A DNA stretch of 64,000 nucleotides from a bacterium (GTDB taxonomy: Bacteria > Bacteroidota > Bacteroidia > CAILMK01 > JACPUW01): contig WGNN01000006.1 in the NCBI GenBank assembly GCA_016124515.1, positions 5,638 through 69,637 on the forward strand, written 5' to 3'. The stretch's first letter is position 1. The number at the start of each line of letters is the position of its first letter. This document shows, piece after piece, positions 1 to 64,000 of this stretch. The notes under the pieces were generated by a model that was given only the letters and a program-made list of their open reading frames with translations, was not told where the DNA came from and ran no database searches. A program made the position numbers and the translations under genes.

Positions 1-128
1 ACTAACTCACTTATTTAACGTGCAGCAAAGGAACTCATTAAAAGCCCGCTTAAACCCAAATTCAAGCGAATGACAAGCGCTTTAAAGCGAATGGTATAGA
101 ATACAAATTTTACTGAAGCGCCGTGACA

Positions 129-524
129 TCAGGGCAATAGAAATTGCTCAAAAAGCTTAATCGACGTGCGGGTAATCGGCTTTTTTACCACCGCCTTTAC
201 CACCGGAAAAATTTGGATATCAGGGTGGCTATGGTCTATTTCTTTGCTGCTGACAATAAGCACCTGCAAACTTTTTTCAGGGTTTTCCAATCGGCTCATT
301 AGCAGGTGCAAAAACTCAAGTCCGCTCATATTGGGCATCTCCAAATCAAGAAAAATCAAGTTTGGAGCTTTGCCGCCATTCAAAAATTCCAGTGCTGCTT
401 CCCCCGCCTCAAAATAATGAATTGTGGCGTTTGGTGGATTTATTTTTCTCATAACCCGCGCATACATGTGCAGGGCAAGGGGTTCATCGTCTATTACCCA
501 TACCTGTTTCTTCTCTGTTGTCAT
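129..524 (-). CDS. Single-domain response regulator (CheY-like receiver only)
   Basis: REC signature 'VWVIDDEPLA...LIFLDLEMPNMSGLEFL...KKPI'. Overlaps the upstream gene by 4 bp, which implies translational coupling. Confidence 0.8.
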   Translation of the reverse strand: MTTEKKQVWVIDDEPLALHMYARVMRKINPPNATIHYFEAGEAALEFLNGGKAPNLIFLDLEMPNMSGLEFLHLLMSRLENPEKSLQVLIVSSKEIDHSHPDIQIFPVVKAVVKKPITRTSIKLFEQFLLP

Positions 525-2158
525 TTTTGCAGTATATTCATTATTTCATTATCTTTTATTGGTTTTTCTATATGGGCTCTCAAAAAAGGAAACCTATCCA
601 CCGACACCCCTCTTTTTGAAAGGTATTCAATACTATGGGCACTTAGCGTGTAAAGTTGAGTAACATTGAGGCCCTCCGCCGCCACTGCTTTTATTATTTC
701 TACCCCGCCAATATCGGGCATTTGAAGGTCAAGAAAAACCTTGTCCACTTTTTTTACGCTGTTGCGCAGGTAAAAGAGCGCCATTCTGCTATCGGAAAAA
801 GCCACCACATTCACATGCGGCACCCTGTCGGTAATGTGGCTTTTGAGCACCATGGTGTCGTTTTCGTTGTCATCTATTATTACCACATTTACCTTCGACT
901 TGTTTTGCAGCTCATTGAGCCAAATATCTTCGTAGCCTTCCAGACCTTCTACAGCAAATTTCAATTGTTGGTCTATATCAGACAATAGGTTTCCCATTAG
1001 GTTAAAGCCTTCGCAAGCATCAGTATCATTTTGCGAGCCGCTTTTCAACTCATACAAATGCCGCACGGCCATAGCGGTGCTTAGTGGTCCGCGCAACTTG
1101 TGGTTCAGGTTTCGCATAACCGCACCAAAGGTTTCAATAAGCTCATTGTCACGCACTTCCCTTATTCTGTGGTCGGTTATATTTCGCAATATCACGAGGT
1201 ATTCAGCGGGTTTTGCACCTGAACTCAACCTGATAAACAAACCATCGAGAAAAATATGCCTGCCCTGCGCATTGAGCATTCGCAGGTCGTGTGCTTCTGT
1301 TTTCCGCAAACTGCTTGCTTCATTATAAAAAGGCAATTTGTTGATAGAAGCCGGATTTACATAATCAATAAAATTGTGCTTTTCTTGCCCACTGAGGGCC
1401 AATGTTTCGTAAAATATGTCGTTCGCATCAAGTATTTCGGCATCAGCTCCCAATTTGCACATGAGGTCTCGCGAGTTGCTGAAAAGGGTTTGAAAATTTT
1501 CAATTTCCTTGGTCAGGTTGTGGTTAAGTACTTCGTTTTTATCCTTAAGTGTATTGGTAAGCTCGGCTACATTATATATGTTTATCCGGTTGATGCGGCT
1601 TTGGTTGATGGCTATATAAATAATAAAAATAAGACACATAACCGATACCACCACCGAAATAATCAGGTTGCGCCAATAGTCCGTTTCCAGCTCAAAAATA
1701 CCGTAGTTGATGTCGATTGCCACAAAAAACAGCACAATTGACAGGCTGTTTATTATTGGCGATAAATAAAGCACCCAAGCGGGTACAGTGGTGTTGTTTG
1801 AAAAAAGCGGACCAAAGAAAAAGATGGGCATCAACATCATAAGGTACACCACAATATATGAGTCAATATGGGTTTCAGGGTATTGTACAAGGGCTCTGTA
1901 AAAACCAATCGTAATGATGGCCGGAAAAATCAACAGAAAATAATACTCAAGCACCAATGACGATTGCAGCTTGCCCCGCAAAAGATACAGGCCAATGAGC
2001 ACCAATGAGCCCACAGATAATGCGAGACTTACTGAATCAGGCTGAAGAAATATGAAGTCTATGCTACCAATTACGCAAAGTACAAGCACAAACAAACCCA
2101 TACCAAGCTTGAGCCTTTGTGCCCTTTTGGATAACCTGCCAAACAGTTGAACCTCCAT
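521..2158 (-). CDS. Membrane sensor protein: about 6-7 TM helices, PAS-like region, HisKA-like H-box and C-terminal receiver. No HATPase_c domain is visible.
   Basis: Hydrophobic N-terminal half. H-box 'NHKLRGPLSTAMAV', then REC 'VVIIDDNENDT...FLDLQMPDIGG...EKPI'. No N/G1/G2 ATP-binding boxes between or after them. Confidence 0.65.
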   Translation of the reverse strand: MEVQLFGRLSKRAQRLKLGMGLFVLVLCVIGSIDFIFLQPDSVSLALSVGSLVLIGLYLLRGKLQSSLVLEYYFLLIFPAIITIGFYRALVQYPETHIDSYIVVYLMMLMPIFFFGPLFSNNTTVPAWVLYLSPIINSLSIVLFFVAIDINYGIFELETDYWRNLIISVVVSVMCLIFIIYIAINQSRINRINIYNVAELTNTLKDKNEVLNHNLTKEIENFQTLFSNSRDLMCKLGADAEILDANDIFYETLALSGQEKHNFIDYVNPASINKLPFYNEASSLRKTEAHDLRMLNAQGRHIFLDGLFIRLSSGAKPAEYLVILRNITDHRIREVRDNELIETFGAVMRNLNHKLRGPLSTAMAVRHLYELKSGSQNDTDACEGFNLMGNLLSDIDQQLKFAVEGLEGYEDIWLNELQNKSKVNVVIIDDNENDTMVLKSHITDRVPHVNVVAFSDSRMALFYLRNSVKKVDKVFLDLQMPDIGGVEIIKAVAAEGLNVTQLYTLSAHSIEYLSKRGVSVDRFPFLRAHIEKPIKDNEIMNILQK

Positions 2159-2382
2159 CGGAAATCAGATGCAAATGGATGGGTTAAATTGATGTTGCGC
2201 TATTGGCAACTTTTTGCTCAAAAACTTTCCACAAAAATCGGTCACAAGCATAGTATTGTATTATCTACGCGAATATGATATGTGGTGAGCGCCCTAACCC
2301 AAAATAAAAGTAAATGGTAGCCTTAACAAATTATAGCGTGATAGAAACAAATTATTTGGTACCAAAGCAACAAGCCCGCAAG

Positions 2383-3075
2383 CTATGACTTGAGCCCAAG
2401 CAACTCATAAATCTCCTTGCGTTTGTCGCGGCTTATAGGGATGAGTTTCTTTGGCGTAATAATAAAATTTTCGTCAACCCCTTCTACAAAATTGATGGAA
2501 ACAAGGTAGCTGCGGTGCGGTTTAAAAAACAACTTTGCGGGCAAGCGCGATTCAATTTCCTTGATGGTGCCATAGGGTGTAATGGTATCGGACTGTGTAA
2601 CGATATTGATATAATTCCCATCATTTTCTATATAAACAATTTCGTCAAATGATATTTTTCTATAGATCCCGTCAACCTTAAGAAAAAGATGCCGCCCCTT
2701 TACCTGCTCCTGCTTTCCGCTACTCATTTTTTGATAAAATTTGCGCACCGCTACGGCGAACCGGTCAATTTTTACAGGTTTGTGCAAGTAATCTATTACT
2801 TGCAGGGTAAAGGCATCCACCGCAAATTCTTTATAATCTGATATGATAATTACGCCCGTATCGGCGGCTATTTTTTGAATAAGCTCCAGACCGCTTATGC
2901 CGGGCATGAGCACATCTACAAACAACAAGTCAATTTTGGTTTCCTGCAAAAAAGCAAGGGCTTTTTGCCCGTCAGAAAACTCTGCCACCAACTCCAAATC
3001 CTGGTAATGGCTGATTAAATGCCTCATGGCACCACGGCTCAGCTCGTCATCATCTATTACTACACATTTATACAT
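2383..3075 (-). CDS. LytTR-family response regulator (REC + LytTR DNA-binding domain)
   Basis: REC 'CVVIDDDELSR...LLFVDVLMPGISGLEL' then LytTR-like C-terminus 'IVYIENDGNYINIVT...KPHRSYLVSINFV'. Start trimmed to 'MYKCVVIDDD' (cat at 3073-3075) because the long N-extension overlaps the upstream kinase. Confidence 0.8.
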   Translation of the reverse strand: MYKCVVIDDDELSRGAMRHLISHYQDLELVAEFSDGQKALAFLQETKIDLLFVDVLMPGISGLELIQKIAADTGVIIISDYKEFAVDAFTLQVIDYLHKPVKIDRFAVAVRKFYQKMSSGKQEQVKGRHLFLKVDGIYRKISFDEIVYIENDGNYINIVTQSDTITPYGTIKEIESRLPAKLFFKPHRSYLVSINFVEGVDENFIITPKKLIPISRDKRKEIYELLGLKS

Positions 3076-5941
3076 TTTGGGTGAGGTACTTTTGTTGTTT
3101 TGCCAAAATTGGCTTTTGCGCCAATACTTCCTTATACACTTCTTCAAGCTCAATAGCCACCTTATCAAGCGCTTCTCCCGACTTTATTTCCAATTCAACG
3201 GCGGCCAGCCTGTTGCTCAGATGGCTTAAATTTACCATAGACATGGATGGCTTAATTTTATGGACGAGAAACTCAAGATCGTTGTAGTTGGCTTTTGAAA
3301 GCGCGTCAAATATAATACTGAAATTGGAATCAACCTCAGCAAGAAAAGTGCTGATGCTTTCGAACAAATACTTTTTATTATTGCCGTAAATAGCGCGCAT
3401 TTCATCGCTGTTGAGCTCGGGTATAAGCATGGCTGCCTGCGGCAAAGTGGGTTCTGCGTGCTGTGGCATCGAAAACTTTTCGCTTATATGCGCAATAAAT
3501 TCTACCGGCAAAAATGGCTTGGAAATAACCTTATCTATGGCCACCGCATTCACATCCACACGCAGTGCATCAATAGGCGTAGCACTCATTATATATACAG
3601 GCCGCTTGTAGCCCAAGGCACGCAGCGCGCGGGTTGTTTCAAAACCATCCTTATGAGGCATGCGGTAGTCTATTAGCACCAAATCGGGTTGCAAACCCCT
3701 GCTCAACATTTCAATGGCTTCGTTGCCATTGGCTGCCAAGGCAAGACTAACCTCGTAGGGCTGCATTATGTTTTTTATATAATCCCTTATCTGTTTAGCA
3801 TCATCAACTACCAATAAGTTTGTAAGTACTTTTTTGTTTTCATCTATTGCTACTTCGCGCTTTTGCAAACTGAGCTCATTGATGGCGGAAGCCACAAACG
3901 ACACCGTAAAACAGGAACCTTTTTCAGGGGTGCTTTCAAGGCTCAGGCTACCGTTTAGTGCACCTACCAAACCTTTTACTATACCCAAACCAAGACCGGT
4001 TCCTTCAAAATGGGTTTCTACATTGGCCGCCCTTCCGTAGTCATTAAAAATCACCTCCCGGTCTTTGGCATCTATGCCTATTCCTGAGTCAAATACATCG
4101 ATTACGAACCTGCATTTATTATCTTTCCCCGCCTCGCATTTCACATTGATACCCACAAATCCGGCGCGGGTAAATTTCAAGGCATTCGAAAGCAAGTTGG
4201 TGAGTATTTGATAAATTATCTTTTTATCAGAAATAATTCCAAATGGCAGGTCATTGCTGAGCAGGGTAATAAACTCCAAGCCTTTATCATCGGCCAACAC
4301 CTTAAAATTCTGCACGATAGACTCAAGAAAAGTACGCAGTTCAAAAGCTTCGGCATGCACATTTACCTTTCCGGCTTTTATTTTATTGTAATCCAGCACA
4401 TCGTCGACCAGGCTGCGCAAGTGGTCGGCTGCCAAACGCGCAGATTTAATATAGGAATAAAAATTTTCTTTGCTTTTTACGCCTTCCAACAGCGCCAAGG
4501 TACCCTGCAGGGCGGTAAGCGGGGTTCGCACTTCGTGGCTCATACGCGCCGTAAAGTTTTGCTCGGCACGCCGTGCTTCATCCGCCTCTTGCTTGGCTTT
4601 GCGCAGGTAGTTTTCCAGGTTTTTCATTTCGGTAATGTCAAAATGAATACCCATGCTACCGGTTACCTCGCCACGGCTGTTTTTAATGGGCGCACCTGAA
4701 ATAAGCACGTGCTTCTTGCGACCGCTTTTGGCTATAATGGTAATCTCGTAGGCACTCGACACATCTTCCTGCCGGCTGACATTGGCTGCATCGGTTATTT
4801 TTTTCTGTTCGGCGTCAACCAATATATCGCTTGCCCGCTTGCCTACCAATTCATCAGCACTGTACTCTACCAAAGTTTCAAATTTTGGAAACACTTTGGT
4901 TACCACATCATTATTATCAACTTCCAAAATACCCAGTTCCAGGTTTTCGAGCACCGAACTGTATTTCAGTTCATTCTCGCGCAAGAGGTATTCCTGTTCT
5001 TCCAGTTTGGTTATGTCATTATAAATCCACAAATGGCCCAGGTACCTTTCCTGATGAAAAATGGGAACATAATCGCGCATAAGTATGGTGCCATCCACCA
5101 TTTTCAGGTACTCTTGCGCCACCAGTTTTCGCTCGGTTATTATTTTTTCTACGCCTTTCACAAATGCTTCGGGCTCCTGAAAAAGGTGCTTGCTTTGCTC
5201 AGCTGCATCGCTGCAATCTACCCCCACCATGTGGTCGGCACTTGCCGGAATGCCAAACAGATGACAAAACTTGTCGTTGGTAAGCAAAATACGGCGGTGT
5301 TCGTCTTCCATTAGTATGGCCTGCTGCATGTTTTTAATCAGGTTGCTCAGGCGAGTACGCTCTATTTCGCGTTGTTCGGCAATGTTGCGCTGCTCGGTTA
5401 TATTGCGCGCCACCACAAAAGCACCCAAAAAATCATCGCCATCAAATAACAACTGCACATTTTGCCCCAGCCAAACCACTGCGCCCTGCTTGCTTATCAG
5501 CGGCACTTCCTTGTAAGATTTTATGCGGTTTTGGGCTATGCAATCGGCGTAAAAGTTATAAATCTCTTCTTTGTACTCTTCTTTCAGATAATCATAAAAA
5601 TGTTTGCCTTTCAGCTCCTCCTCAGTATAGCCCAGTATGTGCGCCACACCGCCTTGCACCGAGGTAAGCACTCCTTCGTGGTTGAGCTCATAAATAATAT
5701 CGGTGCTGTGCCGCAATATCGATTTCAGCCGCGTTTCGCTATCAGATAATGCCTTTGCCAAATCTGATTTGGTTTGCTCCAACTCCCAACGCAATTGCTC
5801 ATTTTGTTGCTTTATCAGCTGCGCATTTTCCAAGCCCATTTCAGCCGCTGCCCGGGCAGTCCGCTCCTTGTCAAGAGCCTGTTCCAGCTCCCGTAACCTT
5901 TGTTGCAATTCACTATCAATCAGTTCCTTTTCCTTGGCCAT
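3068..5941 (-). CDS. Cytoplasmic hybrid sensor histidine kinase (coiled-coil, PAS repeats, HisKA, HATPase_c, REC, probable C-terminal HPt)
   Basis: H-box 'RMSHEVRTPLTALQG'. ATPase boxes 'LLSNALKFT', 'DSGIGI', 'GTGLGLGIVKGLV'. REC 'LLVVDDAKQIR...LVLIDYRMPHKDG'. HPt-like tail. No TM segment. Confidence 0.9.
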   Translation of the reverse strand: MAKEKELIDSELQQRLRELEQALDKERTARAAAEMGLENAQLIKQQNEQLRWELEQTKSDLAKALSDSETRLKSILRHSTDIIYELNHEGVLTSVQGGVAHILGYTEEELKGKHFYDYLKEEYKEEIYNFYADCIAQNRIKSYKEVPLISKQGAVVWLGQNVQLLFDGDDFLGAFVVARNITEQRNIAEQREIERTRLSNLIKNMQQAILMEDEHRRILLTNDKFCHLFGIPASADHMVGVDCSDAAEQSKHLFQEPEAFVKGVEKIITERKLVAQEYLKMVDGTILMRDYVPIFHQERYLGHLWIYNDITKLEEQEYLLRENELKYSSVLENLELGILEVDNNDVVTKVFPKFETLVEYSADELVGKRASDILVDAEQKKITDAANVSRQEDVSSAYEITIIAKSGRKKHVLISGAPIKNSRGEVTGSMGIHFDITEMKNLENYLRKAKQEADEARRAEQNFTARMSHEVRTPLTALQGTLALLEGVKSKENFYSYIKSARLAADHLRSLVDDVLDYNKIKAGKVNVHAEAFELRTFLESIVQNFKVLADDKGLEFITLLSNDLPFGIISDKKIIYQILTNLLSNALKFTRAGFVGINVKCEAGKDNKCRFVIDVFDSGIGIDAKDREVIFNDYGRAANVETHFEGTGLGLGIVKGLVGALNGSLSLESTPEKGSCFTVSFVASAINELSLQKREVAIDENKKVLTNLLVVDDAKQIRDYIKNIMQPYEVSLALAANGNEAIEMLSRGLQPDLVLIDYRMPHKDGFETTRALRALGYKRPVYIMSATPIDALRVDVNAVAIDKVISKPFLPVEFIAHISEKFSMPQHAEPTLPQAAMLIPELNSDEMRAIYGNNKKYLFESISTFLAEVDSNFSIIFDALSKANYNDLEFLVHKIKPSMSMVNLSHLSNRLAAVELEIKSGEALDKVAIELEEVYKEVLAQKPILAKQQKYLTQNV

Positions 5942-6034
5942 ACGGCTATACGCTTCCGATTTATTACTTAAAAAAAACTATATTTTTTAACCAGATGGAT
6001 ACATTAACGCAGATTGCTTGAATTGGTTTTGGAC

Positions 6035-7243
6035 TTATGCATGGTTTACAACGGCAGTTTTGCGTTTGCTTTTCTCCCACAAGGCGGTTTGGCTGCCCGC
6101 TCTGTAGCGCTTATAACCGGCCAATACAGCCACATTCATCATCACAAAATAGAAGGGCACAAACAGTAGCTTCAATTTGAGCTTGCGCTGCTCGAGCAAA
6201 TAACCAAGACCCGCTGCCAGATAAAAAACAAGCTGTGCAAACAATAACAACAGGTAAACCGGATGTGGCTCCAAAACAACCAAAGCCAGATTGGCCAATA
6301 AAATAAGTGGCAACATAAACGGCGCTACGGCCCAGCGCATGACCCTGTGCGACACAAACTCAAAGCTGCTTAAACCGTGTTTAAACGGATTGAAAAGCGA
6401 CTTTAAACGTCCGATGCTTTGAAAACCACCCGCCGCTATGCGCACTTTGCGCTTGAACTCTTCGGCTACATTTTCAGAGGCTGTTTCGGTAGCTCTTGCT
6501 TGCGGTTCATAAGCCACTTTGTAGCCGCGTTCCACCAGCCGCATACTTATCATAAAATCGTCTAAAATGCTATCAGACTCCACCTCCTCAAACAAGGCGG
6601 TGCGAATAGAAAACAACTCGCCTGCTGAACCCACCAAAGTGTGCAACTCGGCATCCATCCGCTTTAAAAACGACTCATATTTCCAGTAAATGCCTTCACC
6701 GGCGCCACTCGCACTGTCGGCGCCATCGCTTTGCACCACTTTTTCGCCACTTACACCGCCCACTTTCGCATCGCTATAATGTTGGGCCAAGTGGAGCAAA
6801 CAATTGGTATTGAGCATGGTATTGGCGTCGCAAAAAACGATTATCTCGCTTTCTATGAGTTTCATGGCGCGGTTCATGGCCGCTATTTTGCCTTTTCGCT
6901 CAGCTTGGTGCCAAACTTCAATTCCTTCTATAGGTTGCAGGGCTTCGGGTGTACCATCGTTTGAGCCATCGGTTACAAACACTATGCGCAATTTGCCCGG
7001 CTCGTAAGCCAATTGAAGCGAATTTTTTACCTTTTCTATAATAAAATCCACCTCGTTGAAAGATGGAACCACCAAGGTGCAGCTGGGCAAATTTTCTGAC
7101 TTCAGCTCAACGGGGCGTGTGCCTTTCTTGGCAAAGATTCTTTTGATTTTTACCATTACAAAAACCAGCACCGCATAGCCAAGATAGGTGTAAAACACCA
7201 GAAAAAGGGCAAGCCAGAATATGGTTTCTATAAGGGTACTCAT
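6035..7243 (-). CDS. Membrane-embedded family 2 glycosyltransferase (synthase-like, C-terminal multi-TM)
   Basis: N-terminal TM, GT-A core ('VTDGSNDGT', 'VFCDANTM'), QxxRW-like 'RKVRIAAGG', 4-5 C-terminal TM helices. Confidence 0.75.
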   Translation of the reverse strand: MSTLIETIFWLALFLVFYTYLGYAVLVFVMVKIKRIFAKKGTRPVELKSENLPSCTLVVPSFNEVDFIIEKVKNSLQLAYEPGKLRIVFVTDGSNDGTPEALQPIEGIEVWHQAERKGKIAAMNRAMKLIESEIIVFCDANTMLNTNCLLHLAQHYSDAKVGGVSGEKVVQSDGADSASGAGEGIYWKYESFLKRMDAELHTLVGSAGELFSIRTALFEEVESDSILDDFMISMRLVERGYKVAYEPQARATETASENVAEEFKRKVRIAAGGFQSIGRLKSLFNPFKHGLSSFEFVSHRVMRWAVAPFMLPLILLANLALVVLEPHPVYLLLLFAQLVFYLAAGLGYLLEQRKLKLKLLFVPFYFVMMNVAVLAGYKRYRAGSQTALWEKSKRKTAVVNHA

Positions 7244-7247
7244 GGAA

Positions 7248-8009
7248 TTAAGCTTTTTTCCAAACGGTATAAAAACCGCTGGTAAAACCTACAGGAAGGG
7301 CATCGGCTACGGCACAATCCAATTTTTGCAAGGCCATAATGCGGTTGGTGAGAAATGAGTATGGAAACACCGCTTCCACAAAATTGGCATTCTGAATTTT
7401 CTGAATTTTAAAGCGGGCTTTATCGGCCAACTCGTTCAATGCCTTTCTGTTGAAAAACTGCACATGCGTAAGGTCGGCAGCAGCTGACTGTACCGTAGTG
7501 CCGCTGTAGCCCAGGCTCGACTTGGTATTCATCATCATTTTTTTCATAGTGCCGCCCCTGCGGTAAATGGCCTGCATGGGCTTGGTCATCAACACTTCGC
7601 GCGGGCCGTAGCCGTTGGGCACTGTTACCACCAGCACGCCATCATCGGTGAGAATATCGTGCAATACCGCCACCAATTTTTCGGGTTCATCCAAATGCTC
7701 AAGCACTTCGCTGCACACTATGGCTTTGTAACGTTCGCCGTTATCGCGCAGTTGCTCTGCAGGCCGCACCTCAAAGCTTACGTTGGTGTAAGGATTGCGT
7801 TTTTTTGCCACTTCAATGGCATCGGGGCTAATATCTATGCCTTTCACATCGTAGCCTTTTTCGCCCAAAAACAGGCTGATATTGCCGTTGCCACAGCCAA
7901 CATCAAGCACCTTTCCCTGCTCGCCAATTGCCTCTTTTATATTGTTATAAATAAAATTAAGGCGTTTTAAATCCTCGGCTTTTGAGTATAAAATCAATTT
8001 ATTTTCCAT
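7248..8009 (-). CDS. Class I SAM-dependent methyltransferase
   Basis: Motif I 'VLDVGCGNGNISLFL', post-I acidic 'DISPDAI', 'IVCSEVLEHL'. Confidence 0.85.
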   Translation of the reverse strand: MENKLILYSKAEDLKRLNFIYNNIKEAIGEQGKVLDVGCGNGNISLFLGEKGYDVKGIDISPDAIEVAKKRNPYTNVSFEVRPAEQLRDNGERYKAIVCSEVLEHLDEPEKLVAVLHDILTDDGVLVVTVPNGYGPREVLMTKPMQAIYRRGGTMKKMMMNTKSSLGYSGTTVQSAAADLTHVQFFNRKALNELADKARFKIQKIQNANFVEAVFPYSFLTNRIMALQKLDCAVADALPVGFTSGFYTVWKKA

Positions 8010-9136
8010 TATTGTAATATTTCATTATACACTTCCAATGTTTGCAGCGCGGTATTGCGCCAGGTAAATTTTCGGGCGTTTTCAAAACCCAATGCCACCA
8101 GTTTATCACGCTCGTCTTTATTATTTGTCAACTCGGTCATGGCGGCGGCCATCTCTTGTATTTTTTCAGGATTTATGAGCCTTGCTGCGCCACCGGCCAC
8201 CTCGGGCATAGATGAGGTATTGGACGTAATAACCGGCACACCGCAAGCCTGCGCTTCTAGAATGGGAATGCCAAAACTTTCTCGAAATGATGGATAGATA
8301 TAAAAGCTGCACAAATTGTAGAGCAAGGGTAACTGTGCGTGTGGCAGGTAGCCCGTAAGCACAAAATGCTCACGGTCGCCAAGGGCTCCGAATTCTTTTA
8401 ATGTATCAGTTAAAAACGCCTCTGTACACTCTACAAGCACCAGCGGCAATGGCTGCTCGCACTGCGTTCTGTATTGCAAATAAGCTTTTATGGAGCCTTT
8501 CATATTCTTTTTCGGTGCCTGATTGCCCAGCGAAAGAATGAAGTTCGATGGCAAATTGGGCTGCTGTTTCCTGAACTCATTCAGCGCTTCATTATCATAA
8601 GTTTTGAATTTGTCGTTGAGCCCGTTGTAAACCACTTTTACCTTATCAGCCGGCAATTGCAGTTTGGCCACAATTCGGGCTTGCTCATAAGCCGAAACCG
8701 TAATGATTTTTTGCGCCTTGCGCACCACGGCAGGCACATTGAACCTTCGATATACGTTGCCAAAATTTTGGTATGCGGTGCCGGTAAAGGCCAGTTTTTC
8801 AAGGTAAATAATATCGTGCAGGGTGATGACCAAAGGCCATTTGACACCCACAGGAGCGGTATTGCTGGTGCAGTGCAACAAATCTATTCCGGCTTTTTTG
8901 GCAGCTTTTGGAAGGGCTATCTGCTCCCAGTCAACGTAAGTTTTGCCGGGTACTTTTACGATTTGCATATTGGCACTATCGGTCAGGCAAGTATGGTCTT
9001 CATCGTCTTTTACAAACACCACAAACTCGTGTTCAGAAGGCAGTTGTTGCAGCTCTCTAAGCACCTCAAGTGCCACTATATCCATACCGTGTTTGTGCGG
9101 TCGGAAAATGCGCTGCGCCTCAATACCAATTCTCAT
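8009..9136 (-). CDS. GT4/GT1-family glycosyltransferase
   Basis: GT-B C-terminal signature 'ESFGIPILEAQACGVPVITSNTSSMPEV'. Start trimmed to 'MRIGIEAQ' (cat at 9134-9136), which abuts the next gene. Confidence 0.85.
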   Translation of the reverse strand: MRIGIEAQRIFRPHKHGMDIVALEVLRELQQLPSEHEFVVFVKDDEDHTCLTDSANMQIVKVPGKTYVDWEQIALPKAAKKAGIDLLHCTSNTAPVGVKWPLVITLHDIIYLEKLAFTGTAYQNFGNVYRRFNVPAVVRKAQKIITVSAYEQARIVAKLQLPADKVKVVYNGLNDKFKTYDNEALNEFRKQQPNLPSNFILSLGNQAPKKNMKGSIKAYLQYRTQCEQPLPLVLVECTEAFLTDTLKEFGALGDREHFVLTGYLPHAQLPLLYNLCSFYIYPSFRESFGIPILEAQACGVPVITSNTSSMPEVAGGAARLINPEKIQEMAAAMTELTNNKDERDKLVALGFENARKFTWRNTALQTLEVYNEILQ

Positions 9137-10320
9137 GAGCCTTTTGTTTTGTGGTTGACATGTGTATGTGGGGTATGAATAAATGAATTTTTCGCCCGGT
9201 TGATTTTGAGCAGCGAAGCCATCATATTGAGCACCGCGCCGGGCATATATGCCAGCGTTCCCAGCATTTGCAATGAGTAGAATTGGCGCGGAATGGCCAA
9301 CATCATTGCCAGCACAAAAACCAGTGAAAAAAGGAGGTTCAATTGGAGCACCGCGGGCAAATGAAGAAGCCAACCCACCACCGTGAGCCCAAGCAAAGCG
9401 GCCATGGTGAGTGCACGAGGAAGCAAGGCAAATTGCAAAGCTTTGTCGAACAAAACCGGACTGCCCGTTGATATAAAATTGCGCAGGCCTTCGCCAAAGT
9501 ATTTGAGCGCAAAATTTACCTGAGCAGCCAACCACCGCGTGCGTTGTTTTTCAAAAATGGCTGCGTTTTGCACTTTTTCGTCAAGCACCACGGCATCGTT
9601 GAGAAAAGCCACCTTTATGCCGCGTTTAATCAACTGTACTTCAAGCTCCTTGTCAAAGCCACTTACAACGTCTATTTCGCTCATTACCTGCTTGTACATC
9701 TGGTATTCAAAAGCCATGGCCGAGCCAATAAGCGCTGAAGGCAGGCCCAAGTGCCAGTGGCCGCGGCGGAAAATTGAATTGTTTATTTCCTCGCTCATGG
9801 CATCGAGGCGGGCAAAGGCGGTATCGGTGTTTTTTGCGGTGCGATGACCCTGCATGGCCGTGTATCCATTTTGATAGGCGGCATTCACTTTTTTCAAAAA
9901 TCCGGGAGCCATCAGGTTGTCTGCATCCAGCACCACCGCCAGGTCATAAGTTTCTTCAAGCGCTGCCATTACCGTGTTCAGGCTTTTGGCTTTGGTACTT
10001 TTTTCAAACGACACTTCTTTGAGCACAATGGGCATTTGGCGCAGTTGCACCAAGGTTTCCTCCGAAAATGAATCGGCTATAACCACCACATCATAATGGC
10101 CGCAGTACTGTTGGTTGAGCGCATCACGCGCCACATCGCAAATGATAATGTCTTCCTTATAACCGGGAATAAACACCGCAATACGGGCAAATTTGTCGGT
10201 TTCGCGCAGCCTTTTTTCTTTGTAAAAAACAGAAACAAAAGCAAAAAAAGCAACGTAAAACACGCCCAGCGCCACATAGGCAGTAGCTATAAGGAGTATT
10301 ATATTCAAAGTTTGCATCAT
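9133..10320 (-). CDS. Membrane family 2 glycosyltransferase (synthase-like)
   Basis: N-terminal TM, 'VVVIADSFSEET', DxD 'VVLDADN', C-terminal TM helices. Confidence 0.8.
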   Translation of the reverse strand: MMQTLNIILLIATAYVALGVFYVAFFAFVSVFYKEKRLRETDKFARIAVFIPGYKEDIIICDVARDALNQQYCGHYDVVVIADSFSEETLVQLRQMPIVLKEVSFEKSTKAKSLNTVMAALEETYDLAVVLDADNLMAPGFLKKVNAAYQNGYTAMQGHRTAKNTDTAFARLDAMSEEINNSIFRRGHWHLGLPSALIGSAMAFEYQMYKQVMSEIDVVSGFDKELEVQLIKRGIKVAFLNDAVVLDEKVQNAAIFEKQRTRWLAAQVNFALKYFGEGLRNFISTGSPVLFDKALQFALLPRALTMAALLGLTVVGWLLHLPAVLQLNLLFSLVFVLAMMLAIPRQFYSLQMLGTLAYMPGAVLNMMASLLKINRAKNSFIHTPHTHVNHKTKGS

Positions 10321-10324
10321 GGTA

Positions 10325-11236
10325 TCAGTTCTTGAATTGAAAATTGGCCGGACTTATATGCCAAAGCAGGCCACGCCATTGGGCTTTGGCCAGGGTAAAT
10401 TTTCCTTTTACGAGCTTCTTTATCAAGTGTAGCGGATTTGCAACCAAAACTAGGTAGGCTATACTAATGAAGCGGGTAAGGCCAACGAAATTTCGCCGAG
10501 CCAACAAAATGCGGTTTCTTGTTTTGTAGTATTCTTTCAACGGACTTTGCTTGCCTACGCTCATGCTTTCTTTGTGGTAAATAAGTGAGTCGTTTTCAAA
10601 CCAAATCTTAAAACCCGCCTTTTGCAATTGCAGGCACCAGTCAAGTTCTTCGTAGTACAAAAAGTAGCCGTCCTCCATGGTTCCGGCCTTTTCTATGGCT
10701 TTTCGCGAAACGGTCATGGCGGCGCCGTGTGCCAAGTGGGTGTAGCCCGATGCGTATTGGCCGCGGTCTTGCTGCCCCCAGCCAATAGCAAAACTGGTGA
10801 GCGTGTATGGATTCAATTGGGTGCTACCCGCATATTGCAAAACACCCGGACTGTGCAAAAACTCAATTTTTGAGGCTACCACCCCCACATCTTCATGACT
10901 TTGAAAAGCATGTACAATGGGTTCGGCAAAATTTGGATGAACCACCGTGTCGTTGTTGAGCAACATAATATACTGCCCTTTGGCCACCGCTATGCCCAGG
11001 TTGTTGCCACCGGCAAAGCCCAGGTTTTCATCGCTGCGAATAACCTGCACTTCGGGAAAGCTTGCATGAATGGCCTCCGCCGGATTCTCTTTTGATGCAT
11101 TGTCAACCACTATTACTTCTATGGCTTCAAAGTGGGCTGCTTTTATTGATTGCAGCATTTCGAGCGTATCGGCGGTACCATTGTAGTTGACGGCAATGAT
11201 AGACAACACCGGATTTTTATGTGCTAATGAAGCCAT
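10325..11236 (-). CDS. Family 2 glycosyltransferase (soluble GT-A)
   Basis: 'LSIIAVNYNG...VIVVDNAS', 'LLNNDTVV'. Confidence 0.85.
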   Translation of the reverse strand: MASLAHKNPVLSIIAVNYNGTADTLEMLQSIKAAHFEAIEVIVVDNASKENPAEAIHASFPEVQVIRSDENLGFAGGNNLGIAVAKGQYIMLLNNDTVVHPNFAEPIVHAFQSHEDVGVVASKIEFLHSPGVLQYAGSTQLNPYTLTSFAIGWGQQDRGQYASGYTHLAHGAAMTVSRKAIEKAGTMEDGYFLYYEELDWCLQLQKAGFKIWFENDSLIYHKESMSVGKQSPLKEYYKTRNRILLARRNFVGLTRFISIAYLVLVANPLHLIKKLVKGKFTLAKAQWRGLLWHISPANFQFKN

Positions 11237-12144
11237 GCGGATAAGTCGCGGTTTAAAATGGTTTGCAAAAGCTCAATATCGTTGCGGTAGATCTCCTTGG
11301 TCATTTGAAGTTTCAGCGCTTTGTCGAGGGGCATTTTCTCCAGGTTTTTGTTGCGCCATTTGTTTACCTGCCTTTTCAGTGCCTCGCTTTCCTTTACGGC
11401 CTTTACCAACTGCGGCGACACTTTGTTGAGTGTTTTTACAACCGCGCTGTTTTGGCCTATCAGGTAGTCGAGTTTTTTGCTTTTTATGCGCCCCGATTTG
11501 TTGAACTCATCCGAGGTTGCAGGCTCAAAATCGGGGTCAACGCCTATGAATTCAAATAAGTCGTGCAACAGTTCTTTGGGCTTGTTGCGCAGGTCTTCGT
11601 ACAGAAATACTTTGATTTGATCCTTTTGAAAAAGCTCGTAATAGCGGCTCAGATAGGTTCCGTAGAAACCCTCGGTAACCAAATCGTTGCGGCGCCACCA
11701 AATGGTTTCTTTGTTGAGCGCATCAGCAAAGCTGCCTTTGGGCTCACGGCTTTCGCGCACCAAGTGCATGTAGCGGCTGTAGAGGCGCTCAACCGGTTGG
11801 CGCAGAATGGCCACCAATTTTACTTCAGGAATTTTATCTTTTATGCGTTTGGGCGCTTCGGGGTGGTACAAATACATGGGCGACACCTCACCTACCGCTT
11901 TGTATCCACTTGCCTCTCTAAACAAATTGAGGTAATCGTCCAGGTTATTTACCGCCCAGGGATAGTGTGCCGTTTGTTCTTCGCTGTCGTCTTGCTGTTT
12001 TATTTCGCTCCCTTCAAGGGCAAAAAAGTTGGTCTCCTTTACTGCACTCATAAATACTTGCGGATGTTGCTTCAGGTATTCGTAGAGCGAGGTAGTGCCC
12101 GATTTGCCGGCACCAATTATGATAAAATCAGGCAATTGCGACAT
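11224..12144 (-). CDS. Sulfotransferase-family protein (PAPS-dependent)
   Basis: 5'-PSB P-loop 'IIIGAGKSGTTSLYEYL' and 3'-PB-like 'ILRQPVERLYSRY'. Start trimmed to 'MSQLPDF'. The Cys/Trp-rich 54-aa N-extension is read-through into the flippase gene. Confidence 0.75.
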   Translation of the reverse strand: MSQLPDFIIIGAGKSGTTSLYEYLKQHPQVFMSAVKETNFFALEGSEIKQQDDSEEQTAHYPWAVNNLDDYLNLFREASGYKAVGEVSPMYLYHPEAPKRIKDKIPEVKLVAILRQPVERLYSRYMHLVRESREPKGSFADALNKETIWWRRNDLVTEGFYGTYLSRYYELFQKDQIKVFLYEDLRNKPKELLHDLFEFIGVDPDFEPATSDEFNKSGRIKSKKLDYLIGQNSAVVKTLNKVSPQLVKAVKESEALKRQVNKWRNKNLEKMPLDKALKLQMTKEIYRNDIELLQTILNRDLSAWLH

Positions 12145-13420
12145 GGTTGTTTCTTTTAAATTTAACTTGATAGCCCAGTCTTGACAACTGCAATTTGAGC
12201 AACAAATAGCCCACCAACACGCCCGCCAACGCATTGAGTACGGTAACGGCAGCCACGGCCACCAGGCTTTGCAACCACCACAGCACCAGCACATCGCCCA
12301 GTACATTGAGCAATACCATGAGCCACACTTTTATGGCATTGAATTTTGGCTTGCCTGTGCTGTCGATAGCTACGCCCAGCAAGCGGTCAATCGGTAGCAA
12401 CATTACATAGACCAAAAACACGCGCAGCACATGGTGGGCCTGTGCCATATTGTTGCCACCGGCGGCTACCACCAGGTATTTTGCAGCAAACAGTGCCAAC
12501 AAGGCAGCAGGCACATACCAGCGAAGCAGGCGACCGATTTGTTGTTGCAGCAAAAGAGCAACCGCGTGGTATTTGCGCATGCCAAAAAGGGCTGATATTT
12601 TAGGAAAAATAACTTGCGCGGTGCTTCTAACAGGAATTTCGGCTATCTCAAGCAACTTGAGCGGCACATTGTAAATAGCCACCGCCTCGGCTCCTATAAA
12701 AGCGGCAATGAGAAAGTTATCTGCGCTCTTGAGCAGGTTGGTGCCCAACAAGGTGGCCACGCTAAACCTGCCGAATTGCCACAGAGCGCTCATTTGCTCC
12801 ACATGTGGCGATAGAATGGCAGTAGTAACTTCTTTGTTGCCCAAAAGTGAAAAAACCGTAGCCAACAACCTGATAGCGCCATGCAAAAGCACCAATTGCC
12901 ACAAACTAAGCGGCCACCACAAAGAGGCAAGTGCTATCAAGGCCAAACTTGCGGCGGGCAATAAATTGAGTGCAGCCATGCGCCCCATGCGGTGAGCAGC
13001 CTGCGACACCCAAATATCGAATTGCGGCACCAAAGAAACTATGGAAACCAATGGATAGCACATAAAAAACAAGGCAATGCCGCCATGATGTCCTTTATAA
13101 AACAGGAAGTAAATCACCAGCAAACCCAAACCTGCAACTACGCTCAATAGCAGCGAGAGGTAAAAGGCTGCGCTTCTGATATGTTTTTGTGTTTCTTCGT
13201 TTTTAGCTGAAGCGGCCAAATGCACCATGCCCTGCCTCACCAAACCGGTGCGCACCATTTCGGCCAGGTTGAAGGCCGTGATATACAACACCCACTCGCC
13301 AAAGGTGGCCAGCGACAAACCGCGCACCAGAATGAAAAAAGTAACGAAACCAAATCCGGCGGTCGCCAGGTTTGACAGCGTTACCAACTGAGTGGGCGAT
13401 ATGTTTTTAGTAATCTTCAC
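12128..13420 (-). CDS. Wzx-type oligosaccharide flippase (polysaccharide biosynthesis protein, MOP superfamily)
   Basis: About 12 predicted TM helices and the typical Wzx N-terminus 'LATAGFGFVTFFILVRGLSLATFGEW'. Confidence 0.8.
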   Translation of the reverse strand: MKITKNISPTQLVTLSNLATAGFGFVTFFILVRGLSLATFGEWVLYITAFNLAEMVRTGLVRQGMVHLAASAKNEETQKHIRSAAFYLSLLLSVVAGLGLLVIYFLFYKGHHGGIALFFMCYPLVSIVSLVPQFDIWVSQAAHRMGRMAALNLLPAASLALIALASLWWPLSLWQLVLLHGAIRLLATVFSLLGNKEVTTAILSPHVEQMSALWQFGRFSVATLLGTNLLKSADNFLIAAFIGAEAVAIYNVPLKLLEIAEIPVRSTAQVIFPKISALFGMRKYHAVALLLQQQIGRLLRWYVPAALLALFAAKYLVVAAGGNNMAQAHHVLRVFLVYVMLLPIDRLLGVAIDSTGKPKFNAIKVWLMVLLNVLGDVLVLWWLQSLVAVAAVTVLNALAGVLVGYLLLKLQLSRLGYQVKFKRNNHVAIA

Positions 13421-14603
13421 TGGTAAGTACCAAGAGGTCTTCTATAACGGTTGAGAATTGCTCGGCACGGTTGGCCCAGCTGTTGTTGGCGGCAAAAGCA
13501 CTGCGTGCGCGCCTTTTTTCCATTGAATCGTTGTTGAGTTCGCGCGCCATGGCCGCGATAAAATCTTCCCTGTTTTCGGCAATACTTATAAACTCATGAA
13601 ACTCGTGCAAAGGGGCAAAATGGGTGCTTACCACCGCCTTGCCCGCCGCCAAATATTCATTTACCTTTAGTGGATATACATTTTTGGTAAATTCATTGGT
13701 AATGAATGGAATAAGCCCCAAATCGACTTCTTTCAGTTCAGCAGCCAACTCCTTGGGTTGTTTGGCTCCTGTAAGCTGCACATTGGCATACTGTCGCTCC
13801 AGGGCATGAGCTCGATCGTCGGTGACACGACCAATGAGCTTGATTTTACAGTTTTCAAAATTCTTTGCCACCGCCTCAAGCAAGTCAAAGTCCAGGCGGT
13901 TGTCAACCGAGCCAATATAGCCTATGGTTTTTTGCGCCGAAATTTCTTCTTTCATGGCTGTAGCAAACAGGTCGTGGTCCACCCCGTTTTTTACCAGAAA
14001 GCAATTGGCATTTACCTTCGATTTGCTTTTGTACAAACCCTCAGAGGTTACCACCACACCTTCCACTTTGTCCATGTAGGCATTTTCAACCGCGGGTCCG
14101 TGCACCTTGCACCAATCGGCAGCGCTTATCTCGTCGTAGCAATAGTAGAGGGTCATGCGCTCGTTGAAATGGTAGAGCAAAGGCAGGCCAAACTGTGGAT
14201 TGAAGGCATTGATAACAATAGGCTCTTGAAAGTGGAGCTGTTGCATGGCCTTGTTTATTTCCTTGCCCACCCGCAGGGCTTGCCTTTCCTGCATTTTGTG
14301 GTAGGCAGCATCAGATTTAATCCAATTGGTAGGCACCACGGGCGGCGGGTACAGGATAAACAGTTCGCCGTTTGGAAACTTTTGCCTGGAGTGCAAACGG
14401 CCATTTTTACCTGATATAAGCTGCTCAAGTTCGGTATTGCCATGCAAGCGCGCGTTGAACAAATCTTTGTAGGTGTAGGCGTAGTTAACATAAAGCACGC
14501 GGTTGTGGCGCGCCAGTTGGGCCATCAGTTGCACTACGGCTTTCATATAATCGCCATCCCAAGTGGGCAGGGCGTGGCATATTATGTCGTGTCCTTGTAT
14601 CAT
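13407..14603 (-). CDS. GT4-like glycosyltransferase (GT-B fold)
   Basis: Start trimmed to 'MIQGHDIICHALPTWDG' (cat at 14601-14603, overlapping the upstream stop). Two Rossmann-like halves; similarity to the GT4 family is weak. Confidence 0.65.
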   Translation of the reverse strand: MIQGHDIICHALPTWDGDYMKAVVQLMAQLARHNRVLYVNYAYTYKDLFNARLHGNTELEQLISGKNGRLHSRQKFPNGELFILYPPPVVPTNWIKSDAAYHKMQERQALRVGKEINKAMQQLHFQEPIVINAFNPQFGLPLLYHFNERMTLYYCYDEISAADWCKVHGPAVENAYMDKVEGVVVTSEGLYKSKSKVNANCFLVKNGVDHDLFATAMKEEISAQKTIGYIGSVDNRLDFDLLEAVAKNFENCKIKLIGRVTDDRAHALERQYANVQLTGAKQPKELAAELKEVDLGLIPFITNEFTKNVYPLKVNEYLAAGKAVVSTHFAPLHEFHEFISIAENREDFIAAMARELNNDSMEKRRARSAFAANNSWANRAEQFSTVIEDLLVLTSEDY

Positions 14604-16639
14604 GCCAGTACGTTTTGTTTTGAAAATTCGAGGCGGGCCATGCGTTTGATAAATCTTTTGATAAAGCTTCGTTTCACAGGCAATTCGCCAATAAGTGTAT
14701 CGAGCCAAAAGGTGCTCATACCATTTATTACCAGTCTGATATTGGTAATGCCTGCCTCTTGCATGAGTTTGAGCATGCGTTTTTGGCCTTGACCCCAACT
14801 TTGGTTGGCCAGCACCACCCATACCACCAAGTCGGCTTTTTCAAGATCTTTTATTGAGAAATCGCCGGTGCGGTGTGCTTTGCTTTCTATCAAATCGGCT
14901 TGCAGGTTGTTGTTGGTTTTTTCCCAATGCTGCTGCATGAGTTGGATGAAATGCGATTTGCCTTCGCATTGGTCTGAACTGATGATGTGTACCTGCGGTT
15001 TGGCTACCCCGCTGAGGGCACTTTCAATAGAAACGCCGGTAAAGTTGACCGCCCGCGCCGTGATTTCGGGGTATTTTTTGACGGTTTTGTTGTTGAGGTT
15101 GGGAATACCGCCTGCCACTTGCAGACCGGTTATATTTTCAGCTCCCTCGGCAGACCGCATGCCGTTGTTTAAAAACTCCGTAAGAAATGCGAAGCCAAGA
15201 ACCAGCATTAGGCCTGCGAGAAAAGCTGTGACGACCAATAATTTTCTTTTTGATGGCAGCGGATCAAGCGGAAGCGAGGGTTCATCAACCACGGTAAGGT
15301 TGGCTTTCATGGCCACACTTTGCTCCTTTATTTTGGCTTGGTTAAGGCCATGCAGTATTTCCAAATATTCGCGTTCGGCCACATTCACTTTTCTTTCAAG
15401 TTTTGAAAGCTGCGAACCCAGCGGGGCAAACTTGTCGTACTTGCGCTCTATTCCTTCCATTTTCACTTCAAACTGCGCCACGCGGGCTTTGGCTTTATCT
15501 ACTTCTATCATGTAGTCCAACCACTCTGAAAGCAAGCGGCTTACGGGCACACCTTCAATAGAATGCGACAAATCATACAGGCCAAAAACCGAGGCTTTTA
15601 TCTTTTTGGTAAGCTCATCAGCTCTTTTTTCAAGGTCGGGAATTGAAGGGTTTTCGGGTTCGCTTACCGAAAGAAAAGTAAGCTTGGTATTGATGGTAGA
15701 AAGCTCCTTTTTGAGCAGGAGTATCTCATCGTTTTGCTCCGATATTTTTTCGCTGATTTTGAGTTTGGCTTCCAACTCATCGCGCGCCGACTCCGCCGCC
15801 CTTTGGGCCATTATTTCCTTGTGGTATTCATCTTCGGCATCTTCTTGCTTTTCGGCTATGTAGCGGGTTTGCTCCTGGTAGTTTATGATGCGGTTTTGCT
15901 CGCGAAAATCCTTTAGCTCCGCCTCGGCAGCACTCAGTCGGTCAAAGGCCAGTTTCAGTTGTTGTTCAAAATATTTTACGGCGTTTCCTGTTTCAGATTG
16001 CTTCAGGTCGCGGTAGCGTTCCAACACGGTTTTGAGGTAGATGACCAAGGTTTTCTGGCATACGCGCGGGTCGTGGGTTTGGTAGGCAATTTCAACCATA
16101 TCGCCCGCCCCTTTGCGTTTCACATCAATTTTGCCAATGGTGCGTATGCTGTAGAAGCTTTCGCTGGTGTGCAGCAGTTTTTTGAAGAAAATACCCGTGG
16201 GCGACTGCACGGAATCGCGCAATGCCTTGGCAATGGAATCGGCATTGGCCAACTGCAAAAAAGGCGCGCGCAGCTCTTCGGGAAACCCGGTTTGAAACTC
16301 TTCCCAATCTTTGGCATTCATGGGGGTTTTGCCTTCTTTGAGCATAACCAAATGGTAGGCAAGCAGGTCTAGCCCCACTTGCTCTATGGTGTTTCTTGAC
16401 TTGGCAATATTGAGAAAGTTGTCGAAGGCACTGTTGACGGCGTAGTTGTCAAAACGCTCATTTCCATCGGACTCTATGTTGTAGCCCGAAGCCAGTCCGG
16501 TATAAATCATAGCGCCCGACTGGTACATTTTCTGTTCGTTTTTGGTAGCAAAAAATACCGTGATCGCAAGCACAACCGGCACCACTGCAAGGGCAATGAT
16601 GTAGCGGTAAACGAGCTTTATGATCTGGTAGAGTTTCAT
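14600..16639 (-). CDS. Polysaccharide chain-length determinant / Wzc-GumC-like copolymerase with a degenerate C-terminal BY-kinase-like domain
   Basis: N-terminal TM, long coiled-coil periplasmic region, second TM. Walker-A-like 'VHIISSDQCEGKSH' and Walker-B-like 'DLVVWVV', but no C-terminal tyrosine cluster. Confidence 0.75.
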   Translation of the reverse strand: MKLYQIIKLVYRYIIALAVVPVVLAITVFFATKNEQKMYQSGAMIYTGLASGYNIESDGNERFDNYAVNSAFDNFLNIAKSRNTIEQVGLDLLAYHLVMLKEGKTPMNAKDWEEFQTGFPEELRAPFLQLANADSIAKALRDSVQSPTGIFFKKLLHTSESFYSIRTIGKIDVKRKGAGDMVEIAYQTHDPRVCQKTLVIYLKTVLERYRDLKQSETGNAVKYFEQQLKLAFDRLSAAEAELKDFREQNRIINYQEQTRYIAEKQEDAEDEYHKEIMAQRAAESARDELEAKLKISEKISEQNDEILLLKKELSTINTKLTFLSVSEPENPSIPDLEKRADELTKKIKASVFGLYDLSHSIEGVPVSRLLSEWLDYMIEVDKAKARVAQFEVKMEGIERKYDKFAPLGSQLSKLERKVNVAEREYLEILHGLNQAKIKEQSVAMKANLTVVDEPSLPLDPLPSKRKLLVVTAFLAGLMLVLGFAFLTEFLNNGMRSAEGAENITGLQVAGGIPNLNNKTVKKYPEITARAVNFTGVSIESALSGVAKPQVHIISSDQCEGKSHFIQLMQQHWEKTNNNLQADLIESKAHRTGDFSIKDLEKADLVVWVVLANQSWGQGQKRMLKLMQEAGITNIRLVINGMSTFWLDTLIGELPVKRSFIKRFIKRMARLEFSKQNVLA

Positions 16640-16643
16640 GCTG

Positions 16644-17405
16644 CTAATAAAGGAATGATTCCAATGATTTGCCTACTATTATTTCCATTTGGTAGTAGAG
16701 GTTTTCGTAGTTGGCCTGTGCCTGCTCAAGCGATACTTCGGCCTTTGATTTTATTGAGGTAATACGCGCCAGCTCGGTGATGTGTATTTCGCCTTGTCTG
16801 AACTCCTTTTCGGCCATTTCGAGTTGTGCGTTGAGGGTATAATAGGTTTCGGTATATACAATCACCAGTTTTTTGGCCAGTTTGAGTTCGGTATAAAGTT
16901 GGGTAATGTATTGGCTGAGCTCCTGCTTGGCTTTGTCGTATTTGAATTCACTCATTTGTTTTTCGGCTTCGGCGCGCTCAATGAGTTGACCGCGGCCAAT
17001 CACATCGAAAAGCGAAAGCCTGGCGGTAACTCCAGCCCGCAACACATTGCCCGCCCCCAGCGACACCGATTCATAGCCGCCGCCATTGCTTGCCACGGTA
17101 AGGGCGTTGTAGTTGTTGGCATAAAAAGTACCCGCGTCGGTAAAAATGCGGTTGGTCCATTCTCTTTTTCTCACGCCCAATTCGGCTTCAAAGCGGGCTA
17201 TTTCCGCCTCGCTCAGTTTCAAAACGGGCGAATATTCCTGGGCAGCTTTTATTAGAGAATCGAGTGGTGGCAATTCGCGCTCGAGCACATCGGGCAATAC
17301 AATGGCACTATCGAGAGTGGCCACCGTATCTACAGGGCCTGCCAAAGCCCCGGCAATGGGGCTTATGAGCAGTAAACCAACCATATAGAAACTTATTTTA
17401 TACAT
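16644..17405 (-). CDS. Half-size TolC-like outer-membrane protein (single OEP repeat, 253 aa)
   Basis: Signal peptide and the TolC/OEP-type helical-repeat motif 'LDSLIKAAQEYSPVLKLSEAEIA'. Only about half the length of a canonical TolC. Confidence 0.55.
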   Translation of the reverse strand: MYKISFYMVGLLLISPIAGALAGPVDTVATLDSAIVLPDVLERELPPLDSLIKAAQEYSPVLKLSEAEIARFEAELGVRKREWTNRIFTDAGTFYANNYNALTVASNGGGYESVSLGAGNVLRAGVTARLSLFDVIGRGQLIERAEAEKQMSEFKYDKAKQELSQYITQLYTELKLAKKLVIVYTETYYTLNAQLEMAEKEFRQGEIHITELARITSIKSKAEVSLEQAQANYENLYYQMEIIVGKSLESFLY

Positions 17406-18561
17406 TTTCTTGCTGTAAAAGTGCGGGAAAAGTTTTGAGAATTATTTTGAGGTCGTACCACAACGAGTAGTTGCGTGCGTATTCATTGTCCATTTCTATG
17501 CGTTCTTCCATGCTCACTTCTTTGCCGCGTTGCAACACCTGCCACAAACCGGTAAGTCCGGCGGGAGCCAAAAAGCGCTCCACATAGCCATCGGCAGTAA
17601 GTTGCTCAGCCTCGTAGAGCGGCAGCGGTCGGTTGCCCACCAACGACATGTGCCCCAGAAATACATTGATAAGTTGCGGCAATTCGTCGATACTGGTATT
17701 GCGCAATATTTTGCCCACTTTGGTAATGCGCGGATCATTTTTAAATTTCATAAACACGCCCCCATTTTGTTGTTCCTGGTAGCGCTTGTATTGGTATTCG
17801 CACACAATATTGCCATCAAGAACCAATTGCGGGCTGCAAGGTTCGCCTTTGGCTTCGCAACGTGGGCAGTGGTGCAGGTCTATTTCTTCAGTTTGCTCGG
17901 CGGCATACATGTTCAAGCCTTTCAGTTGGTCAAGCCTTTTGTCGGCATCGGTGTACATGGTTCTGAACTTGATGAGGTTGAAAATGCGGTAGCCCGAACC
18001 CACGCGTTTTGACAAATAAACCGCCGGCCCTTTGTCTTCAATTTTAATGGCCAACATAACCAAGAGAAACAAGGGTGAAAGCAACAGCAGGGCAAAGCCA
18101 CTTACTACAATATCAAAAATGCGTTTGTCGAGCGGGGTTTTTACCGAACTTACAAAATGGCCGCTGTCTGCAAGTTTTTTTGAGCGCGGCACCGGATTGC
18201 TTTTAATTGAATCTACAAACATTTTTGCCTGGTTTTTAATGTTATAAAACGAACTTCCCTTTACCTTTTTCAGCTCATTTTCAATAGCCTGTGATTTGTT
18301 TTCGAGACCGGAAAGAATAAGCGCCACGTGGTTTCGCTCCAAGTAGCGGCGCATTTTACTTACTATAAATAAAGCCGTGTCAGAACAGTCAGCCACAATG
18401 GTCCTGATATTATTATTACGCACGGCCTTTTTCACTTCGTCAATGGTATGCGGTTGCACAATTTGTAGCTTGTTGGCAAAAGCTGCGCGGAGCAAATGCA
18501 CGGTTTCTACAGATTCGCCAATAAAAATCAGGGGTTTGTTTTGGGCTGTCATGGCTTTCAT
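17398..18561 (-). CDS. Undecaprenyl-phosphate sugar phosphotransferase (Bac_transf family; initiating enzyme) with an N-terminal receiver-like soluble domain
   Basis: Catalytic C-terminus 'IDELPQLINVFLGHMSLVGNRPLPLYEAEQL', 'NDPRITKVG'. Single TM 'IFDIVVSGFALLLLSPLFLLVMLAI'. N-terminal ~130 aa soluble domain. CxxC...C...C insertion. Confidence 0.85.
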   Translation of the reverse strand: MKAMTAQNKPLIFIGESVETVHLLRAAFANKLQIVQPHTIDEVKKAVRNNNIRTIVADCSDTALFIVSKMRRYLERNHVALILSGLENKSQAIENELKKVKGSSFYNIKNQAKMFVDSIKSNPVPRSKKLADSGHFVSSVKTPLDKRIFDIVVSGFALLLLSPLFLLVMLAIKIEDKGPAVYLSKRVGSGYRIFNLIKFRTMYTDADKRLDQLKGLNMYAAEQTEEIDLHHCPRCEAKGEPCSPQLVLDGNIVCEYQYKRYQEQQNGGVFMKFKNDPRITKVGKILRNTSIDELPQLINVFLGHMSLVGNRPLPLYEAEQLTADGYVERFLAPAGLTGLWQVLQRGKEVSMEERIEMDNEYARNYSLWYDLKIILKTFPALLQQENV

Positions 18562-18570
18562 TTTTAGGGA

Positions 18571-18951
18571 TTAGTTGAGCATTGAAGCGCTTATCCGCTC
18601 TATTTTCATATCGAGTTCCATAGGATTGAAAGGCTTGTTGAGCACATCTACCGCGCCCAGGGTGTAGGCTTTTATGCGGTTTTCGCTTTTGCTGGCTGAG
18701 GACAGGATGAGCACCGGAACCTTGGCCGCCGGGGTGGATGCCAGGTGGTTGAGAAAGTCGTAGCCATTCATGCGTGGCATGTCCAAATCGGCAATAATCA
18801 ACTTTGGCAACTCGTTGTTGGCCAACCACTCAAGGGCTTCCACACCATCGCCTACCATAGCTACTTTGTACTTGCGCGACAGAAAAGTTGACAGAAACTT
18901 TCTCATCATCTCGTGGTCGTCAACTATCAGTATTTCTTCTTTCTTATTCAT
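18571..18951 (-). CDS. Single-domain response regulator (CheY-like)
   Basis: 'ILIVDDHEMMRKFL...LIIADLDMPRMNGYDF...KPFNPMEL'. Start trimmed to 'MNKKEEILIVDD' (cat at 18949-18951). Lies 10 bp upstream of the sugar transferase gene. Confidence 0.8.
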   Translation of the reverse strand: MNKKEEILIVDDHEMMRKFLSTFLSRKYKVAMVGDGVEALEWLANNELPKLIIADLDMPRMNGYDFLNHLASTPAAKVPVLILSSASKSENRIKAYTLGAVDVLNKPFNPMELDMKIERISASMLN

Positions 18952-19400
18952 GGTTTCAATAATTTGATGATTCAAAACTAAAAAGCACCATAGGGCGGCT
19001 TGCGATTGTTCGGTGTTTGGTAGCAAACACTCGGTTTTTGGTGTTGCTTCGGGTCTTATTGGTTTTACCGTCAATCATTACCTGCCTACTTTGCCGATTC
19101 AATATTAGAATGGGTTCATGGGCCTGTAAAACCATTCACCGAAACTGAATCTATGTTGGGCCGGGCCGTGAACAGCCTGAGCAAAAACGTGGCTTATTGC
19201 TGTTTTTCAATCCTTTAGCAGGATCAATAACAGATAATTATCAGTTTGGTGGTTTTTGTGGCGCCGCTGTATTTCTGTCTATTGTTTGCGCAAAGGCATA
19301 CACGCAATTGCTTTCCATTTGTTTTTCAATATGTTAGCTCATCAGAAATGTGCTTCCTGATGTTTTTTCGACTAATTGTAGGGAAGGTTTATTTCATAAA

Positions 19401-19437
19401 AAAAGCCGCAGGGTCTCCCAAACCTGCGGCTTTTGCA
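19401..19437 (-). terminator. Rho-independent terminator for the 19509..19886 receiver gene. It could work in both directions.
   Basis: A-run, then 'gccgcagg', an 11-nt loop, 'cctgcggc', then 'tttt'. A perfect 8-bp GC-rich stem with a T-run on the minus strand and an A-run on the plus strand. Confidence 0.6.
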
Positions 19438-19508
19438 CCTGTTGCGTGCATGCAAGAAACGTTCACCTATTTTGCTATACTACTACTTATCGCTTTCATC
19501 AACACAAT

Positions 19509-19886
19509 TTACAACATGGAAACCTGTGTGAATCGCTTCAGTTTATGTTCAAGTTCAATGGGGTTGAAGGGTTTTGACATCACATCCTGCGCGCCCATTT
19601 CGTAGCACTTGATGCGCCGCTCGCTGCTGTTGTCGGGCGATATCATAAGCACCGGAATTTTGGCATAGCCCATATTGCCCATCATAATGTTCAAAAAGGT
19701 ATAACCATTCATATTGGGCATGTCTATATCGGCTATAATGGCGCTTGGAGGCTCGTTTTGCGATAGCCAATGCAGGGCATCTTCGCCATCCTGTGCCAGG
19801 TAAACATCATAAGTACGCGATAAAAAGGTACCCAAAAAGGTTCTCATCATGGCGTTGTCATCTACTACAAGTATTGTTTCTCTCAT
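19509..19886 (-). CDS. Single-domain response regulator (CheY-like), paralogue of 18571..18951
   Basis: 'ILVVDDNAMMRTFL...IIADIDMPNMNGYTF...KPFNPIEL'. Confidence 0.85.
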   Translation of the reverse strand: MRETILVVDDNAMMRTFLGTFLSRTYDVYLAQDGEDALHWLSQNEPPSAIIADIDMPNMNGYTFLNIMMGNMGYAKIPVLMISPDNSSERRIKCYEMGAQDVMSKPFNPIELEHKLKRFTQVSML

Positions 19887-19932
19887 TGCGCTGTGGTTTA
19901 ATTTGTTATTAAAAAAGTGTAGGGTTTATTTA

Positions 19933-22005
19933 TTATCTGGTAAATATTTTTTGGCTCACTCTATAGCCGGGCAAATCGAAGTACCAATTGGTGTTGGAGC
20001 GGCCTTCGCTTTGCGCCCAGTTGCTGAAATACGGGTAACAATCAAAAATATTGGAATGCTCGGTGGGATAATAAAAGGTCTCAGGCGTGTGCAAGACCCA
20101 AGGCATGTTTTCCTTGTTTTGGTAATAGCGCTTTACATCAGGATTACTAATATCAGAACCGGTACCAAAATAGCTGATATCTGCCAGATCGGTGGGCGCC
20201 TGATCCATCATGTGTATTTCACGACCGCGCGTGGCATTTGCAAACATGAATACATTATAAGGCGCCTTGCCCAATTCGCTCAGCGACACAGGGTTGGTAA
20301 AGGTAATTTCAACACTGAACCGCTTGGGTGAAACCACCGCCGCACCCGCCTCGGTATTGACGTAAGTAGCATTGGCAGGCCGCCGCATGTGTTTGTGTGC
20401 ATTGTCAAAAACTATAATAGTGGCTTTTGACTGATTGGCTTCTGTTCCATTGGCATTCAACGTTACGAGGCCATCGGTATATTCACAACCTTTTACCTCA
20501 TAAATAGCCGATGGAGCTACGTCGAACTGGAAACCAAAACCGTTTTTGAACGAGGCACCAATGGCTTGCAGCAGAAAAGTAGCTGTTATTTTGGTCACCT
20601 TGTTTTGCGCATTGCTATAATAGGTGTATTGGTAGTCCATTACCATATCGTTAAAATCATAATCGCCCATATTTGGCCAACTGTCTTCAAAGCACAGGCT
20701 GCCGTTGGTAGTGCTTGTGGGCACTGCGCCTGAACTGCTTTTTGTGGGGTCAAATGGAAAATCGTCAGCATAGTCGTAAACACCGTCTCCATCGGAGTCA
20801 ATGGCTTTTTTGGTGCTCTGCAAAGCGGCTCTTTCCACCCCATCCACGGGATTGCTTGTCACAAAAAATATGGCATCGTTAAAGTCATTGTCGCATGAAC
20901 CATCGCGACGCAAATCTTCAAATCCGAGCAAAATCACATCACGGGTTTCGTCGTAGAGCAGCACGTTGTGTTGTTTCAAAGTAGCCGATGATTCAGGATT
21001 CAACTGCTTGTCGGAAAAAACTACGTGGTAGCCATTGCCCACCGTGTGGCTGCTCGAGTTGTAGCCGTTGGCCACCAAAAACCAACCAATGGCGGTACCG
21101 GGTTTAAAACGGCCAATGTGCACCTTGTCGCCGCTTACCAAACCACCGCCTGAGCCGCTGTACGACACGTTGGGAAAAATAATAAACAGCGAATCGAGTT
21201 GCGAAACAGAGGTTGGCGGATGGTTGGCATCGTATTTATAAAATCCCAGGGCATTTTTATAACCCGCCCCTTCGTGCACAAAGGTTATCCAAACGTCAGC
21301 CGTTTTGGTAATAATGGTGTTTGTTTCCACGCCATCTGCCAGGTATTCAGCATTGTAGGTTGGCACCGGACGGCCTTCGGGCAGTGAGCTGTTTACATCA
21401 TCCAAAAAAGATTGTGGTATTACATCGCGCACCGATTTTTTATAATTGGGCACTCCTAAATTATCCCAGGTTCCCAGGTAGCAAAATTTTGAAGAAATGC
21501 CACCCGCCTTAAAAGCGCTTGAATAGCCTTTGGGCTGCAAAAAGCCATCAGGCTCCATGCCTTGCGTACTTATAGTATAGTCGCTCAACATTTCTACAGG
21601 AATTAAATGATTGGGCGGCAACCCCAAATACTTGGTTTGTACCAGCACTTCAGTTACGTTGGCCGACAATACAAGACTGGTGGTAAACTGCCCCGACTCG
21701 TTGGTAAAACCTTTGCAAACAAACTGAAAAGAGTCTTTATCGTCAGGAATGGAGATACTCACCGCTATGTTTTTCATAGCTTTTCCGGCAGCATCGCGCA
21801 CATTTATTTTTACCTGATGCGCCAGGCTTGTAGCAAAATCGAAACCTGCGGGAATTTGCAAACTATTATCATTTATTTGGTTTTGCAGGTCTTCTTTACT
21901 GTATGGTCTGCATCCTTGCGAAAGTGCCAATAGGGCCAGCAAAGCAAATGAAACGCCCTGCCCGAACTGCCAATGCCTTACTCGAATTACTTGACTAACA
22001 TTCAT
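19933..22005 (-). CDS. Secreted LruC-domain-like protein
   Basis: Signal peptide. Two copies of the acidic motif 'F(E)DxWPxxGDYDFNDxV' ('GFEDLRRDGSCDNDFNDAIFFV' and 'CFEDSWPNMGDYDFNDMVMDY'), which I recall as diagnostic of LruC-domain proteins. Confidence 0.5.
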   Translation of the reverse strand: MNVSQVIRVRHWQFGQGVSFALLALLALSQGCRPYSKEDLQNQINDNSLQIPAGFDFATSLAHQVKINVRDAAGKAMKNIAVSISIPDDKDSFQFVCKGFTNESGQFTTSLVLSANVTEVLVQTKYLGLPPNHLIPVEMLSDYTISTQGMEPDGFLQPKGYSSAFKAGGISSKFCYLGTWDNLGVPNYKKSVRDVIPQSFLDDVNSSLPEGRPVPTYNAEYLADGVETNTIITKTADVWITFVHEGAGYKNALGFYKYDANHPPTSVSQLDSLFIIFPNVSYSGSGGGLVSGDKVHIGRFKPGTAIGWFLVANGYNSSSHTVGNGYHVVFSDKQLNPESSATLKQHNVLLYDETRDVILLGFEDLRRDGSCDNDFNDAIFFVTSNPVDGVERAALQSTKKAIDSDGDGVYDYADDFPFDPTKSSSGAVPTSTTNGSLCFEDSWPNMGDYDFNDMVMDYQYTYYSNAQNKVTKITATFLLQAIGASFKNGFGFQFDVAPSAIYEVKGCEYTDGLVTLNANGTEANQSKATIIVFDNAHKHMRRPANATYVNTEAGAAVVSPKRFSVEITFTNPVSLSELGKAPYNVFMFANATRGREIHMMDQAPTDLADISYFGTGSDISNPDVKRYYQNKENMPWVLHTPETFYYPTEHSNIFDCYPYFSNWAQSEGRSNTNWYFDLPGYRVSQKIFTR

Positions 22006-22370
22006 CTTAACTTTCCTTTAAATCATTTGACGATTCAATTTTAGGAAGGCCAACAACCGCACTGAAAAAATTGGCCGAAGGAAAACCTAAAGTTCAGAAA
22101 ATCGTTGTGAAGCATAAGTCTAAATCGACTCCCATCCTGTTGTTTTTCAACTGATTAAACCAACAATTTCCGCGATAGAATTTGCGTAATTCATCGAATT
22201 AAAAACAGCCACTTCCAACCTTCAAAATCTAAAATTGACTCTGATTGACATTGCAAAAACCCCTTAATCAAACTGAAAACGGCATTTTTTGACCAATGCG
22301 GATGGAGTTTCGACCAATTTTGACAAAGGCATGGGCGCTAGCCAAATTTTGTGGTAATGTTGTTTGACCG

Positions 22371-23588
22371 GTGTTGGCTAAATGCATGATGTGCAAAAAG
22401 GCAGCAAAGCCAATACCTGTGATGATATTAAATATAGGTATGAGCAGCAACCGCATATATTTTAAAGGATTGAGCGCTTTGAGATTCTTTGCCGCAACGG
22501 CGGTTATTTTTCATCATATAGAGCAATACAAATACTGGCAAGGCCATGCAAGCATTTGGGGCGCGGCTGGCTGGGTGGGCAATTTTGTAGATGCCCTGGG
22601 ACATAAGGCGGTTAGTTTTTTCTTCGTTTTGAGTGGCTTTCTCATTACTTATTTGTTGTTGGCAGAGCTGAACAAAACCGGCACGGTGGCACTAAAGAAA
22701 TTTTACTTGAGGCGGGTGCTGCGTATATGGCCCCTTTATTATTTGGTGGCCCTTACGGCCTTGTTTGTGCTTCCGGCTATTACCCAATTTGCCCAATGGG
22801 AACCGCTCATGAAGGAGAATTTTGGCATGGTCGTGTTTTTATACCTTATTATACTACCCAACCTTTTGCGCATTACTCCGGTGCAGGTGGTGGGTGCCAA
22901 TCAGGCTTGGTCGGTGGGCGTAGAAGAGCAATTTTACCTGATATGGCCACTTTTGGTGCGTTGGTTTCATAAAAGACTCCCCATGTTTTTAGTGCTTTTC
23001 ATTTTTATAAAAATGGGAATACAATTGTTTTTTGGCTGGGGCGAAGGTTATTTTGAAGGAACCACTGCCAAAGTGAGCGGACAATTGGCAACCCTGCTGG
23101 GCCACATGCAAATAGAGCAAATGGCCATTGGCGGATTTGGCGCCTGGTGGCTCTTTGTTAAAAACCAAAAGGTGCTCAACCTGCTTTATCATCCGGTGGT
23201 GCATGCGGCGGCTTGGTTATTTTTTGCAACATTTTTTGTGTGGAAGTACCATTTTTTTGGCAGCACCCTGTTTGAAGGTACGGTGTTTTTGCTCATTATA
23301 CTAAATGTGTCCACCAATCCAAAATTTCCGCTGAATCTTGAAGCGAAATTTCTAACCCACATGGGCAATATATCTTATGGCATTTATATGCTGCACACGC
23401 TTGTTATTGCGCTTTTGCTCCAGCTATTGGAGCAGTGGCAATTGCCTGCCATTTGGCTCAACCTGGGTTTGTATGTACTTGCACCGGCTTTTACCTTTCT
23501 GTTGGCGCATGTTTCGTACAAATACTTTGAAAGTTATTTTTTGAGGTTTAAAGATAAATTTTCTGTGGTGGAGAGCAGTTCAAAATAG
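22371..23588 (+). CDS. Acyltransferase family 3 (OafA/YrhL-like integral-membrane O-acyltransferase)
   Basis: 'YFKGLSALRFFAATAVIFHH' and about 10 TM helices. The true start may be at 22422 or 22440. Confidence 0.8.
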   Translation: MLAKCMMCKKAAKPIPVMILNIGMSSNRIYFKGLSALRFFAATAVIFHHIEQYKYWQGHASIWGAAGWVGNFVDALGHKAVSFFFVLSGFLITYLLLAELNKTGTVALKKFYLRRVLRIWPLYYLVALTALFVLPAITQFAQWEPLMKENFGMVVFLYLIILPNLLRITPVQVVGANQAWSVGVEEQFYLIWPLLVRWFHKRLPMFLVLFIFIKMGIQLFFGWGEGYFEGTTAKVSGQLATLLGHMQIEQMAIGGFGAWWLFVKNQKVLNLLYHPVVHAAAWLFFATFFVWKYHFFGSTLFEGTVFLLIILNVSTNPKFPLNLEAKFLTHMGNISYGIYMLHTLVIALLLQLLEQWQLPAIWLNLGLYVLAPAFTFLLAHVSYKYFESYFLRFKDKFSVVESSSK

Positions 23589-23622
23589 AGATGATAAACA
23601 GAAAGCATGTAAACCTCGATTT

Positions 23623-24087
23623 CTATTCGCGCCAATGGATTTTGACCGCTGAAATATTATCGGTTTCCAACCTGACATCAGCCAAAACTTTGAAGCCGTT
23701 TTTCAAATAAAAGGCCAAAGGTGATTGGTAATATTCTCCGTTTTTCTTTTGGTAGTGGTTGTGGTCAATTACCCAACCGTTCAGGTCGTTTGTGTATTGC
23801 CTGGCAAGATCTAATAATTTAGTTCCGAACCCGCGACCTTGCACGCCCGCATCCAAAATAATGGCGAAGTACCTTTCATCTGCACGGTCAAATTCAAAAT
23901 ACCAACCTTTTATACTGCCCGCTTCGTCAAGCAAAAGTATATGCGATTGATGCGCCAAGGCATGGAGATAACCTTCGAAGGCTTCCATTGAATCGTAAGA
24001 CAAAAGCACAGGATATTCTTTGTTCCACAGCTCAAAAACCGCTTGTTTTTCAGCAAAGGACAATTGGCTGCGTTTGATAATATTCAT
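23623..24087 (-). CDS. GNAT-family N-acetyltransferase
   Basis: Acetyl-CoA motif A 'VQGRGFGTKLLDLA'. Start trimmed to 'MNIIKRSQL' (cat at 24085-24087). Confidence 0.75.
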   Translation of the reverse strand: MNIIKRSQLSFAEKQAVFELWNKEYPVLLSYDSMEAFEGYLHALAHQSHILLLDEAGSIKGWYFEFDRADERYFAIILDAGVQGRGFGTKLLDLARQYTNDLNGWVIDHNHYQKKNGEYYQSPLAFYLKNGFKVLADVRLETDNISAVKIHWRE

Positions 24088-24121
24088 TGTACAAGTATAA
24101 TGCGCTAAGACTTTAGCTTGC

Positions 24122-26383
24122 TTATTCACGCATAATCCTATACCGTTGAGCTGCTCCATGGTAGGTGAGTGTGAGCACATAACAACCCGCCTCAGACGGC
24201 ATTTCTATGCTTGCAGCACCGGGTTTCAACACGCCGCTTTTTATTATTTTACCAGAAATATTGCACAGAGAATAATGCACGCTTTCCGTGAGTCCGCTCA
24301 CAAACAACAAGTCATTGGCCGGATTGGGAAAAATATCAATGGCATGTGCCGACAAATTATCTACTCCCAAACCGTTGAATGCCACACATTCGGCCGTGTC
24401 GCTGCACGATTCATTGCTTATTAAAACACTGTAGCGTCCGTTTTTTGTTGGGGTAAAAGTCTCGCCTGTGGCACCCGAAATGCCGGTATTGCCGGCATCG
24501 CAATCGATCCATTGGTAGGATTGTGCCGATTTGATATTGGCCGTTAAAACCTTCTCTCCCACTTCAACTACGGCGTGTAAACTGGTTATATTCACTTCCA
24601 ATTCCAGCACCGAATCGCAGCCATTTGTGGTGGGAATGGTATCGAAATAAGTGCCTGATTGGGTATATAAAAACCTGCCGCTGGGCGACGACACTTCGTT
24701 GCAACCACTCAGCACAGCAGAACCGGTATGGCTGTAGTGCATGGTAAGTCTGATAGTAATAACCGAATCGCAACCTTTTGTTGAGGGAACTGTATCGCGG
24801 TAGGTTCCACTTTTGGTATAGGTTTGCTTGCCGCTTGGGACGGTAAATTGGTCGCAGGCGGTTATATCCATATCGCTGTATCGCGTACCAAACGAGAGCT
24901 CCACCTGCACAATAGAATCGCAACCCAAATAATTGACAAGTGTATCATAATAAGTTCCCGGCTTGGTAATCGTGAGGCCGCGCCCGGGCAAAGTATAACT
25001 ACTACACGCAAATACCTGTTGCGAACTGTTGCTTGCCCGCAGCATGGTCAAATTGATTTGTATAATGGAATCGCAACCGCGGCTGTTGGGAATGGTATCA
25101 TAATAAACGCCACTTGAGTTGTAGATGCGCCTTCCGCTGGGGGCAGTATAGGCCGTACAACTTTTTACATTAATTGCCGATTTGCTACTGAGCAGGCTCA
25201 AGTTGGTCACCACTATTGAATCGCAGCCGAACATGGAAGTGAGCGTATCTGAATAAATTCCCGAGGTTGTGTAGGTATCTTTTTTACTCGGCGAAACATA
25301 ATAATTGCATGCCTTGATATCTTGCTTTATTACAGATTTGGCCGACACCGTGAGGTAAACCGTAACGAGGGTATCGCAACCCGCCGAAGTAATAATTCTA
25401 TCGGTATAGGTGCCCGATTTGCTCCATGCATAGCGTCCGCTCGGCGAAATATAGGTTTTACACGATGTGGCAGTGATGGTTTTTGTAGGATTGGGTATCA
25501 CCGTGATATCGAGACTTATTATAGAATCGCAGCCCATATAGTTAGGCAGGGTGTCTTTGTATTTGCCCGATGAAGTCCACTCGTATTTGCCGCTTGGGCT
25601 TTTGTATTTGCCACATCCACTGTCTTTTATAGCAGCACTGGTATAGCCGTGACCCAGGTTTACACCTGTATTCCAATTGGATGTGGCACCGTATAAATTG
25701 AAATTCTTGAGATCACCATCATTACCCGCCCCACTCAGGTCGGTAGATGTGGTGATTTTACTATTATTTTTTCCGGCAACCCCTTGGTTGAATTTATGGT
25801 AAGCCACAAGCCCTTTTTGTCGGCTGCAAAGTTCTTTATTATAGTTGTTCTTTATTTGTTGGTGGTTTCTGGCATAGTTCCACACCCGCACTTCGTCCAT
25901 AAGACCTTCAAAGGGATTGGCATCATCAACCCTGATTCCGAAGCGCAATTTGACAGTGCTGAGCGTATTGGGTGTTATAGAAATATTGAAACTATCCTGC
26001 ACCACACCATCAATAAAGGTTCGGTATTTGGGCGAGGCATTGTCATCATAAGTTACTGCAATATGGTGCCAAGCGGTATCGGCAATAAACTTGGTTCCTG
26101 TTACGCCCTCGCCCCCCACTTCTATGCGCAGTTTGCCATCAATCATATTGAAGGTAAAGCGCGACCCGTTGGGTTTTATGAAGCCATAATCAATCATAAC
26201 CTGCTGTTTCTGTTTGTAGTAGGTCTTTATCCAACACTCCAACGTGCGTGGGTCGTTGCCTGTGGGCGGCACGCAACTCGTTTGCACGTAATCATCACTG
26301 CCATCAAAATCAAGGGCATTTTGAGCATAATTGGGCTGCACGCAAAAGAGCAACAGCGCCAAAGCAAGAAACCTGAAATACAT
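24122..26383 (-). CDS. T9SS-secreted protein: signal peptide, LamG/concanavalin-like domain, 7 tandem ~50-aa 'GCDS' repeats, Por C-terminal sorting domain
   Basis: Signal 'MYFRFLALALLLFCVQPNYAQ'. LamG motifs 'LDFDGSDDYV...LECWIKT...HHIAVTYDD...LMDEVRVWNYAR'. Repeats ending 'GCDSIISLDITV', 'GCDTLVTVYLTV', 'GCDSIVVTNLSL', 'GCDSIIQINLTM', 'GCDSIVQVELSF', 'GCDSVITIRLTM', 'GCDSVLELEVNI'. CTD 'IDIFPNPANDLLFV...YVLTLT'. Confidence 0.8.
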   Translation of the reverse strand: MYFRFLALALLLFCVQPNYAQNALDFDGSDDYVQTSCVPPTGNDPRTLECWIKTYYKQKQQVMIDYGFIKPNGSRFTFNMIDGKLRIEVGGEGVTGTKFIADTAWHHIAVTYDDNASPKYRTFIDGVVQDSFNISITPNTLSTVKLRFGIRVDDANPFEGLMDEVRVWNYARNHQQIKNNYNKELCSRQKGLVAYHKFNQGVAGKNNSKITTSTDLSGAGNDGDLKNFNLYGATSNWNTGVNLGHGYTSAAIKDSGCGKYKSPSGKYEWTSSGKYKDTLPNYMGCDSIISLDITVIPNPTKTITATSCKTYISPSGRYAWSKSGTYTDRIITSAGCDTLVTVYLTVSAKSVIKQDIKACNYYVSPSKKDTYTTSGIYSDTLTSMFGCDSIVVTNLSLLSSKSAINVKSCTAYTAPSGRRIYNSSGVYYDTIPNSRGCDSIIQINLTMLRASNSSQQVFACSSYTLPGRGLTITKPGTYYDTLVNYLGCDSIVQVELSFGTRYSDMDITACDQFTVPSGKQTYTKSGTYRDTVPSTKGCDSVITIRLTMHYSHTGSAVLSGCNEVSSPSGRFLYTQSGTYFDTIPTTNGCDSVLELEVNITSLHAVVEVGEKVLTANIKSAQSYQWIDCDAGNTGISGATGETFTPTKNGRYSVLISNESCSDTAECVAFNGLGVDNLSAHAIDIFPNPANDLLFVSGLTESVHYSLCNISGKIIKSGVLKPGAASIEMPSEAGCYVLTLTYHGAAQRYRIMRE
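24550..25600 (-). repeat. Seven diverged tandem coding repeats (~150-165 bp each) encoding the 'GCDS' module of the T9SS protein
   Basis: Periodicity seen in the translated protein. Coordinates are approximate. Confidence 0.5.
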
Positions 26384-26672
26384 AGAACCTTTCGATTTAA
26401 AATGTGGTGGAGCAATATACAGTAAATGTTGGGATTGCGGTGTATCTGCCCATAACCGCGGGAGCATGAATTTCGCCTAACTCACTGCAACAGACAAAAG
26501 TAGGTGCTTTCAGGCATGCAAAAATCACCCGTTCGGGTGATTTTTGGGTGGAAGATTTGTAGTCTCTTTGTGTCAGGTAAAAAAGGTTAGCGGCGGAATG
26601 TAGGCATCAAGTAATAAAGCAGCCCAAACCGCCCAGACAATTGGTTTCGTAATTTTTTAAATTTTACATAAC

Positions 26673-28223
26673 ATGAAAAGGAGTTTTTTATTATTTGTAG
26701 CGGGGGTGTTTGCTCTGTTGTCAACGAACGTCAATGCCCAAAATCTAACCATTAAAGGTACAGATGCCGATTTTACCAAAGGCAACATTGATGTTGAAGT
26801 ACTTTCAGAAATTATTCAACAAAAACAAGATGAATTAAAGAAAAAGGTGTTTAAAGACCTTGTGATTGACAATTTTAAGAAAAATGACTACCTGAACAAC
26901 TTTGCCACATTCTATTATATGTATAATACAATGGAAACGCTTACAGCGGAAAAAAACAAAACCGTTTTAGCCAGAAAAATTATGCAAGAATCTGCAAACT
27001 ACGCACTTATCTACAGTTTTGCAATAGCTATAAACAAGCACCTTGATGATAAAACTTGGAATAGCATGAGCTCAACATCAACAACACTTGATTTAGGAAA
27101 TTTTGATTTTGTGCCAGATTTATCGCCAGAAGACAACAAATCTTACATAAATATACATAAAAAACTAAAAGAAGACACTAATAAAGTTAAATTAAAGAAA
27201 TTCAACTACATGCTCGACCTTGCCTTTGACGTAATTAAAAACAACAAGAAAGCGCAAGAAAAAAAGCTCTTGAAATTTAGTGAAGATGACGAATTTACAT
27301 TTTGGTACAATGCGGACAATTTATACCTTAAACAACTAGACACTGCTAGTGATGGTCATAGAACCAAACTCATGGCACAGCATGCGGCTGCCGATAAATT
27401 TTTAACAGATATCCTAACCCATTTGGGAGAAAACAGTGCTTACCAAGAATTGTACAAGATTATTAGGGCTACTATGCAAAACAAAGGACAGCTGAATGAA
27501 ATAACATTTAAACAGTACAAAGAAATATTGAATTGCTTGCACAGTTTAACACGAACATCATTTTACCTTACCGAAAATGCTTTTGTTTCTAAAATAACCA
27601 AGTTCATTACCGACTACTCTATGGTAGTTAAAGAAGGCAGTGATAGCTCTATAGTTGTTGATGGGGAAGCGCTTATATCAGTGATATTCGAAAAATTCGC
27701 TTCAGACAAAAAAACCAGCAGCACGTCTTCATGGGCCTTTTTTATTAACCCACGCCCCTATTTTAGTATGGGCATCAACAACGGAATTTTCCTATCAAAT
27801 AACACTTTAGGAAACGATAACTCCAACTTGAAAAATATTCAATTTGCATCGGAGAAAATTGGATTGAAAGTGAAATTATTTGATTTCAGGTATTCACATG
27901 CCTTTGGACCCGGCGAAACATTTAAGTACAAGGGAACATATAGAACCTGGTACCGCCCGGTAAAGGAGTTCACCATAAACGACATTTACTATTACGTTTC
28001 CACCTCAGGATTGTTGTACAACTTGGCAAATATCAAAACTGAATCGAGTTTTAACTATGTGCTATTGAATGCCGGTTTTGGAATGAGCTTTTATAATGAC
28101 CTGGCATTGAACATTGGATTATCGGCACCCATAGTAAACGGAGATATAAGCAACAACAATCTTTTCATCAATGTTGGCTTTGATGTGCCAATTCTAAGCT
28201 ATTTAGGCGCTCTAAAAAAATAG
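26673..28223 (+). CDS. Secreted hypothetical protein (N/K-rich), possible C-terminal beta-rich/OM domain
   Basis: Signal peptide 'MKRSFLLFVAGVFALLSTNVNAQ'. AT-rich codon usage. No recognisable catalytic motif. Confidence 0.5.
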   Translation: MKRSFLLFVAGVFALLSTNVNAQNLTIKGTDADFTKGNIDVEVLSEIIQQKQDELKKKVFKDLVIDNFKKNDYLNNFATFYYMYNTMETLTAEKNKTVLARKIMQESANYALIYSFAIAINKHLDDKTWNSMSSTSTTLDLGNFDFVPDLSPEDNKSYINIHKKLKEDTNKVKLKKFNYMLDLAFDVIKNNKKAQEKKLLKFSEDDEFTFWYNADNLYLKQLDTASDGHRTKLMAQHAAADKFLTDILTHLGENSAYQELYKIIRATMQNKGQLNEITFKQYKEILNCLHSLTRTSFYLTENAFVSKITKFITDYSMVVKEGSDSSIVVDGEALISVIFEKFASDKKTSSTSSWAFFINPRPYFSMGINNGIFLSNNTLGNDNSNLKNIQFASEKIGLKVKLFDFRYSHAFGPGETFKYKGTYRTWYRPVKEFTINDIYYYVSTSGLLYNLANIKTESSFNYVLLNAGFGMSFYNDLALNIGLSAPIVNGDISNNNLFINVGFDVPILSYLGALKK

Positions 28224-28245
28224 AGCCAATTTGGTACTATAGCAT

Positions 28246-28289
28246 GTTTCACAAGTCGGGTGCAGAAATTGCCACCTGACTTGTGAAAT
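28246..28289. promoter_or_regulatory. Inverted repeat (11-bp stem, 20-nt loop) between the secreted-protein gene and the helicase gene. Terminator or operator candidate.
   Basis: 'gtttcacaagtc' ... 'gacttgtgaaat' with 11 of 12 positions complementary. No strong T-run follows. Confidence 0.35.
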
Positions 28290-28323
28290 ATTTAACTATG
28301 TTGCGGCTGAAAAATCGGTTAAT

Positions 28324-31300
28324 ATGCCAACGATATATGACAATATCAGAGAGAAACTAGCTGACGAACTAAAAACAGTAGTTGCTCAATCTTACCGAAC
28401 TGACTTTTGTGTAGGTTATTTCAATTTACGCGGTTGGGGAACCGTTGCTGATTTAATTGACAAATTCGGCGGAACAGATGAAAACTGTTGTCGCCTGATT
28501 GTAGGAATGCAGCGTCCATCAGAAGATGTATTGAAAGAAGTTCTTAGCAATCAAAAAGAAGGCAAGGTTGATCAAGCAAGGGTGGCCTTTTTAAAAAAGG
28601 AAATGGCTCGTGAGTTTAGAGACCAATTAACTTACGGAATCCCAACTTCAAAAGATGAAAATGCCTTAAGGCAACTTTCTGAGCAATTGAAAGCAAAAAA
28701 GGTTATAGTTAAGCTCTATTTGGCGCATACACTTCATGCCAAATTGTACCTGGCTTATAGAGATGACAATAAGGCACCAACTATTGGTTATTTAGGAAGC
28801 AGTAACCTAACTATGTCGGGTTTAGAAAAACAAGGGGAGCTAAATGTTGATGTTTTTGAAAAAGATGCCGCTGATAAACTGGCACAATGGTTTCAAGATA
28901 GATGGGATGACAGATTTGCGATAGATATTACAGACGAACTGGCTGAAATTATTGATGAAAGCTGGGCGGGTGAAAAAGTAATACCACCTTACTATATTTA
29001 TCTTAAAATCGCCTGGCACTTGTCACAAGAAGCTCAAACAGGTGAAAAGAATTTTGAGATTCCGGAGGAATTCAACGATTTGTTTTCATTTCAGAAAAAG
29101 GCGGTGGCTTTGGCCGCTCAACATTTGTACAATAGAAATGGGGTAATGATTGGTGATGTTGTTGGTTTGGGCAAAACCATGACTGCATCTGCATTGGCAA
29201 AGTTGTATGAAGAGACTTTTATCATTGAAACATTGATTATTTGCCCTAAAAATTTGGTTGAGATGTGGGAAGACTATCGCCATAAATACCGATTGAGAGC
29301 AAGGGTGTTCTCAATCTCAAAAGTGAATAAAACTTGGCTTGAAAAAGAAAGAAGGTACAGATTGGTAATAATTGATGAGAGCCACAACCTAAGAAACAGG
29401 GATGGTAAACGATATGGTTTAATAAAAGACTACCTTGAGCAAAATGAGAGTAGAGTAATTCTTTTAACCGCAACACCTTATAATAAGTCTTATTTAGACA
29501 TATCAAGCCAGTTAAGATTGTTCATGTCTGAAGATCAAGATCTAGGTTTCGGTCCAGAGCGTTTTCTTGAAGAAATTGGTGGACAAACAGAGTATGTAGC
29601 GGAATATCAAAGCTCGCCCTTTAGCTTGGTGGCATTTGAAAAAAGTGAGCACGCTGACGACTGGCGAGAGTTGCTTAAAATGTTCTTGGTTAGGCGTACT
29701 AGAACCTTTATTAAAGAAAACTATGCTGAGTTTGACGAGAGTAAAGACCAATATTATTTGACCTATGATGGTGATAAGCGTTATTACTTTCCAAAACGTA
29801 TTCCCAGAAAAATTGAGTACGATTTTGACCCTAACGACCCTGATGATGTTTACGCAAAGCTATTCTCAGCCGATATTGTAAGTAGTTTAAATGCACTTCA
29901 ATTACCTAGATATGGTCTGGGAAATTACATAGAAAATAATAAAAGGGGTACTGCTTCAAATCAAGAAGAAGAGATATTGAGCAATCTTACAATGGCCGGG
30001 AGAAGACTTATGGGCTTTTGCCGAACCAATTTGTTCAAAAGACTGGAAAGTTCAGGTTATTCTTTTCTTCTATCACTTTCAAGGCATGTAATGCGCAATT
30101 ACATCTTTATTTATGCCATTGAAAATAAGCTGGACCTACCCATTGGGGTGCAGGAGCTTGAAATGGACGAGTATTTAGAAGAGCATGATGAAGACTTAGC
30201 TGAATTGGGTGTTTTATCCTTAGAAACGGATGAATCTCATTTTCAAAAATCAGCTAAGAACCTTTACAACGTATTGCGTGACCAAGCCAAAAAACATAAG
30301 TGGATCTCTCCTGAATTCTTTAGAAGGGGTTTAAAGAAGCATTTAAAAGAAGATGCTGCCCGATTAATTGAAATAATTGAAATGGCAAAAAATTGGGATG
30401 CTTCGACCGATAAGCAGATTGATGCTCTCGAAAGACTTTGTCAAAATGATTTTAAAAATGAAAAGGTTTTAGTGTTTACCCAATTTGCCGATACGGCCAA
30501 CTATTTATATAACGAATTAAAGCGAAGAGGTGTAACTCATATTGCCCAGGTAACGGGTGCCAATGAAAACCCAACTGTATTTGCTCATAGGTTTAGCCCT
30601 AATAGTAACAAGTACAAGTTCAAAAAAAATGAAAACGAGCTGAGAATCATAATTACAACGGATGTGCTAAGCGAAGGCCAGAACTTACAAGACGCCCATG
30701 TAATTGTAAATTTTGATTTGCCTTGGGCCTTAATAAGATTGATTCAGCGCGCAGGTAGAGTTGATAGAATTGGCCAAAAAGCACCTGAAATTTTCTGCTA
30801 CTCATTCCTCCCTGCCGATGGATTAGAGACAATTATACAGCTTCGCGGAAGGCTTCAACAACGAATCACCGAAAATGCTGAAGTGGTAGGCTCAGACGAA
30901 ATGTTTTTTGATGGTGATCCAGTGAACATTACAGACCTGTACAACGAAAAAGCGGGAATTTTAGACGAAGATGAAACGGACGATGAAGTGGACTTAACTT
31001 CAAAGGCTTACGAAATTTGGAATCAGGCAACTAAGGCCAATCCCAAGCTGGCCAAAGAGATTAAAGCACTACCGAATGTAGTGTACAGCACCAAACCAAA
31101 ACCCGATGCAGCCATCAACAATGGCGTTATAAGCTACCACAAAACTGCTTTTGGCATTGATGTGCTTACTTGGCTTGATGAAAATGGAAATGTACGCTCT
31201 AAGAGCCAAAATAGAATATTAAACATGCTTGAGTGCAGCTTAGAAACCCCCGCACTTAAACGCTTAGAAAACCACCATGAATTGGTAGGAAAGGCGGTGA

Positions 31301-31653
31301 AACTTGCACAGAAAACCCATAAGAACATGGGCGGCCATTTAGGTAAAAAGAGCAGTGCCAGGTACAAGATTTATCACCGCTTAAAAAGGCTGGAGCAAGA
31401 AAATGAAAACACACTTTTTGAAAGCGAAGATTTGCGCAAGGCCATTGACGATATTTACAAGTTTCCATTGCAAGAAAGTACTAAAACAAGACTCAATAGG
31501 CGTATGCGCATGGGGCTTACTGATGATGAGCTTAGCCAACTTGTAATTGGACTTAGAAACGAAGGTAGATTATGCGTGATAAGTAAAAAGGAAAGTGAAA
31601 CCAATTTGGCACCACAGGTAATTTGTTCAATGGGATTAAAAGAAGTGAATTAA
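28324..31653 (+). CDS. PLD(HKD)-family nuclease fused to an SNF2/ResIII-type SF2 helicase
   Basis: N-terminal single HKD motif 'HAKLYLAYRDD...GSSNLT'. Helicase motifs I 'GDVVGLGKTMTA', II 'IIDESHNLRN', III 'LLTATPYNKS', V/VI 'TTDVLSEGQNLQDAHVIVNFDLPW...QRAGRVDRIGQ'. Confidence 0.85.
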   Translation: MPTIYDNIREKLADELKTVVAQSYRTDFCVGYFNLRGWGTVADLIDKFGGTDENCCRLIVGMQRPSEDVLKEVLSNQKEGKVDQARVAFLKKEMAREFRDQLTYGIPTSKDENALRQLSEQLKAKKVIVKLYLAHTLHAKLYLAYRDDNKAPTIGYLGSSNLTMSGLEKQGELNVDVFEKDAADKLAQWFQDRWDDRFAIDITDELAEIIDESWAGEKVIPPYYIYLKIAWHLSQEAQTGEKNFEIPEEFNDLFSFQKKAVALAAQHLYNRNGVMIGDVVGLGKTMTASALAKLYEETFIIETLIICPKNLVEMWEDYRHKYRLRARVFSISKVNKTWLEKERRYRLVIIDESHNLRNRDGKRYGLIKDYLEQNESRVILLTATPYNKSYLDISSQLRLFMSEDQDLGFGPERFLEEIGGQTEYVAEYQSSPFSLVAFEKSEHADDWRELLKMFLVRRTRTFIKENYAEFDESKDQYYLTYDGDKRYYFPKRIPRKIEYDFDPNDPDDVYAKLFSADIVSSLNALQLPRYGLGNYIENNKRGTASNQEEEILSNLTMAGRRLMGFCRTNLFKRLESSGYSFLLSLSRHVMRNYIFIYAIENKLDLPIGVQELEMDEYLEEHDEDLAELGVLSLETDESHFQKSAKNLYNVLRDQAKKHKWISPEFFRRGLKKHLKEDAARLIEIIEMAKNWDASTDKQIDALERLCQNDFKNEKVLVFTQFADTANYLYNELKRRGVTHIAQVTGANENPTVFAHRFSPNSNKYKFKKNENELRIIITTDVLSEGQNLQDAHVIVNFDLPWALIRLIQRAGRVDRIGQKAPEIFCYSFLPADGLETIIQLRGRLQQRITENAEVVGSDEMFFDGDPVNITDLYNEKAGILDEDETDDEVDLTSKAYEIWNQATKANPKLAKEIKALPNVVYSTKPKPDAAINNGVISYHKTAFGIDVLTWLDENGNVRSKSQNRILNMLECSLETPALKRLENHHELVGKAVKLAQKTHKNMGGHLGKKSSARYKIYHRLKRLEQENENTLFESEDLRKAIDDIYKFPLQESTKTRLNRRMRMGLTDDELSQLVIGLRNEGRLCVISKKESETNLAPQVICSMGLKEVN

Positions 31654-31654
31654 T

Positions 31655-34600
31655 ATGCAAAGTATAAGCAAGCAACAATTCAAAGCTTGGGTTAAAGCAT
31701 TTGATTTTTCTGAGCTTTTTAATCAATTAGGTTGGGACTATGTAGATGATGAAATTTACAAAAAGGTGGGTGATGAAACATTTACTTTTAACCATGTAGC
31801 CAATAAAGAAGGTTTTGCCATTTTAGTAGTTGAGCCTGATAAAAATGGCCAAATTCCAGCCGCCGCAGTAAGGAAAAGAGTGCATACCGAAATAAGCAAA
31901 CTTCACCATGAACACTTGCTCATTTTTATTGATAAAAACAAATCTGCACAGCAATGGGAACTCATTTTAAGAGAACCCAATAAACCCATTAGAACTGTTG
32001 GCCATAAATGGAATAAACAGCAAGACCCCGAATTACTATACCAAAAGCTAGCAGGAGCTTTTTTTAGCTTTGACGAAGAAGGCAACCTTACCATTATTGA
32101 TGTAGTAAACCGCCTTAAAGAAAACTTTGGCGCAAATGCCGAAAAGGTTACCAAAAAATTCTATGCAGAGTTTAAAACCCAACACAAGGCCTTTTTAGAC
32201 TTTATATCAGGCATTGACGACCACATTAAAAAAGGCGAAAACAAAAACAAGCAATGGTATGCTTCGCTCATGCTCAACCGCTTAATGTTTTGCTACTTTA
32301 TACAGAAAAAAGGTTTTTTAGATGGCGATAGAAATTACCTGAGCAACAAACTTGAAGCTTGCAAAAACCTTGGTGCAAATGATCAATTCTATAGCTTTTA
32401 TCGCAGCTTTTTATTAGAGTTATTTCATGATGGTTTGGGTAAACCCGAAGCCAATAGAAATCATAAAATTCCCGTTGATTTAGGCAAAATACCTTACCTA
32501 AACGGTGGTTTGTTTGATGTGCATCAGCTTGAAAAACAGTTTGAAGCCATACAAATTGCTGATGATGCTTTTGAAAAGATATTTGAGTTTTTTGACAAAT
32601 GGGAATGGCATTTAGATACCCGTGAAGATGCAACGGGCAAAACCATAAACCCCGATGTAATAGGCTACATTTTTGAAAAGTACATTAACGAGCGTGCCGC
32701 TATGGGTGCCTATTACACCAAAGAAGATATTACCGAATACATAAGCAAAAACACCATACTGCCTTTTCTTTTTGACGAAACACAAAGGCAATACCCCAAA
32801 GCTTTTAAAACCAATGCCCATATATGGCAATACCTGCAGGCAAGTGGTAGCGACTACATTTACGATGCGGTAAAAAAAGGTGTGCCGCAAGAAGGGGAAC
32901 TTTACAGTGATTTACCTGACGAAATACAGGAAGGTTTTAAACCCGAGCTTGAAGATAAAGTAGTGGCCGAAACCACTGAACCACACCTTTGGGAAATAAG
33001 AAGACCATGGAACCAAGCAGCACCTGAAGAAATTGCCCTGCCCACCGAAACCTACCGCGAGCTTATTGAGCGCCGTAAACGCTATGCCGATATAGCGCAA
33101 AAGATACATGCAGGTGAAATAGAAAAGATAAATGACTTTATAACATACAACCTAAACATAAGACAGTTTACCCAAGATTATTTAGAAACTACCAATGACG
33201 CCGATTTTATTAGGCATTTCTACAAAGCCATAAACAAAGTAACCATCTTAGACCCTACCTGTGGTTCAGGTGCTTTTTTGTTTGCCGCACTTAATATATT
33301 AGAGCCGCTCTACAATACGTGCTTAGACCGCATGGAAGAATTTGTGACTGAAAATCCCGGCAAGTACAAATTCTTTGAAGATACCCTGAATAAGGTAAAC
33401 AGCCCCGAACACCCCAGCCGAACCTATTTTATTTACAAGAGCATCATACTCCATAACCTGTTTGGGGTTGACATAATGAAAGAAGCGGTTGAAATTGCCA
33501 AGCTGCGTTTGTTCTTAAAATTGGTAAGCACAGTTGAAGTTGACTACAAAAAACGAAACCTGGGCCTTGAACCTTTACCTGACATTGACTTTAACATACG
33601 CCACGGCAATACCTTGGTGGGTTTTGCCACCGAGCAAGAATTGCTAAATACCATACAAAAACACGATGCCCTTTTTGCTCAAGACAAATTGGATGAGTTT
33701 AAAGACGAGTGTGATATAGTAGCCAAGGCTTACACTCAGTTTAGCAATTGCCAATTAGACGATAACGTTCCCATTGATGACAAAGCAAAAGCCAAAAACG
33801 ACTTAAACGCTAAACTAGAAACGCTTAACTCAAAACTCAACAAGTACTTAGCCACCAACTACGGTATAGATGCCGATAAAAAACCAAAAGACTACGGCGC
33901 TTGGCTTGAGAGCCACATGCCATTCCATTGGTTTGCCGAGTTTTATCAAATAATAGCAGGCAATGGCGGTTTTGATGTGATTATTGGGAATCCACCATAC
34001 ATAGAATATAGCAAAGTCAGAAAACAATATACCATCGTTAACAAGGATGAAGCAAGTTGCGGTAACCTATTTGGAATCGTAACGACAAAGCTTGATGTTC
34101 TCAAGAATGAACATGGGAGAACAGGGATGATTGTGCCGATTAGTCTAATATGCACGAAGCGCATGTCAAGTGTGTTAGAAGAATTAAAGAACAACAATTT
34201 GTGGCTCAGTCACTATGCAGAAAGACCCAGTAAGTTATTTACAGGAGCCGAAGTGTTGTTGACTATTTATTTAACGGGTGAAACAAATCTGAAGAAATCA
34301 CAAACGTATTCAACTGGATTCACCAAATGGAACTCAAACTTTCGAACATTTTTGTTTGATTCTACGACCTACCAGCCAAACGATTCAATATTCAGAAATT
34401 ATGTATCCACTAAAAGCTCAAGTCAAGTTGATTTAAACATAATTTACAACTTGTTAGAAAGGCAAGAAGTAATTGAAAAAGATATTGTGTCTCAATCAAA
34501 ATTTGAGATTTTCTATAGAATCGGTGGTGGAAGATATTGGAAAATATTTACTGATTTTTCCCCGAGATTCATATTAAATGGTGTTGAAGGAAAGTCCAGT

Positions 34601-35041
34601 CGTGAGAATCGAATTTTCTTTAGAACTGATAGAAATCGCTTTCTAACAATCTCAGCACTTAGTAGCAGCCTATTTTATTATTATTTTATTCACACGACAA
34701 ATTGTCGCGATTTGAACCCAAACGACCTGCGGTCGTTTCCATTACTAGAGAATAAAATAGATAAACATATAGCCACTCAATTGTCTAAACTGGGTGACGA
34801 TTTGATGCGTGATTATCAAAGGACTAGTGAATTCAAGAAAAAAACATCTAGTAAAACCGGTGAAATAGAGTATCAAGAATTCTATCCAAGAAAATCAAAA
34901 GATATCATCGACCAAATCGATACAGTATTAGCGCAGCATTATGGTTTTACCGAAGCAGAATTAGATTTTATCATCAACTACGATTACAAATACCGCATGG
35001 GCGGGGCTTTAAGTGAAGGTGGAGATGGAAAAGAAGAATAA
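31655..35041 (+). CDS. Large gamma-class N6-adenine DNA methyltransferase (Eco57I/PglX/DrmMI-like), 1128 aa
   Basis: Motif X 'GAYYTKEDITEYI', motif I 'LDPTCGSGAFLFAALN', motif IV 'IIGNPPYI'. About 330-aa N-terminal and ~350-aa C-terminal (TRD-like) extensions. Its start is 1 bp after the helicase stop. Confidence 0.85.
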   Translation: MQSISKQQFKAWVKAFDFSELFNQLGWDYVDDEIYKKVGDETFTFNHVANKEGFAILVVEPDKNGQIPAAAVRKRVHTEISKLHHEHLLIFIDKNKSAQQWELILREPNKPIRTVGHKWNKQQDPELLYQKLAGAFFSFDEEGNLTIIDVVNRLKENFGANAEKVTKKFYAEFKTQHKAFLDFISGIDDHIKKGENKNKQWYASLMLNRLMFCYFIQKKGFLDGDRNYLSNKLEACKNLGANDQFYSFYRSFLLELFHDGLGKPEANRNHKIPVDLGKIPYLNGGLFDVHQLEKQFEAIQIADDAFEKIFEFFDKWEWHLDTREDATGKTINPDVIGYIFEKYINERAAMGAYYTKEDITEYISKNTILPFLFDETQRQYPKAFKTNAHIWQYLQASGSDYIYDAVKKGVPQEGELYSDLPDEIQEGFKPELEDKVVAETTEPHLWEIRRPWNQAAPEEIALPTETYRELIERRKRYADIAQKIHAGEIEKINDFITYNLNIRQFTQDYLETTNDADFIRHFYKAINKVTILDPTCGSGAFLFAALNILEPLYNTCLDRMEEFVTENPGKYKFFEDTLNKVNSPEHPSRTYFIYKSIILHNLFGVDIMKEAVEIAKLRLFLKLVSTVEVDYKKRNLGLEPLPDIDFNIRHGNTLVGFATEQELLNTIQKHDALFAQDKLDEFKDECDIVAKAYTQFSNCQLDDNVPIDDKAKAKNDLNAKLETLNSKLNKYLATNYGIDADKKPKDYGAWLESHMPFHWFAEFYQIIAGNGGFDVIIGNPPYIEYSKVRKQYTIVNKDEASCGNLFGIVTTKLDVLKNEHGRTGMIVPISLICTKRMSSVLEELKNNNLWLSHYAERPSKLFTGAEVLLTIYLTGETNLKKSQTYSTGFTKWNSNFRTFLFDSTTYQPNDSIFRNYVSTKSSSQVDLNIIYNLLERQEVIEKDIVSQSKFEIFYRIGGGRYWKIFTDFSPRFILNGVEGKSSRENRIFFRTDRNRFLTISALSSSLFYYYFIHTTNCRDLNPNDLRSFPLLENKIDKHIATQLSKLGDDLMRDYQRTSEFKKKTSSKTGEIEYQEFYPRKSKDIIDQIDTVLAQHYGFTEAELDFIINYDYKYRMGGALSEGGDGKEE

Positions 35042-36080
35042 AAAGGAATTTCTACTCACGCGTAAGCATGTGCAAATTGTTTCGTGGGTTGGTTTGTTAC
35101 TATTAATCTTTTCATTGTTTCTGCCAGCCCTATTAAGTCAAAATACAGGTTGGTGGGATTTTAGTACTACCGGAGAAATTGGCGATACCATTGGCGGTAT
35201 TCTTACACCTGCTATTGCAGTAATTGCCGCAGGTTTAACCTTTCTCGCATTTTACGTTCAGTTTGAAGCCAATCAGCAACAAAAAAATGACATTGCTCGC
35301 GAACGTTTAGAAAGGAAGTTTTATCAGTTATTGGAATTGCATAAAAAGAATGTAGATGAATTACAACTTAATGAAAAAATAAAAGGGCGACACTACTTTC
35401 CTCATTTATTCAATGAGTTTAAAGCCAGCTACTATTTATGTGAAAAATTGATGAAGGAAACGAATCAAGTAGATTCTTTAGATGACGAGATGCTTATTGA
35501 TGTAGCCTATAGATTTATGTTTTTGGGTACTAATTCATTAACTCCTGAAAACATTCCTGTTCTTTTCTCAAGGAGTTCATTTCCCTTTATTCTAAAAGCA
35601 CATAATTTAGCAACTGATGTACTACATCGAAGCTTTGATGGCCACATGAAACAGAATCCACACTTTCCGTTACAGGGATATATTTTTCAAGATAATAATC
35701 CTAAGCGTGGTGAACCATATCTCATTTATCATAAACCCTTTAGCGGGCACTCACATCAATTAGGCCATTATTTTCGAAACTTGTTTCACATGGTGAAACT
35801 TATTGATCAAAATACATGGCTTTCTGATGAAGAGAAAAAAGACTTTACAAGAATAATTCGTGCTCAACTTAGCAATGAAGAGCAGTTGATGCTTTATTAT
35901 AATGCTCAAAGCAATTACGGTAAAGCATGGTTTGAAAATGGCTATTTCAAAAAGTATAAGCTTGTGCACAATATGCCTGTTCAAATGGCTGAGATTGGAC
36001 TGAACCCGAAAAGTAAATTCATAAGTAAGTATGGTGCTTTACCAAATGGCGAAGAATACTTTGAATGGGACGAGCGATGA
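35013..36080 (+). CDS. Membrane protein, possibly of the 'putative phage abortive infection (AbiC-like)' family
   Basis: Two N-terminal TM helices flanking 'GEIGDTIGGILTPAIAVIAAGLTFLAFY', then a soluble ~280-aa domain. The Abi assignment is by recalled motif resemblance only. Confidence 0.4.
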   Translation: MKVEMEKKNKKEFLLTRKHVQIVSWVGLLLLIFSLFLPALLSQNTGWWDFSTTGEIGDTIGGILTPAIAVIAAGLTFLAFYVQFEANQQQKNDIARERLERKFYQLLELHKKNVDELQLNEKIKGRHYFPHLFNEFKASYYLCEKLMKETNQVDSLDDEMLIDVAYRFMFLGTNSLTPENIPVLFSRSSFPFILKAHNLATDVLHRSFDGHMKQNPHFPLQGYIFQDNNPKRGEPYLIYHKPFSGHSHQLGHYFRNLFHMVKLIDQNTWLSDEEKKDFTRIIRAQLSNEEQLMLYYNAQSNYGKAWFENGYFKKYKLVHNMPVQMAEIGLNPKSKFISKYGALPNGEEYFEWDER

Positions 36081-36628
36081 CTAATAAACTACTTGACAAT
36101 TTCAGAAGAAAAGTTGCCTTTAAAACATCTTTATCAGATGCTTTTAGAAGGGGTCATGTTTACAATACTGATTTTACAGAATCACAAAAGAATAAGGCAA
36201 AGGCAAGGCTAATTCCTATTCTAAAAGAAAAACTACCTTCAATTATTGAATGTTTAGATATTGAAAATGGTTACACGGAAGAAAATCTTTGCAATCAAAT
36301 AGAAAAGCTTGCAAACGATATTACCAAGCTATTGCCAAATGATTTGAACAATAGCCGTTTCAGAATAGGAACAGCCCAAAAGCTCATCAACGTATATTGG
36401 AAGTTTCTTTGGCTTTTTGAGCTTACCGAAAAGGAGCCATTGCATTGCCCGATAGATTCGATAATTCTTGGTACCTTAGATGAACCATTTAAAAGTTTAA
36501 GATGGACACAACTTGATTCAATAGGCCAGTACAAAGAAATTATTGAAGAAATACGTATAAAGGCAGAAGCTAAAGACCAATCAATTGCCGTTTGGGAGTT
36601 GGAAGTATATGACCAAAAAGTGAATTAA
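36077..36628 (+). CDS. Hypothetical protein (183 aa), translationally coupled (ATGA overlap) to the upstream Abi-like gene
   Basis: ATG at 36077 overlaps TGA at 36078-36080. No recognisable motif. Confidence 0.5.
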   Translation: MTNKLLDNFRRKVAFKTSLSDAFRRGHVYNTDFTESQKNKAKARLIPILKEKLPSIIECLDIENGYTEENLCNQIEKLANDITKLLPNDLNNSRFRIGTAQKLINVYWKFLWLFELTEKEPLHCPIDSIILGTLDEPFKSLRWTQLDSIGQYKEIIEEIRIKAEAKDQSIAVWELEVYDQKVN

Positions 36629-36637
36629 ATAATCAGT

Positions 36638-37102
36638 ATGACATTTGCCAACGAATCAGACTTTGAAGCCTATCTAAGAGGTGAAATTATTAAACCGATA
36701 ATCACCAGTCATAAGGAGTATTACTTAATGGAGAGCAAAAAGGCAGTTGATATACTTATTTGTAAAAATGGTTCTAATCCTTCATTGTACTTCATTGAAG
36801 TAAAGTATCACAAAAAACTACATGGAAGATTAGGTATAGGCCAAAGAAAAGGTGTCGGTTTTCAGCCCGAGATACTAAGCAGTAAACCGACATATTTCCA
36901 GAATAACCTTAGATGGGTAATGGGCTCTGAAAGTCATAATGGCTTTTTGTGGCTTCATAATGACGAAATTACCGAGTATCTTAATGCCGGAATGGTGGGA
37001 GGCAAATACAACGGGGTGCGGAAAAAAATCTTCAATGAAAAACCACTTTTAAACACCGCCCAATTGGAGAGCAATTTAAGAAGTTGGTTAGGTGTTGAAT
37101 AA
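36638..37102 (+). CDS. Small PD-(D/E)xK-like (restriction-endonuclease-fold) protein candidate
   Basis: 'AVDILICKNG-x11-YFIEVKY' fits the hhhD...(D/E)xK core, with an upstream acidic 'FEAYLRGE'. Confidence 0.45.
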   Translation: MTFANESDFEAYLRGEIIKPIITSHKEYYLMESKKAVDILICKNGSNPSLYFIEVKYHKKLHGRLGIGQRKGVGFQPEILSSKPTYFQNNLRWVMGSESHNGFLWLHNDEITEYLNAGMVGGKYNGVRKKIFNEKPLLNTAQLESNLRSWLGVE

Positions 37103-37140
37103 ATGTGAAATAAATTAATAGGATCAATAAAAGATGATTT

Positions 37141-37506
37141 ATGAAAATTGGAATTCAAAATTTTTTAGCCTTCATAATTCTCAACTTTGGTATGTTGATG
37201 ATACCTTTCATCGTGTTGCAGCTGCATGCTAATGATGTTCAACTTCACGAATTTTCAATAGCACTGTCGTTTTACCTTGTAGCACTTGCGTTTACTTCAA
37301 GTACGGTTATTGGGTTCATTTCTCTACTAGTTCTCTCTATTTTCACCCTTTTTGACTATGCTTTTATTGATCGAACAATACCGGTAACAAAATTGGATTA
37401 TCATGTTGCCTTATACATCGTGGCCTTTATTGCTACAATATTGATATCGTATGAAAAATACGTGAGACAAGGCCAACCAATAATTGAAATAAGGCAATTA
37501 TCATGA
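37141..37506 (+). CDS. Small integral membrane protein (3-4 TM)
   Basis: Hydrophobic throughout. ATGA overlap with the next gene. Confidence 0.4.
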   Translation: MKIGIQNFLAFIILNFGMLMIPFIVLQLHANDVQLHEFSIALSFYLVALAFTSSTVIGFISLLVLSIFTLFDYAFIDRTIPVTKLDYHVALYIVAFIATILISYEKYVRQGQPIIEIRQLS

Positions 37507-38324
37507 CGCTAATCACAATTACTATTTGCTCGCTCGCTTTGTTACCTTTGGTGTGGCAATTTGGTGCAAACATTAACGCGGACTTAAAATTTAAACGGGT
37601 TCTTAAAGCGAATAAGGAAGAAATCCTTGAGTTTATGAGTGCCATTGGCTTTCGAAGTGACCCACCTAACCCTTTTCGAGTAAACTATGCATTATATAAT
37701 TTGCTGTACATAGAGTTTGATAAGATTATAAAGGAAAAGCTGACAGGTGGTGCCAAGGCCATTATTCTGGAAAGCTTTTCACATAAAAACATTCCTCAAA
37801 CTTTAAGATTCTTGAACCGAATGCTCCCTGTAATTGGTATTGCGAGAATTGAATTTGAAGAAGCCGCACTCAAATCAACATTAGAGCAGGTACAATACAA
37901 AAAAGAGAGTGAGCAAAATGAAGAAATCAAGAGACTGAATAAAATGCTTGAAAAAGCAAATATTAAACAAAAGACAATTGAGAAGCTCGGTGAAGAAGTG
38001 AAGACTGCTTCGCAGTCAGAACAAGGTTTAGGAGTTTCAAAAGACTCTGCGATTGCAACCCAAGAATATACCATGAAGGTTAAAGAAAGAACAAGCCGCG
38101 TTCAAAGTCTTAATGATCAATTTGACAATGAGTATAGCAAATTACAATCGCTCTTTGATCGTATTGAAAACAAATTGACTGAAGACGAAAATTATTCTTT
38201 TTTCAAGAAAATGAAGGAAGTCTCTGAACGTTTAAAATCCTTAGAAGAAAATCAAAGGTATATTAATGAAGAGACCAAGAGAACTACTGAAGAGTTTCAG
38301 GAAGGTCTTGAAAAAAATGACTAG
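37503..38324 (+). CDS. Membrane-anchored coiled-coil protein
   Basis: N-terminal TM 'ITICSLALLPLVW', then a K/E-rich heptad-like region. Confidence 0.45.
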   Translation: MTLITITICSLALLPLVWQFGANINADLKFKRVLKANKEEILEFMSAIGFRSDPPNPFRVNYALYNLLYIEFDKIIKEKLTGGAKAIILESFSHKNIPQTLRFLNRMLPVIGIARIEFEEAALKSTLEQVQYKKESEQNEEIKRLNKMLEKANIKQKTIEKLGEEVKTASQSEQGLGVSKDSAIATQEYTMKVKERTSRVQSLNDQFDNEYSKLQSLFDRIENKLTEDENYSFFKKMKEVSERLKSLEENQRYINEETKRTTEEFQEGLEKND

Positions 38325-38494
38325 TAGTCGTCGATATTGTCTTGTATATGAGTGCAAGGTGATTAACCAAATTAAGCAGGCCATGACTGATTAACTTGCC
38401 TTTTACCTTAAGATGTTTTGATTGAAGTGAATAGCCGACTGAGTTTTAAGAAACTGACCAATTGGAAGCTTAAATTGCAATAGAATTAGCACAA

Positions 38495-38941
38495 ATGGAA
38501 TACCTAGGAAACAAAGAACTACTGAAACTAAAGAAAGTTTGTTTCTTATGCAGCAGAAAAATAGCTCCCAGTGCCATACTCAAGTGTTACGATTGGGCTA
38601 CGGATATGCGCAAAAAGCAGCAGTGCGTAATAATGGGTGCACACAGCCCTATAGAAAAAGATGTTTTCGACATTTTGCTCAAGGGTTCACAACCCCTTAT
38701 CTTGGTCTTGGCTAGGGGCATGAAAAGTGTTTGGAGCTCAGAAGTGCTTGATCAGATAAAAGCCGGAAGACTGTTGGTTATTGCCCCATTTGACAAAAAT
38801 GTAAAGCGTATAAGTAAGGAAACAAGTAAAAAAAGGAATGCGCTTCTTGTTTCGCTATCCGCCGAATTGGTTATCGGTTACCTTTCTACAAACAGCGATT
38901 TAAAAACACTCATTTCGGAAAGCCCATATATCATATTATAA
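38495..38941 (+). CDS. Standalone DprA/Smf-like Rossmann (SLOG-superfamily) domain protein
   Basis: 'VCFLCSRKIA' aligns with DprA 'VAIVGSRxAS'. 'CVIMGAHSPIEKDVFDILLKGSQPLILVLARGM' aligns with 'VVSGLARGIDAAAHRGAL..G.TIAVLGCG'. 'RNALLVSLSAELVI' aligns with 'RNRIISGLS..VVVVE'. Confidence 0.5.
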   Translation: MEYLGNKELLKLKKVCFLCSRKIAPSAILKCYDWATDMRKKQQCVIMGAHSPIEKDVFDILLKGSQPLILVLARGMKSVWSSEVLDQIKAGRLLVIAPFDKNVKRISKETSKKRNALLVSLSAELVIGYLSTNSDLKTLISESPYIIL

Positions 38942-38950
38942 CTAATCGAT

Positions 38951-39442
38951 ATGGACATTAGATTTAAAAATATAACCTTTACAAGCTTTTCACACCACAA
39001 ATCCACTCCTCATAATCCCCTCAATATGCACCTGACAAAATACCTCCCATTCATTAGCTTAAGCATGTTTTTGCTTCTCTCCACCAGCTGTGCCACTTCC
39101 TATCGTTTTAACCAAATACGGAGGTATGATGCAACCGGAAACTTACAAGACAGCCTTGAAAGGGACTTTGTTGTAAAAATAAATCCGCGCAAAAACTTGG
39201 TGGTTTTCCGGCTCGGGCAACAAAACATTGAATACTTGGCCAATGAAATCAGCTATAAATACCCGCCATTCACCTTTCGAAAGAAAAAATCCAATCGGCA
39301 GGGAGTGGCCATATATTTTGATAATAAGGACTACCTGTACATCAATTTCAATGGACCAAAAAAAACGGCCAACTCAGGTTATATTACCTTGCACGATTCA
39401 ACTGATATTTTGGGTTTTGGTTTGGCATTTGAAAAAGAATGA
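38951..39442 (+). CDS. Hypothetical secreted/lipoprotein
   Basis: Hydrophobic segment 'LPFISLSMFLLLSTSC' (lipobox-like 'STSC'). Confidence 0.4.
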   Translation: MDIRFKNITFTSFSHHKSTPHNPLNMHLTKYLPFISLSMFLLLSTSCATSYRFNQIRRYDATGNLQDSLERDFVVKINPRKNLVVFRLGQQNIEYLANEISYKYPPFTFRKKKSNRQGVAIYFDNKDYLYINFNGPKKTANSGYITLHDSTDILGFGLAFEKE

Positions 39443-39527
39443 TTTTTACGAAAAGCCAAATTTCGATTTAATTCTTCACCATAAATTCTTTAAGAAAAAA
39501 AATGCCTTAAGTTCGTCTTAAATAAGT

Positions 39528-40088
39528 ATGAAAAGGTATATGGAACCCGAAAACCACCACCGCAACGTTCGCCAATCGATGGTTGGTGAACTGCTTCAGT
39601 CAAAAAGAAAATCTGTTGATCACCTTACCGAATCAATCGCCAATTACAATGAAATTCTGGAATTTGTAAGGACTCCGGCGCTACTTCACCACATGAATGG
39701 CCTTATCGCATGGCTCATCAGATTTGTGGCTATGATACTTGGGTTGGCGTCAATACTTACATCTTTGCTTTTATTTTTCTCTAAAGCATGGCCCGACTCG
39801 TGGTGGCAAACCCTGCTTGCCAACGAAACCTTGGTGGGAAACGAACCTGTTGCAGAAGTCAAACTTGAAATGATGTTGGTATTCGTCTTTTTTGGTCTTA
39901 TTACCATGATTATTGGCTTATTACTCATCACTTTATCATGGCTAATTGGCTCAGTAAGAAACAGGTCAAAAACTATAAGGGATTTATCAATGGTTATTAC
40001 AGAAATGTTGTCGCACGAAAAAGACTTTTTAGAAAGCGAAAAAAACGCCTACTTAAACCTGAGCAAGGAATTAGACAATTGGACTTGA
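39528..40088 (+). CDS. Hypothetical membrane protein (3 TM)
   Basis: Three hydrophobic helices. No known motif. Confidence 0.4.
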   Translation: MKRYMEPENHHRNVRQSMVGELLQSKRKSVDHLTESIANYNEILEFVRTPALLHHMNGLIAWLIRFVAMILGLASILTSLLLFFSKAWPDSWWQTLLANETLVGNEPVAEVKLEMMLVFVFFGLITMIIGLLLITLSWLIGSVRNRSKTIRDLSMVITEMLSHEKDFLESEKNAYLNLSKELDNWT

Positions 40089-40158
40089 CTGTCATGAATT
40101 TAAGTCTAAGGATGAACTGTGTGTTTTGGGAAGGCCCCAAAATAAAATTTGACTCCCC

Positions 40159-40941
40159 ATGAACAAATTCCTACTACACCTGGCGTATGATGGAAGCGGT
40201 TTTCGTGGCTGGCAGCGACAAAAGGTGGTTGCTTCTGTGCAACAGACACTTGAAGAAAGCCTTTGCCGCGTGCTGGGCGAAACCGTAACCCTGCTGGGTT
40301 GTGGACGCACCGATGCGCAAGTGCATGCCTCGCAGTATTTTGCGCAGTTTACCTGCCGTGGCGCGGTTCCTGAAAAACTGGCCTTTATCCTGAATAAAAA
40401 CCTGCCTGAGAGCATCAGAATTTATGATGTGATAGCGGTTCCTGCCGGTTTCAATGTACTGCATCAAGCCACCTGCCGGCATTACCATTATTATTTCCAC
40501 ACGTTGCAAAATCCGTTTATACAAGCCTATAGCAGCTATTATACCTTTCCTACCTTTCAGCTTGAAAAGGCAGGGGAAGTGCTGGCACTATACAAGCAAT
40601 TCAACGACTTTAAAGCCTATTGCCTGACACCCGAAAAACACAACCACACGCTGGTAACGCTGGAAAATGCCACCATACAACACAACCCTCAAAACGGTTT
40701 GTATTGCATCCACTTTGCGGCCAAACGCTTTTTGAAAGGCATGGTAAGGGCTTTGGTTTATGATGTTTTGCAAGTGGCAAGCGGCCAAGTGGATTTGGAT
40801 GTTATTCTGCAAAAACTATCGGACAAAAACCGCACGCCCCACCTGCAATTGGCACATCCGCAGGGTTTGTATCTCAGCCAAATTGAATACCGTATTGAGG
40901 TTCCACCCCCACTCGTCGAGCCTATACGCATGCTGCTTTAG
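40159..40941 (+). CDS. truA: tRNA pseudouridine(38-40) synthase
   Basis: 'LHLAYDGSGFRGWQRQ' and the catalytic 'GCGRTDAQVHA' motif. Confidence 0.9.
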   Translation: MNKFLLHLAYDGSGFRGWQRQKVVASVQQTLEESLCRVLGETVTLLGCGRTDAQVHASQYFAQFTCRGAVPEKLAFILNKNLPESIRIYDVIAVPAGFNVLHQATCRHYHYYFHTLQNPFIQAYSSYYTFPTFQLEKAGEVLALYKQFNDFKAYCLTPEKHNHTLVTLENATIQHNPQNGLYCIHFAAKRFLKGMVRALVYDVLQVASGQVDLDVILQKLSDKNRTPHLQLAHPQGLYLSQIEYRIEVPPPLVEPIRMLL

Positions 40942-42755
40942 CCATTCCTGCGGCGCTTATTCTCTTCATTTACATTGAGTCTATACCGCATGGTGTCGCG
41001 CTTGAGCTCGGTATTTTGTTGGTCCAACACCGTCAATTGTTCTGATAGTTCGGGGTGTTTTATTATTTTATCAGCAATTATTTTATAGGCCAAATCGCGG
41101 GTAGCGGACAGTTTGTCGCGCTTTTTCAATACATGCAACATAGCCTGCAAAAGCCAATCCTTTCTTTGCTCTGCCGATACGCCTGTGGTGCTTTGTTTCT
41201 CCGCTTTCGCTTCGGAATCATCCAGCTCGCTGTGGCAGTTACGCACTTCGCGCTCCAACACCTCGTTTTCTATTATATTTTCAAAATATTTAGTTAAACA
41301 TTTGGTAGGTGCGTGCAGGTGCTGCCAACCATGCCACAGGCAACCTTGTCCTTGCTCAGGAAGGTTCAGGTAATCATGATAAATACTAGCCGCCGAAAAA
41401 TAATCCTTTTGGTGCTTATACCTATCTGCCGCCGACTCATAGCAACCGTTTGCTGAATCGTATTTTCCCATTTGTTTGTACAATTCGGCTGCTTTCATGT
41501 AGTCTTTCATTTCTACATAAAGTTCGGTGGCCTGCAACAGCATTTTCCCTTTTTCATAACATTCTGCTGCCTTCCTTTTGTCTTTCAGGTATTTCAAATA
41601 AACCGAAGCGGCCTCGGCATATTCCTTTCCGTTTTCCAGGGTTTGCGCGGCGCGTTTCGCATCTTTCAGCAATTTTAAATACACAAAGGCCGCCTTTTTA
41701 TAATCTCCAGCCGCAATCAGGTTTTTGGCAGTTTGCTCGTACTGTTCTCTCAATCGGTAAAATTCAGCACCCAAATTGATGCTCCTTCCCGAGCCATTTC
41801 CGCCTGCACCTGCGTTCAGGTTCAGACTGGGAAACAGCTCAAACAACCTGAAAAGCCCATTGTGCAAGTCATCACTTCCGCGTTGCAATCCTGATTCGTC
41901 AAGGGGAATGGCATATTTCAAGGCATTTGCCGGATCGTTCTTCAGCATCTCCATGAGTTTGTCAAGCTCTTTTTTGTTGCGCTCCAACAGGTCTTCATGG
42001 TCGGCTTCCATTTTATCAAAAAACTTGTTTATAAAATCGGGCATTATATTTTGAAGCCAAGCGGGTAGTTGTATGGTTCCCTTACCGCCTCCTTCTGTTC
42101 TTTTTTCCTTCCGCGAAAAAAGCTCATACATGCCCAAGCGAATTTTTTCCAATAAATTAAGGGGACGGTCTTGCAACTTTTCACCTTTATTATTATTGGG
42201 CCCCATCAGGTCCTCGAGCACTTTGTCGGGCTGCGGCGCTTCCAATACATAAGCATTTATTTTATGCGGAATAAATTCGCTATCCTCAGGAATGGTAATG
42301 TGGGCATCCGCCTCATTCAGGTGGATAAATTGGAGCCAATCAATTGGATTTTCCAACTCAAAAAGGCCGATTTCAGGATGCATCAAACTGGTTTTTCCCT
42401 TCAGCAATTCATCAAGTTCCTCGGTGGCAAGTTGTGGCCATAGCTCACTGTATTCAGCAATTAACAAATGCCGGTGCACGCGCAATACCCTTTGGTGGCG
42501 CCCCGCTCCTATGGTATTTTCAGTGCTTTTGGGTATTACAAGACAAGCCCACACCTTGTTGGCAACCGTACCGGGCAGGGCGTACACATCTATGTCCGAT
42601 AATGAAAATTCCATCTTTTGCAACTCTACGAGCCAATCCTGCATTTGTGCAGATTTTATTATAAAACCGGCTACGGAGTACCTGTTGTTTGGTGTAGGCT
42701 TAAGTGTGACTTGCATGTTTCCTGATATTAGTAATAAATGGAATATATACTTCAT
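40938..42755 (-). CDS. TPR-like/short helical-repeat protein (605 aa). Last gene of the MoxR-vWA operon.
   Basis: Four tandem ~27-aa repeats 'GDYKKAAFVYLKLLKD..', 'AEAASVYLKYLKDKRKAAECYEKGK', 'ATELYVEMKDYMKAAELYKQMGKYD', 'GCYESAADRYKHQKDYFSAASIYHDY'. Otherwise unassigned. Confidence 0.55.
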   Translation of the reverse strand: MKYIFHLLLISGNMQVTLKPTPNNRYSVAGFIIKSAQMQDWLVELQKMEFSLSDIDVYALPGTVANKVWACLVIPKSTENTIGAGRHQRVLRVHRHLLIAEYSELWPQLATEELDELLKGKTSLMHPEIGLFELENPIDWLQFIHLNEADAHITIPEDSEFIPHKINAYVLEAPQPDKVLEDLMGPNNNKGEKLQDRPLNLLEKIRLGMYELFSRKEKRTEGGGKGTIQLPAWLQNIMPDFINKFFDKMEADHEDLLERNKKELDKLMEMLKNDPANALKYAIPLDESGLQRGSDDLHNGLFRLFELFPSLNLNAGAGGNGSGRSINLGAEFYRLREQYEQTAKNLIAAGDYKKAAFVYLKLLKDAKRAAQTLENGKEYAEAASVYLKYLKDKRKAAECYEKGKMLLQATELYVEMKDYMKAAELYKQMGKYDSANGCYESAADRYKHQKDYFSAASIYHDYLNLPEQGQGCLWHGWQHLHAPTKCLTKYFENIIENEVLEREVRNCHSELDDSEAKAEKQSTTGVSAEQRKDWLLQAMLHVLKKRDKLSATRDLAYKIIADKIIKHPELSEQLTVLDQQNTELKRDTMRYRLNVNEENKRRRNG

Positions 42756-45273
42756 TTGCCAGTTCGCTCAAGCTTTCGGTTCTCAACTCGGTAAGATTTA
42801 CCGTGCGGTTTACCACCTCAATTTCGCATCTGTAGGTAGCGCTTTTCAGTTTTTTTGTTGCTTTCAGGGCTTTTTGTTCGTCTTGAAAATCGATATAATT
42901 CAGTCCGTTCTGCAAAGCTTGTTCCACTCTGTTTCGGGAATAGAAATCACCAAATTCATTGAGCAGTGTAACCATTGCCGCAAAATCGCGCACTTTAAAT
43001 TTTACTCTGTAAAGTGGTGTACTTTCAAAATAATCGTTGCCCCAAAATAGGGTGTCTGTAGCAAAGGCAAGAGGCATGTCAAGTATGGTTGGAATATAAA
43101 AAACGGGGATTTCCTTCATAGCACTTTTGCAAACCAAAAAGCCCTTTCTATTGAGAAACACCTCGCTCCCGTCGGTAAATGCAAAATGGTTGGGCGCCAC
43201 CATCGCGGCATTCTGTTGTTTTAAATCCATTTTGCTGCCGCGCAACACAAGGTATTCGTGGCTGCTGTTAGCATTCAATTCAAGCACATGGCCATTAAGC
43301 ACCAGATGGCCTTTTTCGTCGATGCCCAGGGTTTTCAGCTTTCGGATAGCAGAATTATTATTTGGATACAGGCTGTTTTTATGGTTTTTATAATAAGCCA
43401 AACGCTGTTGCACATGACTGTAATTGATCAAGGTATTTTCAGTAACCGTACCGTCAAGCGCTATTTTCCAGCCATTGGAAGCTCCGCTTTCCTGCATGTG
43501 GTAAAAGGCATCTTCAAAGAAAACAAAATGCCCCAAATCGCTTTTCCAATACCTGTTGAATTGCTTAAAATCCAAGGAAATATGCGTTTTCAAATGGTGG
43601 TTGATGAGCTCAATTGTTTTATCGTGTTCAGAAAAACTGAGCTGTACTACATGGCCTGCCGTGCTGCGCCCTACCTCATGAGCACCATAACTTCTGCAAT
43701 TTCCAATAAATTCATAACCTTTTAAATACCTGCCTGAAAGCACTCCTGCAAACCTGAACAAGCCCTGTTTTGTTACCGCAAAATATTCGTGGTCATTATT
43801 ATCTGTTATAATCAACTTGACGAAAATACCCGCTACGCTCAATAAAAACGGTGCGTCAAAATCATATAAATGTGCCGATTTATGCTGTGAGCTTACGGAT
43901 TCAGCTTTTGGCACCTTGCCGGCCCATTGCTTTTGCAGGTCAATTTGAAAATCCTGAAGATGTTGTTGCGATTTGCCCCTGAGGCGGTACACCGAAACCG
44001 CACCCGTACTATTTAGCAGCATTTTATAATGAATCAGGTGGCGGTATTCCTGCAACACGCGGTTCAGTTCTTCGCTTCTATACGCATCCCCCGAACTGAT
44101 GAAAAACACCTGTCGCGTGGCCGCATTGCTGTTTTCGCGCAAATATTTTTCAAGGGCTTGGGCCACGTGTAGTTGCGGACTCAGGCTGTATTGTGCTTCT
44201 ATTACCTGATCAACTGTTTTCATTTCCTGTGGCTTCGGCTCCTCGCCCAGCAAAATGGTTTGGCAGCGGTAGTTGTTGCGCGGGTGGTTTTCCATGGCAA
44301 GTGCCAGGGCCAAAGCTACCGTTTTGGGTACGCCCCAATTTCGAATACTTGTGTCTATTAGAAAAATGCGTTCGTGGGGATGGTCTTCAGGCGGCACTTC
44401 GCGCTCCATATACAGGGCTTCGTTGTTGGCCAAACGGCTCATAAAAGTCAATTCGTCGTGCGCATGTTCAGAAATGAGCAGTTGACTAAAATCGCCTTTA
44501 TTAGTAATATCAGCAAAACCACCAAGTGGCTGCAAACCCGGTTGAATATAATGGTATGGAATGCTTAAACCGCTCCAGATTGACTTGACCAAACTGCCCA
44601 CCTTATAGGCAATATGGTCTTGACAAAGTGATTCTATGAAATTGTCAGTTGCGGGCTTTTGCGAAGTCGAAGGCATTTCTATAGGTTCCATTTCCACCTG
44701 CGGCAGGTTGGCTATGGCATTCAAAATATCATCAACCGATTTGAACTTGCGCGACAAAATTTCCAATACCAAAAAATCATCATAAACCAAATAGGTATTG
44801 AAACTGGCGTCAGCAGGTGGTCGCCCGCCCACCGCTATTACTTTCAACTGCGCTGCCACAAAGGGCAGTTTTTTGGCAGAAAGGCCTTTGTGACTTTGAA
44901 AAAACAGCGCTTGCAACATACGCTTGCGTCCTTCGCCCGATTTGTATTGCGCGGGCAGTTGGTACAAAAGATGCAACAATTTATCGGTTTCTTCAAAATC
45001 AAAGGGCTTTTTGGTAAAAGCCATTGCCTCGTTTATGCGTTTTTTTACAACCAACATATCACTTGCTCCCTGATGGTTGGTGGCAATAATGGCCAATAAC
45101 AAAGCACCAAAGCGCGGCAAGCCATTGGGAAAACCACTTTGCAACACTTCAAGCACAAAAGCCGTATAAGCGATGGTATTTCCATTTCTAATAGAAATAG
45201 TTTGTCCGCTCACATCCCATGCCCAAAAATAATGCTGCATGGCTTCAAGGTATGTTTCCTCTCGCTTTTTCAA
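42700..45273 (-). CDS. Large (857 aa) protein with a putative vWA-like domain
   Basis: Candidate MIDAS-like strand 'ERIFLIDTSIRNWGVPKTVALALALA'. It pairs with the RavA-like ATPase in a tight operon. The domain call is tentative. Confidence 0.5.
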   Translation of the reverse strand: MKKREETYLEAMQHYFWAWDVSGQTISIRNGNTIAYTAFVLEVLQSGFPNGLPRFGALLLAIIATNHQGASDMLVVKKRINEAMAFTKKPFDFEETDKLLHLLYQLPAQYKSGEGRKRMLQALFFQSHKGLSAKKLPFVAAQLKVIAVGGRPPADASFNTYLVYDDFLVLEILSRKFKSVDDILNAIANLPQVEMEPIEMPSTSQKPATDNFIESLCQDHIAYKVGSLVKSIWSGLSIPYHYIQPGLQPLGGFADITNKGDFSQLLISEHAHDELTFMSRLANNEALYMEREVPPEDHPHERIFLIDTSIRNWGVPKTVALALALAMENHPRNNYRCQTILLGEEPKPQEMKTVDQVIEAQYSLSPQLHVAQALEKYLRENSNAATRQVFFISSGDAYRSEELNRVLQEYRHLIHYKMLLNSTGAVSVYRLRGKSQQHLQDFQIDLQKQWAGKVPKAESVSSQHKSAHLYDFDAPFLLSVAGIFVKLIITDNNDHEYFAVTKQGLFRFAGVLSGRYLKGYEFIGNCRSYGAHEVGRSTAGHVVQLSFSEHDKTIELINHHLKTHISLDFKQFNRYWKSDLGHFVFFEDAFYHMQESGASNGWKIALDGTVTENTLINYSHVQQRLAYYKNHKNSLYPNNNSAIRKLKTLGIDEKGHLVLNGHVLELNANSSHEYLVLRGSKMDLKQQNAAMVAPNHFAFTDGSEVFLNRKGFLVCKSAMKEIPVFYIPTILDMPLAFATDTLFWGNDYFESTPLYRVKFKVRDFAAMVTLLNEFGDFYSRNRVEQALQNGLNYIDFQDEQKALKATKKLKSATYRCEIEVVNRTVNLTELRTESLSELANEVYIPFITNIRKHASHT

Positions 45274-45980
45274 ACTGCCTTTTTCATAGTTTCAAGCGTT
45301 TTTTGCACCGAACTGCGGCTGAGCGCTTTGCACCAGGTTTGTTTAATAAGCAATTGCTGTGTAGGTGTAACTATAATAAAACCTGAGTCGCTACCTAGCA
45401 ATTTTTTCTTTACCAGAGGAAGCAATAGCGGCAACTGAGGCTGCCAACCGGGCGGAAACAAAAAGGCCTCTTGCTGCCAAAACACCTCGCCGGGAAGGGG
45501 TAGCGGCGGGTGGCCCAGCACAAGGGCTTTTTGCCCCAAAATGGTCCACTGCAAATGCCTGAATCGAAAGACCGGGTTGTGCCGCACATATTGCAACAAT
45601 AACTGTAAATCAACCAGTTGAGCAGCGGTTTCACAGGCGGTTTCGGCCCGCACCAATTGTACGAAAATGTTGTCTTGCAAGCCAAAAAAATGGTGGTTGT
45701 AGCCGCCCATTTCCACAGGCAAGGCGCGCGCTATGGGGCTAAACAACACATCGGGCATGCGCCGCTGACGCAATTTGCTGCCATAGTGCATGAGCCAACC
45801 CTGCTGTTCGCTATAGGCCACTAGGCCCGGAATTTTTCTAATAACGGGCGCTTGTATATCACTATCGGACAAGCCTTTGAGCCAATACAAATCGTGGTCG
45901 GAGCCCAGCATTACATGCGGCCAATGGCGGATATTGCCCAACATATCAACCTGCGTTTGGGGAATGCTTGCCAGTATCAT
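45270..45980 (-). CDS. Hypothetical protein (236 aa), operon partner of the MoxR ATPase
   Basis: 4-bp overlap with the downstream gene and direct abutment to the ATPase gene. No motif. Confidence 0.5.
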   Translation of the reverse strand: MILASIPQTQVDMLGNIRHWPHVMLGSDHDLYWLKGLSDSDIQAPVIRKIPGLVAYSEQQGWLMHYGSKLRQRRMPDVLFSPIARALPVEMGGYNHHFFGLQDNIFVQLVRAETACETAAQLVDLQLLLQYVRHNPVFRFRHLQWTILGQKALVLGHPPLPLPGEVFWQQEAFLFPPGWQPQLPLLLPLVKKKLLGSDSGFIIVTPTQQLLIKQTWCKALSRSSVQKTLETMKKAV

Positions 45981-47111
45981 TCAGACTTCTTGTAAAAGTT
46001 GTTTCCACAAGTTTTCCAGCTCATGTTGCAGTTGCTCGCGGTGTACCTCGTTGTGCAGCCAACTCACCCGGTTTTGTATAAACCGCAATTTGTCTTTCAA
46101 GGCATTTTTCTCGTCATAACCCGTTTGGCTTTCGGTCAACTTCTTTTTGATGAGTTCAATATCATGCAACAACTCTTCGGCAGAGGGCAATTGCTGTGCT
46201 TTTGCCCGTGGATGCGCAGGTCCGTCACTGTCTTTTTCAATAACCGATTGCACCATTCCTGCAAGTATTTCAATTTGATCTTCGGTGTCCCAAATGTATT
46301 TGAGCACCCACAAATCCGACAAAATTGCGCTGCTTCTTCCGCTGAGCAGAGCACTTGCCGCCACCAGGTTTTGCACTTTCACGGCGCGTCGGTCCGAAAC
46401 TTTTATGCCCGTATTGCGCAGGTTGTGCACCAGGTTAATGTAAGCCTTTTGCACCGGCATCAAATCCACTTTTCGCGCTTCCAATTGCAGGCTTTTAAGC
46501 TCATCAGGGGTAATGGTGGGCTGCTTTATTTGATCCGCATTTTCCAACTTCCAACCCGCCTGAAGCACACTTTCCAGCAAATCGGTGTCAACATAATTGC
46601 AGGGCACGCGAATCAAAAAGCGATCGAGCAGGGCTGCCAGCGATTCATCTTCGGGCAACAGGTTGCTTGCACCCACAAAAATGAGGGCGGGCAATTTGCG
46701 GGTTTCCTTACCGCGGCGAAAAATCCGCTCGTTAAGCGCCATGAGCAAGCTGTTGAGAATGGCGCTGTTGGCATTGAAAATTTCATCTAAAAACACCACG
46801 GAAGCTTCGGGCAACATGCCTTCAGTATTGGTTACCAAATCGCCTTCGCGCAGTTTCCTAATGTCAAACGGGCCAAATATTTCGTTGGGTTCGGTAAATC
46901 GTGTCAGTAGGTATTCAAAGTTTTTGCCCCCTTCCACACCATTGGCCAACTGCCGCACTATGGCACTTTTGGCCGTACCGGGCGGGCCCAACAGAAAGGC
47001 ATTTTCGCGGGCAACAAGCCCAATGCCCAGCAGGTCAATGATTTCGTCTTTGCCTACAAACGAATCTTTTACGTAAGCCAAAACGCTTTTCAGTTTTTCA
47101 ATTGCTTCCAT
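45981..47111 (-). CDS. RavA-like MoxR-class AAA+ ATPase
   Basis: Walker A 'AFLLGPPGTAKSAIVRQL'. 'FEYLLTRFTEPNEIFGP'. Walker B 'VVFLDEIFNANSAILNSLLMALNER'. Sensor region 'GASNLLPEDESLAALLDRFLIRV'. Confidence 0.9.
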   Translation of the reverse strand: MEAIEKLKSVLAYVKDSFVGKDEIIDLLGIGLVARENAFLLGPPGTAKSAIVRQLANGVEGGKNFEYLLTRFTEPNEIFGPFDIRKLREGDLVTNTEGMLPEASVVFLDEIFNANSAILNSLLMALNERIFRRGKETRKLPALIFVGASNLLPEDESLAALLDRFLIRVPCNYVDTDLLESVLQAGWKLENADQIKQPTITPDELKSLQLEARKVDLMPVQKAYINLVHNLRNTGIKVSDRRAVKVQNLVAASALLSGRSSAILSDLWVLKYIWDTEDQIEILAGMVQSVIEKDSDGPAHPRAKAQQLPSAEELLHDIELIKKKLTESQTGYDEKNALKDKLRFIQNRVSWLHNEVHREQLQHELENLWKQLLQEV

Positions 47112-47117
47112 TATTTA

Positions 47118-47735
47118 TTAGGTTAATGCATTGTTTTTCAAAAATTTATACTCATACATTCCGCTGTATTCACGCGCCAAGGAGCGCCAGGGTTCTTGTG
47201 CAAGCAAGTGGTTTTGATTGTGCTCCAATAGGCGGTCAAGTGCCAGTAAACGTAGCGCCGGATTCAGGTACAGCTCATCGCTTACTTGCTTGGCATCGCT
47301 TCTGAGCAAAGCGGTATAGCTGCACAAATCCACCTGTTTTATTAGAATTTCAACCAAAGGATCTTCGGAATCCAATAACCGCAAAGCCTTAATGAGTTGC
47401 GGTAAAAAACGCAGACAAAGGTCAGCCGACAACACTTCCTGCACGGGGACGGGTTCGCTGCGCAATGTCAGTTGTGCTTCAATGAGCTCCACATTTTCGT
47501 GGCGGTTGAGGTAGAAGTAGGCTGCCTGCGCCACCAAACGGGCAGCCCAAACCGCCGTTTCGCTGCAAAATGCGGGTGGATTTGCCGGATATTCCAGACA
47601 CTCGCGGGTGTATTCTGCCTGAAGAAAAGCGGCTACTGCGGTCTGCTCTTCCTTGGCAAAAGAGGGCATTTCGTGGCCAATATGCACTTCGGCAGTTTGG
47701 CGCAACTGATGCACAAATTCGCTAAACCCAATCAT
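47118..47735 (-). CDS. Hypothetical protein (205 aa). First gene of the MoxR-vWA operon.
   Basis: Its stop lies 6 bp upstream of the ATPase start. No motif. Confidence 0.5.
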   Translation of the reverse strand: MIGFSEFVHQLRQTAEVHIGHEMPSFAKEEQTAVAAFLQAEYTRECLEYPANPPAFCSETAVWAARLVAQAAYFYLNRHENVELIEAQLTLRSEPVPVQEVLSADLCLRFLPQLIKALRLLDSEDPLVEILIKQVDLCSYTALLRSDAKQVSDELYLNPALRLLALDRLLEHNQNHLLAQEPWRSLAREYSGMYEYKFLKNNALT

Positions 47736-47800
47736 TTTGCTTTATTTTGGCTATAAAAATATAGTTTAGCCCCCTTACCACCCAACATAAGCACAAAAGA

Positions 47801-48373
47801 ATGGCAAATACCTATTTTTACGAAGAACAGTTCAAGCAAATTGACGTGAAAAAAGGCCTGACAAAAGGTTCGTACGAGGCTTGTCAATTTTTGAACTGCA
47901 CCCTGCCCACCACCAATTTAGAGCATTATGAATTTGTTGACTGCGAATTTGTTGACTGTGATTTGAGCAGCTCGTTAATTACCCATACGGCGTTTAAGAA
48001 TGTGCAATTTGTGGGCTGCAAACTCATGGGACTACACTTTGACACCTGCAATTCGTTTTTGCTGGAAATGCATTTTGAAAAGTGCCACCTGCAAATGAGT
48101 ATTTTTTATAATTTGAAATTGAAGGGCAGTCGGTTTATTGATTGCATGCTGCAACAAGCCGACTTTTCGGAAGCAGACCTATCGGGTGCTGATTTTGCGG
48201 GAAGCCAATTGCAAGATGCGGTTTTTGACCACAGCAACCTGGAGAAAAGCAATTTTGCAGGCGCTATTGACTACCAAATAAATCCGGTAAACAACAAGCT
48301 GAAAGGCGCACGTTTTTCAAAAGACGGTTTGCAGGGTTTGCTTACGGGTTTGGGCATAGTGGTGCTTGACTGA
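47801..48373 (+). CDS. Pentapeptide-repeat protein (Qnr/MfpA/McbG-like)
   Basis: Two blocks of A(D/N)LxX repeats: 'CEFVDCDLSSSLITHTAFKNVQFVGCKLMGLHF' and 'QADFSEADLSGADFAGSQLQDAVFDHSNLEKSNFAGA'. Confidence 0.85.
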   Translation: MANTYFYEEQFKQIDVKKGLTKGSYEACQFLNCTLPTTNLEHYEFVDCEFVDCDLSSSLITHTAFKNVQFVGCKLMGLHFDTCNSFLLEMHFEKCHLQMSIFYNLKLKGSRFIDCMLQQADFSEADLSGADFAGSQLQDAVFDHSNLEKSNFAGAIDYQINPVNNKLKGARFSKDGLQGLLTGLGIVVLD

Positions 48374-48454
48374 TGCCAAAACTGATTATCACAATCAAAA
48401 TTATTATAACCGACGGTTGGCTTAGGGCCTGTAGTTATTATGCGGATTGAATAG

Positions 48455-49108
48455 CTATCTCCCCATTTGTTGCATTATTTCTATCAGCTCATCTTGCGAG
48501 GTAATGGTGTAGCCTGCAGGAATCTCAAAAAGGGCATCGCTTACCGATTCTTCTTTTACTTCCTGCGCGGTAAGCTCAATGGTAGTGCCTTGTTGTGTGG
48601 TTTTGAGATATAAAGGCAAACCCGGAAATTGTTGCAACCTGCTGTTATCGTTGGCCACAGGATTTGCAAAATCGGGGGTATAATACACCACATTTTCAGC
48701 AGAGTCATTAATAATGATGGCCTTTTTGCAATTGTATCCTGCTATTTTTTTAGAGTCCTTGGTAAGCTCAACCGAAGTGCCCGACAAGCCGATTAGTTCC
48801 TGATCGTTTGCCGTTGTTTCCAAAGCCAGTTTGTTGCCCATTATATTCAGCAAAACGTAACCTTTGCCCGTAGCTTGATTAACAATAATAATTTGCTCGC
48901 CCCCCATACTTTGTTGGCTCATTCGCAGTTTATTGCCCTTCACCTTCCATTCTTGCATAGTGGGAAGCATCGACACCATACCCGCCATTCCTTCGCCAAG
49001 TTCAGGATAGGCAATGCTAAAAGTTATGGTTCCTTCAAAAGCGCGGGGCGGCAAACTGCTTGCGCTTAACAACAAGACCAACGAAAACATAAGAGCAAAC
49101 TTTGACAT
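48455..49108 (-). CDS. Secreted hypothetical protein (DUF4412-like?)
   Basis: Signal peptide 'MSKFALMFSLVLLLSASS'. Start trimmed (cat at 49106-49108). Confidence 0.45.
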   Translation of the reverse strand: MSKFALMFSLVLLLSASSLPPRAFEGTITFSIAYPELGEGMAGMVSMLPTMQEWKVKGNKLRMSQQSMGGEQIIIVNQATGKGYVLLNIMGNKLALETTANDQELIGLSGTSVELTKDSKKIAGYNCKKAIIINDSAENVVYYTPDFANPVANDNSRLQQFPGLPLYLKTTQQGTTIELTAQEVKEESVSDALFEIPAGYTITSQDELIEIMQQMGR

Positions 49109-49355
49109 GGTGCTATTTTTTTTAACGAATGTAGTACCATTTGACTTGAAAACAACAAGCCTTTGCCGGTGGAATGTAAAATACCTGAAGCAAAAGCAAA
49201 GGGCACATGAGTTGTGATTTTCGTCTGCACCGATATTTAAACTGCCCGCCATTATTATAATAGGTCCATACCTAAAACCATGACGCACAAGCTTAAAAAC
49301 CCTTATTTCAGTCTGCATTGACCAGTTTTCGACCATCTGATGCGCTCGGGCAAAA

Positions 49356-49748
49356 GTGCTGATTACTTTTGACTGCGTAAAAACACTAATGCTCATGAAA
49401 CAGATATACTTGTTAGGATTTCTGCTATTTTCACCCCTGTTTTTTGCTGTTGCAACCGCGGGCAATCCGGGCGAACCCAGCGAACCACTCACCAATATCG
49501 ACATCAAGTACAATGAAGATATAAGTGGTTATGTACTCAAATTCCCTGATTTTGCTAACTATCGCGCCATCTTGTTTCAAAATGATTCAAGTTGGCAATA
49601 CATGGTATTTTATAAAGATGTAATGGTACAAAACCGCAGTGCCGCACCTGACGAAAACCTGCTTTTTGTAAACGCCACCGATGCGCTCAAATACGTGTTG
49701 GCCGATGTGAAAAAACACCAGAATCTGTTGTTGGCACTTGAAGAATAG
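49356..49748 (+). CDS. Small secreted hypothetical protein
   Basis: Signal-like 'MKQIYLLGFLLFSPLFFAVATAG'. The start is probably at 49389 or 49395. Confidence 0.4.
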   Translation: MLITFDCVKTLMLMKQIYLLGFLLFSPLFFAVATAGNPGEPSEPLTNIDIKYNEDISGYVLKFPDFANYRAILFQNDSSWQYMVFYKDVMVQNRSAAPDENLLFVNATDALKYVLADVKKHQNLLLALEE

Positions 49749-51587
49749 CTACTGAAAATCAAGCACTCTCAGGTCGGCTTTCAGTTGTTCAATGCTTCGT
49801 TTTTTAAAGGTTAAGGCATAGGTTTCATGGCCAATATTTACTTGCTGCAAGGCGAGTAGCGGTGTGCCATTTTCATATTTAATGCCTACTATCCATGCTT
49901 TTTCGCCACGCGGCACTTTCTGAAAATAATAGCTGTTAGAAGCAGGTTTTCCGGGCAGTACAAACTGTCGTTGTGTAAAAACCAGTTTGCAATCGGTGTT
50001 TTTGCCTGGCTGTAAATCAACATTGGCCGCCACCATTTGGCTGTCTCTAATATCAGAGAAAATATCGCAGTTTTTCCAGCCCAAGGTTGATGAATTGAAA
50101 ATATAGTATTTAAAATCGCTGTAGCTGATATTTTTGCTATTATAGGCTGATTCAATTTTCACCTTATTATAGGCGGTAAGGGTATCTTTTAATTCCTGCA
50201 AGCTGCTCACATTAAACCTATCCATCAATGGTTTGTTCACTGCCAAAGTGAGCGCATCCACATCATCCACTTTATATTTTTTCATCAATCGTTCAATTTT
50301 CGCACACTCACTTCCAAAGTATCTCGTCAATTGGCCATTGGTAATCAAAGAATCTGTGGTTTTGATTTGTCGGGCTACTTTTAGCAGGGTTTTCTGTTGG
50401 GCAGTCAATTTTTCTGAAATCGGTTCTTCCTTTCTCTTTTTCAAAACAGCTACCAATTCATTTACATCGTCAACGGTAAAATCATCCTTTTTCATTAGAT
50501 TTTTAATCTGATTATTATAGGCTATCTTTTGTTTGGCGCTGTACCGCCACTTGGCAGGGAACCTGAAAATATTGGTAATACCTTGCCCAAGTCTTTTCAA
50601 TCGCAGCTTAAATACACAACACCTTCCACATAGTTTACAACCAACCAAACCCGTTTTACAAAACAAGAGGCTGCTTTTCATGCAATTTTCCAGCGTTGCA
50701 GTGGAGTCATCTTTAAAGCGGCAATTACTCAACAAATAGCTGTATTGCCTGCAATTAGAAAAATCGGTTATAGAAAAGCTTTCCAGCACCGAATTGTTGC
50801 TCAAGCTCCAGTTCATTATGTCGCTGTGTGCCTCGCGGTTTCCCTCAAATATTTTGGCTTTCTTCGAATAATTATCCGTGGGCATCATAATGGCAAACTC
50901 TTTACTTGGCTCAAGCACCTTTCCGTTTTGTGTGGCATTTACATACAACATGCCTCTTGTACTCAAAGTGTGCCCGTTGGATGTTGTGCTCAGGTTTTCG
51001 AGCAACATATCAGAAAATTTGTAGTACTCTTTCAGCTCAATAACCACGGGTTCTTTTCCCTTTGCCGCAAAGGTTCCCGCCTCTATTTTCAGCACGGTAC
51101 CTTCTTCGCCCACCAAGGTGGTATCGCGTTGTGGATTTATTATAAAATGTTGTGCTTGTTTAGCCGTTTTCTCATAAAACTCATTCATGTTGCCCAATTC
51201 GGTAACACTTGCATAGATAAATTGAAGATGCACGCGTCGGTTGAAAGCCAAATTGGCGGGCTGCTCCGACTCTTCGCCCACATGCTTCATTTCCACCTGA
51301 AAAGTACAACCCAATTGGTGCAGATAATCTGCCACGGCTTTGGTACGTCGCTCAGATAAAGCCATATTATAGCGCACGCTGCCATTGGTATCGGCTTGCC
51401 CGGTGAGTTGCAGGCTTCCTTCATTTGCGACACCAACCGCTTGCCACCAACTGTTTATTTCGGCTTGGGCTTTTGGCGAAAGGCTTGCGTTGCCTACTTC
51501 AAAAAACACATCCAAATCGCTGCTTTGGGCCTTTATAGCAAATGGCAAAACCACCGCAAACCACAGAAATACAAGTCTCCTTTTCAT
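49749..51587 (-). CDS. OmpA-family protein (N-terminal OmpA-like peptidoglycan-binding domain, long C-terminal extension)
   Basis: Signal peptide. 'FEVGNASLSP...LTGQADTNGSVRYNMALSERRTKAVADYL'. Start trimmed to 'MKRRLVF' (cat at 51585-51587). Confidence 0.75.
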   Translation of the reverse strand: MKRRLVFLWFAVVLPFAIKAQSSDLDVFFEVGNASLSPKAQAEINSWWQAVGVANEGSLQLTGQADTNGSVRYNMALSERRTKAVADYLHQLGCTFQVEMKHVGEESEQPANLAFNRRVHLQFIYASVTELGNMNEFYEKTAKQAQHFIINPQRDTTLVGEEGTVLKIEAGTFAAKGKEPVVIELKEYYKFSDMLLENLSTTSNGHTLSTRGMLYVNATQNGKVLEPSKEFAIMMPTDNYSKKAKIFEGNREAHSDIMNWSLSNNSVLESFSITDFSNCRQYSYLLSNCRFKDDSTATLENCMKSSLLFCKTGLVGCKLCGRCCVFKLRLKRLGQGITNIFRFPAKWRYSAKQKIAYNNQIKNLMKKDDFTVDDVNELVAVLKKRKEEPISEKLTAQQKTLLKVARQIKTTDSLITNGQLTRYFGSECAKIERLMKKYKVDDVDALTLAVNKPLMDRFNVSSLQELKDTLTAYNKVKIESAYNSKNISYSDFKYYIFNSSTLGWKNCDIFSDIRDSQMVAANVDLQPGKNTDCKLVFTQRQFVLPGKPASNSYYFQKVPRGEKAWIVGIKYENGTPLLALQQVNIGHETYALTFKKRSIEQLKADLRVLDFQ

Positions 51588-51704
51588 GCTCACTTCATTT
51601 ATGAGCAAGGTAATTCAAGCTATGAAAACGGGTAGTGAAATGTGGTGAATGCTTGTCTTATTGTTCTTAATTTGGCCAATTATATCGGTAATTATTTACC
51701 GGAT

Positions 51705-54700
51705 TTATTGTTTTATAAAAGTAGTGGTGCTAACATTTTGCTCGTCAACCAAACGAAGCAAATACATGCCTGCCTGCAATTGTTGTAATGAAATAGGCAA
51801 TATACCGCCGCGATAATTCATGCGAATGAGCGTTTGCCCCTGCATATCAAGCACTTCTACGTATTGATTAGCTGCATTAGTTTTTGCAACAACATACAAT
51901 TGCTCCTGCGCCGGATTAGGATATACCTGCATTTTTTGGCCGGGCACTTCGGGTGCGGCTACATCCCACAGGTTTTGCACAAAAAAGTCGAGGTTGGTAT
52001 GTATCCATCCGTTGAGAATGGGCCCGGGGGTTCCGGTTCCTTTGGCAGAACCATCGGCATTTCTGAAAACCATAGCGAGCCAAAACACATGGTCGCCATC
52101 GCTCAAATTATAATAAGTTTTGGGCTTAATGGTAATTTGCCACAAGTCTTGTTCTCCCGGCACTTTGGTCATTTTTCCCAATCCGTCATCAGCTCCCCAA
52201 TTGCCAACGGCGTGGTTCCAACCTGCTATCCAAGGTTGTTGTGTTTCGGTAAGTGCCACACTGCTGTGCATGTAAACGGAGCTTGCACCCACCAATTCGC
52301 GATTGCCTTTGCGTGCATTAAAGGTGATGGTTATTTCATCGCCCGGCATAAAAGCAGCCGGCGAAACTGTAATAAACGGCTTGTCGGAATCTATTTCAAC
52401 AAATACCATCGCATTTCTGAAACCATAACCTACATTTTTATTGTCAGTATCTCTGAAATACATGCCTATTCTAAAGGCTTCCTTGTCGTTCAAACCATAA
52501 TAATCGTTGGGCGTAAGGGTAATCTGCCACAGGTTGTTGCCTACTTTGGTCATTTCGCCAAGTCCATCGTCGCTCAGGGTGCCTACTACGTGGCTCAGTA
52601 TTTCGCCTGTTGGGTTGTCAACCACCACACCTGAGTGCATATATACTTTTTGTGCGCCAACCAAACCATTTGTGCCGTTTGGCCATGCCTTTGTTGCATC
52701 AAAAGTTATAGTTATTTCATCGTTTTGGGTAAAAGGATAAGGCGACACCGAAACCGGATTGGCATATACAGCCACCGTTTTTCCTTTGCCATTACTTAGT
52801 TTTTTGGTGGTGTACACATGCCACTCGCCGGGTTGCAACTGTATGGTTTGGTTGGTATTTGTAATATTCAGGATTTCGCCGGTAAAATAATCGTACCAGC
52901 TTCCCAACTGTGTAAACGCGGGATCGATACTGCCACTTTCCACCCCGAAATTGCCCACCAAAACCAGGTCGAAATTATCAGTATGGTAGCTCAGGCGACG
53001 CAAAGCACCGCTCTCCTGATGATTAGTTTCAGCGGTTTGCAGGTTTTGAGCACCAATGGCTTTTCTTATGGCAAGCAAGTTTTGGTAGGTTTTATATACA
53101 TATTGTCGCAAGGTATCTTCATAATAACCAAGTGCGCCACTGCCCCAGGGAAGCGGTTTCTCTCCTATTCTACCGTTATAGTCAATACTGATATCGTAGG
53201 CCAGCTCATCAAATTGCCATATCATTTTGGGGCCGGGATAAAGCAGCATAAAGGCGGCGGTAAGCTTGGCTCGCTCCAACATAACCAGTGGATTTTTGGC
53301 ACTATAAGCCACATTTGAAACACCGCTAGCCAGTATTTGCTGTGCCAAACGTTGCTCATCGTGGCTATCGAAATAGCTCACATGCGTAGTGTCGTTCATG
53401 CCACTGAAATTGCCATTACCAAAATTTCCGGCAGCTGCAGGCACGTAATCATAACTTCTGTTGCGCCACATAATCATGCCTTGCGCACCCAGTTCGTTTT
53501 CCTCTTGCGCGCCGCCCCAGTGTTCAAGTATCACAATCGCTTTGGGGTCAACCGACCAAATTTGGTCCGACATACGCTTTAGAATGGCAATTCTATCCGC
53601 ATCGTAGCCATCTATATTGGGCCCGTTGTTGGTAAACCCTTTGGTAAAATCAAAGCGGTATCCGTCTATGTGAAATTCCTTGAGCCAATGTTCATTTACG
53701 CGGTCAACAAATGCCTTTGTATAATCGGAAGTGTGGTTAAAATCATAACCCCAGCTGTAGGGTCCCACCGCATCTACATTGAACCAAGGGTTGTTTGCAG
53801 CAGGTTTTCCGGTGCTTTTGTTGAAATACAATTTCACCATAGGGTTTTGGCCATAGGCATGGTTGAGCACCATATCCATAATAACCGCGATTCCCATTTC
53901 GTGAGCCTTTTCAATAAAGTGCTTCAATTTGTCGGCGGTTCCATAATATTTGTCGGGAGCAAAATAATAGGATGGATTATAGCCCCATGAGCTGTTTCCT
54001 TCAAACTCGTTGAAAGGCATTATTTCCACGGCGTCAACGCCCAATCTTTTCAGGTAGCTCAGGGTGTCGGTCAAATCGGTGTATGAGTGGCTTTTGAGAA
54101 AATCGCGCACCAACAACTCATAAATAACCATTTGTTTGCCGCTGGGTCTTTGCCAGCTTTGCTCCGATGCAGCCCATTGGTACTCGGCCTGTGCCGTTTG
54201 CAACGCTGAAGCTGTTTCATATTCCGTTTTATTATATTCAGGTATGTTGGGAAACACCTCGGCGGGAATGGAGCTATCGTTCCAGGGATCAACTACCAAC
54301 TCGCAGTAAGGGTCACCGATTTTCACGTCCTCGTCAACCCAATATTGAAACACGTAGGGTTTACCGGGGCTAAGGTCTCTTATTTCAAGCCAAAAATATT
54401 CGCCATCGGTGGTTTGGTTCATTTGGTAAGCATCAAGCACCTGCCAATTGGTAAAATCGCCCACTACATAGGCAAAAGATTTTTCGGGCGCCTGAAGCAC
54501 CAAGGTGGCTTTGGTTTCGTCTGTTTTGTCATAGTTGATACCTGCACGTACACCAGCGGGTAGGTCGGCTTTTTTTCCGGGTGTTTTTACCACCACATTA
54601 TAGTCTTTGGCAATGCTCAGCGACTCGCCATTGATAGTTGCCGTAACGCTTATTGCAAGCAAGGCAGTTTTGGTAACCGTATAATCATAACTTATGGTTT

Positions 54701-55328
54701 TACCTGAACTCACCGATGTGAGCATTTTTTTGCCCGAGCCATCGTCAAGCCAAAGTTTCATATCGCTTACCTCAGCCGAAGCCACTGCTGAGAGGCTTGC
54801 TTTGTCGTTGGCATTGAAATAAGCCATTGAGGTGGTGGGCGAAGAAAAACTAATGAAATTACCTACGTTCAGATTGATAAAAATATCGCCATTAGCACTT
54901 ACTGATCCCCAACCGTAAGTACCCTGTGAAATTGTGGCTTTAGCACTTCCATCAGCGCTTCGAAATACGCAGGAAATTCTGAAAATATTGGTTCCGGCAG
55001 GCACACCGAAGTACTCGCGAATGGAAGGTGTAAAACTGATTTGCCATTTGTTGTCTTCGCCGGCTACTTTGGTCATTTGACCCACACCATCGTCTTTGCC
55101 CCAATTGCCTTTTACGTATTGCCAGCTAGTGCCATCGGCCTTGTCAGTTACCACACCGTGGTGCACATATACCTTTTCGGCGCCTTGTAGTTCAGCATTT
55201 CCGGCGGCAGCATCAAAAACCAAGGTTACGGCATCATCGGGACCGGCAGTTGCCGGATTGAGGCTCACAATTTGTGCTGACAACTGAAAACTTAGCAGGC
55301 TTAAAAGCAGGACGATAAAGTGTTTCAT
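51705..55328 (-). CDS. T9SS-secreted GH13 alpha-amylase-family enzyme with CBM48-like module and four copies of an unassigned ~100-aa domain
   Basis: GH13 core 'GIAVIMDMVLNHAY', 'IDGYRFDFTKGF', 'EHWGG', 'YFDSHD'. CBM48-like 'YVVGDFTNWQ'. Repeated 'KVY(V/M)H.GVV...GNWG.DDG.G.MTKV...WQI...P..YYG' modules. CTD 'QVYPNPAQEQLYVV...YLLRLV'. Confidence 0.85.
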   Translation of the reverse strand: MKHFIVLLLSLLSFQLSAQIVSLNPATAGPDDAVTLVFDAAAGNAELQGAEKVYVHHGVVTDKADGTSWQYVKGNWGKDDGVGQMTKVAGEDNKWQISFTPSIREYFGVPAGTNIFRISCVFRSADGSAKATISQGTYGWGSVSANGDIFINLNVGNFISFSSPTTSMAYFNANDKASLSAVASAEVSDMKLWLDDGSGKKMLTSVSSGKTISYDYTVTKTALLAISVTATINGESLSIAKDYNVVVKTPGKKADLPAGVRAGINYDKTDETKATLVLQAPEKSFAYVVGDFTNWQVLDAYQMNQTTDGEYFWLEIRDLSPGKPYVFQYWVDEDVKIGDPYCELVVDPWNDSSIPAEVFPNIPEYNKTEYETASALQTAQAEYQWAASEQSWQRPSGKQMVIYELLVRDFLKSHSYTDLTDTLSYLKRLGVDAVEIMPFNEFEGNSSWGYNPSYYFAPDKYYGTADKLKHFIEKAHEMGIAVIMDMVLNHAYGQNPMVKLYFNKSTGKPAANNPWFNVDAVGPYSWGYDFNHTSDYTKAFVDRVNEHWLKEFHIDGYRFDFTKGFTNNGPNIDGYDADRIAILKRMSDQIWSVDPKAIVILEHWGGAQEENELGAQGMIMWRNRSYDYVPAAAGNFGNGNFSGMNDTTHVSYFDSHDEQRLAQQILASGVSNVAYSAKNPLVMLERAKLTAAFMLLYPGPKMIWQFDELAYDISIDYNGRIGEKPLPWGSGALGYYEDTLRQYVYKTYQNLLAIRKAIGAQNLQTAETNHQESGALRRLSYHTDNFDLVLVGNFGVESGSIDPAFTQLGSWYDYFTGEILNITNTNQTIQLQPGEWHVYTTKKLSNGKGKTVAVYANPVSVSPYPFTQNDEITITFDATKAWPNGTNGLVGAQKVYMHSGVVVDNPTGEILSHVVGTLSDDGLGEMTKVGNNLWQITLTPNDYYGLNDKEAFRIGMYFRDTDNKNVGYGFRNAMVFVEIDSDKPFITVSPAAFMPGDEITITFNARKGNRELVGASSVYMHSSVALTETQQPWIAGWNHAVGNWGADDGLGKMTKVPGEQDLWQITIKPKTYYNLSDGDHVFWLAMVFRNADGSAKGTGTPGPILNGWIHTNLDFFVQNLWDVAAPEVPGQKMQVYPNPAQEQLYVVAKTNAANQYVEVLDMQGQTLIRMNYRGGILPISLQQLQAGMYLLRLVDEQNVSTTTFIKQ

Positions 55329-55529
55329 TGGAGATCAATTAGGTTAGTGTCAAATGTACACTAAGTAGTTAACCGACCCAAATTATTGGATAAATTAAGA
55401 AGTGTCTTCAATTAACAGTTTCTATGCAAAACGGTTGTCGCTGACAAGGAAAAGGCCGTATTGAATGATCAATACGGCCTTTAAACAAATTTTACGGATA
55501 TATTCTAACTAACTCAAATATTCACTGAA

Positions 55530-56945
55530 CTAGCGCCATCCGCCACCTAAAGCCTGGTAAATGTTTACCATGGCATTCATTTGGTGTCTTTTGGTTTCTA
55601 TCAATTCAATTTTGGCTTCCAAGGCATCACGTTGGGTCATCAATACTTCCATATAGTCCGCCTTGGCCGATTTGAACAAGTTGGTAGAAATGGTGATGGA
55701 TTGTGTGAGCGCGCGCACTTGCTTCGATTTCAAATCGTAGCTGCGGGCCAGGTTGTCAATGTTTGATAGTTGGTTCACCACATCGGTAAAAGCCATCAAA
55801 ATGGTTCTTTCGTACTCAAAAGCAGCTTGTATTTGCTTGGCGCCAGCCTTATTATAGTTGGCTTTAATAGCGTTTCTGTTTACGAAAGGCGATACCAATT
55901 CGCCCGCAAGGTTGTACAACATACTCTCAGGTGTGGTTACCAAATACTTGGGATTGAAGGCTTCAAAACCCAGTCCGGCGGTAATGTTGAGCGAGGGATA
56001 AAACTCTGCTTTGGCAACTTGCACATCAAGATTTGCAGCCAACAACATCTGCTCAGCCGCACGAATATCGGGTCGGTTTTGCAACAACTGTGATGGAATA
56101 CCCGCAAAAATTGAATCTGGGAGCAAACTGGCAAAGTTGGCCGAATTGCGCGCCACGGGTTGCGGAAACCTTCCCACCAAAAAGTTGATTCGGTTTTCGG
56201 CTTCTATAATGCTTTGGCGGTAGTAGTACAAACGGGCACGGTTTTTCAACACTTCCGCCTCAAACTTGCGCACGGCCAATTCAGTAACCTTGGCGGCCTG
56301 CTTTTGCTGGCGCACGATTTTGAGTGCATTTCGCTGGATTTGTATGTTCTTATTAAGGATATCCAATTGGTTGTCAAGTGCCAGCAATTCATAATAACTA
56401 TTGGCTACTTCAGCTACCAAATTAGTTACCATAAAGTTCTTGCCTTCCACTGAGGCGAGGTATTGGTACACGGCAGACTGACGTGCATTGCGCAGTTTTC
56501 GCCAAATATCGACTTCCCAACTTGCCATGGCTTGCAGGGTATTGTTTCCGAGCGGATCGGGAAAATCCTTGCCGGGCATTATTTCGGTATTGGCATCATT
56601 GGCTCCGCGGCTGGTGTAGCGACCTACCTTGTCGGCACCTGTACCTGCTTTTAAGTTTACAAAAGGCAGATAGGCTCCTTTGCGCGCTTGTATTTCGGTA
56701 CGTGTCGCTGCAATTTCCTGTAGGATAATATTCAGCTCCTGGTTGTTTTGCAGGGCAGTATCTATAAGTCCTACAAGGTAAGGATCCTTAAAAAAATCGC
56801 GCCACTTGATGGTAGCCGAGTTGGTGGTGTCGGTAGTGCCACGATAGCTTTCCGGCGTAGTTTTGTCGGCAGTTTTCTGCATCAGCGAGGGCACACACGA
56901 GGCGTAGGTGAGTGCTATTACTACCAACAAAAGGTATTTTGACAT
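55530..56945 (-). CDS. RND efflux outer-membrane factor lipoprotein (TolC/NodT family)
   Basis: Lipoprotein signal 'MSKYLLLVVIALTYASC'. Two OEP repeats. Start 4 bp after the permease stop. Confidence 0.85.
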   Translation of the reverse strand: MSKYLLLVVIALTYASCVPSLMQKTADKTTPESYRGTTDTTNSATIKWRDFFKDPYLVGLIDTALQNNQELNIILQEIAATRTEIQARKGAYLPFVNLKAGTGADKVGRYTSRGANDANTEIMPGKDFPDPLGNNTLQAMASWEVDIWRKLRNARQSAVYQYLASVEGKNFMVTNLVAEVANSYYELLALDNQLDILNKNIQIQRNALKIVRQQKQAAKVTELAVRKFEAEVLKNRARLYYYRQSIIEAENRINFLVGRFPQPVARNSANFASLLPDSIFAGIPSQLLQNRPDIRAAEQMLLAANLDVQVAKAEFYPSLNITAGLGFEAFNPKYLVTTPESMLYNLAGELVSPFVNRNAIKANYNKAGAKQIQAAFEYERTILMAFTDVVNQLSNIDNLARSYDLKSKQVRALTQSITISTNLFKSAKADYMEVLMTQRDALEAKIELIETKRHQMNAMVNIYQALGGGWR

Positions 56946-56949
56946 TTTA

Positions 56950-59900
56950 CTAATGGGCATTTTTCTGTTCATCTTCTTCCTGTTCGCTAAGAGGTACAAA
57001 ATCTTCGTCATTTATCAATTTACGTCCATCGGCAAGGGTACCAAAGATGTAGTATAGTCCGGGTACAATAATTACCCCGAAAACGGTTCCGAATAGCATA
57101 CCACCCATGGCGGAGGCACCAATGGTTTTGTTGCCAATAGCACCGGGACCGTGGGCAATAATCAAAGGAATAAGACCCGCAATAAAGGCAAATGAAGTCA
57201 TCAAAATTGGTCTGAAACGCACTTTGGCTCCTTCAATAGCCGCGGCCAAGACCGTAAATCCTTCGTGGTGTTTCTGCACCGCAAACTCCACAATCAGTAC
57301 CGCGTTCTTACCCAAGAGCCCGACGAGCATTACTAGGGCCACCTGCGCATATATATCGTTGGCCAAGCCCATTTCCTTTACAAAAAGGAAGGAACCGAAC
57401 ACCCCGGCAGGCAGCGATAAAATTACCGCCAATGGCAGGATGAAACTTTCGTATTGGGCTGAAAGCACAAGGTAAACGAATATGAGTACGATTATGAAAA
57501 TATAAACAGACTCATTACCGCGGCCTGCTTCGTCTTTTTGCAGACCCGCCCAGTCGATATCGAAGCCTTTTGGCAAGGTGGTAGCCGCCACTTCTTTAAT
57601 GGCATCAATGGCTTCACCACTACTGTATCCTTCGGCTGGCGAACAACGAATGGAAGCGGTTGTGTACATATTGTATCGGTTGATCTCGTAGATACCTTGG
57701 GTTTTCACAATCTTCATAAATGATGAATAGGGCACCATTTCGCCTTTATCGTTTTTCACGTAAAGTTTCAGCAAATCGCTGGGCAGCTTACGGAACGATG
57801 GGTCGGCCTGTACGAAGAGTTTGAAAAACCTACCGAACTTGATGAAACCCTGCTCATAGGTACTGCCAATAAGTATGGAAAGGTTGTCCATGGCTTTACC
57901 AATGGAAACACCTTTTTGCATGGCAAGTTGGTTGTCAATTTCAAGTTCGTATTGCGGATAGTCTGTACGGTAGAAGCTGAAAAGGGCTGAAAGTTCAGGT
58001 CGTTTGCCCAAATCATCCATAAACTTCTCATTCACTTCGTTCAGACGTTTGTAATCGATATCGGCGTTTTTGTCGAGCAACTGAAGGGCTATACCACCCG
58101 CCGCACCATAACCCGGTACCGCAGGAGGGTCAAAGAACTCAATACGTGCACCCGGTATGTCTTTGGCCATTTCTTCAAGCTCTTCAATAATCTCGCGCAC
58201 GGTGTGTTCGCGTTGGTTCCAGGGCTTGAGGTTGATGAGACAGGTTCCGGAGTTTGAACCACGACCTTGGGTAAGGATTTCGTATCCCGCCAAAGCCGAA
58301 ATTGATTGAACACCTTCAATTTTAGCAGCCATGTCTTGCAACTGACGGCTAACGGCATAGGTACGCTCAAGTGTAGAACCCGGAGGTGTTTGCAATACCG
58401 CGTAGATCATCCCTTGGTCTTCAGAAGGTATGAAACCCGCAGGAAGAATTTTTGAAACACCAATAGTACCCACCGCAAAGGCAATGAGCAAACCAAAGGT
58501 TACCAATCGGCGGTGCGCAATTAGTTTGAGCAAGCGGGTATAAGTACCCGTGGTCTTGTCAAATCCACGGTTGAAACTATCAAGAAAACGCACCAACAGG
58601 TTACGCTTGCGAGGTTTTTCGTGGTTGTTTTTCAAAATCATGGCACAAAGCACCGGTGTGAGCGTAAGGGCCACAATACCCGAAATAACAATGGAGGATG
58701 CCATGGTGATAGAGAACTGTCGGTAGAAAATACCTACTGGACCTGACATGAAGGCCACCGGTACAAATACCGAAGTCATAAGGAGTGTGATGGCAATAAT
58801 GGCCCCACTGATTTCGCCGAGAACCTCCTTGACCGCATTGAACGGCGACAGGTGTTTCTCTTCCATCTTGGCATGGACCGCCTCAACCACCACAATGGCA
58901 TCATCGACCACAATACCAATGGCCAATACCAAGGCAAAAAGGGTAATGAGGTTGATGGTAAGCCCAAAGGCCTGCATTACAAAGAATGCCCCAATGAGCG
59001 AAACCGGCACCGCCAAAGTAGGAATAAGGGTAGAGCGCCAGTCGCCAAGGAAGATGAAAACCACCAAGGATACCAGAATAAAGGCATCGCGCAAGGTGTG
59101 AATTACCTCTTCAATCGAGGCATCAAGGAAGGTTGATACGTCGTAACTGATTTCGTATTCCACGCCTTCGGGGAAACTTTCTGATAGTTCTTCAAGCTTC
59201 GCTTTCACGCTTTCAATTACATCGGTAGCATTACTACCATAGGTTTGGTTGAGCATAATAGCCGCCGAAGGATATTCGTCTTTGTTGGAGTAAATATCGT
59301 AATACTCACTACCAAGGTCCACCTTCGCTATATCGCGAAGGTGCAAGACCTCGCCGTTGGGGTTGGCTTTAATAATGACGTTCTTATACTGCTCCGGTGA
59401 ATTGTACCGCCCTTGATAGGTAAGTACATATTCTATGGATTCGGACCGTTTACTATCGGCCCTACCGAGCCTACCGGGCGATCCGATAATACTTTGCTCG
59501 GCCAAGGCCTCCATTACTTCTTCTGACGAAATATCATAAGCACGCATACGGTCGGGGTTTAGCCACACCCGCATGGCATACTGCCGGCTACCGATAATCT
59601 TGGCCATACCCACCCCATTGATACGCTGCAACTCGGGCAGCATGTTGATGTAGGCATAGTTGAAGATAAATTTCATGTCGGTGGTGGCTGTATCGGTACC
59701 GTAAAGGTTTACGTACATCAACATGTTGGGCATCAAACGCTGTACGCGCAAACCTTCAAGCTGCACAATTGGCGGGAGCCTGTTTTTCATCTGCTGCACA
59801 CGGTTGTTGATGTTTACCACCGCTTGGTTGGGGTCGCTACCCTTGTAGAATACAATTTGGATGTTGGCCTCGCCCGAACTTGCAGCGGTAGAGAACATGT

Positions 59901-60129
59901 ATTTCATACCCGGTACCCCGTTGATGGCTTGCTCAAGCGGAATAAGCACCGAGTTGGTAAGTACGGTAGAACTCGCTCCCGGATAAGACAAGTACACCAC
60001 CACCATTGGAGGTGCAATGTCGGGGAACTGTGATTTTGGAAGTGTTTTTATAGCAAGGCCTCCCATGAATACAATCACCAGCGAAATCACAATCGCAAGG
60101 GCAGGCCTTCGAATAAATCTTTGAAACAT
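56950..60129 (-). CDS. RND multidrug efflux permease (AcrB/HAE1 family)
   Basis: 1059 aa and 12 TM. Typical N-terminus 'MFQRFIRRPALAIVISLVIVFMGGLAI' and conserved 'AIGIVVDDAIVVVE'. Confidence 0.95.
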   Translation of the reverse strand: MFQRFIRRPALAIVISLVIVFMGGLAIKTLPKSQFPDIAPPMVVVYLSYPGASSTVLTNSVLIPLEQAINGVPGMKYMFSTAASSGEANIQIVFYKGSDPNQAVVNINNRVQQMKNRLPPIVQLEGLRVQRLMPNMLMYVNLYGTDTATTDMKFIFNYAYINMLPELQRINGVGMAKIIGSRQYAMRVWLNPDRMRAYDISSEEVMEALAEQSIIGSPGRLGRADSKRSESIEYVLTYQGRYNSPEQYKNVIIKANPNGEVLHLRDIAKVDLGSEYYDIYSNKDEYPSAAIMLNQTYGSNATDVIESVKAKLEELSESFPEGVEYEISYDVSTFLDASIEEVIHTLRDAFILVSLVVFIFLGDWRSTLIPTLAVPVSLIGAFFVMQAFGLTINLITLFALVLAIGIVVDDAIVVVEAVHAKMEEKHLSPFNAVKEVLGEISGAIIAITLLMTSVFVPVAFMSGPVGIFYRQFSITMASSIVISGIVALTLTPVLCAMILKNNHEKPRKRNLLVRFLDSFNRGFDKTTGTYTRLLKLIAHRRLVTFGLLIAFAVGTIGVSKILPAGFIPSEDQGMIYAVLQTPPGSTLERTYAVSRQLQDMAAKIEGVQSISALAGYEILTQGRGSNSGTCLINLKPWNQREHTVREIIEELEEMAKDIPGARIEFFDPPAVPGYGAAGGIALQLLDKNADIDYKRLNEVNEKFMDDLGKRPELSALFSFYRTDYPQYELEIDNQLAMQKGVSIGKAMDNLSILIGSTYEQGFIKFGRFFKLFVQADPSFRKLPSDLLKLYVKNDKGEMVPYSSFMKIVKTQGIYEINRYNMYTTASIRCSPAEGYSSGEAIDAIKEVAATTLPKGFDIDWAGLQKDEAGRGNESVYIFIIVLIFVYLVLSAQYESFILPLAVILSLPAGVFGSFLFVKEMGLANDIYAQVALVMLVGLLGKNAVLIVEFAVQKHHEGFTVLAAAIEGAKVRFRPILMTSFAFIAGLIPLIIAHGPGAIGNKTIGASAMGGMLFGTVFGVIIVPGLYYIFGTLADGRKLINDEDFVPLSEQEEDEQKNAH

Positions 60130-60155
60130 ATTTAGGTTCTTTTATTCAAGGGTGG

Positions 60156-61235
60156 TTACTCTGCGTACAGTTTCAAGTGGTTGATTACGTGGTTGGGTTT
60201 TTCGAATTCGTATTCAATTTTTTGGTTTTCTCTAACGATACGCAAACCCTCCAACAATATTTTGTCGCTGTATTCCAATCCGGCACGCACTACGTACAAG
60301 TCGGGCAGTTCAGCTGCTATGCTTATTTTCCTTGAGTGTATCACATTGTTTTCGTCAAGTACATACACGTATTTTTTGTCGAGTACCTCGAAAGTGGCTT
60401 TCTGCGGAATGAGCATGGCATTGTTAATCTCTTTGGTTACCAACACATTACCTGTTTCACCGTGACGCAACAACAAATTGGGGTTGGGGAAGGTTGCCCT
60501 GAAGGCAATGTTACCCGTTTCATTGTTGAAGTCGGCTTCTATGGTTCTTACTTCGCCTATTTGGTCAAATATTTTTTGGTTGGCCATGCGCAGTTGCACT
60601 TTCATTACACTGTCTTTGGGGTTCGATTTCAAGTCGAGGTACTCGGCCTCAGGCACGTTGAAATACACCCAAAGTTGGCTGATGTCTGACAGAGTGGTAA
60701 TGAGATCGCCTTCGTCAAGCAAACTACCCAACCTTACATGAAATCGGTCCATAATACCATTGAAAGGAGCCTTGATTTCGGTAAAGTTCAGGTGCACTTG
60801 TGCCAGCGAAAGTTGTGCCTTGGCTTTGTCCAATCGGGCCTTGGCCAGTGCCAATTCGTTGGGCGATACAATGTTGCTATCCGCCAGCGATTTGATGTTT
60901 CGGTATTCAATTTCGGCATACTCGGCTTCGGCTTGCGCTTTTTGAAACTCGGCTTGGTAGAGTGCCGGCATGATTTGAAACATCATTTGCCCTTGGTGGA
61001 TGTATTGCCCTTCGTCAACATATATTTTGTGCAGGTAGCCTCGTTCCAACGCCCTGAGCTCAATGTGTTGGATAGACCTGATTTGACACACATATTCTTT
61101 GGTAAAAAAGGTGTCTTTTTCAATGGGGCTTGTCACGGGAAATTTGGTTTCTTCCACGTGTTCTTTTTTGTGAGATTCACAACCTGTAAACAGCAATGCG
61201 CCTGACAGGCCAATGAGCATGAGAATTCTCCTCAT
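60156..61235 (-). CDS. RND efflux periplasmic adaptor (membrane fusion protein)
   Basis: Lipoprotein signal 'MRRILMLIGLSGALLFTGC'. HlyD-like hairpin and beta-barrel region. Start trimmed (cat at 61233-61235). Confidence 0.9.
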   Translation of the reverse strand: MRRILMLIGLSGALLFTGCESHKKEHVEETKFPVTSPIEKDTFFTKEYVCQIRSIQHIELRALERGYLHKIYVDEGQYIHQGQMMFQIMPALYQAEFQKAQAEAEYAEIEYRNIKSLADSNIVSPNELALAKARLDKAKAQLSLAQVHLNFTEIKAPFNGIMDRFHVRLGSLLDEGDLITTLSDISQLWVYFNVPEAEYLDLKSNPKDSVMKVQLRMANQKIFDQIGEVRTIEADFNNETGNIAFRATFPNPNLLLRHGETGNVLVTKEINNAMLIPQKATFEVLDKKYVYVLDENNVIHSRKISIAAELPDLYVVRAGLEYSDKILLEGLRIVRENQKIEYEFEKPNHVINHLKLYAE

Positions 61236-61392
61236 AGTAAATTTGATTTTAAAGAAAGGAATACGATTTGATGATTTTTTGAAGGTGTGCACCATAACAC
61301 ACTGAAAATTAGGTTTTTGTTTATTGGATTGATGCAGGTATCCGATTGGGTGGCTTGATTATAGTTCAATACCGCTCCCATCGCTGCCATCA

Positions 61393-61806
61393 TCACAATC
61401 TAAAAACCATGAACCTGATAAATAATTGGTGGGTAACGCAATTTGTCAGGCTGGAAACCAAGCCCATGTAGGTAGGAACTACCTTGTATTTTCGGTTTAC
61501 GAAATGTGTGTCGCCGGGATGTTTGTTGAACAACTTGCGCGACATATTGAACTCATCGTCTTCTTCTTCGGCAAGATCGGGGTTTTCTGCCACTAAATGA
61601 GGGGTGCCACTGCCTGAGCGTGAACGCGACATGTAAAGGTGGAGCCCATCGGTAAATTCATAGGTGGATTGTACAGCTGCGTATTGACCATCGCTGTGAA
61701 GGTCAAACACTTTTTCCAGTTGTGCCACGGCCGATATTTGGGTTAAACCGCTCAACAAAAGGAAACATAGGGTAACTATGTTTTTTATGTACGCATCCAT
61801 TTTCAA
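61393..61806 (-). CDS. Hypothetical secreted protein
   Basis: Signal peptide 'MKMDAYIKNIVTLCFLLLSGLTQISAVAQ'. No motif. Confidence 0.4.
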   Translation of the reverse strand: MKMDAYIKNIVTLCFLLLSGLTQISAVAQLEKVFDLHSDGQYAAVQSTYEFTDGLHLYMSRSRSGSGTPHLVAENPDLAEEEDDEFNMSRKLFNKHPGDTHFVNRKYKVVPTYMGLVSSLTNCVTHQLFIRFMVFRL

Positions 61807-62098
61807 GCCGCGAAACTACACCTAACTTCTATACCCCCGATACAAGTATTCTTAAAGACTTGTTAACGAAACGTTTTTTTATCGAAAATAAGGCAGGGAA
61901 AGCCGAACGACTGCTTTTGCACAAAATCTTAATATTGTTAAAAAGCTGCACTCAAGCGTTAAAAATGGCATTTTGCCAAGCCAAAATTGGAGCAGGTGCC
62001 GGATGGTATTTTGGGGCCGATACAGGCAATTGATTCAGCCAAAAGCGGCTGGCCTATTGGGCTGCCAAATTTGAATTGGACTCGTGGCAAAACATCAC

Positions 62099-62977
62099 TT
62101 AGCCGCGCTTTGAAAGTGCTTCCCGGGCCGCATGTCGCCCTATTTCGTAGAGTTCTTTGGCTTTGAAAAAATCGAACATGTTGCACGATTTGTTTGAAAT
62201 TTCAATCAACAAGTCGGGTTTGTGGTATTTGATGGCTTGAATGGCGTTGGCATTTACCATCACATTGATGGTGTCGTTGATGAGCTGAAAGTAGCTTATG
62301 GAGTCGCTCTTCTTTTTGGTGGGCAGCTTGCTTGTGAGCATCTCGTAAAACTCGGTGATTTTGGCATAGTACTGATTGGTTTCTTCTTCCTGTTTTTCAG
62401 GCTCTTCCACCGGCAATTGGTGCTTAGGAATTTCTGAGTTTACATTCACTGCCACCAACATATTGGCATGGCTACGGTCCACATGGTCGAGCGGCAAATT
62501 GTTGAGAATGCCCCCATCCACCAAATGGCCATCGGCAGTCTTTACAGGTGTAATAACCGTAGGAATAGCAATTGAGGCACGGATGGCGTCAAACACGCTT
62601 CCACTTTTAAAAACCACTTCTTTTTGTGAATCAATATTGGTAGCCACGGCGCAAAACGGCACTTTCAGGTCTTCGATATTGGCATCGGCGGTAAACTCCA
62701 TAATGGTATGCAACACGCGTTCGCCTTTCACAAAACCACCTTCACCCAGGGTAAAATCAACCAGTTTGAAGACCTTGCTTCTGTCAAGATCGAACAGCCA
62801 TTTTTTGAATTCCTGCATCTTGCCCAAACCGTATATACCACCCACCACAGCACCCATTGAAGTACCTGCGAGTGAACGGATTTGGTAACCATTTTCTTCT
62901 AAAACTTCAATAACCCCAATGTGGGCAATGCCGCGAGCCCCGCCGCCTGATAATACCAAGGCAATGTCTTTTTCCAT
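62099..62977 (-). CDS. Patatin-like phospholipase
   Basis: Oxyanion 'LSGGGARG', nucleophile elbow 'AGTSMGA', catalytic Asp motif 'DGGILNNLP'. Confidence 0.85.
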   Translation of the reverse strand: MEKDIALVLSGGGARGIAHIGVIEVLEENGYQIRSLAGTSMGAVVGGIYGLGKMQEFKKWLFDLDRSKVFKLVDFTLGEGGFVKGERVLHTIMEFTADANIEDLKVPFCAVATNIDSQKEVVFKSGSVFDAIRASIAIPTVITPVKTADGHLVDGGILNNLPLDHVDRSHANMLVAVNVNSEIPKHQLPVEEPEKQEEETNQYYAKITEFYEMLTSKLPTKKKSDSISYFQLINDTINVMVNANAIQAIKYHKPDLLIEISNKSCNMFDFFKAKELYEIGRHAAREALSKRG

Positions 62978-63005
62978 ACTATGTTTTTTTAATGATGTGA
63001 CAATC

Positions 63006-63656
63006 TTACAATTCTTCAGGACTTATTGTTTTAATAAACTTCACATCCTCGTCGGCGGCGAGTCCGTTGGGATTGCAACCGGGTTTGCCTTCGGGCACAG
63101 GTATTTTCAACTTTTGGTAATAGTCTATCCAAAACGGCAGCAACTCTCCGGTTTCGGTATCTTTAAACGTCATTGGGTCGAGCCCGAAAACTCCGGCGTC
63201 TTGAAAACAATAATAAACGAGCTGCGAACAATACACCGCTGAATCCTGCCACAGGTAAGCAAAATTGTAGGGCTTGCCCAATTGGTCTTTTGCCACTTCG
63301 GCAGCTTCGTTAAGCATGGCCGCATCAAGCTTTTGCAGGCGAAAAAGGTCAACTGTGTTTCCCGCCTCGGCATGTTTCTGCAAAAAATCGCGGATAGAAA
63401 TAGCTCCCACCCCATTTTCGGTAGTGGCTTCAAGCACCTGAAGCTCATGGTTCAAGTTCAAAACAATGGCCACATGCGCGTATGAGCGGTCTTTTTGTGT
63501 ATGGGTTACATCGTCAATAGCCTTGGTAAGCTTGCCGGTGGCGTAGCTCACGAAAAGCAAATCGCCGGCTTTAAGCTGCTCTTTGGGCTGCGCACAGGCA
63601 GTGAAGAGAAAAACGGCGATCAGATACTTGGTGATTTGAAAATGTGGTGATTGCAT
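63006..63656 (-). CDS. Lipoprotein, YiiX/YaeF-like permuted papain-fold enzyme candidate
   Basis: Lipobox 'LFTAC'. 'GDLLFVS', 'SHVAIV', 'YCSQLVYYCF' give a Cys/His arrangement like the permuted NlpC/P60 clan. Confidence 0.45.
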   Translation of the reverse strand: MQSPHFQITKYLIAVFLFTACAQPKEQLKAGDLLFVSYATGKLTKAIDDVTHTQKDRSYAHVAIVLNLNHELQVLEATTENGVGAISIRDFLQKHAEAGNTVDLFRLQKLDAAMLNEAAEVAKDQLGKPYNFAYLWQDSAVYCSQLVYYCFQDAGVFGLDPMTFKDTETGELLPFWIDYYQKLKIPVPEGKPGCNPNGLAADEDVKFIKTISPEEL

Positions 63657-63691
63657 AACTCGTTACGAAGGAAATTCAAAAATAACCATTT

Positions 63692-64000
63692 GATGTGCTG
63701 ATTTGCTGATGCGATAATGATTTGGAAATTTGGAAATTTGAAGATTTGAAAATGGAAGGGAATCACTTGTCTCGTTTGCAACGAGATTCAAAAATTATCT
63801 CTTTGTTGTGCGGAGGTGGGAAGTGAGCGGGTGAGTTCTTTTTACAATCAACCATTACTTTTTGTCCATTTTCAATTCCAGATGTCATTCCGCACTTGAT
63901 GCGGAATCTGTTGTGGTGATGTTGATGATTTGCTGATGTGCTGATGTGCTAATTTGCTGATGCGATGATGATTTGGAAATTTGATGATTTGAAGATTTGA
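63692..64000. repeat. Imperfect direct repeats of a (gatttg/gctgatg)-rich ~50-80-bp unit flanking two short hairpins
   Basis: 63692-63756 'tgatgtgctgatttgctgatgcgataatgatttggaaatttgg...ttgaagatttga' recurs at 63917-64000. Hairpins 'tctcgtttgcaacgaga' (63770-63786) and 'attccgca cttga tgcggaat' (63887-63907). Confidence 0.5.

What the first reader, a model, noticed from the sequence alone, without database searches (positions are those of the whole stretch)
37141..40088. Second block of island genes, including a standalone DprA/Smf-like (SLOG) Rossmann-domain protein
The block holds a small membrane protein, a membrane coiled-coil protein, a 148-aa protein, a lipoprotein and a 3-TM protein.

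The 148-aa protein aligns by motif to the DprA Rossmann core. Its 'CSRKIA', 'MGAHSPIEKDVFDILL...LVLARGM' and 'RNALLVSLSAELVI' match DprA 'GSRxAS', 'SGLARGIDAAAH...IAVLGCG' and 'RNRIISGLS..VVVE'. It lacks the DprA C-terminal domains.

Free-standing SLOG domains have been predicted as nucleotide or DNA sensors in conflict systems. Two of the ORF pairs overlap by ATGA, which suggests functional coupling.
Basis: inference. Interest (0 to 1): 0.55.

Follow-up and report, generated by a model that had tools for sequence, protein, structure and literature searches.

The report
Mini-DprA subunit of a restriction-like system
The 148-residue protein really is a cut-down DprA/SLOG domain, but it is partnered with the nuclease-helicase and DNA methyltransferase genes 3.5 kb upstream, as the conserved last gene of a widespread restriction-like defence system, and not with the membrane genes beside it.

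Summary
The five ORFs exist as described. The 148-aa protein is a DprA-type SLOG domain: Pfam PF02481 E 1.4e-6, PADLOC PsyrA 5e-9, AlphaFold pLDDT 94.5, and top Foldseek hits to DprA and ShosA.

The proposed coupling to the flanking membrane and lipoprotein genes fails. Those genes are ORFans and are absent from all 86 loci that carry a homologue of the 148-aa gene.

The gene is instead syntenic with two upstream window genes: an HKD(PLD)-SNF2 helicase (28324-31653) and an MmeI/Eco57I-like N6-adenine methyltransferase (31655-35041). The order is helicase, methyltransferase, a variable gap, then mini-DprA, all on one strand.
- Starting from mini-DprA, 23 of 37 loci with at least 8 kb upstream have both partners intact.
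- Starting from the methyltransferase, 21 of 22 loci with at least 5 kb downstream have mini-DprA.
- Pairwise distances of the three proteins co-vary (r 0.68-0.77).

The gap holds swappable defence cargo such as AbiC, RhuM, Fic, DUF1016 and DarTG. In the window the cargo is an AbiC-like gene plus four small ORFs, two of them inside the finding.

I infer that mini-DprA is a ssDNA- or base-binding regulatory, probably protective, subunit. I found no published description of this system.

The parts
28324..31653 (+). HEL: 1109-aa protein with an N-terminal single-HKD PLD-family nuclease domain fused to an SNF2 ATPase. It is the presumed restriction/translocase subunit.
   Evidence: Pfam PLDc_2 and RE_NgoFVII (aa 112-194), SNF2-rel_dom and Helicase_C. 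PADLOC 'HKD+Snf2' C3a139 at E 9e-55, plus DrmD and PLD_Helicase hits. PDB sequence hits are SNF2/Rad54 and RapA. It lies upstream of MT in 74 of 80 MT-anchored loci.
31655..35041 (+). MT: 1128-aa MmeI/Eco57I-like gamma-class N6-adenine methyltransferase with a variable C-terminal target-recognition region. It is the presumed modification and specificity subunit.
   Evidence: PADLOC REase_MTase_IIG PDLC03628 at E 4.5e-286 over the full length. Pfam Eco57I, MmeI_Mtase and DUF7814. 'DPTCGSGAFL' and 'GNPPY' are invariant, while aa ~800-1050 are poorly conserved in 22 orthologues. The start codon is 1 nt after the HEL stop.
35013..36080 (+). Cargo gene 1: AbiC-like protein with two TM segments (355 aa), inserted between MT and mini-DprA.
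   Evidence: Pfam putAbiC at E 3.5e-20. PADLOC AbiC and AbiP. The same family sits between MT and mini-DprA in L026 and L080.
36065..37102 (+). Cargo genes 2-3: ORFs of 187 aa (36065/36077-36628) and 154 aa (36638-37102).
   Evidence: No hit in Pfam, PADLOC, NCBIfam or PHROGs. Absent from the 86 related loci. An ATGA overlap with the AbiC-like gene lies at 36077. The 154-aa ORF shows a 'D..EVK' PD-(D/E)xK-like motif by eye, which I did not test.
37141..38324 (+). Cargo genes 4-5, inside the finding: a 121-aa membrane protein with 3 hydrophobic segments and a 273-aa protein with an N-terminal TM segment and a charged helical tail. The two overlap by ATGA.
   Evidence: The 273-aa protein matches only itself among 5.8 billion proteins. 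Neither gene occurs in the related loci.
38495..38941 (+). Mini-DprA (SLOG): the 148-aa conserved terminal gene of the HEL-MT system.
   Evidence: Searches support the fold and family. Searches support the synteny and co-divergence with HEL and MT.
38951..40088 (+). Two downstream ORFs inside the finding but outside the system: a 163-aa lipoprotein-like ORF (probable start 39026) and a 186-aa protein with 2 TM segments. They lie just before truA (40159-40941).
   Evidence: Both are ORFan or near-ORFan and absent from the related loci. truA is identified by Pfam PseudoU_synth_1.

Best explanation
The 148-aa gene encodes a minimal DprA-type SLOG domain ('mini-DprA'). It is the conserved third and last gene of a horizontally mobile, ATP-dependent restriction-modification-like system.

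The other two genes lie upstream in the same window. One is an HKD(PLD)-nuclease/SNF2-translocase (HEL, 28324-31653). The other is an MmeI/Eco57I-like N6-adenine methyltransferase with a variable recognition domain (MT, 31655-35041).

The segment between MT and mini-DprA is a hotspot that takes up unrelated defence 'cargo' genes. In this window the cargo is the AbiC-like gene plus four small ORFs. Two of these are the 121-aa and 273-aa ORFs of the finding. The 163-aa and 186-aa ORFs lie downstream of the system and are unrelated ORFans.

Proposed mechanism, all inferred:
1. MT reads and methylates a target sequence.
2. At unmodified sites HEL translocates along the DNA. Because each HEL has only one HKD motif, it would cut after two copies dimerise, in the manner of type I, type ISP and type III enzymes.
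3. Mini-DprA binds ssDNA or a flipped or free base through the retained DprA pocket (S20-R21 and R114-N115). It acts as a regulatory, most likely protective, subunit. It would restrain HEL or favour methylation where single-stranded or transiently unmodified self DNA appears.

My sub-confidences are about 0.8 that it is a component of the HEL-MT system, about 0.5 that it is a nucleic-acid- or nucleotide-binding regulator, and about 0.3 that its role is specifically protective.
For: Shown:
- Fold and family. AF2 gives pLDDT 94.5 and pTM 0.89. The Foldseek top hits are HpDprA 4ljr (E 3e-8, TMq 0.77), ShosA 8zva, and DprA 3maj and 3uqz, followed by LOG, YpsA and the Moco-carrier protein.
- Forward synteny. 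In 86 loci anchored on mini-DprA, MT is detected in 53 and HEL in 31, always in the order HEL, MT, gap, mini-DprA on one strand. Among the 37 loci with at least 8 kb upstream, 23 have intact HEL and MT, 5 have an MT remnant or a divergent MT, and 9 have neither.
- Reverse synteny. In 80 metagenome loci anchored on MT alone, HEL is upstream in 74. Mini-DprA is downstream in 50 overall, in 21 of 22 loci with at least 5 kb downstream, and in 14 of 14 with at least 8 kb.
- Tight coupling. The gap between MT and mini-DprA is about 0-40 nt in 27 of 82 loci, for example L001.
- Co-divergence in 57 loci. Mantel r is 0.73 for HEL-MT, 0.68 for HEL-SLOG and 0.77 for MT-SLOG, each with p <= 5e-4.
- Distribution. 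The system is patchy across Bacteroidota, Spirochaetota, Desulfobacterota, Clostridia, Planctomycetota, Omnitrophota and Ignavibacteria.
- Cargo. The genes in the gap are the families also reported inside other restriction and defence operons: RhuM, Fic/DOC, DUF1016/YhcG, KilA-N, PDDEXK_3, DarT-DarG, AAA_14 and AbiC.
- Pocket residues. The S-R and R-N residues named as DprA ssDNA-pocket motifs in PMC3950713 are conserved in the family.

Precedents from the literature:
- H. pylori DprA inhibits restriction enzymes and stimulates methyltransferases (Dwivedi 2013, as cited in PMC4489622).
- The DprA-homology region of RqlI/PsyrA is needed to restrain the helicase RqlH, and the two proteins interact (PMC4670107).
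- ShosA is a DprA-like antitoxin that binds ssDNA and RecA (PMC12961424).

Asymmetry: mini-DprA without intact HEL-MT is common (14 of 37 loci). HEL-MT without mini-DprA is rare (at most 1 of 22). Protective partners such as orphan methyltransferases and antitoxins show the same pattern.
Against: - No function has been tested. Synteny and co-divergence show co-inheritance, not physical or functional interaction.
- Mini-DprA also occurs without HEL-MT. It follows a type ISP enzyme in L033, a Wadjet-like DUF3584 cluster in L082 and a DEAD helicase in L057. In several loci it sits next to core genes with only cargo-type neighbours.
- In the window it is 3.45 kb from MT and has a 170-nt upstream spacer of its own.
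- DprA motif 1 is altered: Gly is replaced by Cys, and Arg is Gln in some members. The Pfam score is 1.5 bits below the gathering score.
- The invariant H50-S51-x-x-E54-K55-D56 block has no DprA counterpart and could be catalytic.
- I could not compute any protein-protein prediction with HEL or MT.
Confidence: 0.6

Rival explanations
1. One reading: the SLOG protein is a nucleotide or DNA sensor that works with the adjacent membrane, coiled-coil and lipoprotein genes as one conflict module, with a signal sensed by SLOG and membrane effectors.
For: The genes are adjacent on one strand inside a low-GC defence island. One ATGA overlap links the 121-aa and 273-aa ORFs. SLOG domains act as signal sensors in Thoeris ThsA (PMC7272460, listed).
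Against: The four neighbours have no homologue in any of the 86 SLOG loci. The 273-aa and 186-aa proteins are ORFans among 5.8 billion proteins, and the 163-aa protein is nearly so. The SLOG family is always a ~150-aa stand-alone protein in other contexts. The ATGA overlap does not involve the SLOG gene.
Confidence: 0.03
2. Mini-DprA is an independent single-gene element, either defence cargo or a conserved hotspot-flanking gene. It tends to sit at the 3' edge of restriction-type islands and is not a subunit of HEL-MT.
For: It occurs without HEL-MT in 9 of 37 well-covered loci, and with only MT remnants or a divergent MT in 5 more. It follows a type ISP enzyme, a Wadjet-like cluster and a DEAD helicase. 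In Anaerophaga the identical protein sits beside mnmE with or without the MT gene. In L041 and L053 a 5' fragment of the SLOG gene precedes the cargo gene c5 and an intact copy follows it, so c5 and mini-DprA may move together.
Against: Mini-DprA is present in 21 of 22 loci downstream of MT in the MT-anchored set. The spacer is 0-40 nt in about a third of loci. It co-diverges with HEL and MT as strongly as they do with each other. Other cargo families vary from locus to locus, whereas this one is constant and always last.
Confidence: 0.15
3. Mini-DprA is an enzyme in the manner of LOG or nucleoside 2-deoxyribosyltransferase. It would process nucleotides, for example by hydrolysing modified phage nucleotides or by making or degrading a signal, rather than bind DNA.
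For: SLOG relatives include the LOG N-glycosidases, which appear among the fold hits (1t35, 5zbk). The family has an invariant polar cluster, H50, S51, E54, K55, D56 and R74, at the C-terminal ends of the strands. That is where Rossmann-type active sites lie.
Against: The LOG signature 'PGGxGTxxE' described in PMC3950713 is absent. The closest folds are all DprA or ShosA, with E-values about four orders of magnitude better than LOG. No nucleotide-signalling partner such as a cyclase, TIR or CARF domain is conserved in the loci.
Confidence: 0.12
4. Mini-DprA is a positive sensor. It would detect phage ssDNA or replication intermediates and switch HEL on, in the way originally proposed for DprA-like ShosA.
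For: [quoted passage not shown] The ssDNA-pocket residues are retained.
Against: Restriction-type systems already discriminate self through methylation. The survival pattern of orphans fits a protective partner better than an activator. ShosA and RqlI were shown to neutralise their toxins, not to activate them.
Confidence: 0.1

Closest known systems
DprA/Smf Rossmann-fold domain (Pfam PF02481; HpDprA 4LJR, SpDprA 3UQZ)
   Same: It has the same fold, with TMq 0.73-0.77. It shares the N-terminal 'Y.GN..LL' motif, the S-R loop and the R-N helix motif. H. pylori DprA is reported to modulate restriction-modification enzymes.
   Different: It is only 148 aa and covers profile positions 33-161 of 212. 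It has no SAM or C-terminal winged-helix domain. Motif 1 is C-S-R/Q rather than G-S/T/A-R. It has its own invariant 'HSxxEKD' block. It is encoded in a mobile restriction-like operon, not a competence or housekeeping locus, and its score is just below the Pfam gathering score.
ShosA (ShosTA) and PsyrA/RqlI (PsyrTA): DprA-like antitoxins of defence systems
   Same: Each has a DprA-like domain in an anti-phage or toxin-restraining role. The PADLOC PsyrA model hits at E 5e-9, and ShosA 8zva is the second-best fold hit. RqlI partners a helicase.
   Different: Those proteins are 300-400 aa and carry extra domains. Their partner is a PRTase or a RecQ-PRTase toxin in a two-gene module. Here the partners are an HKD-SNF2 protein and a methyltransferase, there is no PRTase, and only 123 of the 398 PsyrA profile positions match.
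Type ISP (LlaGI/LlaBIII), type I and type III ATP-dependent restriction-modification enzymes
   Same: All combine a nuclease, an SF2 translocase, an N6A methyltransferase and a variable recognition domain. One mini-DprA homologue follows a true type ISP gene (L033). Cargo genes of the families seen here are embedded in the operon.
   Different: The functions are split over two polypeptides. The nuclease is a single-HKD PLD type rather than Mrr/PD-(D/E)xK, and the motor is SNF2-type. To my knowledge no type I, ISP or III system has a DprA-like third subunit.
Class 1 DISARM (DrmD SNF2 helicase, DrmMI methylase, DrmC PLD, DrmA, DrmB)
   Same: HEL hits DrmD models at E 3e-32 and MT hits DrmMI at E 1e-20. 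The combination of PLD, SNF2 and an adenine methylase echoes DrmC, DrmD and DrmMI.
   Different: No DrmA/DrmB (DUF1998) core is present in the island. The PLD domain is fused to the SNF2 protein. DISARM has no DprA-like component.
Hma system (HmaA Snf2-nuclease with HmaB and HmaC), which has defence genes inserted in its operon
   Same: Both have an Snf2 helicase fused to a nuclease plus a methylase-like partner, and both have a cargo-insertion hotspot inside the operon (PMC11232893).
   Different: HmaA carries a C-terminal PD-(D/E)xK nickase domain. HmaC is an AAA+ protein. The match of HEL to the HmaA model is only partial.

Membership tests
DprA/Smf domain (PF02481) | Score at or above the Pfam gathering threshold | tested here: inconclusive
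   The score is 28.1 bits against a cut-off of 29.6, at E 1.4e-6. Most family members carry a precomputed PF02481 hit.
DprA/Smf domain (PF02481) | DprA-type Rossmann fold | tested here: met
   The model has pLDDT 94.5. The 14 best PDB matches are all DprA or ShosA, with E 3e-8 to 4e-6 and TMq 0.67-0.77.
DprA/Smf domain (PF02481) | Motif 1, 'G-S/T/A-R', in the beta3-alpha3 loop (PMC3950713) | tested here: inconclusive
   The window has C19-S20-R21. S20 is invariant, the Gly is replaced by a near-invariant Cys, and the Arg is Gln in about a quarter of members.
DprA/Smf domain (PF02481) | Motif 2, 'F/L/Y-x-x-R-N/D' (or the variant 'A-M-x-R-N/D') | tested here: inconclusive
   The window has S111-K-K-R114-N115 and the family consensus is A-x-x-R-N. 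R114 and N115 are at least 90% conserved. The first position matches the 'A' variant, not F/L/Y.
DprA/Smf domain (PF02481) | Full ~205-residue domain with dimerisation, ssDNA binding and RecA loading | not testable with these tools
   Only profile positions 33-161 of 212 are covered. The biochemical activities cannot be computed.
SLOG superfamily | Fold shared with LOG, YpsA and the Moco-carrier protein | tested here: met
   1t35 (LOG-like), 2nx2 (YpsA) and 2iz7/6y01 (Moco-carrier protein) match with probability 0.99-1.00 and E 8e-4 to 5e-3.
ShosTA / PsyrTA toxin-antitoxin defence systems | An adjacent PRTase (ShosT) or RecQ-PRTase (PsyrT/RqlH) toxin gene | tested here: not met
   No such domain occurs in any island gene according to PADLOC or Pfam, and none occurs among the recurrent neighbours in 166 loci.
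Type IIG (MmeI-like) restriction-modification, for the MT partner | Full-length match to a type IIG RE-MTase model, with the SAM motif and NPPY | tested here: met
   PDLC03628 matches at E 4.5e-286 over 9-1119. 'DPTCGSGAFL' and 'GNPPY' are invariant. I did not test whether the N-terminal nuclease motif is intact.
Type ISP restriction-modification | A single polypeptide with Mrr nuclease, SF2 helicase, coupler, MTase and TRD | tested here: not met
   The window has two polypeptides, a PLD nuclease, and no ISP_coupler or Type_ISP_C hits. These domains are present in the L033 gene.
Class 1 DISARM | A DrmA helicase, DrmB (DUF1998) and DrmC core | tested here: not met
   Only partial DrmD, DrmMI and generic helicase hits are found, and there is no DUF1998 gene in the island.
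HEL-MT-mini-DprA synteny group (defined here) | An HKD-SNF2 gene, then an MmeI-like MTase gene, then a ~150-aa DprA-like gene, on the same strand, with optional cargo before the last gene | tested here: met
   The window has 28324-31653, 31655-35041 and 38495-38941. The same order is seen in 23 genome loci and about 50 metagenome loci.

The most novel reading that the evidence does not exclude
HKD-SNF2 helicase, MmeI-like methyltransferase and mini-DprA together form a so-far undescribed three-component class of ATP-dependent restriction-modification system. In it a minimal DprA domain would sense ssDNA or RecA status and gate restriction, as a built-in restriction-alleviation or anti-autoimmunity device. 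The interval between MT and mini-DprA would be a dedicated cargo hotspot, remodelled by recombination within the mini-DprA gene itself. SLOG 5' scars upstream of the cargo were seen in five loci, and a partial second copy downstream of the cargo in two more.
Probability: 0.35. Interest if true: 0.7.

Novelty: new variant of a known kind. Interest (0 to 1): 0.55.

Why it matters
How translocating restriction enzymes avoid killing their own host during replication, repair and DNA uptake is only partly understood. The known example, to my knowledge, is ClpXP-dependent restriction alleviation in type I systems.

A conserved DprA-like subunit in a restriction-type operon would be a genetically tractable candidate for such a safeguard. 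It would also extend the emerging role of DprA-like domains in immunity, now known from ShosA and PsyrA, from toxin-antitoxin modules to restriction-modification.

Two practical points follow:
- The ~150-aa gene is a useful marker for annotating this three-gene system, which tools now label as 'type IIG' or as DNA-modification 'other' plus a hypothetical protein.
- It also marks the defence cargo embedded between MT and mini-DprA. In this window that cargo includes four uncharacterised ORFs that are candidate new defence genes.

Tried and rejected
- **Coupling to the neighbours.** I ran tblastn with all island proteins against 86 SLOG-anchored loci. The 121, 273, 163, 186, 187 and 154-aa ORFs gave zero hits. 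Homologue searches found only self-matches. I rejected this coupling.
- **Plasmid or phage origin.** The 148-aa protein has no tblastn hit in PLSDB plasmids or INPHARED phages. BFVD gives only weak DprA-like and DUF2493 fold hits.
- **A conserved recombination site or promoter upstream of mini-DprA in cargo-bearing loci.** The only recurrent k-mers are AT-rich. The sigma-70 and terminator scans are at background level. No tRNA occurs in the window.
- **Membership of ShosTA, PsyrTA, DISARM or type ISP.** Defining partners are absent.
- **Sequence link to solved structures.** The family profile reaches SpDprA only at E 0.84. MT has no PDB relative.
- **Literature.** Ten full-text searches found no description of an HKD-SNF2, MmeI-like MTase and DprA-like system. 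Burroughs et al. 2015, the paper that defined SLOG, is not held in the library, so prior mention there cannot be excluded.


Full report
**1. What is in the sequence**

The window holds a low-GC island at about 26.6-40.1 kb. GC there is 0.35-0.39, against about 0.45 on either side. All island genes are on the + strand. In order they are:
- a 516-aa protein with a signal peptide and no family match;
- an 1109-aa HKD/PLD-SNF2 protein, here called HEL (28324-31653);
- an 1128-aa MmeI/Eco57I-like methyltransferase, here called MT (31655-35041);
- an AbiC-like protein (35013-36080);
- ORFs of 187, 154, 121 and 273 aa;
- the 148-aa ORF (38495-38941);
- ORFs of 163 and 186 aa.

The core genome resumes with truA at 40159. 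The window has no tRNA.

The five ORFs of the finding are at the stated coordinates.
- Hydropathy supports 3 TM segments in the 121-aa protein, 1 in the 273-aa protein and 2 in the 186-aa protein.
- Only one ATGA overlap joins two of the five genes, at 37503.
- Another ATGA overlap lies at 36077, outside the finding.

**2. The 148-aa protein is a minimal DprA-type SLOG domain**

Sequence profiles agree:
- Pfam DNA_processg_A matches at E 1.4e-6 with 28.1 bits, against a gathering score of 29.6. It aligns aa 3-127 to profile positions 33-161 of 212.
- The PADLOC PsyrA model matches at 5.2e-9.
- TIGR00732 matches at 3.9e-4.

A 30-sequence alignment gave an AlphaFold2 model with pLDDT 94.5 and pTM 0.89.
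- The 14 best PDB matches are H. pylori, R. palustris and S. pneumoniae DprA and the DprA-like antitoxin ShosA. Their E-values run from 3e-8 to 4e-6 and TMq from 0.67 to 0.77.
- Next come LOG-type proteins, YpsA and Moco-carrier proteins, which together make up the rest of the SLOG superfamily.

Wang et al. define two ssDNA-pocket motifs for DprA: 'G-S/T/A-R' and 'F/L/Y-x-x-R-N/D', the latter with an 'A-M-x-R-N/D' variant (PMC3950713). The family here has C-S-R/Q and A/S-x-x-R-N. The key Ser-Arg and Arg-Asn residues are therefore kept, but the motifs are not canonical. An invariant 'HSxxEKD' block is specific to this family.

**3. It is not linked to its immediate neighbours**

More than 464 relatives exist. 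Almost all are 145-160-aa stand-alone proteins about 50% identical to the window protein. I fetched 86 loci anchored on such relatives.
- None contains a homologue of the 121, 273, 163 or 186-aa ORFs, nor of the 187 or 154-aa ORFs.
- The 273-aa and 186-aa proteins match only themselves among 5.8 billion proteins.
- The lipoprotein-like ORF has three weak relatives among 1.84 billion representatives.

**4. Its real partners are HEL and MT**

Forward test, anchored on mini-DprA:
- MT is detected in 53 of the 86 loci and HEL in 31. The order is always HEL, MT, gap, mini-DprA on one strand.
- Many loci are truncated upstream. Among the 37 genome loci with at least 8 kb upstream, 23 have intact HEL and MT, 5 have an MT remnant or a divergent MT, and 9 have neither.

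Reverse test, anchored on MT alone:
- I scanned metagenome contigs with an MT alignment, using the peptide patterns LMFCYFI and GSGAFLFAA.
- HEL is upstream in 74 of 80 loci and mini-DprA is downstream in 50 of 80.
- Mini-DprA is found in 21 of 22 loci with at least 5 kb downstream and in 14 of 14 with at least 8 kb.
- Most loci that lack it end inside large cargo genes.

Other points:
- The spacer between MT and mini-DprA is about 0-40 nt in 27 of 82 loci. In the rest it is mostly 0.3-2.7 kb, with a maximum of 7.7 kb. In the window it is 3.45 kb.
- Pairwise distances of the three proteins co-vary in 57 loci. Mantel r is 0.73 for HEL-MT, 0.68 for HEL-mini-DprA and 0.77 for MT-mini-DprA, each with p <= 5e-4.
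- The hosts span Bacteroidota, Spirochaetaceae, Desulfobacterales, Clostridia, Planctomycetes, Omnitrophota and Ignavibacteria/Chlorobiota. The unit is therefore horizontally mobile.
- I found no copy on plasmids or phages.

**5. The gap is a cargo hotspot**

The genes between MT and mini-DprA, and sometimes between HEL and MT, vary from locus to locus. They include:
- a DUF4062, HATPase_c_4 and Fic-like_C protein, in 24 loci;
- RhuM, Fic/DOC and DUF1016/YhcG;
- KilA-N and PDDEXK_3;
- DarT with a macro-domain DarG;
- AAA_14/DUF4143;
- AbiC-like proteins, in the window, L026 and L080.

A comparable insertion hotspot inside an operon was reported for the Hma system (PMC11232893).

Recombination scars point to exchange within the mini-DprA gene itself:
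- Five loci (L041, L053, L062, L072, L085) carry a 5' fragment of the gene, covering aa ~1-27 up to 1-55, upstream of the cargo, with an intact copy downstream.
- Two loci (L060, L130) have a partial second copy after the cargo.
- The window shows no such scar.
- No conserved DNA site was found upstream of mini-DprA.

The finding's 'block' is therefore composite. The 121-aa and 273-aa ORFs are the tail of the cargo, the 148-aa gene is the terminal gene of the system, and the 163-aa and 186-aa ORFs are unrelated ORFans between the system and truA.

**6. How it probably works**

Shown:
- HEL has a single HKD PLD/NgoFVII-type nuclease domain followed by SNF2 motifs.
- MT has the SAM-binding and NPPY motifs and a poorly conserved C-terminal region of the kind seen in target-recognition domains.

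Inferred:
- MT marks self DNA by methylation.
- HEL translocates from unmodified sites. It would need two HKD domains to cut, which resembles collision-dependent cleavage by type I, type ISP and type III enzymes.
- Mini-DprA is a nucleic-acid- or base-binding regulatory subunit.

Three precedents support a regulatory role:
- H. pylori DprA inhibits restriction enzymes and stimulates methyltransferases (cited in PMC4489622).
- The DprA-homology region of RqlI/PsyrA is required to restrain the helicase RqlH, and the two proteins interact (PMC4670107).
- ShosA neutralises its toxin through ssDNA and RecA binding (PMC12961424).

The survival pattern of orphans also fits a protective partner. Mini-DprA without intact HEL-MT is common (14 of 37 loci), while HEL-MT without mini-DprA is rare (at most 1 of 22). 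This includes L058, where HEL and MT are broken into fragments but mini-DprA is intact.

The alternatives are an independent cargo gene, a LOG-like enzyme or a positive sensor. They are listed with their tests in the rival explanations, and none is excluded by computation alone.

**7. Comparison with known systems, and novelty**

- The domain belongs to the SLOG superfamily and is DprA-like by fold. It is an atypical, truncated member by motif and by Pfam score.
- The locus is not ShosTA or PsyrTA, because it has no PRTase toxin.
- It is not DISARM, because it has no DrmA or DrmB.
- It is not type ISP, because it is split over two polypeptides, uses a PLD nuclease and has no ISP coupler or specificity domain.
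- One mini-DprA homologue does follow a true type ISP gene (L033).
- PADLOC recognises MT as 'type IIG' and HEL as 'HKD+Snf2' or 'PLD_Helicase', but has no model for the third gene other than the partial PsyrA hit.
- Ten literature searches found no description of this three-gene system. The paper that defined SLOG is not held in the library, so an earlier mention there cannot be ruled out.

I rate the finding as a new variant of a known kind: an ATP-dependent restriction-modification-like system with a DprA-like accessory subunit. Interest is moderate at 0.55. The comparative-genomic signal is strong and the gene is a good handle on how restriction is controlled, but the function rests entirely on inference.

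Noticed in passing
L041 8254-8334, L053 6845-6925, L062 8983-9108, L072 9589-9681, L085 3701-3862; also L060 9462-9665 and L130 10393-10662: Short 5' fragments of the mini-DprA gene (aa ~1-27 up to 1-55) lie upstream of the cargo genes, with an intact copy downstream. In L060 and L130 a partial second copy lies after the cargo. These look like scars of cargo exchange by recombination within the mini-DprA gene.
   Followed up: partly
L033 3483-8423 (type ISP enzyme), then RhuM at 8934-9986, then mini-DprA at 9983-10453: A mini-DprA homologue is the last gene after a true single-polypeptide type ISP restriction-modification enzyme (Mrr_cat_2, ResIII, ISP_coupler, N6_Mtase, Type_ISP_C). The link may extend to other translocating restriction enzymes.
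   Followed up: partly
L082 1758-10450; L057 2-7718 and L075: Mini-DprA also follows a four-gene cluster containing a DUF3584 SMC-like protein, which I take to be Wadjet-like. It also follows a 1036-aa DEAD helicase preceded by a recurring three-gene set (clusters c126-c128, one with a weak HerA_C hit). I did not characterise these contexts further.
   Followed up: partly
L058 (CP064983.1) ~3343-9983 and L039 (same genome): In one Bacteroidota MAG, HEL and MT are broken into many short ORFs, apparently pseudogenised, while the adjacent mini-DprA is intact. A second, orphan mini-DprA in the same chromosome follows Fic and PDDEXK_3 genes next to PKD-domain core genes.
   Followed up: no
L003/L004/L054 versus L005/L006 (Anaerophaga and related metagenomes): The identical 148-aa mini-DprA sits beside mnmE in every case. 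Some assemblies have an MT gene and a 362-aa cargo gene upstream. Others have only a 75-aa Fic-like_C remnant next to an RND efflux operon. This is a snapshot of system loss with mini-DprA retained.
   Followed up: partly
window 36638-37102 (+): The 154-aa cargo ORF reads '...KAVDILICKNG...LYFIEVKYHKK...', a D...E-x-K pattern typical of small PD-(D/E)xK nucleases. No library recognises it.
   Followed up: no
window 35013-36080 (+); L026 and L080: An AbiC-like abortive-infection protein with 2 TM segments (Pfam putAbiC, E 3.5e-20) overlaps the MT stop codon. It recurs as the cargo between MT and mini-DprA in two unrelated loci. An ATGA overlap with the next ORF lies at 36077.
   Followed up: partly
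L024 8331-10004 and L045: A DarT-DarG pair (ssDNA ADP-ribosyltransferase and macro-domain antitoxin) is the cargo directly upstream of mini-DprA. A toxin that targets ssDNA thus sits next to a putative ssDNA binder.
   Followed up: no
window 26673-28223 (+): The first low-GC island gene encodes a 516-aa protein with a signal peptide. It has no hit in Pfam, NCBIfam or PADLOC and no homologue in the related loci. I did not establish whether it belongs to the island's defence content.
   Followed up: no
window 26.6-40.1 kb: The island is bounded by a T9SS-sorted surface protein gene (24122-26467, - strand) and truA (40159-40941). No integrase or tRNA was found, and I did not look for flanking repeats, so the insertion mechanism is unknown.
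   Followed up: no
L009 451-4302, L016 3050-6787, L053 927-4355: A second, divergent family of ~1140-1280-aa MmeI-like methyltransferases, about 25% identical to the window MT, also has cargo and a terminal mini-DprA downstream. In L009 and L016 a KilA-N gene lies directly upstream. This suggests a broader superfamily of such operons.
   Followed up: no

What the first reader, a model, noticed from the sequence alone, without database searches (positions are those of the whole stretch)
40938..47735. Five-gene operon built around a RavA-like MoxR AAA+ ATPase, a vWA-like 857-aa protein and a TPR-like 605-aa protein: candidate vWA-MoxR 'ternary' NTP-dependent conflict system
The AAA+ protein matches RavA almost motif for motif ('FLLGPPGTAKS', 'FEYLLTRFTEPNEIFGP', 'VVFLDEIFNANSAILNSLLMALNER').

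It is co-directional and overlapping or abutting with four further genes: a 205-aa protein upstream and 236-, 857- and 605-aa proteins downstream.

The 857-aa protein has a vWA-like core strand ('IFLIDTSIRNWG'). The 605-aa protein ends in short helical TPR-like repeats.

MoxR plus vWA plus a third 'VMAP'-type component have been described in comparative-genomics work as NTP-dependent biological-conflict systems. This gene set does not look like the housekeeping RavA-ViaA pair. It also does not look like the Bacteroidota BatA-E aerotolerance operon, given the wrong MoxR subtype and very different partner sizes. The three largest products are essentially unannotatable by eye.
Basis: partly seen in the sequence, partly recalled or inferred. 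Interest (0 to 1): 0.8.

Follow-up and report, generated by a model that had tools for sequence, protein, structure and literature searches.

The report
Five-gene MoxR–vWA–propeller conflict-type cassette
This is a real five-gene operon belonging to an already catalogued but never experimentally studied family, the "MoxR–vWA–β-propeller ternary systems", in which an ATP-driven motor is thought to switch on a sensor and scaffold complex; it is a divergent new member, not a new kind of system.

Summary
Five co-directional, overlapping or abutting minus-strand genes lie at 40938-47735, and the quoted motifs are present.

All five products match dedicated Pfam families of the "MoxR-vWA-beta-propeller ternary system" (Kaur et al. 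2020, subsystem 4):
- bpX4
- bpMoxR, a RavA-like AAA+ ATPase
- bpX2
- an 857-aa protein with bpX0, vWA, propeller/bpX1 and a degenerate L12-CTD
- a bpX3 plus TPR/SNAP-like protein, more likely 592 aa than 605

The same five-gene order occurs in every sufficiently complete related locus among the 80 examined, in unrelated genomic contexts. Relatives were found in 478 of 185,579 species genomes, mostly Bacteroidota, and in no phage. That excludes a housekeeping, Bat or RavA-ViaA assignment.

The conflict role itself is unproven:
- there is no recognisable enzymatic effector
- neighbours are not clearly enriched for defence genes
- no experimental paper was found

Verdict: new, divergent member (37% or less to its nearest relative) of a known, computationally defined kind. 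Interest is moderate.

The parts
47736..47800 (-). 65-nt intergenic region upstream of the first gene, shared with a divergent pentapeptide-repeat gene. This is the probable promoter region.
   Evidence: Read directly. It contains TATATTTT about 20 nt upstream of the ATG, which resembles the Bacteroidota -7 element TAnnTTTG (my own knowledge). The sigma-70 and terminator scans were at chance level. Low confidence.
47118..47735 (-). Gene 1: bpX4 protein, 205 aa. Fold and function unknown.
   Evidence: Pfam PF19920 bpX4, E=9.1e-45, covering 4-198. Present as the first gene in all complete related loci. No relative in the PDB by profile search. No transmembrane segment.
45981..47111 (-). Gene 2: bpMoxR, a RavA-like MoxR-clade AAA+ ATPase of 376 aa. 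Walker A is G42-PPGTAK48-S and Walker B is D109-E110. It has an AAA lid and a helical tail of about 90 aa, and no LARA domain.
   Evidence: Pfam bpMoxR 2.3e-102, AAA_5 3.8e-26, AAA_lid_8 1.7e-10. RavA structures match at 4e-44 over residues 21-282 only. Median identity to homologues in 72 loci is 66%.
45270..45980 (-). Gene 3: bpX2 protein, 236 aa. Fold and function unknown.
   Evidence: Pfam PF19918 bpX2, 1.1e-54. Always sits between the MoxR gene and the vWA gene. No PDB relative by profile search.
42700..45273 (-). Gene 4: the vWA component, 857 aa. Domain order is bpX0, conserved segment, vWA, beta-propeller/bpX1, degenerate L12-CTD, C-terminal helix.
44719..45183 (-). bpX0 domain (aa 31-185) of the vWA component; mainly helical.
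   Evidence: Pfam PF19915, 2e-22. AF2 gives helices 55-188 with pLDDT mostly 80-96.
44386..44598 (-). Most conserved segment of the whole protein (aa 226-296): GGxxDxxNKG..LLxSExA..FxSRLANNEALYxxRExPP. Probable docking or regulatory element.
   Evidence: 17 of the 26 invariant columns of the 51-sequence alignment lie here. The conservation index is 0.72, against 0.27-0.44 for the globular domains. AF2 gives it low confidence, pLDDT about 41-58.
43918..44385 (-). vWA (Rossmann-like) domain, aa 297-452, with a degenerate MIDAS motif: D307-x-S309-x-R311.
43018..43839 (-). Beta-propeller-like region including bpX1 (aa 479-752).
42808..43017 (-). Degenerate ribosomal L7/L12 C-terminal-domain-like insert (aa 753-822).
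   Evidence: It aligns with the PF00542 insert of homologues. A profile of that insert scores 59 bits against the E. coli L12 CTD but only 9 bits against the window copy. The AF2 topology is beta-alpha-alpha-beta-alpha-beta. The factor-binding positions are not retained.
40938..42716 (-). Gene 5: the third component, 592 aa. It has an N-terminal bpX3 alpha/beta domain, a long linker that is partly disordered, and a TPR/SNAP-like solenoid.
41877..41927 (-). Near-invariant linear motif ALKYAIPLDExGxxRG (aa 264-280 of the 592-aa form) in a low-confidence linker. Candidate ligand for the vWA face.
   Evidence: L266, Y268, P271, D273, R279 and G280 are invariant in 47 sequences. pLDDT is 36-74 around it. 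The ligand role is inference only.

Best explanation
The locus is a complete, probably functional copy of the beta-propeller-type MoxR-vWA 'ternary' system. In practice it is a fixed five-gene cytoplasmic machine.

Shown here: family membership of all five proteins, the vWA, propeller and TPR folds, strict five-gene synteny, and a rare distribution in unrelated genomic contexts.

Inferred, by analogy with studied MoxR-vWA pairs (RavA-ViaA, CbbQ-CbbO, Rea1/Midasin) and following Kaur et al. 2020:

1. The RavA-like AAA+ hexamer uses ATP to remodel the vWA protein.
2. The vWA domain has a MIDAS-like face in which a conserved Lys/Arg replaces a metal-ligand Ser. That face holds an acidic peptide.
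3. My candidates for that peptide are the invariant PLDE..RG motif of the TPR protein, or the highly conserved segment just upstream of the vWA domain.
4. The fast-evolving propeller would sense a trigger.
5. The TPR/SNAP-like protein and the small bpX2 and bpX4 proteins would scaffold or gate assembly.
6. No enzymatic effector is present, so the output is most likely non-enzymatic. Options are sequestration, dominant-negative binding or assembly of a multimer, serving a conflict or stress response.
For: Membership:
- Six dedicated Pfam families, at E values from 1e-16 to 1e-102.
- The family is described in PMC7159879, section 22.
- That description includes the GxxxTAKS P-loop variant, which is GPPGTAKS here.

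Folds:
- TPR/SNAP-like.

Operon: overlapping or abutting genes.

Synteny:
- The order bpX4>MoxR>bpX2>vWA>bpX3 holds in 64 clean loci, plus variants explained by frameshifts or contig ends. No exception was seen.
- The order also holds in a distant (23% identity) megaplasmid variant.

Accessory character:
- 478 of 185,579 species genomes carry it.
- About 1,166 clusters at 50% identity, out of 1.84 billion.
- No flanking gene family is shared by more than 7 of 80 loci.
- No recurrent neighbour domain.
- It occurs across phyla and on two megaplasmids.

Rate asymmetry typical of a motor plus adaptors: MoxR is 66% identical to its homologues, against 31-34% for the other four. The propeller and the L12 insert are the most variable parts.

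Local context: a restriction/abortive-infection island lies 0.85 kb away in the window.
Against: - No effector domain is recognisable in any of the five proteins, and no PADLOC model matches them.
- Immediate neighbours in 75 related loci are ordinary genes. Two of 135 matched retron-type RT models; 23 further PADLOC models, each with at most two matching members, were not listed. Roughly 9-10 of 138 second and third neighbours are defence-like. I had no matched control, so enrichment is unproven.
- The cassette's GC content (0.46-0.47) equals the backbone's, and no bounding repeats were found. There is therefore no sign of recent mobility.
- The architecture is uniform, without the effector swapping typical of conflict systems.
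- No experimental paper was found.
- The ligand and sensor assignments are untested inferences drawn from conservation and from AF2 confidence.
Confidence: 0.6

Rival explanations
1. A cellular, non-conflict chaperone or remodelling module. Like RavA-ViaA, CbbQ-CbbO or NorQ-NorD, the MoxR-vWA pair would mature or regulate an endogenous client complex. The TPR, bpX2 and bpX4 proteins would be adaptors, and the cassette would be an accessory physiological trait of some Bacteroidota.
For: - All experimentally studied MoxR-vWA pairs are of this kind (established knowledge).
- There is no effector and no PADLOC hit.
- Neighbours are mostly metabolic or secreted proteins.
- GC content is native and there are no mobility signatures.
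- Gene content is strictly uniform.
- The ATPase is very conserved.
Against: - No conserved neighbouring client gene exists in 80 loci.
- The distribution is very sparse and crosses phyla.
- Four of the five proteins evolve fast.
- Domains are gained and lost (the L12-CTD insert, an extra TPR gene, a PAP2 fusion), as in conflict systems.
Confidence: 0.25
2. A translation-directed switch. The L7/L12 C-terminal domain inserted in most homologues would act as a decoy or bait for translational GTPases (EF-Tu, EF-G, IF2, RF3). It would either guard them against phage manipulation or sequester them to arrest translation once the MoxR motor exposes it. This would be a bacterial echo of Rea1/Midasin acting on ribosomal particles.
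For: - The insert in homologues is a bona fide L12 CTD: 59 bits against E. coli L12, and PF00542 hits in many homologues.
- The positions I recall as factor-binding (K65, I69, K70, R73, L80, K84) are retained in most of 27 insert-bearing homologues.
- Rea1 and MDN1 MIDAS domains are among the structural matches of the vWA domain.
Against: - The insert is absent from many homologues, for example the 770-780-aa forms.
- In the window copy the key positions are replaced (T, N, R and E at 70, 73, 80 and 84), and the sequence no longer matches Pfam.
- Kaur et al. interpret the domain only as a multimerisation module.
- The residue roles come from memory, not from a tool.
Confidence: 0.1
3. A diverged copy of the housekeeping RavA-ViaA pair or of the Bacteroidota BatA-E aerotolerance operon.
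For: - The ATPase core is RavA-like.
- A TPR protein is present, as in BatC and BatE.
Against: - The RavA NCBIfam score is 186 bits against a cut-off of 681, and the LARA and triple-helix domains are missing.
- No ViaA, DUF58 or BatA-D family hit was obtained. AAA_3 scores 22.9 bits, below its cut-off of 27.
- No transmembrane segments are present.
- All five proteins match a different dedicated family set.
Confidence: 0.02

Closest known systems
Beta-propeller-containing MoxR-vWA ternary systems (Kaur, Burroughs, Iyer & Aravind 2020, eLife 9:e52696, 'vWA-MoxR subsystem 4'; Pfam bpMoxR PF20030 and bpX0-bpX4, PF19915 and PF19917-PF19920)
   Same: - All five proteins match the family models.
- The vWA domain is followed by a propeller.
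[quoted passage not shown]
- An L12/ClpS-type insert is present.
- The MIDAS motif is degenerate.
- The P-loop is of the GxxxTAKS type.
- No conventional effector is present.
- The host is of Bacteroidota type.

   Different: - The third component has neither the propeller nor the membrane-spanning segment that the paper calls typical.
- bpX2 and bpX4, described as present in 'a subset', are universal and fixed in order in the 80 loci examined here.
- The window member is divergent, at most 37-39% identical to its nearest relatives.
- Its L12 insert has decayed.
VMAP-type vWA-MoxR ternary systems (same paper, subsystem 1)
   Same: A MoxR plus vWA core with a third conserved protein, and a predicted NTP-gated conflict role.
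   Different: - No VMAP family hit at E up to 1.
- No fused effector domains.
- The MoxR is of the RavA-like bpMoxR type.
- I did not see the N-terminal WxhapG/PsWRxa motifs described for VMAP-system MoxR when reading the translation.
RavA-ViaA (E. coli)
   Same: The AAA+ module aligns motif for motif (4e-44, residues 21-282 against RavA 25-293), and it is partnered with a vWA protein.
   Different: - No LARA or triple-helical domain.
- The partner is an 857-aa multidomain protein unrelated in sequence to ViaA.
- Three extra obligatory genes are present.
- The NCBIfam RavA score is far below its cut-off.
Esr threat-sensing pathway of Actinomycetales (bioRxiv 10.64898/2026.09.08.750141)
   Same: MoxR and vWA proteins coupled to a sequence-diverse beta-propeller sensor. 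This is an experimentally supported role in sensing a biological threat.
   Different: In Esr the propeller is on a secreted filamentous protein, and signalling runs through a kinase, a phosphatase and an FHA protein to Esx genes. None of those components is present here.
Rea1/Midasin MIDAS-UBL and CbbQ-CbbO
   Different: In the known systems the metal-binding MIDAS motif is intact. Here it is DxSxK/R without the second Asp.

Membership tests
MoxR-vWA-beta-propeller ternary system (Kaur et al. 2020; Pfam bp* families) | MoxR ATPase of the bpMoxR type, often with a GxxxTAKS P-loop | tested here: met
   PF20030 at 2.3e-102, 340.8 bits against a cut-off of 27. The P-loop is GPPGTAKS.
MoxR-vWA-beta-propeller ternary system (Kaur et al. 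2020; Pfam bp* families) | vWA domain strictly followed by a beta-propeller in the same protein | tested here: met
MoxR-vWA-beta-propeller ternary system (Kaur et al. 2020; Pfam bp* families) | N-terminal helical domain (bpX0) and C-terminal beta domain (bpX1) on the vWA component | tested here: met
   bpX0 2e-22 at residues 31-185; bpX1 1.3e-16 at residues 695-752.
MoxR-vWA-beta-propeller ternary system (Kaur et al. 2020; Pfam bp* families) | Third conserved component with an N-terminal globular domain and C-terminal TPR repeats (typically also a propeller and a membrane-spanning segment) | tested here: inconclusive
   bpX3 (2.4e-38) and a TPR/SNAP-like solenoid are present. The propeller and the transmembrane segment are absent in this member and in its roughly 570-590-aa relatives. 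The paper calls those two features 'typical', not obligatory.
MoxR-vWA-beta-propeller ternary system (Kaur et al. 2020; Pfam bp* families) | Linked accessory genes bpX2 and bpX4 | tested here: met
   PF19918 at 1.1e-54 and PF19920 at 9.1e-45. Their positions are conserved.
MoxR-vWA-beta-propeller ternary system (Kaur et al. 2020; Pfam bp* families) | Role in biological conflict (anti-invader function) | not testable with these tools
   Only indirect evidence is available. The distribution is sparse. Defence-gene neighbourhood is weak and uncontrolled. A defence island is adjacent in the window. No experimental paper was found.
VMAP-type vWA-MoxR ternary system | A VMAP protein (VMAP-C domain) as third component, and effector domains fused to the vWA or VMAP proteins | tested here: not met
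   No VMAP or effector family among the Pfam hits at E up to 1 for any of the five proteins.
RavA-ViaA | Full-length RavA (AAA+, triple-helical and LARA domains) with a ViaA partner | tested here: not met
   NCBIfam RavA scores 185.8 bits against a cut-off of 681, covering only model positions 11-305 of 498. The PDB alignment stops at RavA residue 293. No ViaA-family hit.
BatA-E aerotolerance operon | AAA_3-type MoxR, a DUF58 protein, and membrane-anchored vWA proteins BatA and BatB | tested here: not met
   AAA_3 scores 22.9 bits, below its cut-off of 27. No DUF58 or Bat hits. No transmembrane segments.
Canonical metal-binding vWA (MIDAS) domain | DxSxS...T...D metal-coordinating motif | tested here: not met
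   The family consensus is D307-x-S309-x-K/R311, with no conserved Asp after beta4. This agrees with the paper's remark that some of these vWA domains lack one or both aspartates. The fold is nevertheless vWA.

The most novel reading that the evidence does not exclude
The cassette is not a phage-defence module. It is a five-protein, ATP-gated machine that interfaces with the translation apparatus. Its ancestral output module would be the inserted L7/L12 C-terminal domain, which baits or sequesters translational GTPases. The invariant disordered motifs (GGxSDLTNKG...RLANNEALY in the vWA protein and PLDE..RG in the TPR protein) would be the latches that the MoxR motor opens. This would be a prokaryotic counterpart of Midasin-type AAA+/MIDAS remodelling. 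The window copy would be a lineage in which the bait has decayed.
Probability: 0.1. Interest if true: 0.75.

Novelty: new member of a known kind. Interest (0 to 1): 0.35.

Why it matters
The family is one of the least understood of the predicted NTP-dependent conflict systems. It has no recognisable effector and, as far as the searchable literature shows, no experimental work at all.

This analysis sharpens what an experiment should target:
- The unit is five obligatory genes, about 6.8 kb, small enough to transplant.
- The motor is highly conserved, while its four partners evolve about twice as fast.
- The two best-conserved elements outside the ATPase are short, probably disordered motifs. 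These are natural candidates for the vWA ligand or the motor's substrate.

If the system does protect against invaders, it would represent a non-enzymatic defence output. If it does not, the blanket 'conflict' label for MoxR-vWA ternary systems would need correcting.

For genome annotation there is a practical point. Many homologues of the vWA component are mislabelled 'ribosomal protein L7/L12'.

Tried and rejected
- PADLOC and NCBIfam scans of the five proteins found nothing beyond a partial RavA match.
- The conserved N53/C58/Q78/H113 in bpX3 might form a catalytic Cys-His site. I could not test this without coordinates, so I do not claim it.
- No hits in viral contigs or in the phage collection.
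- The Rfam scan of the window found no RNA families.
- No tRNA genes were found.
- The repeat search found no bounding repeats. There is thus no evidence of an integrative element.
- Sigma-70 promoter and terminator scans were at chance level.
- Defence-island enrichment was attempted by scanning 273 neighbour genes against PADLOC. The tool reports only per-family counts and I had no matched control. The result (a few retron, RM, MADS, PD-T4-6 and PDC hits) is descriptive only.
- The Bat operon, RavA-ViaA and VMAP assignments were considered and rejected on family scans.
- The divergent pentapeptide-repeat gene at 47801-48373 was considered as a sixth component and rejected. Pentapeptide domains do not recur among the 135 immediate neighbours of related loci.


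Full report
**1. Observation**

The ORF list shows five co-directional minus-strand ORFs filling 40938-47735.

| Coordinates | Length |
|---|---|
| 47735..47118 | 205 aa |
| 47111..45981 | 376 aa |
| 45980..45270 | 236 aa |
| 45273..42700 | 857 aa |
| 42755..40938 | 605 aa |

- The junctions are a 6-nt gap, direct abutment, a 4-nt overlap and an overlap. This is the signature of one translationally coupled operon.
- A public assembly of the same sequence carries identical gene calls, except that the last product is 592 aa.
- That shorter form starts at M14 (42716). It fits the Pfam alignment, and an identical 592-aa protein is in the database (P0121).

**2. Identity of the five proteins**

Pfam assigns every product to a family created for one system, the "MoxR-vWA-beta-propeller ternary system".

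| Product | Pfam match |
|---|---|
| 205 aa | bpX4, 9e-45 |
| 376 aa | bpMoxR 2e-102, with AAA_5 and AAA_lid_8 |
| 236 aa | bpX2, 1e-54 |
| 857 aa | bpX0 2e-22 and bpX1 1e-16 |
| last protein | bpX3, 2e-38, plus weak SNAP/TPR matches |

- These families derive from "vWA-MoxR subsystem 4" of Kaur, Burroughs, Iyer & Aravind 2020 (PMC7159879, section 22).
- The paper describes a vWA protein that always carries a C-terminal propeller.
- L12/ClpS inserts occur in Bacteroidetes.
- MIDAS aspartates are sometimes missing, and the P-loop is of the GxxxTAKS type.
- There are no conventional effectors, there is a third TPR-containing component, and there are extra linked genes of unknown fold.
- PADLOC has no model for any of the five proteins. 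NCBIfam gives only a sub-threshold RavA match.

**3. The ATPase**

- The 376-aa protein aligns to RavA structures at E=4e-44, over residues 21-282 against RavA 25-293.
- Walker A is GPPGTAK48S and Walker B is D109-E110.
- It lacks RavA's triple-helical and LARA domains and ends in a helical tail of about 90 aa.

**4. The 857-aa protein**

- A 51-sequence alignment (A1) gave an AlphaFold model with mean pLDDT 82.8.
- Across the family D307 is invariant and S309 nearly so. The third MIDAS position is Lys/Arg in 50 of 51 sequences. W313-G314 are invariant, and no Asp is conserved after beta4.
- The MIDAS motif is thus degenerate. A basic side chain may replace the metal, which is inference.
- The best-conserved part of the protein is not a globular domain. 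It is the 70-residue stretch before the vWA domain (aa 226-296; conservation index 0.72 against 0.27-0.44 elsewhere), which AlphaFold models with low confidence.
- Residues 753-822 have the beta-alpha-alpha-beta-alpha-beta order of an L7/L12 C-terminal domain. They align with the PF00542 insert of homologues.
- A profile of that insert scores 59 bits against the E. coli L12 CTD but only 9 bits against the window copy.
- The positions I recall as contacting translation factors are kept in most of 27 homologues and lost in the window. The residue roles come from memory.
- Some homologues lack the insert altogether.

**5. The third component**

- The AlphaFold model (pLDDT 81.5) shows an N-terminal alpha/beta domain (bpX3).
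- A long linker of mostly low confidence follows. It contains one long helix and the nearly invariant motif ALKYAIPLDExGxxRG.
- There is no propeller and no hydrophobic segment. This differs from the 'typical' architecture in the paper.
- Relatives are uniformly 560-596 aa.

**6. Conservation, distribution and context**

- A scan of one genome per species found relatives of the vWA component in 478 of 185,579 genomes. Most are Bacteroidota, with isolated Gammaproteobacteria, Ignavibacteria/Kapaibacteria and Verrucomicrobia records.
- A profile search of 1.84 billion cluster representatives found 1,166 hits at E≤1e-30.
- In the 80 loci fetched, the order bpX4>MoxR>bpX2>vWA>bpX3 is invariant wherever the contig is long enough.
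- The order also holds in a 23%-identical variant on a Hymenobacter megaplasmid, whose third component is 959 aa.
- The flanks are unrelated. The commonest flanking family occurs in 7 of 80 loci.
- Among 135 immediate neighbours, no Pfam family recurs beyond generic T9SS tails.
- MoxR is 66% identical (median) to the window protein. The other four are 31-34% identical.
- The cassette is absent from viral contigs and phage genomes.
- Together these results exclude a universally conserved housekeeping operon.

**7. Is it a defence system?**

- In the window, the cassette lies next to truA. A low-GC island begins 0.85 kb beyond truA. It encodes an HKD-SNF2 helicase, a Type IIG restriction-modification enzyme (PADLOC 4.5e-286), an AbiC-like protein and a PsyrA/DprA-like protein.
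- Across related loci the picture is weak. Two of 135 immediate neighbours matched retron-type RT models, and 23 further PADLOC models with at most two members each were not listed.
- Roughly 9-10 of 138 second and third neighbours match defence models. These include Type I and Type IV restriction, retron XIII partners, PDC-S02, PD-T4-6, MADS and MkoA.
- Without a matched control this is not evidence of enrichment.
- The cassette itself has backbone GC content, no bounding repeats and no nearby tRNA.
- I found no experimental paper on this subtype.
- A 2026 preprint shows that a different MoxR-vWA-propeller pathway (Esr) senses epibionts in Actinomycetales. This lends plausibility to a sensing role but not proof.

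**8. Mechanism**

Shown:
- an intact RavA-type motor
- a vWA fold with an altered MIDAS motif
- a variable propeller
- a TPR/SNAP-like scaffold
- two invariant motifs that are probably disordered
- an obligatory five-gene stoichiometry
- no enzymatic effector

Inferred:
- The motor remodels the vWA protein or a peptide it holds.
- The acidic PLDE motif, or the pre-vWA segment, is that peptide.
- The propeller senses the trigger.
- The output is assembly or sequestration.

I put membership at about 0.95, a conflict or stress-sensing role at about 0.5-0.6, and the specific docking model at 0.2 or less.

**9. Verdict**

This is a divergent new member of a known, computationally defined family.
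- It is not VMAP-type, not RavA-ViaA and not Bat.
- It is not categorically new. Its interest lies in the family being experimentally untouched and lacking an obvious effector.

Noticed in passing
window 26673-38941: A low-GC (0.35-0.39) island on the + strand that looks like a defence island. It holds an HKD/PLD-SNF2 helicase (28324-31653) and a Type IIG restriction-modification enzyme (31655-35041, PADLOC 4.5e-286). It also holds an AbiC-like protein (35013-36080) and a DprA/PsyrA-like protein (38495-38941). Several ORFs have no family hit: 26673-28223 (516 aa), 36065-36628 and 36638-37102. ORF 37503-38324 has only a weak PADLOC DruC match (6.7e-05).
   Followed up: partly
L075:3784-5493: In one Cytophagales MAG, a 569-aa gene with AAA-ATPase_like and PD-(D/E)XK (PDDEXK_9) domains is inserted between bpX2 and the vWA gene of the cassette. 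It may be a selfish insertion or an acquired nuclease partner.
   Followed up: partly
L070:12062-13087 (also L076, L079): Chryseobacterium loci carry an extra 341-aa SNAP/TPR-like gene directly after the third component. It looks like a duplicated scaffold module.
   Followed up: partly
L056:8606-10984: In a Puia MAG, the bpX3 reading frame continues without a stop into a PAP2 (membrane phosphatase) domain. This could be a real fusion giving a membrane-bound third component, or an assembly artefact.
   Followed up: no
homologues P0009, P0010, P0018, P0041, P0044, P0091 and others: Many vWA-component homologues are named 'ribosomal protein L7/L12' in NCBI and JGI because of the inserted L12 C-terminal domain. 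This is a systematic misannotation.
   Followed up: yes
window 40938-40941: The third-component gene and the convergent truA gene (40159-40941, + strand) overlap by 4 nt at their 3' ends. This leaves no room for a terminator between them.
   Followed up: no
L082 (NZ_CP115397.1 117336-125172) and NZ_CP111047.1: The cassette occurs on two large non-mobilizable plasmids, in Hymenobacter yonginensis and Chondrinema litorale. The Hymenobacter copy is a distant variant with the same five-gene order, no L12 insert and a 959-aa third component.
   Followed up: partly
window 40938-42716, aa 53-58, 78 and 113-117 of the 592-aa protein: The bpX3 domain has nearly invariant N53, W56, G57, C58 and Q78, and invariant H113-P114 and G117. 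A Cys/His pair could mean a catalytic or metal site, which would supply the 'missing effector'. This was not testable without model coordinates.
   Followed up: no
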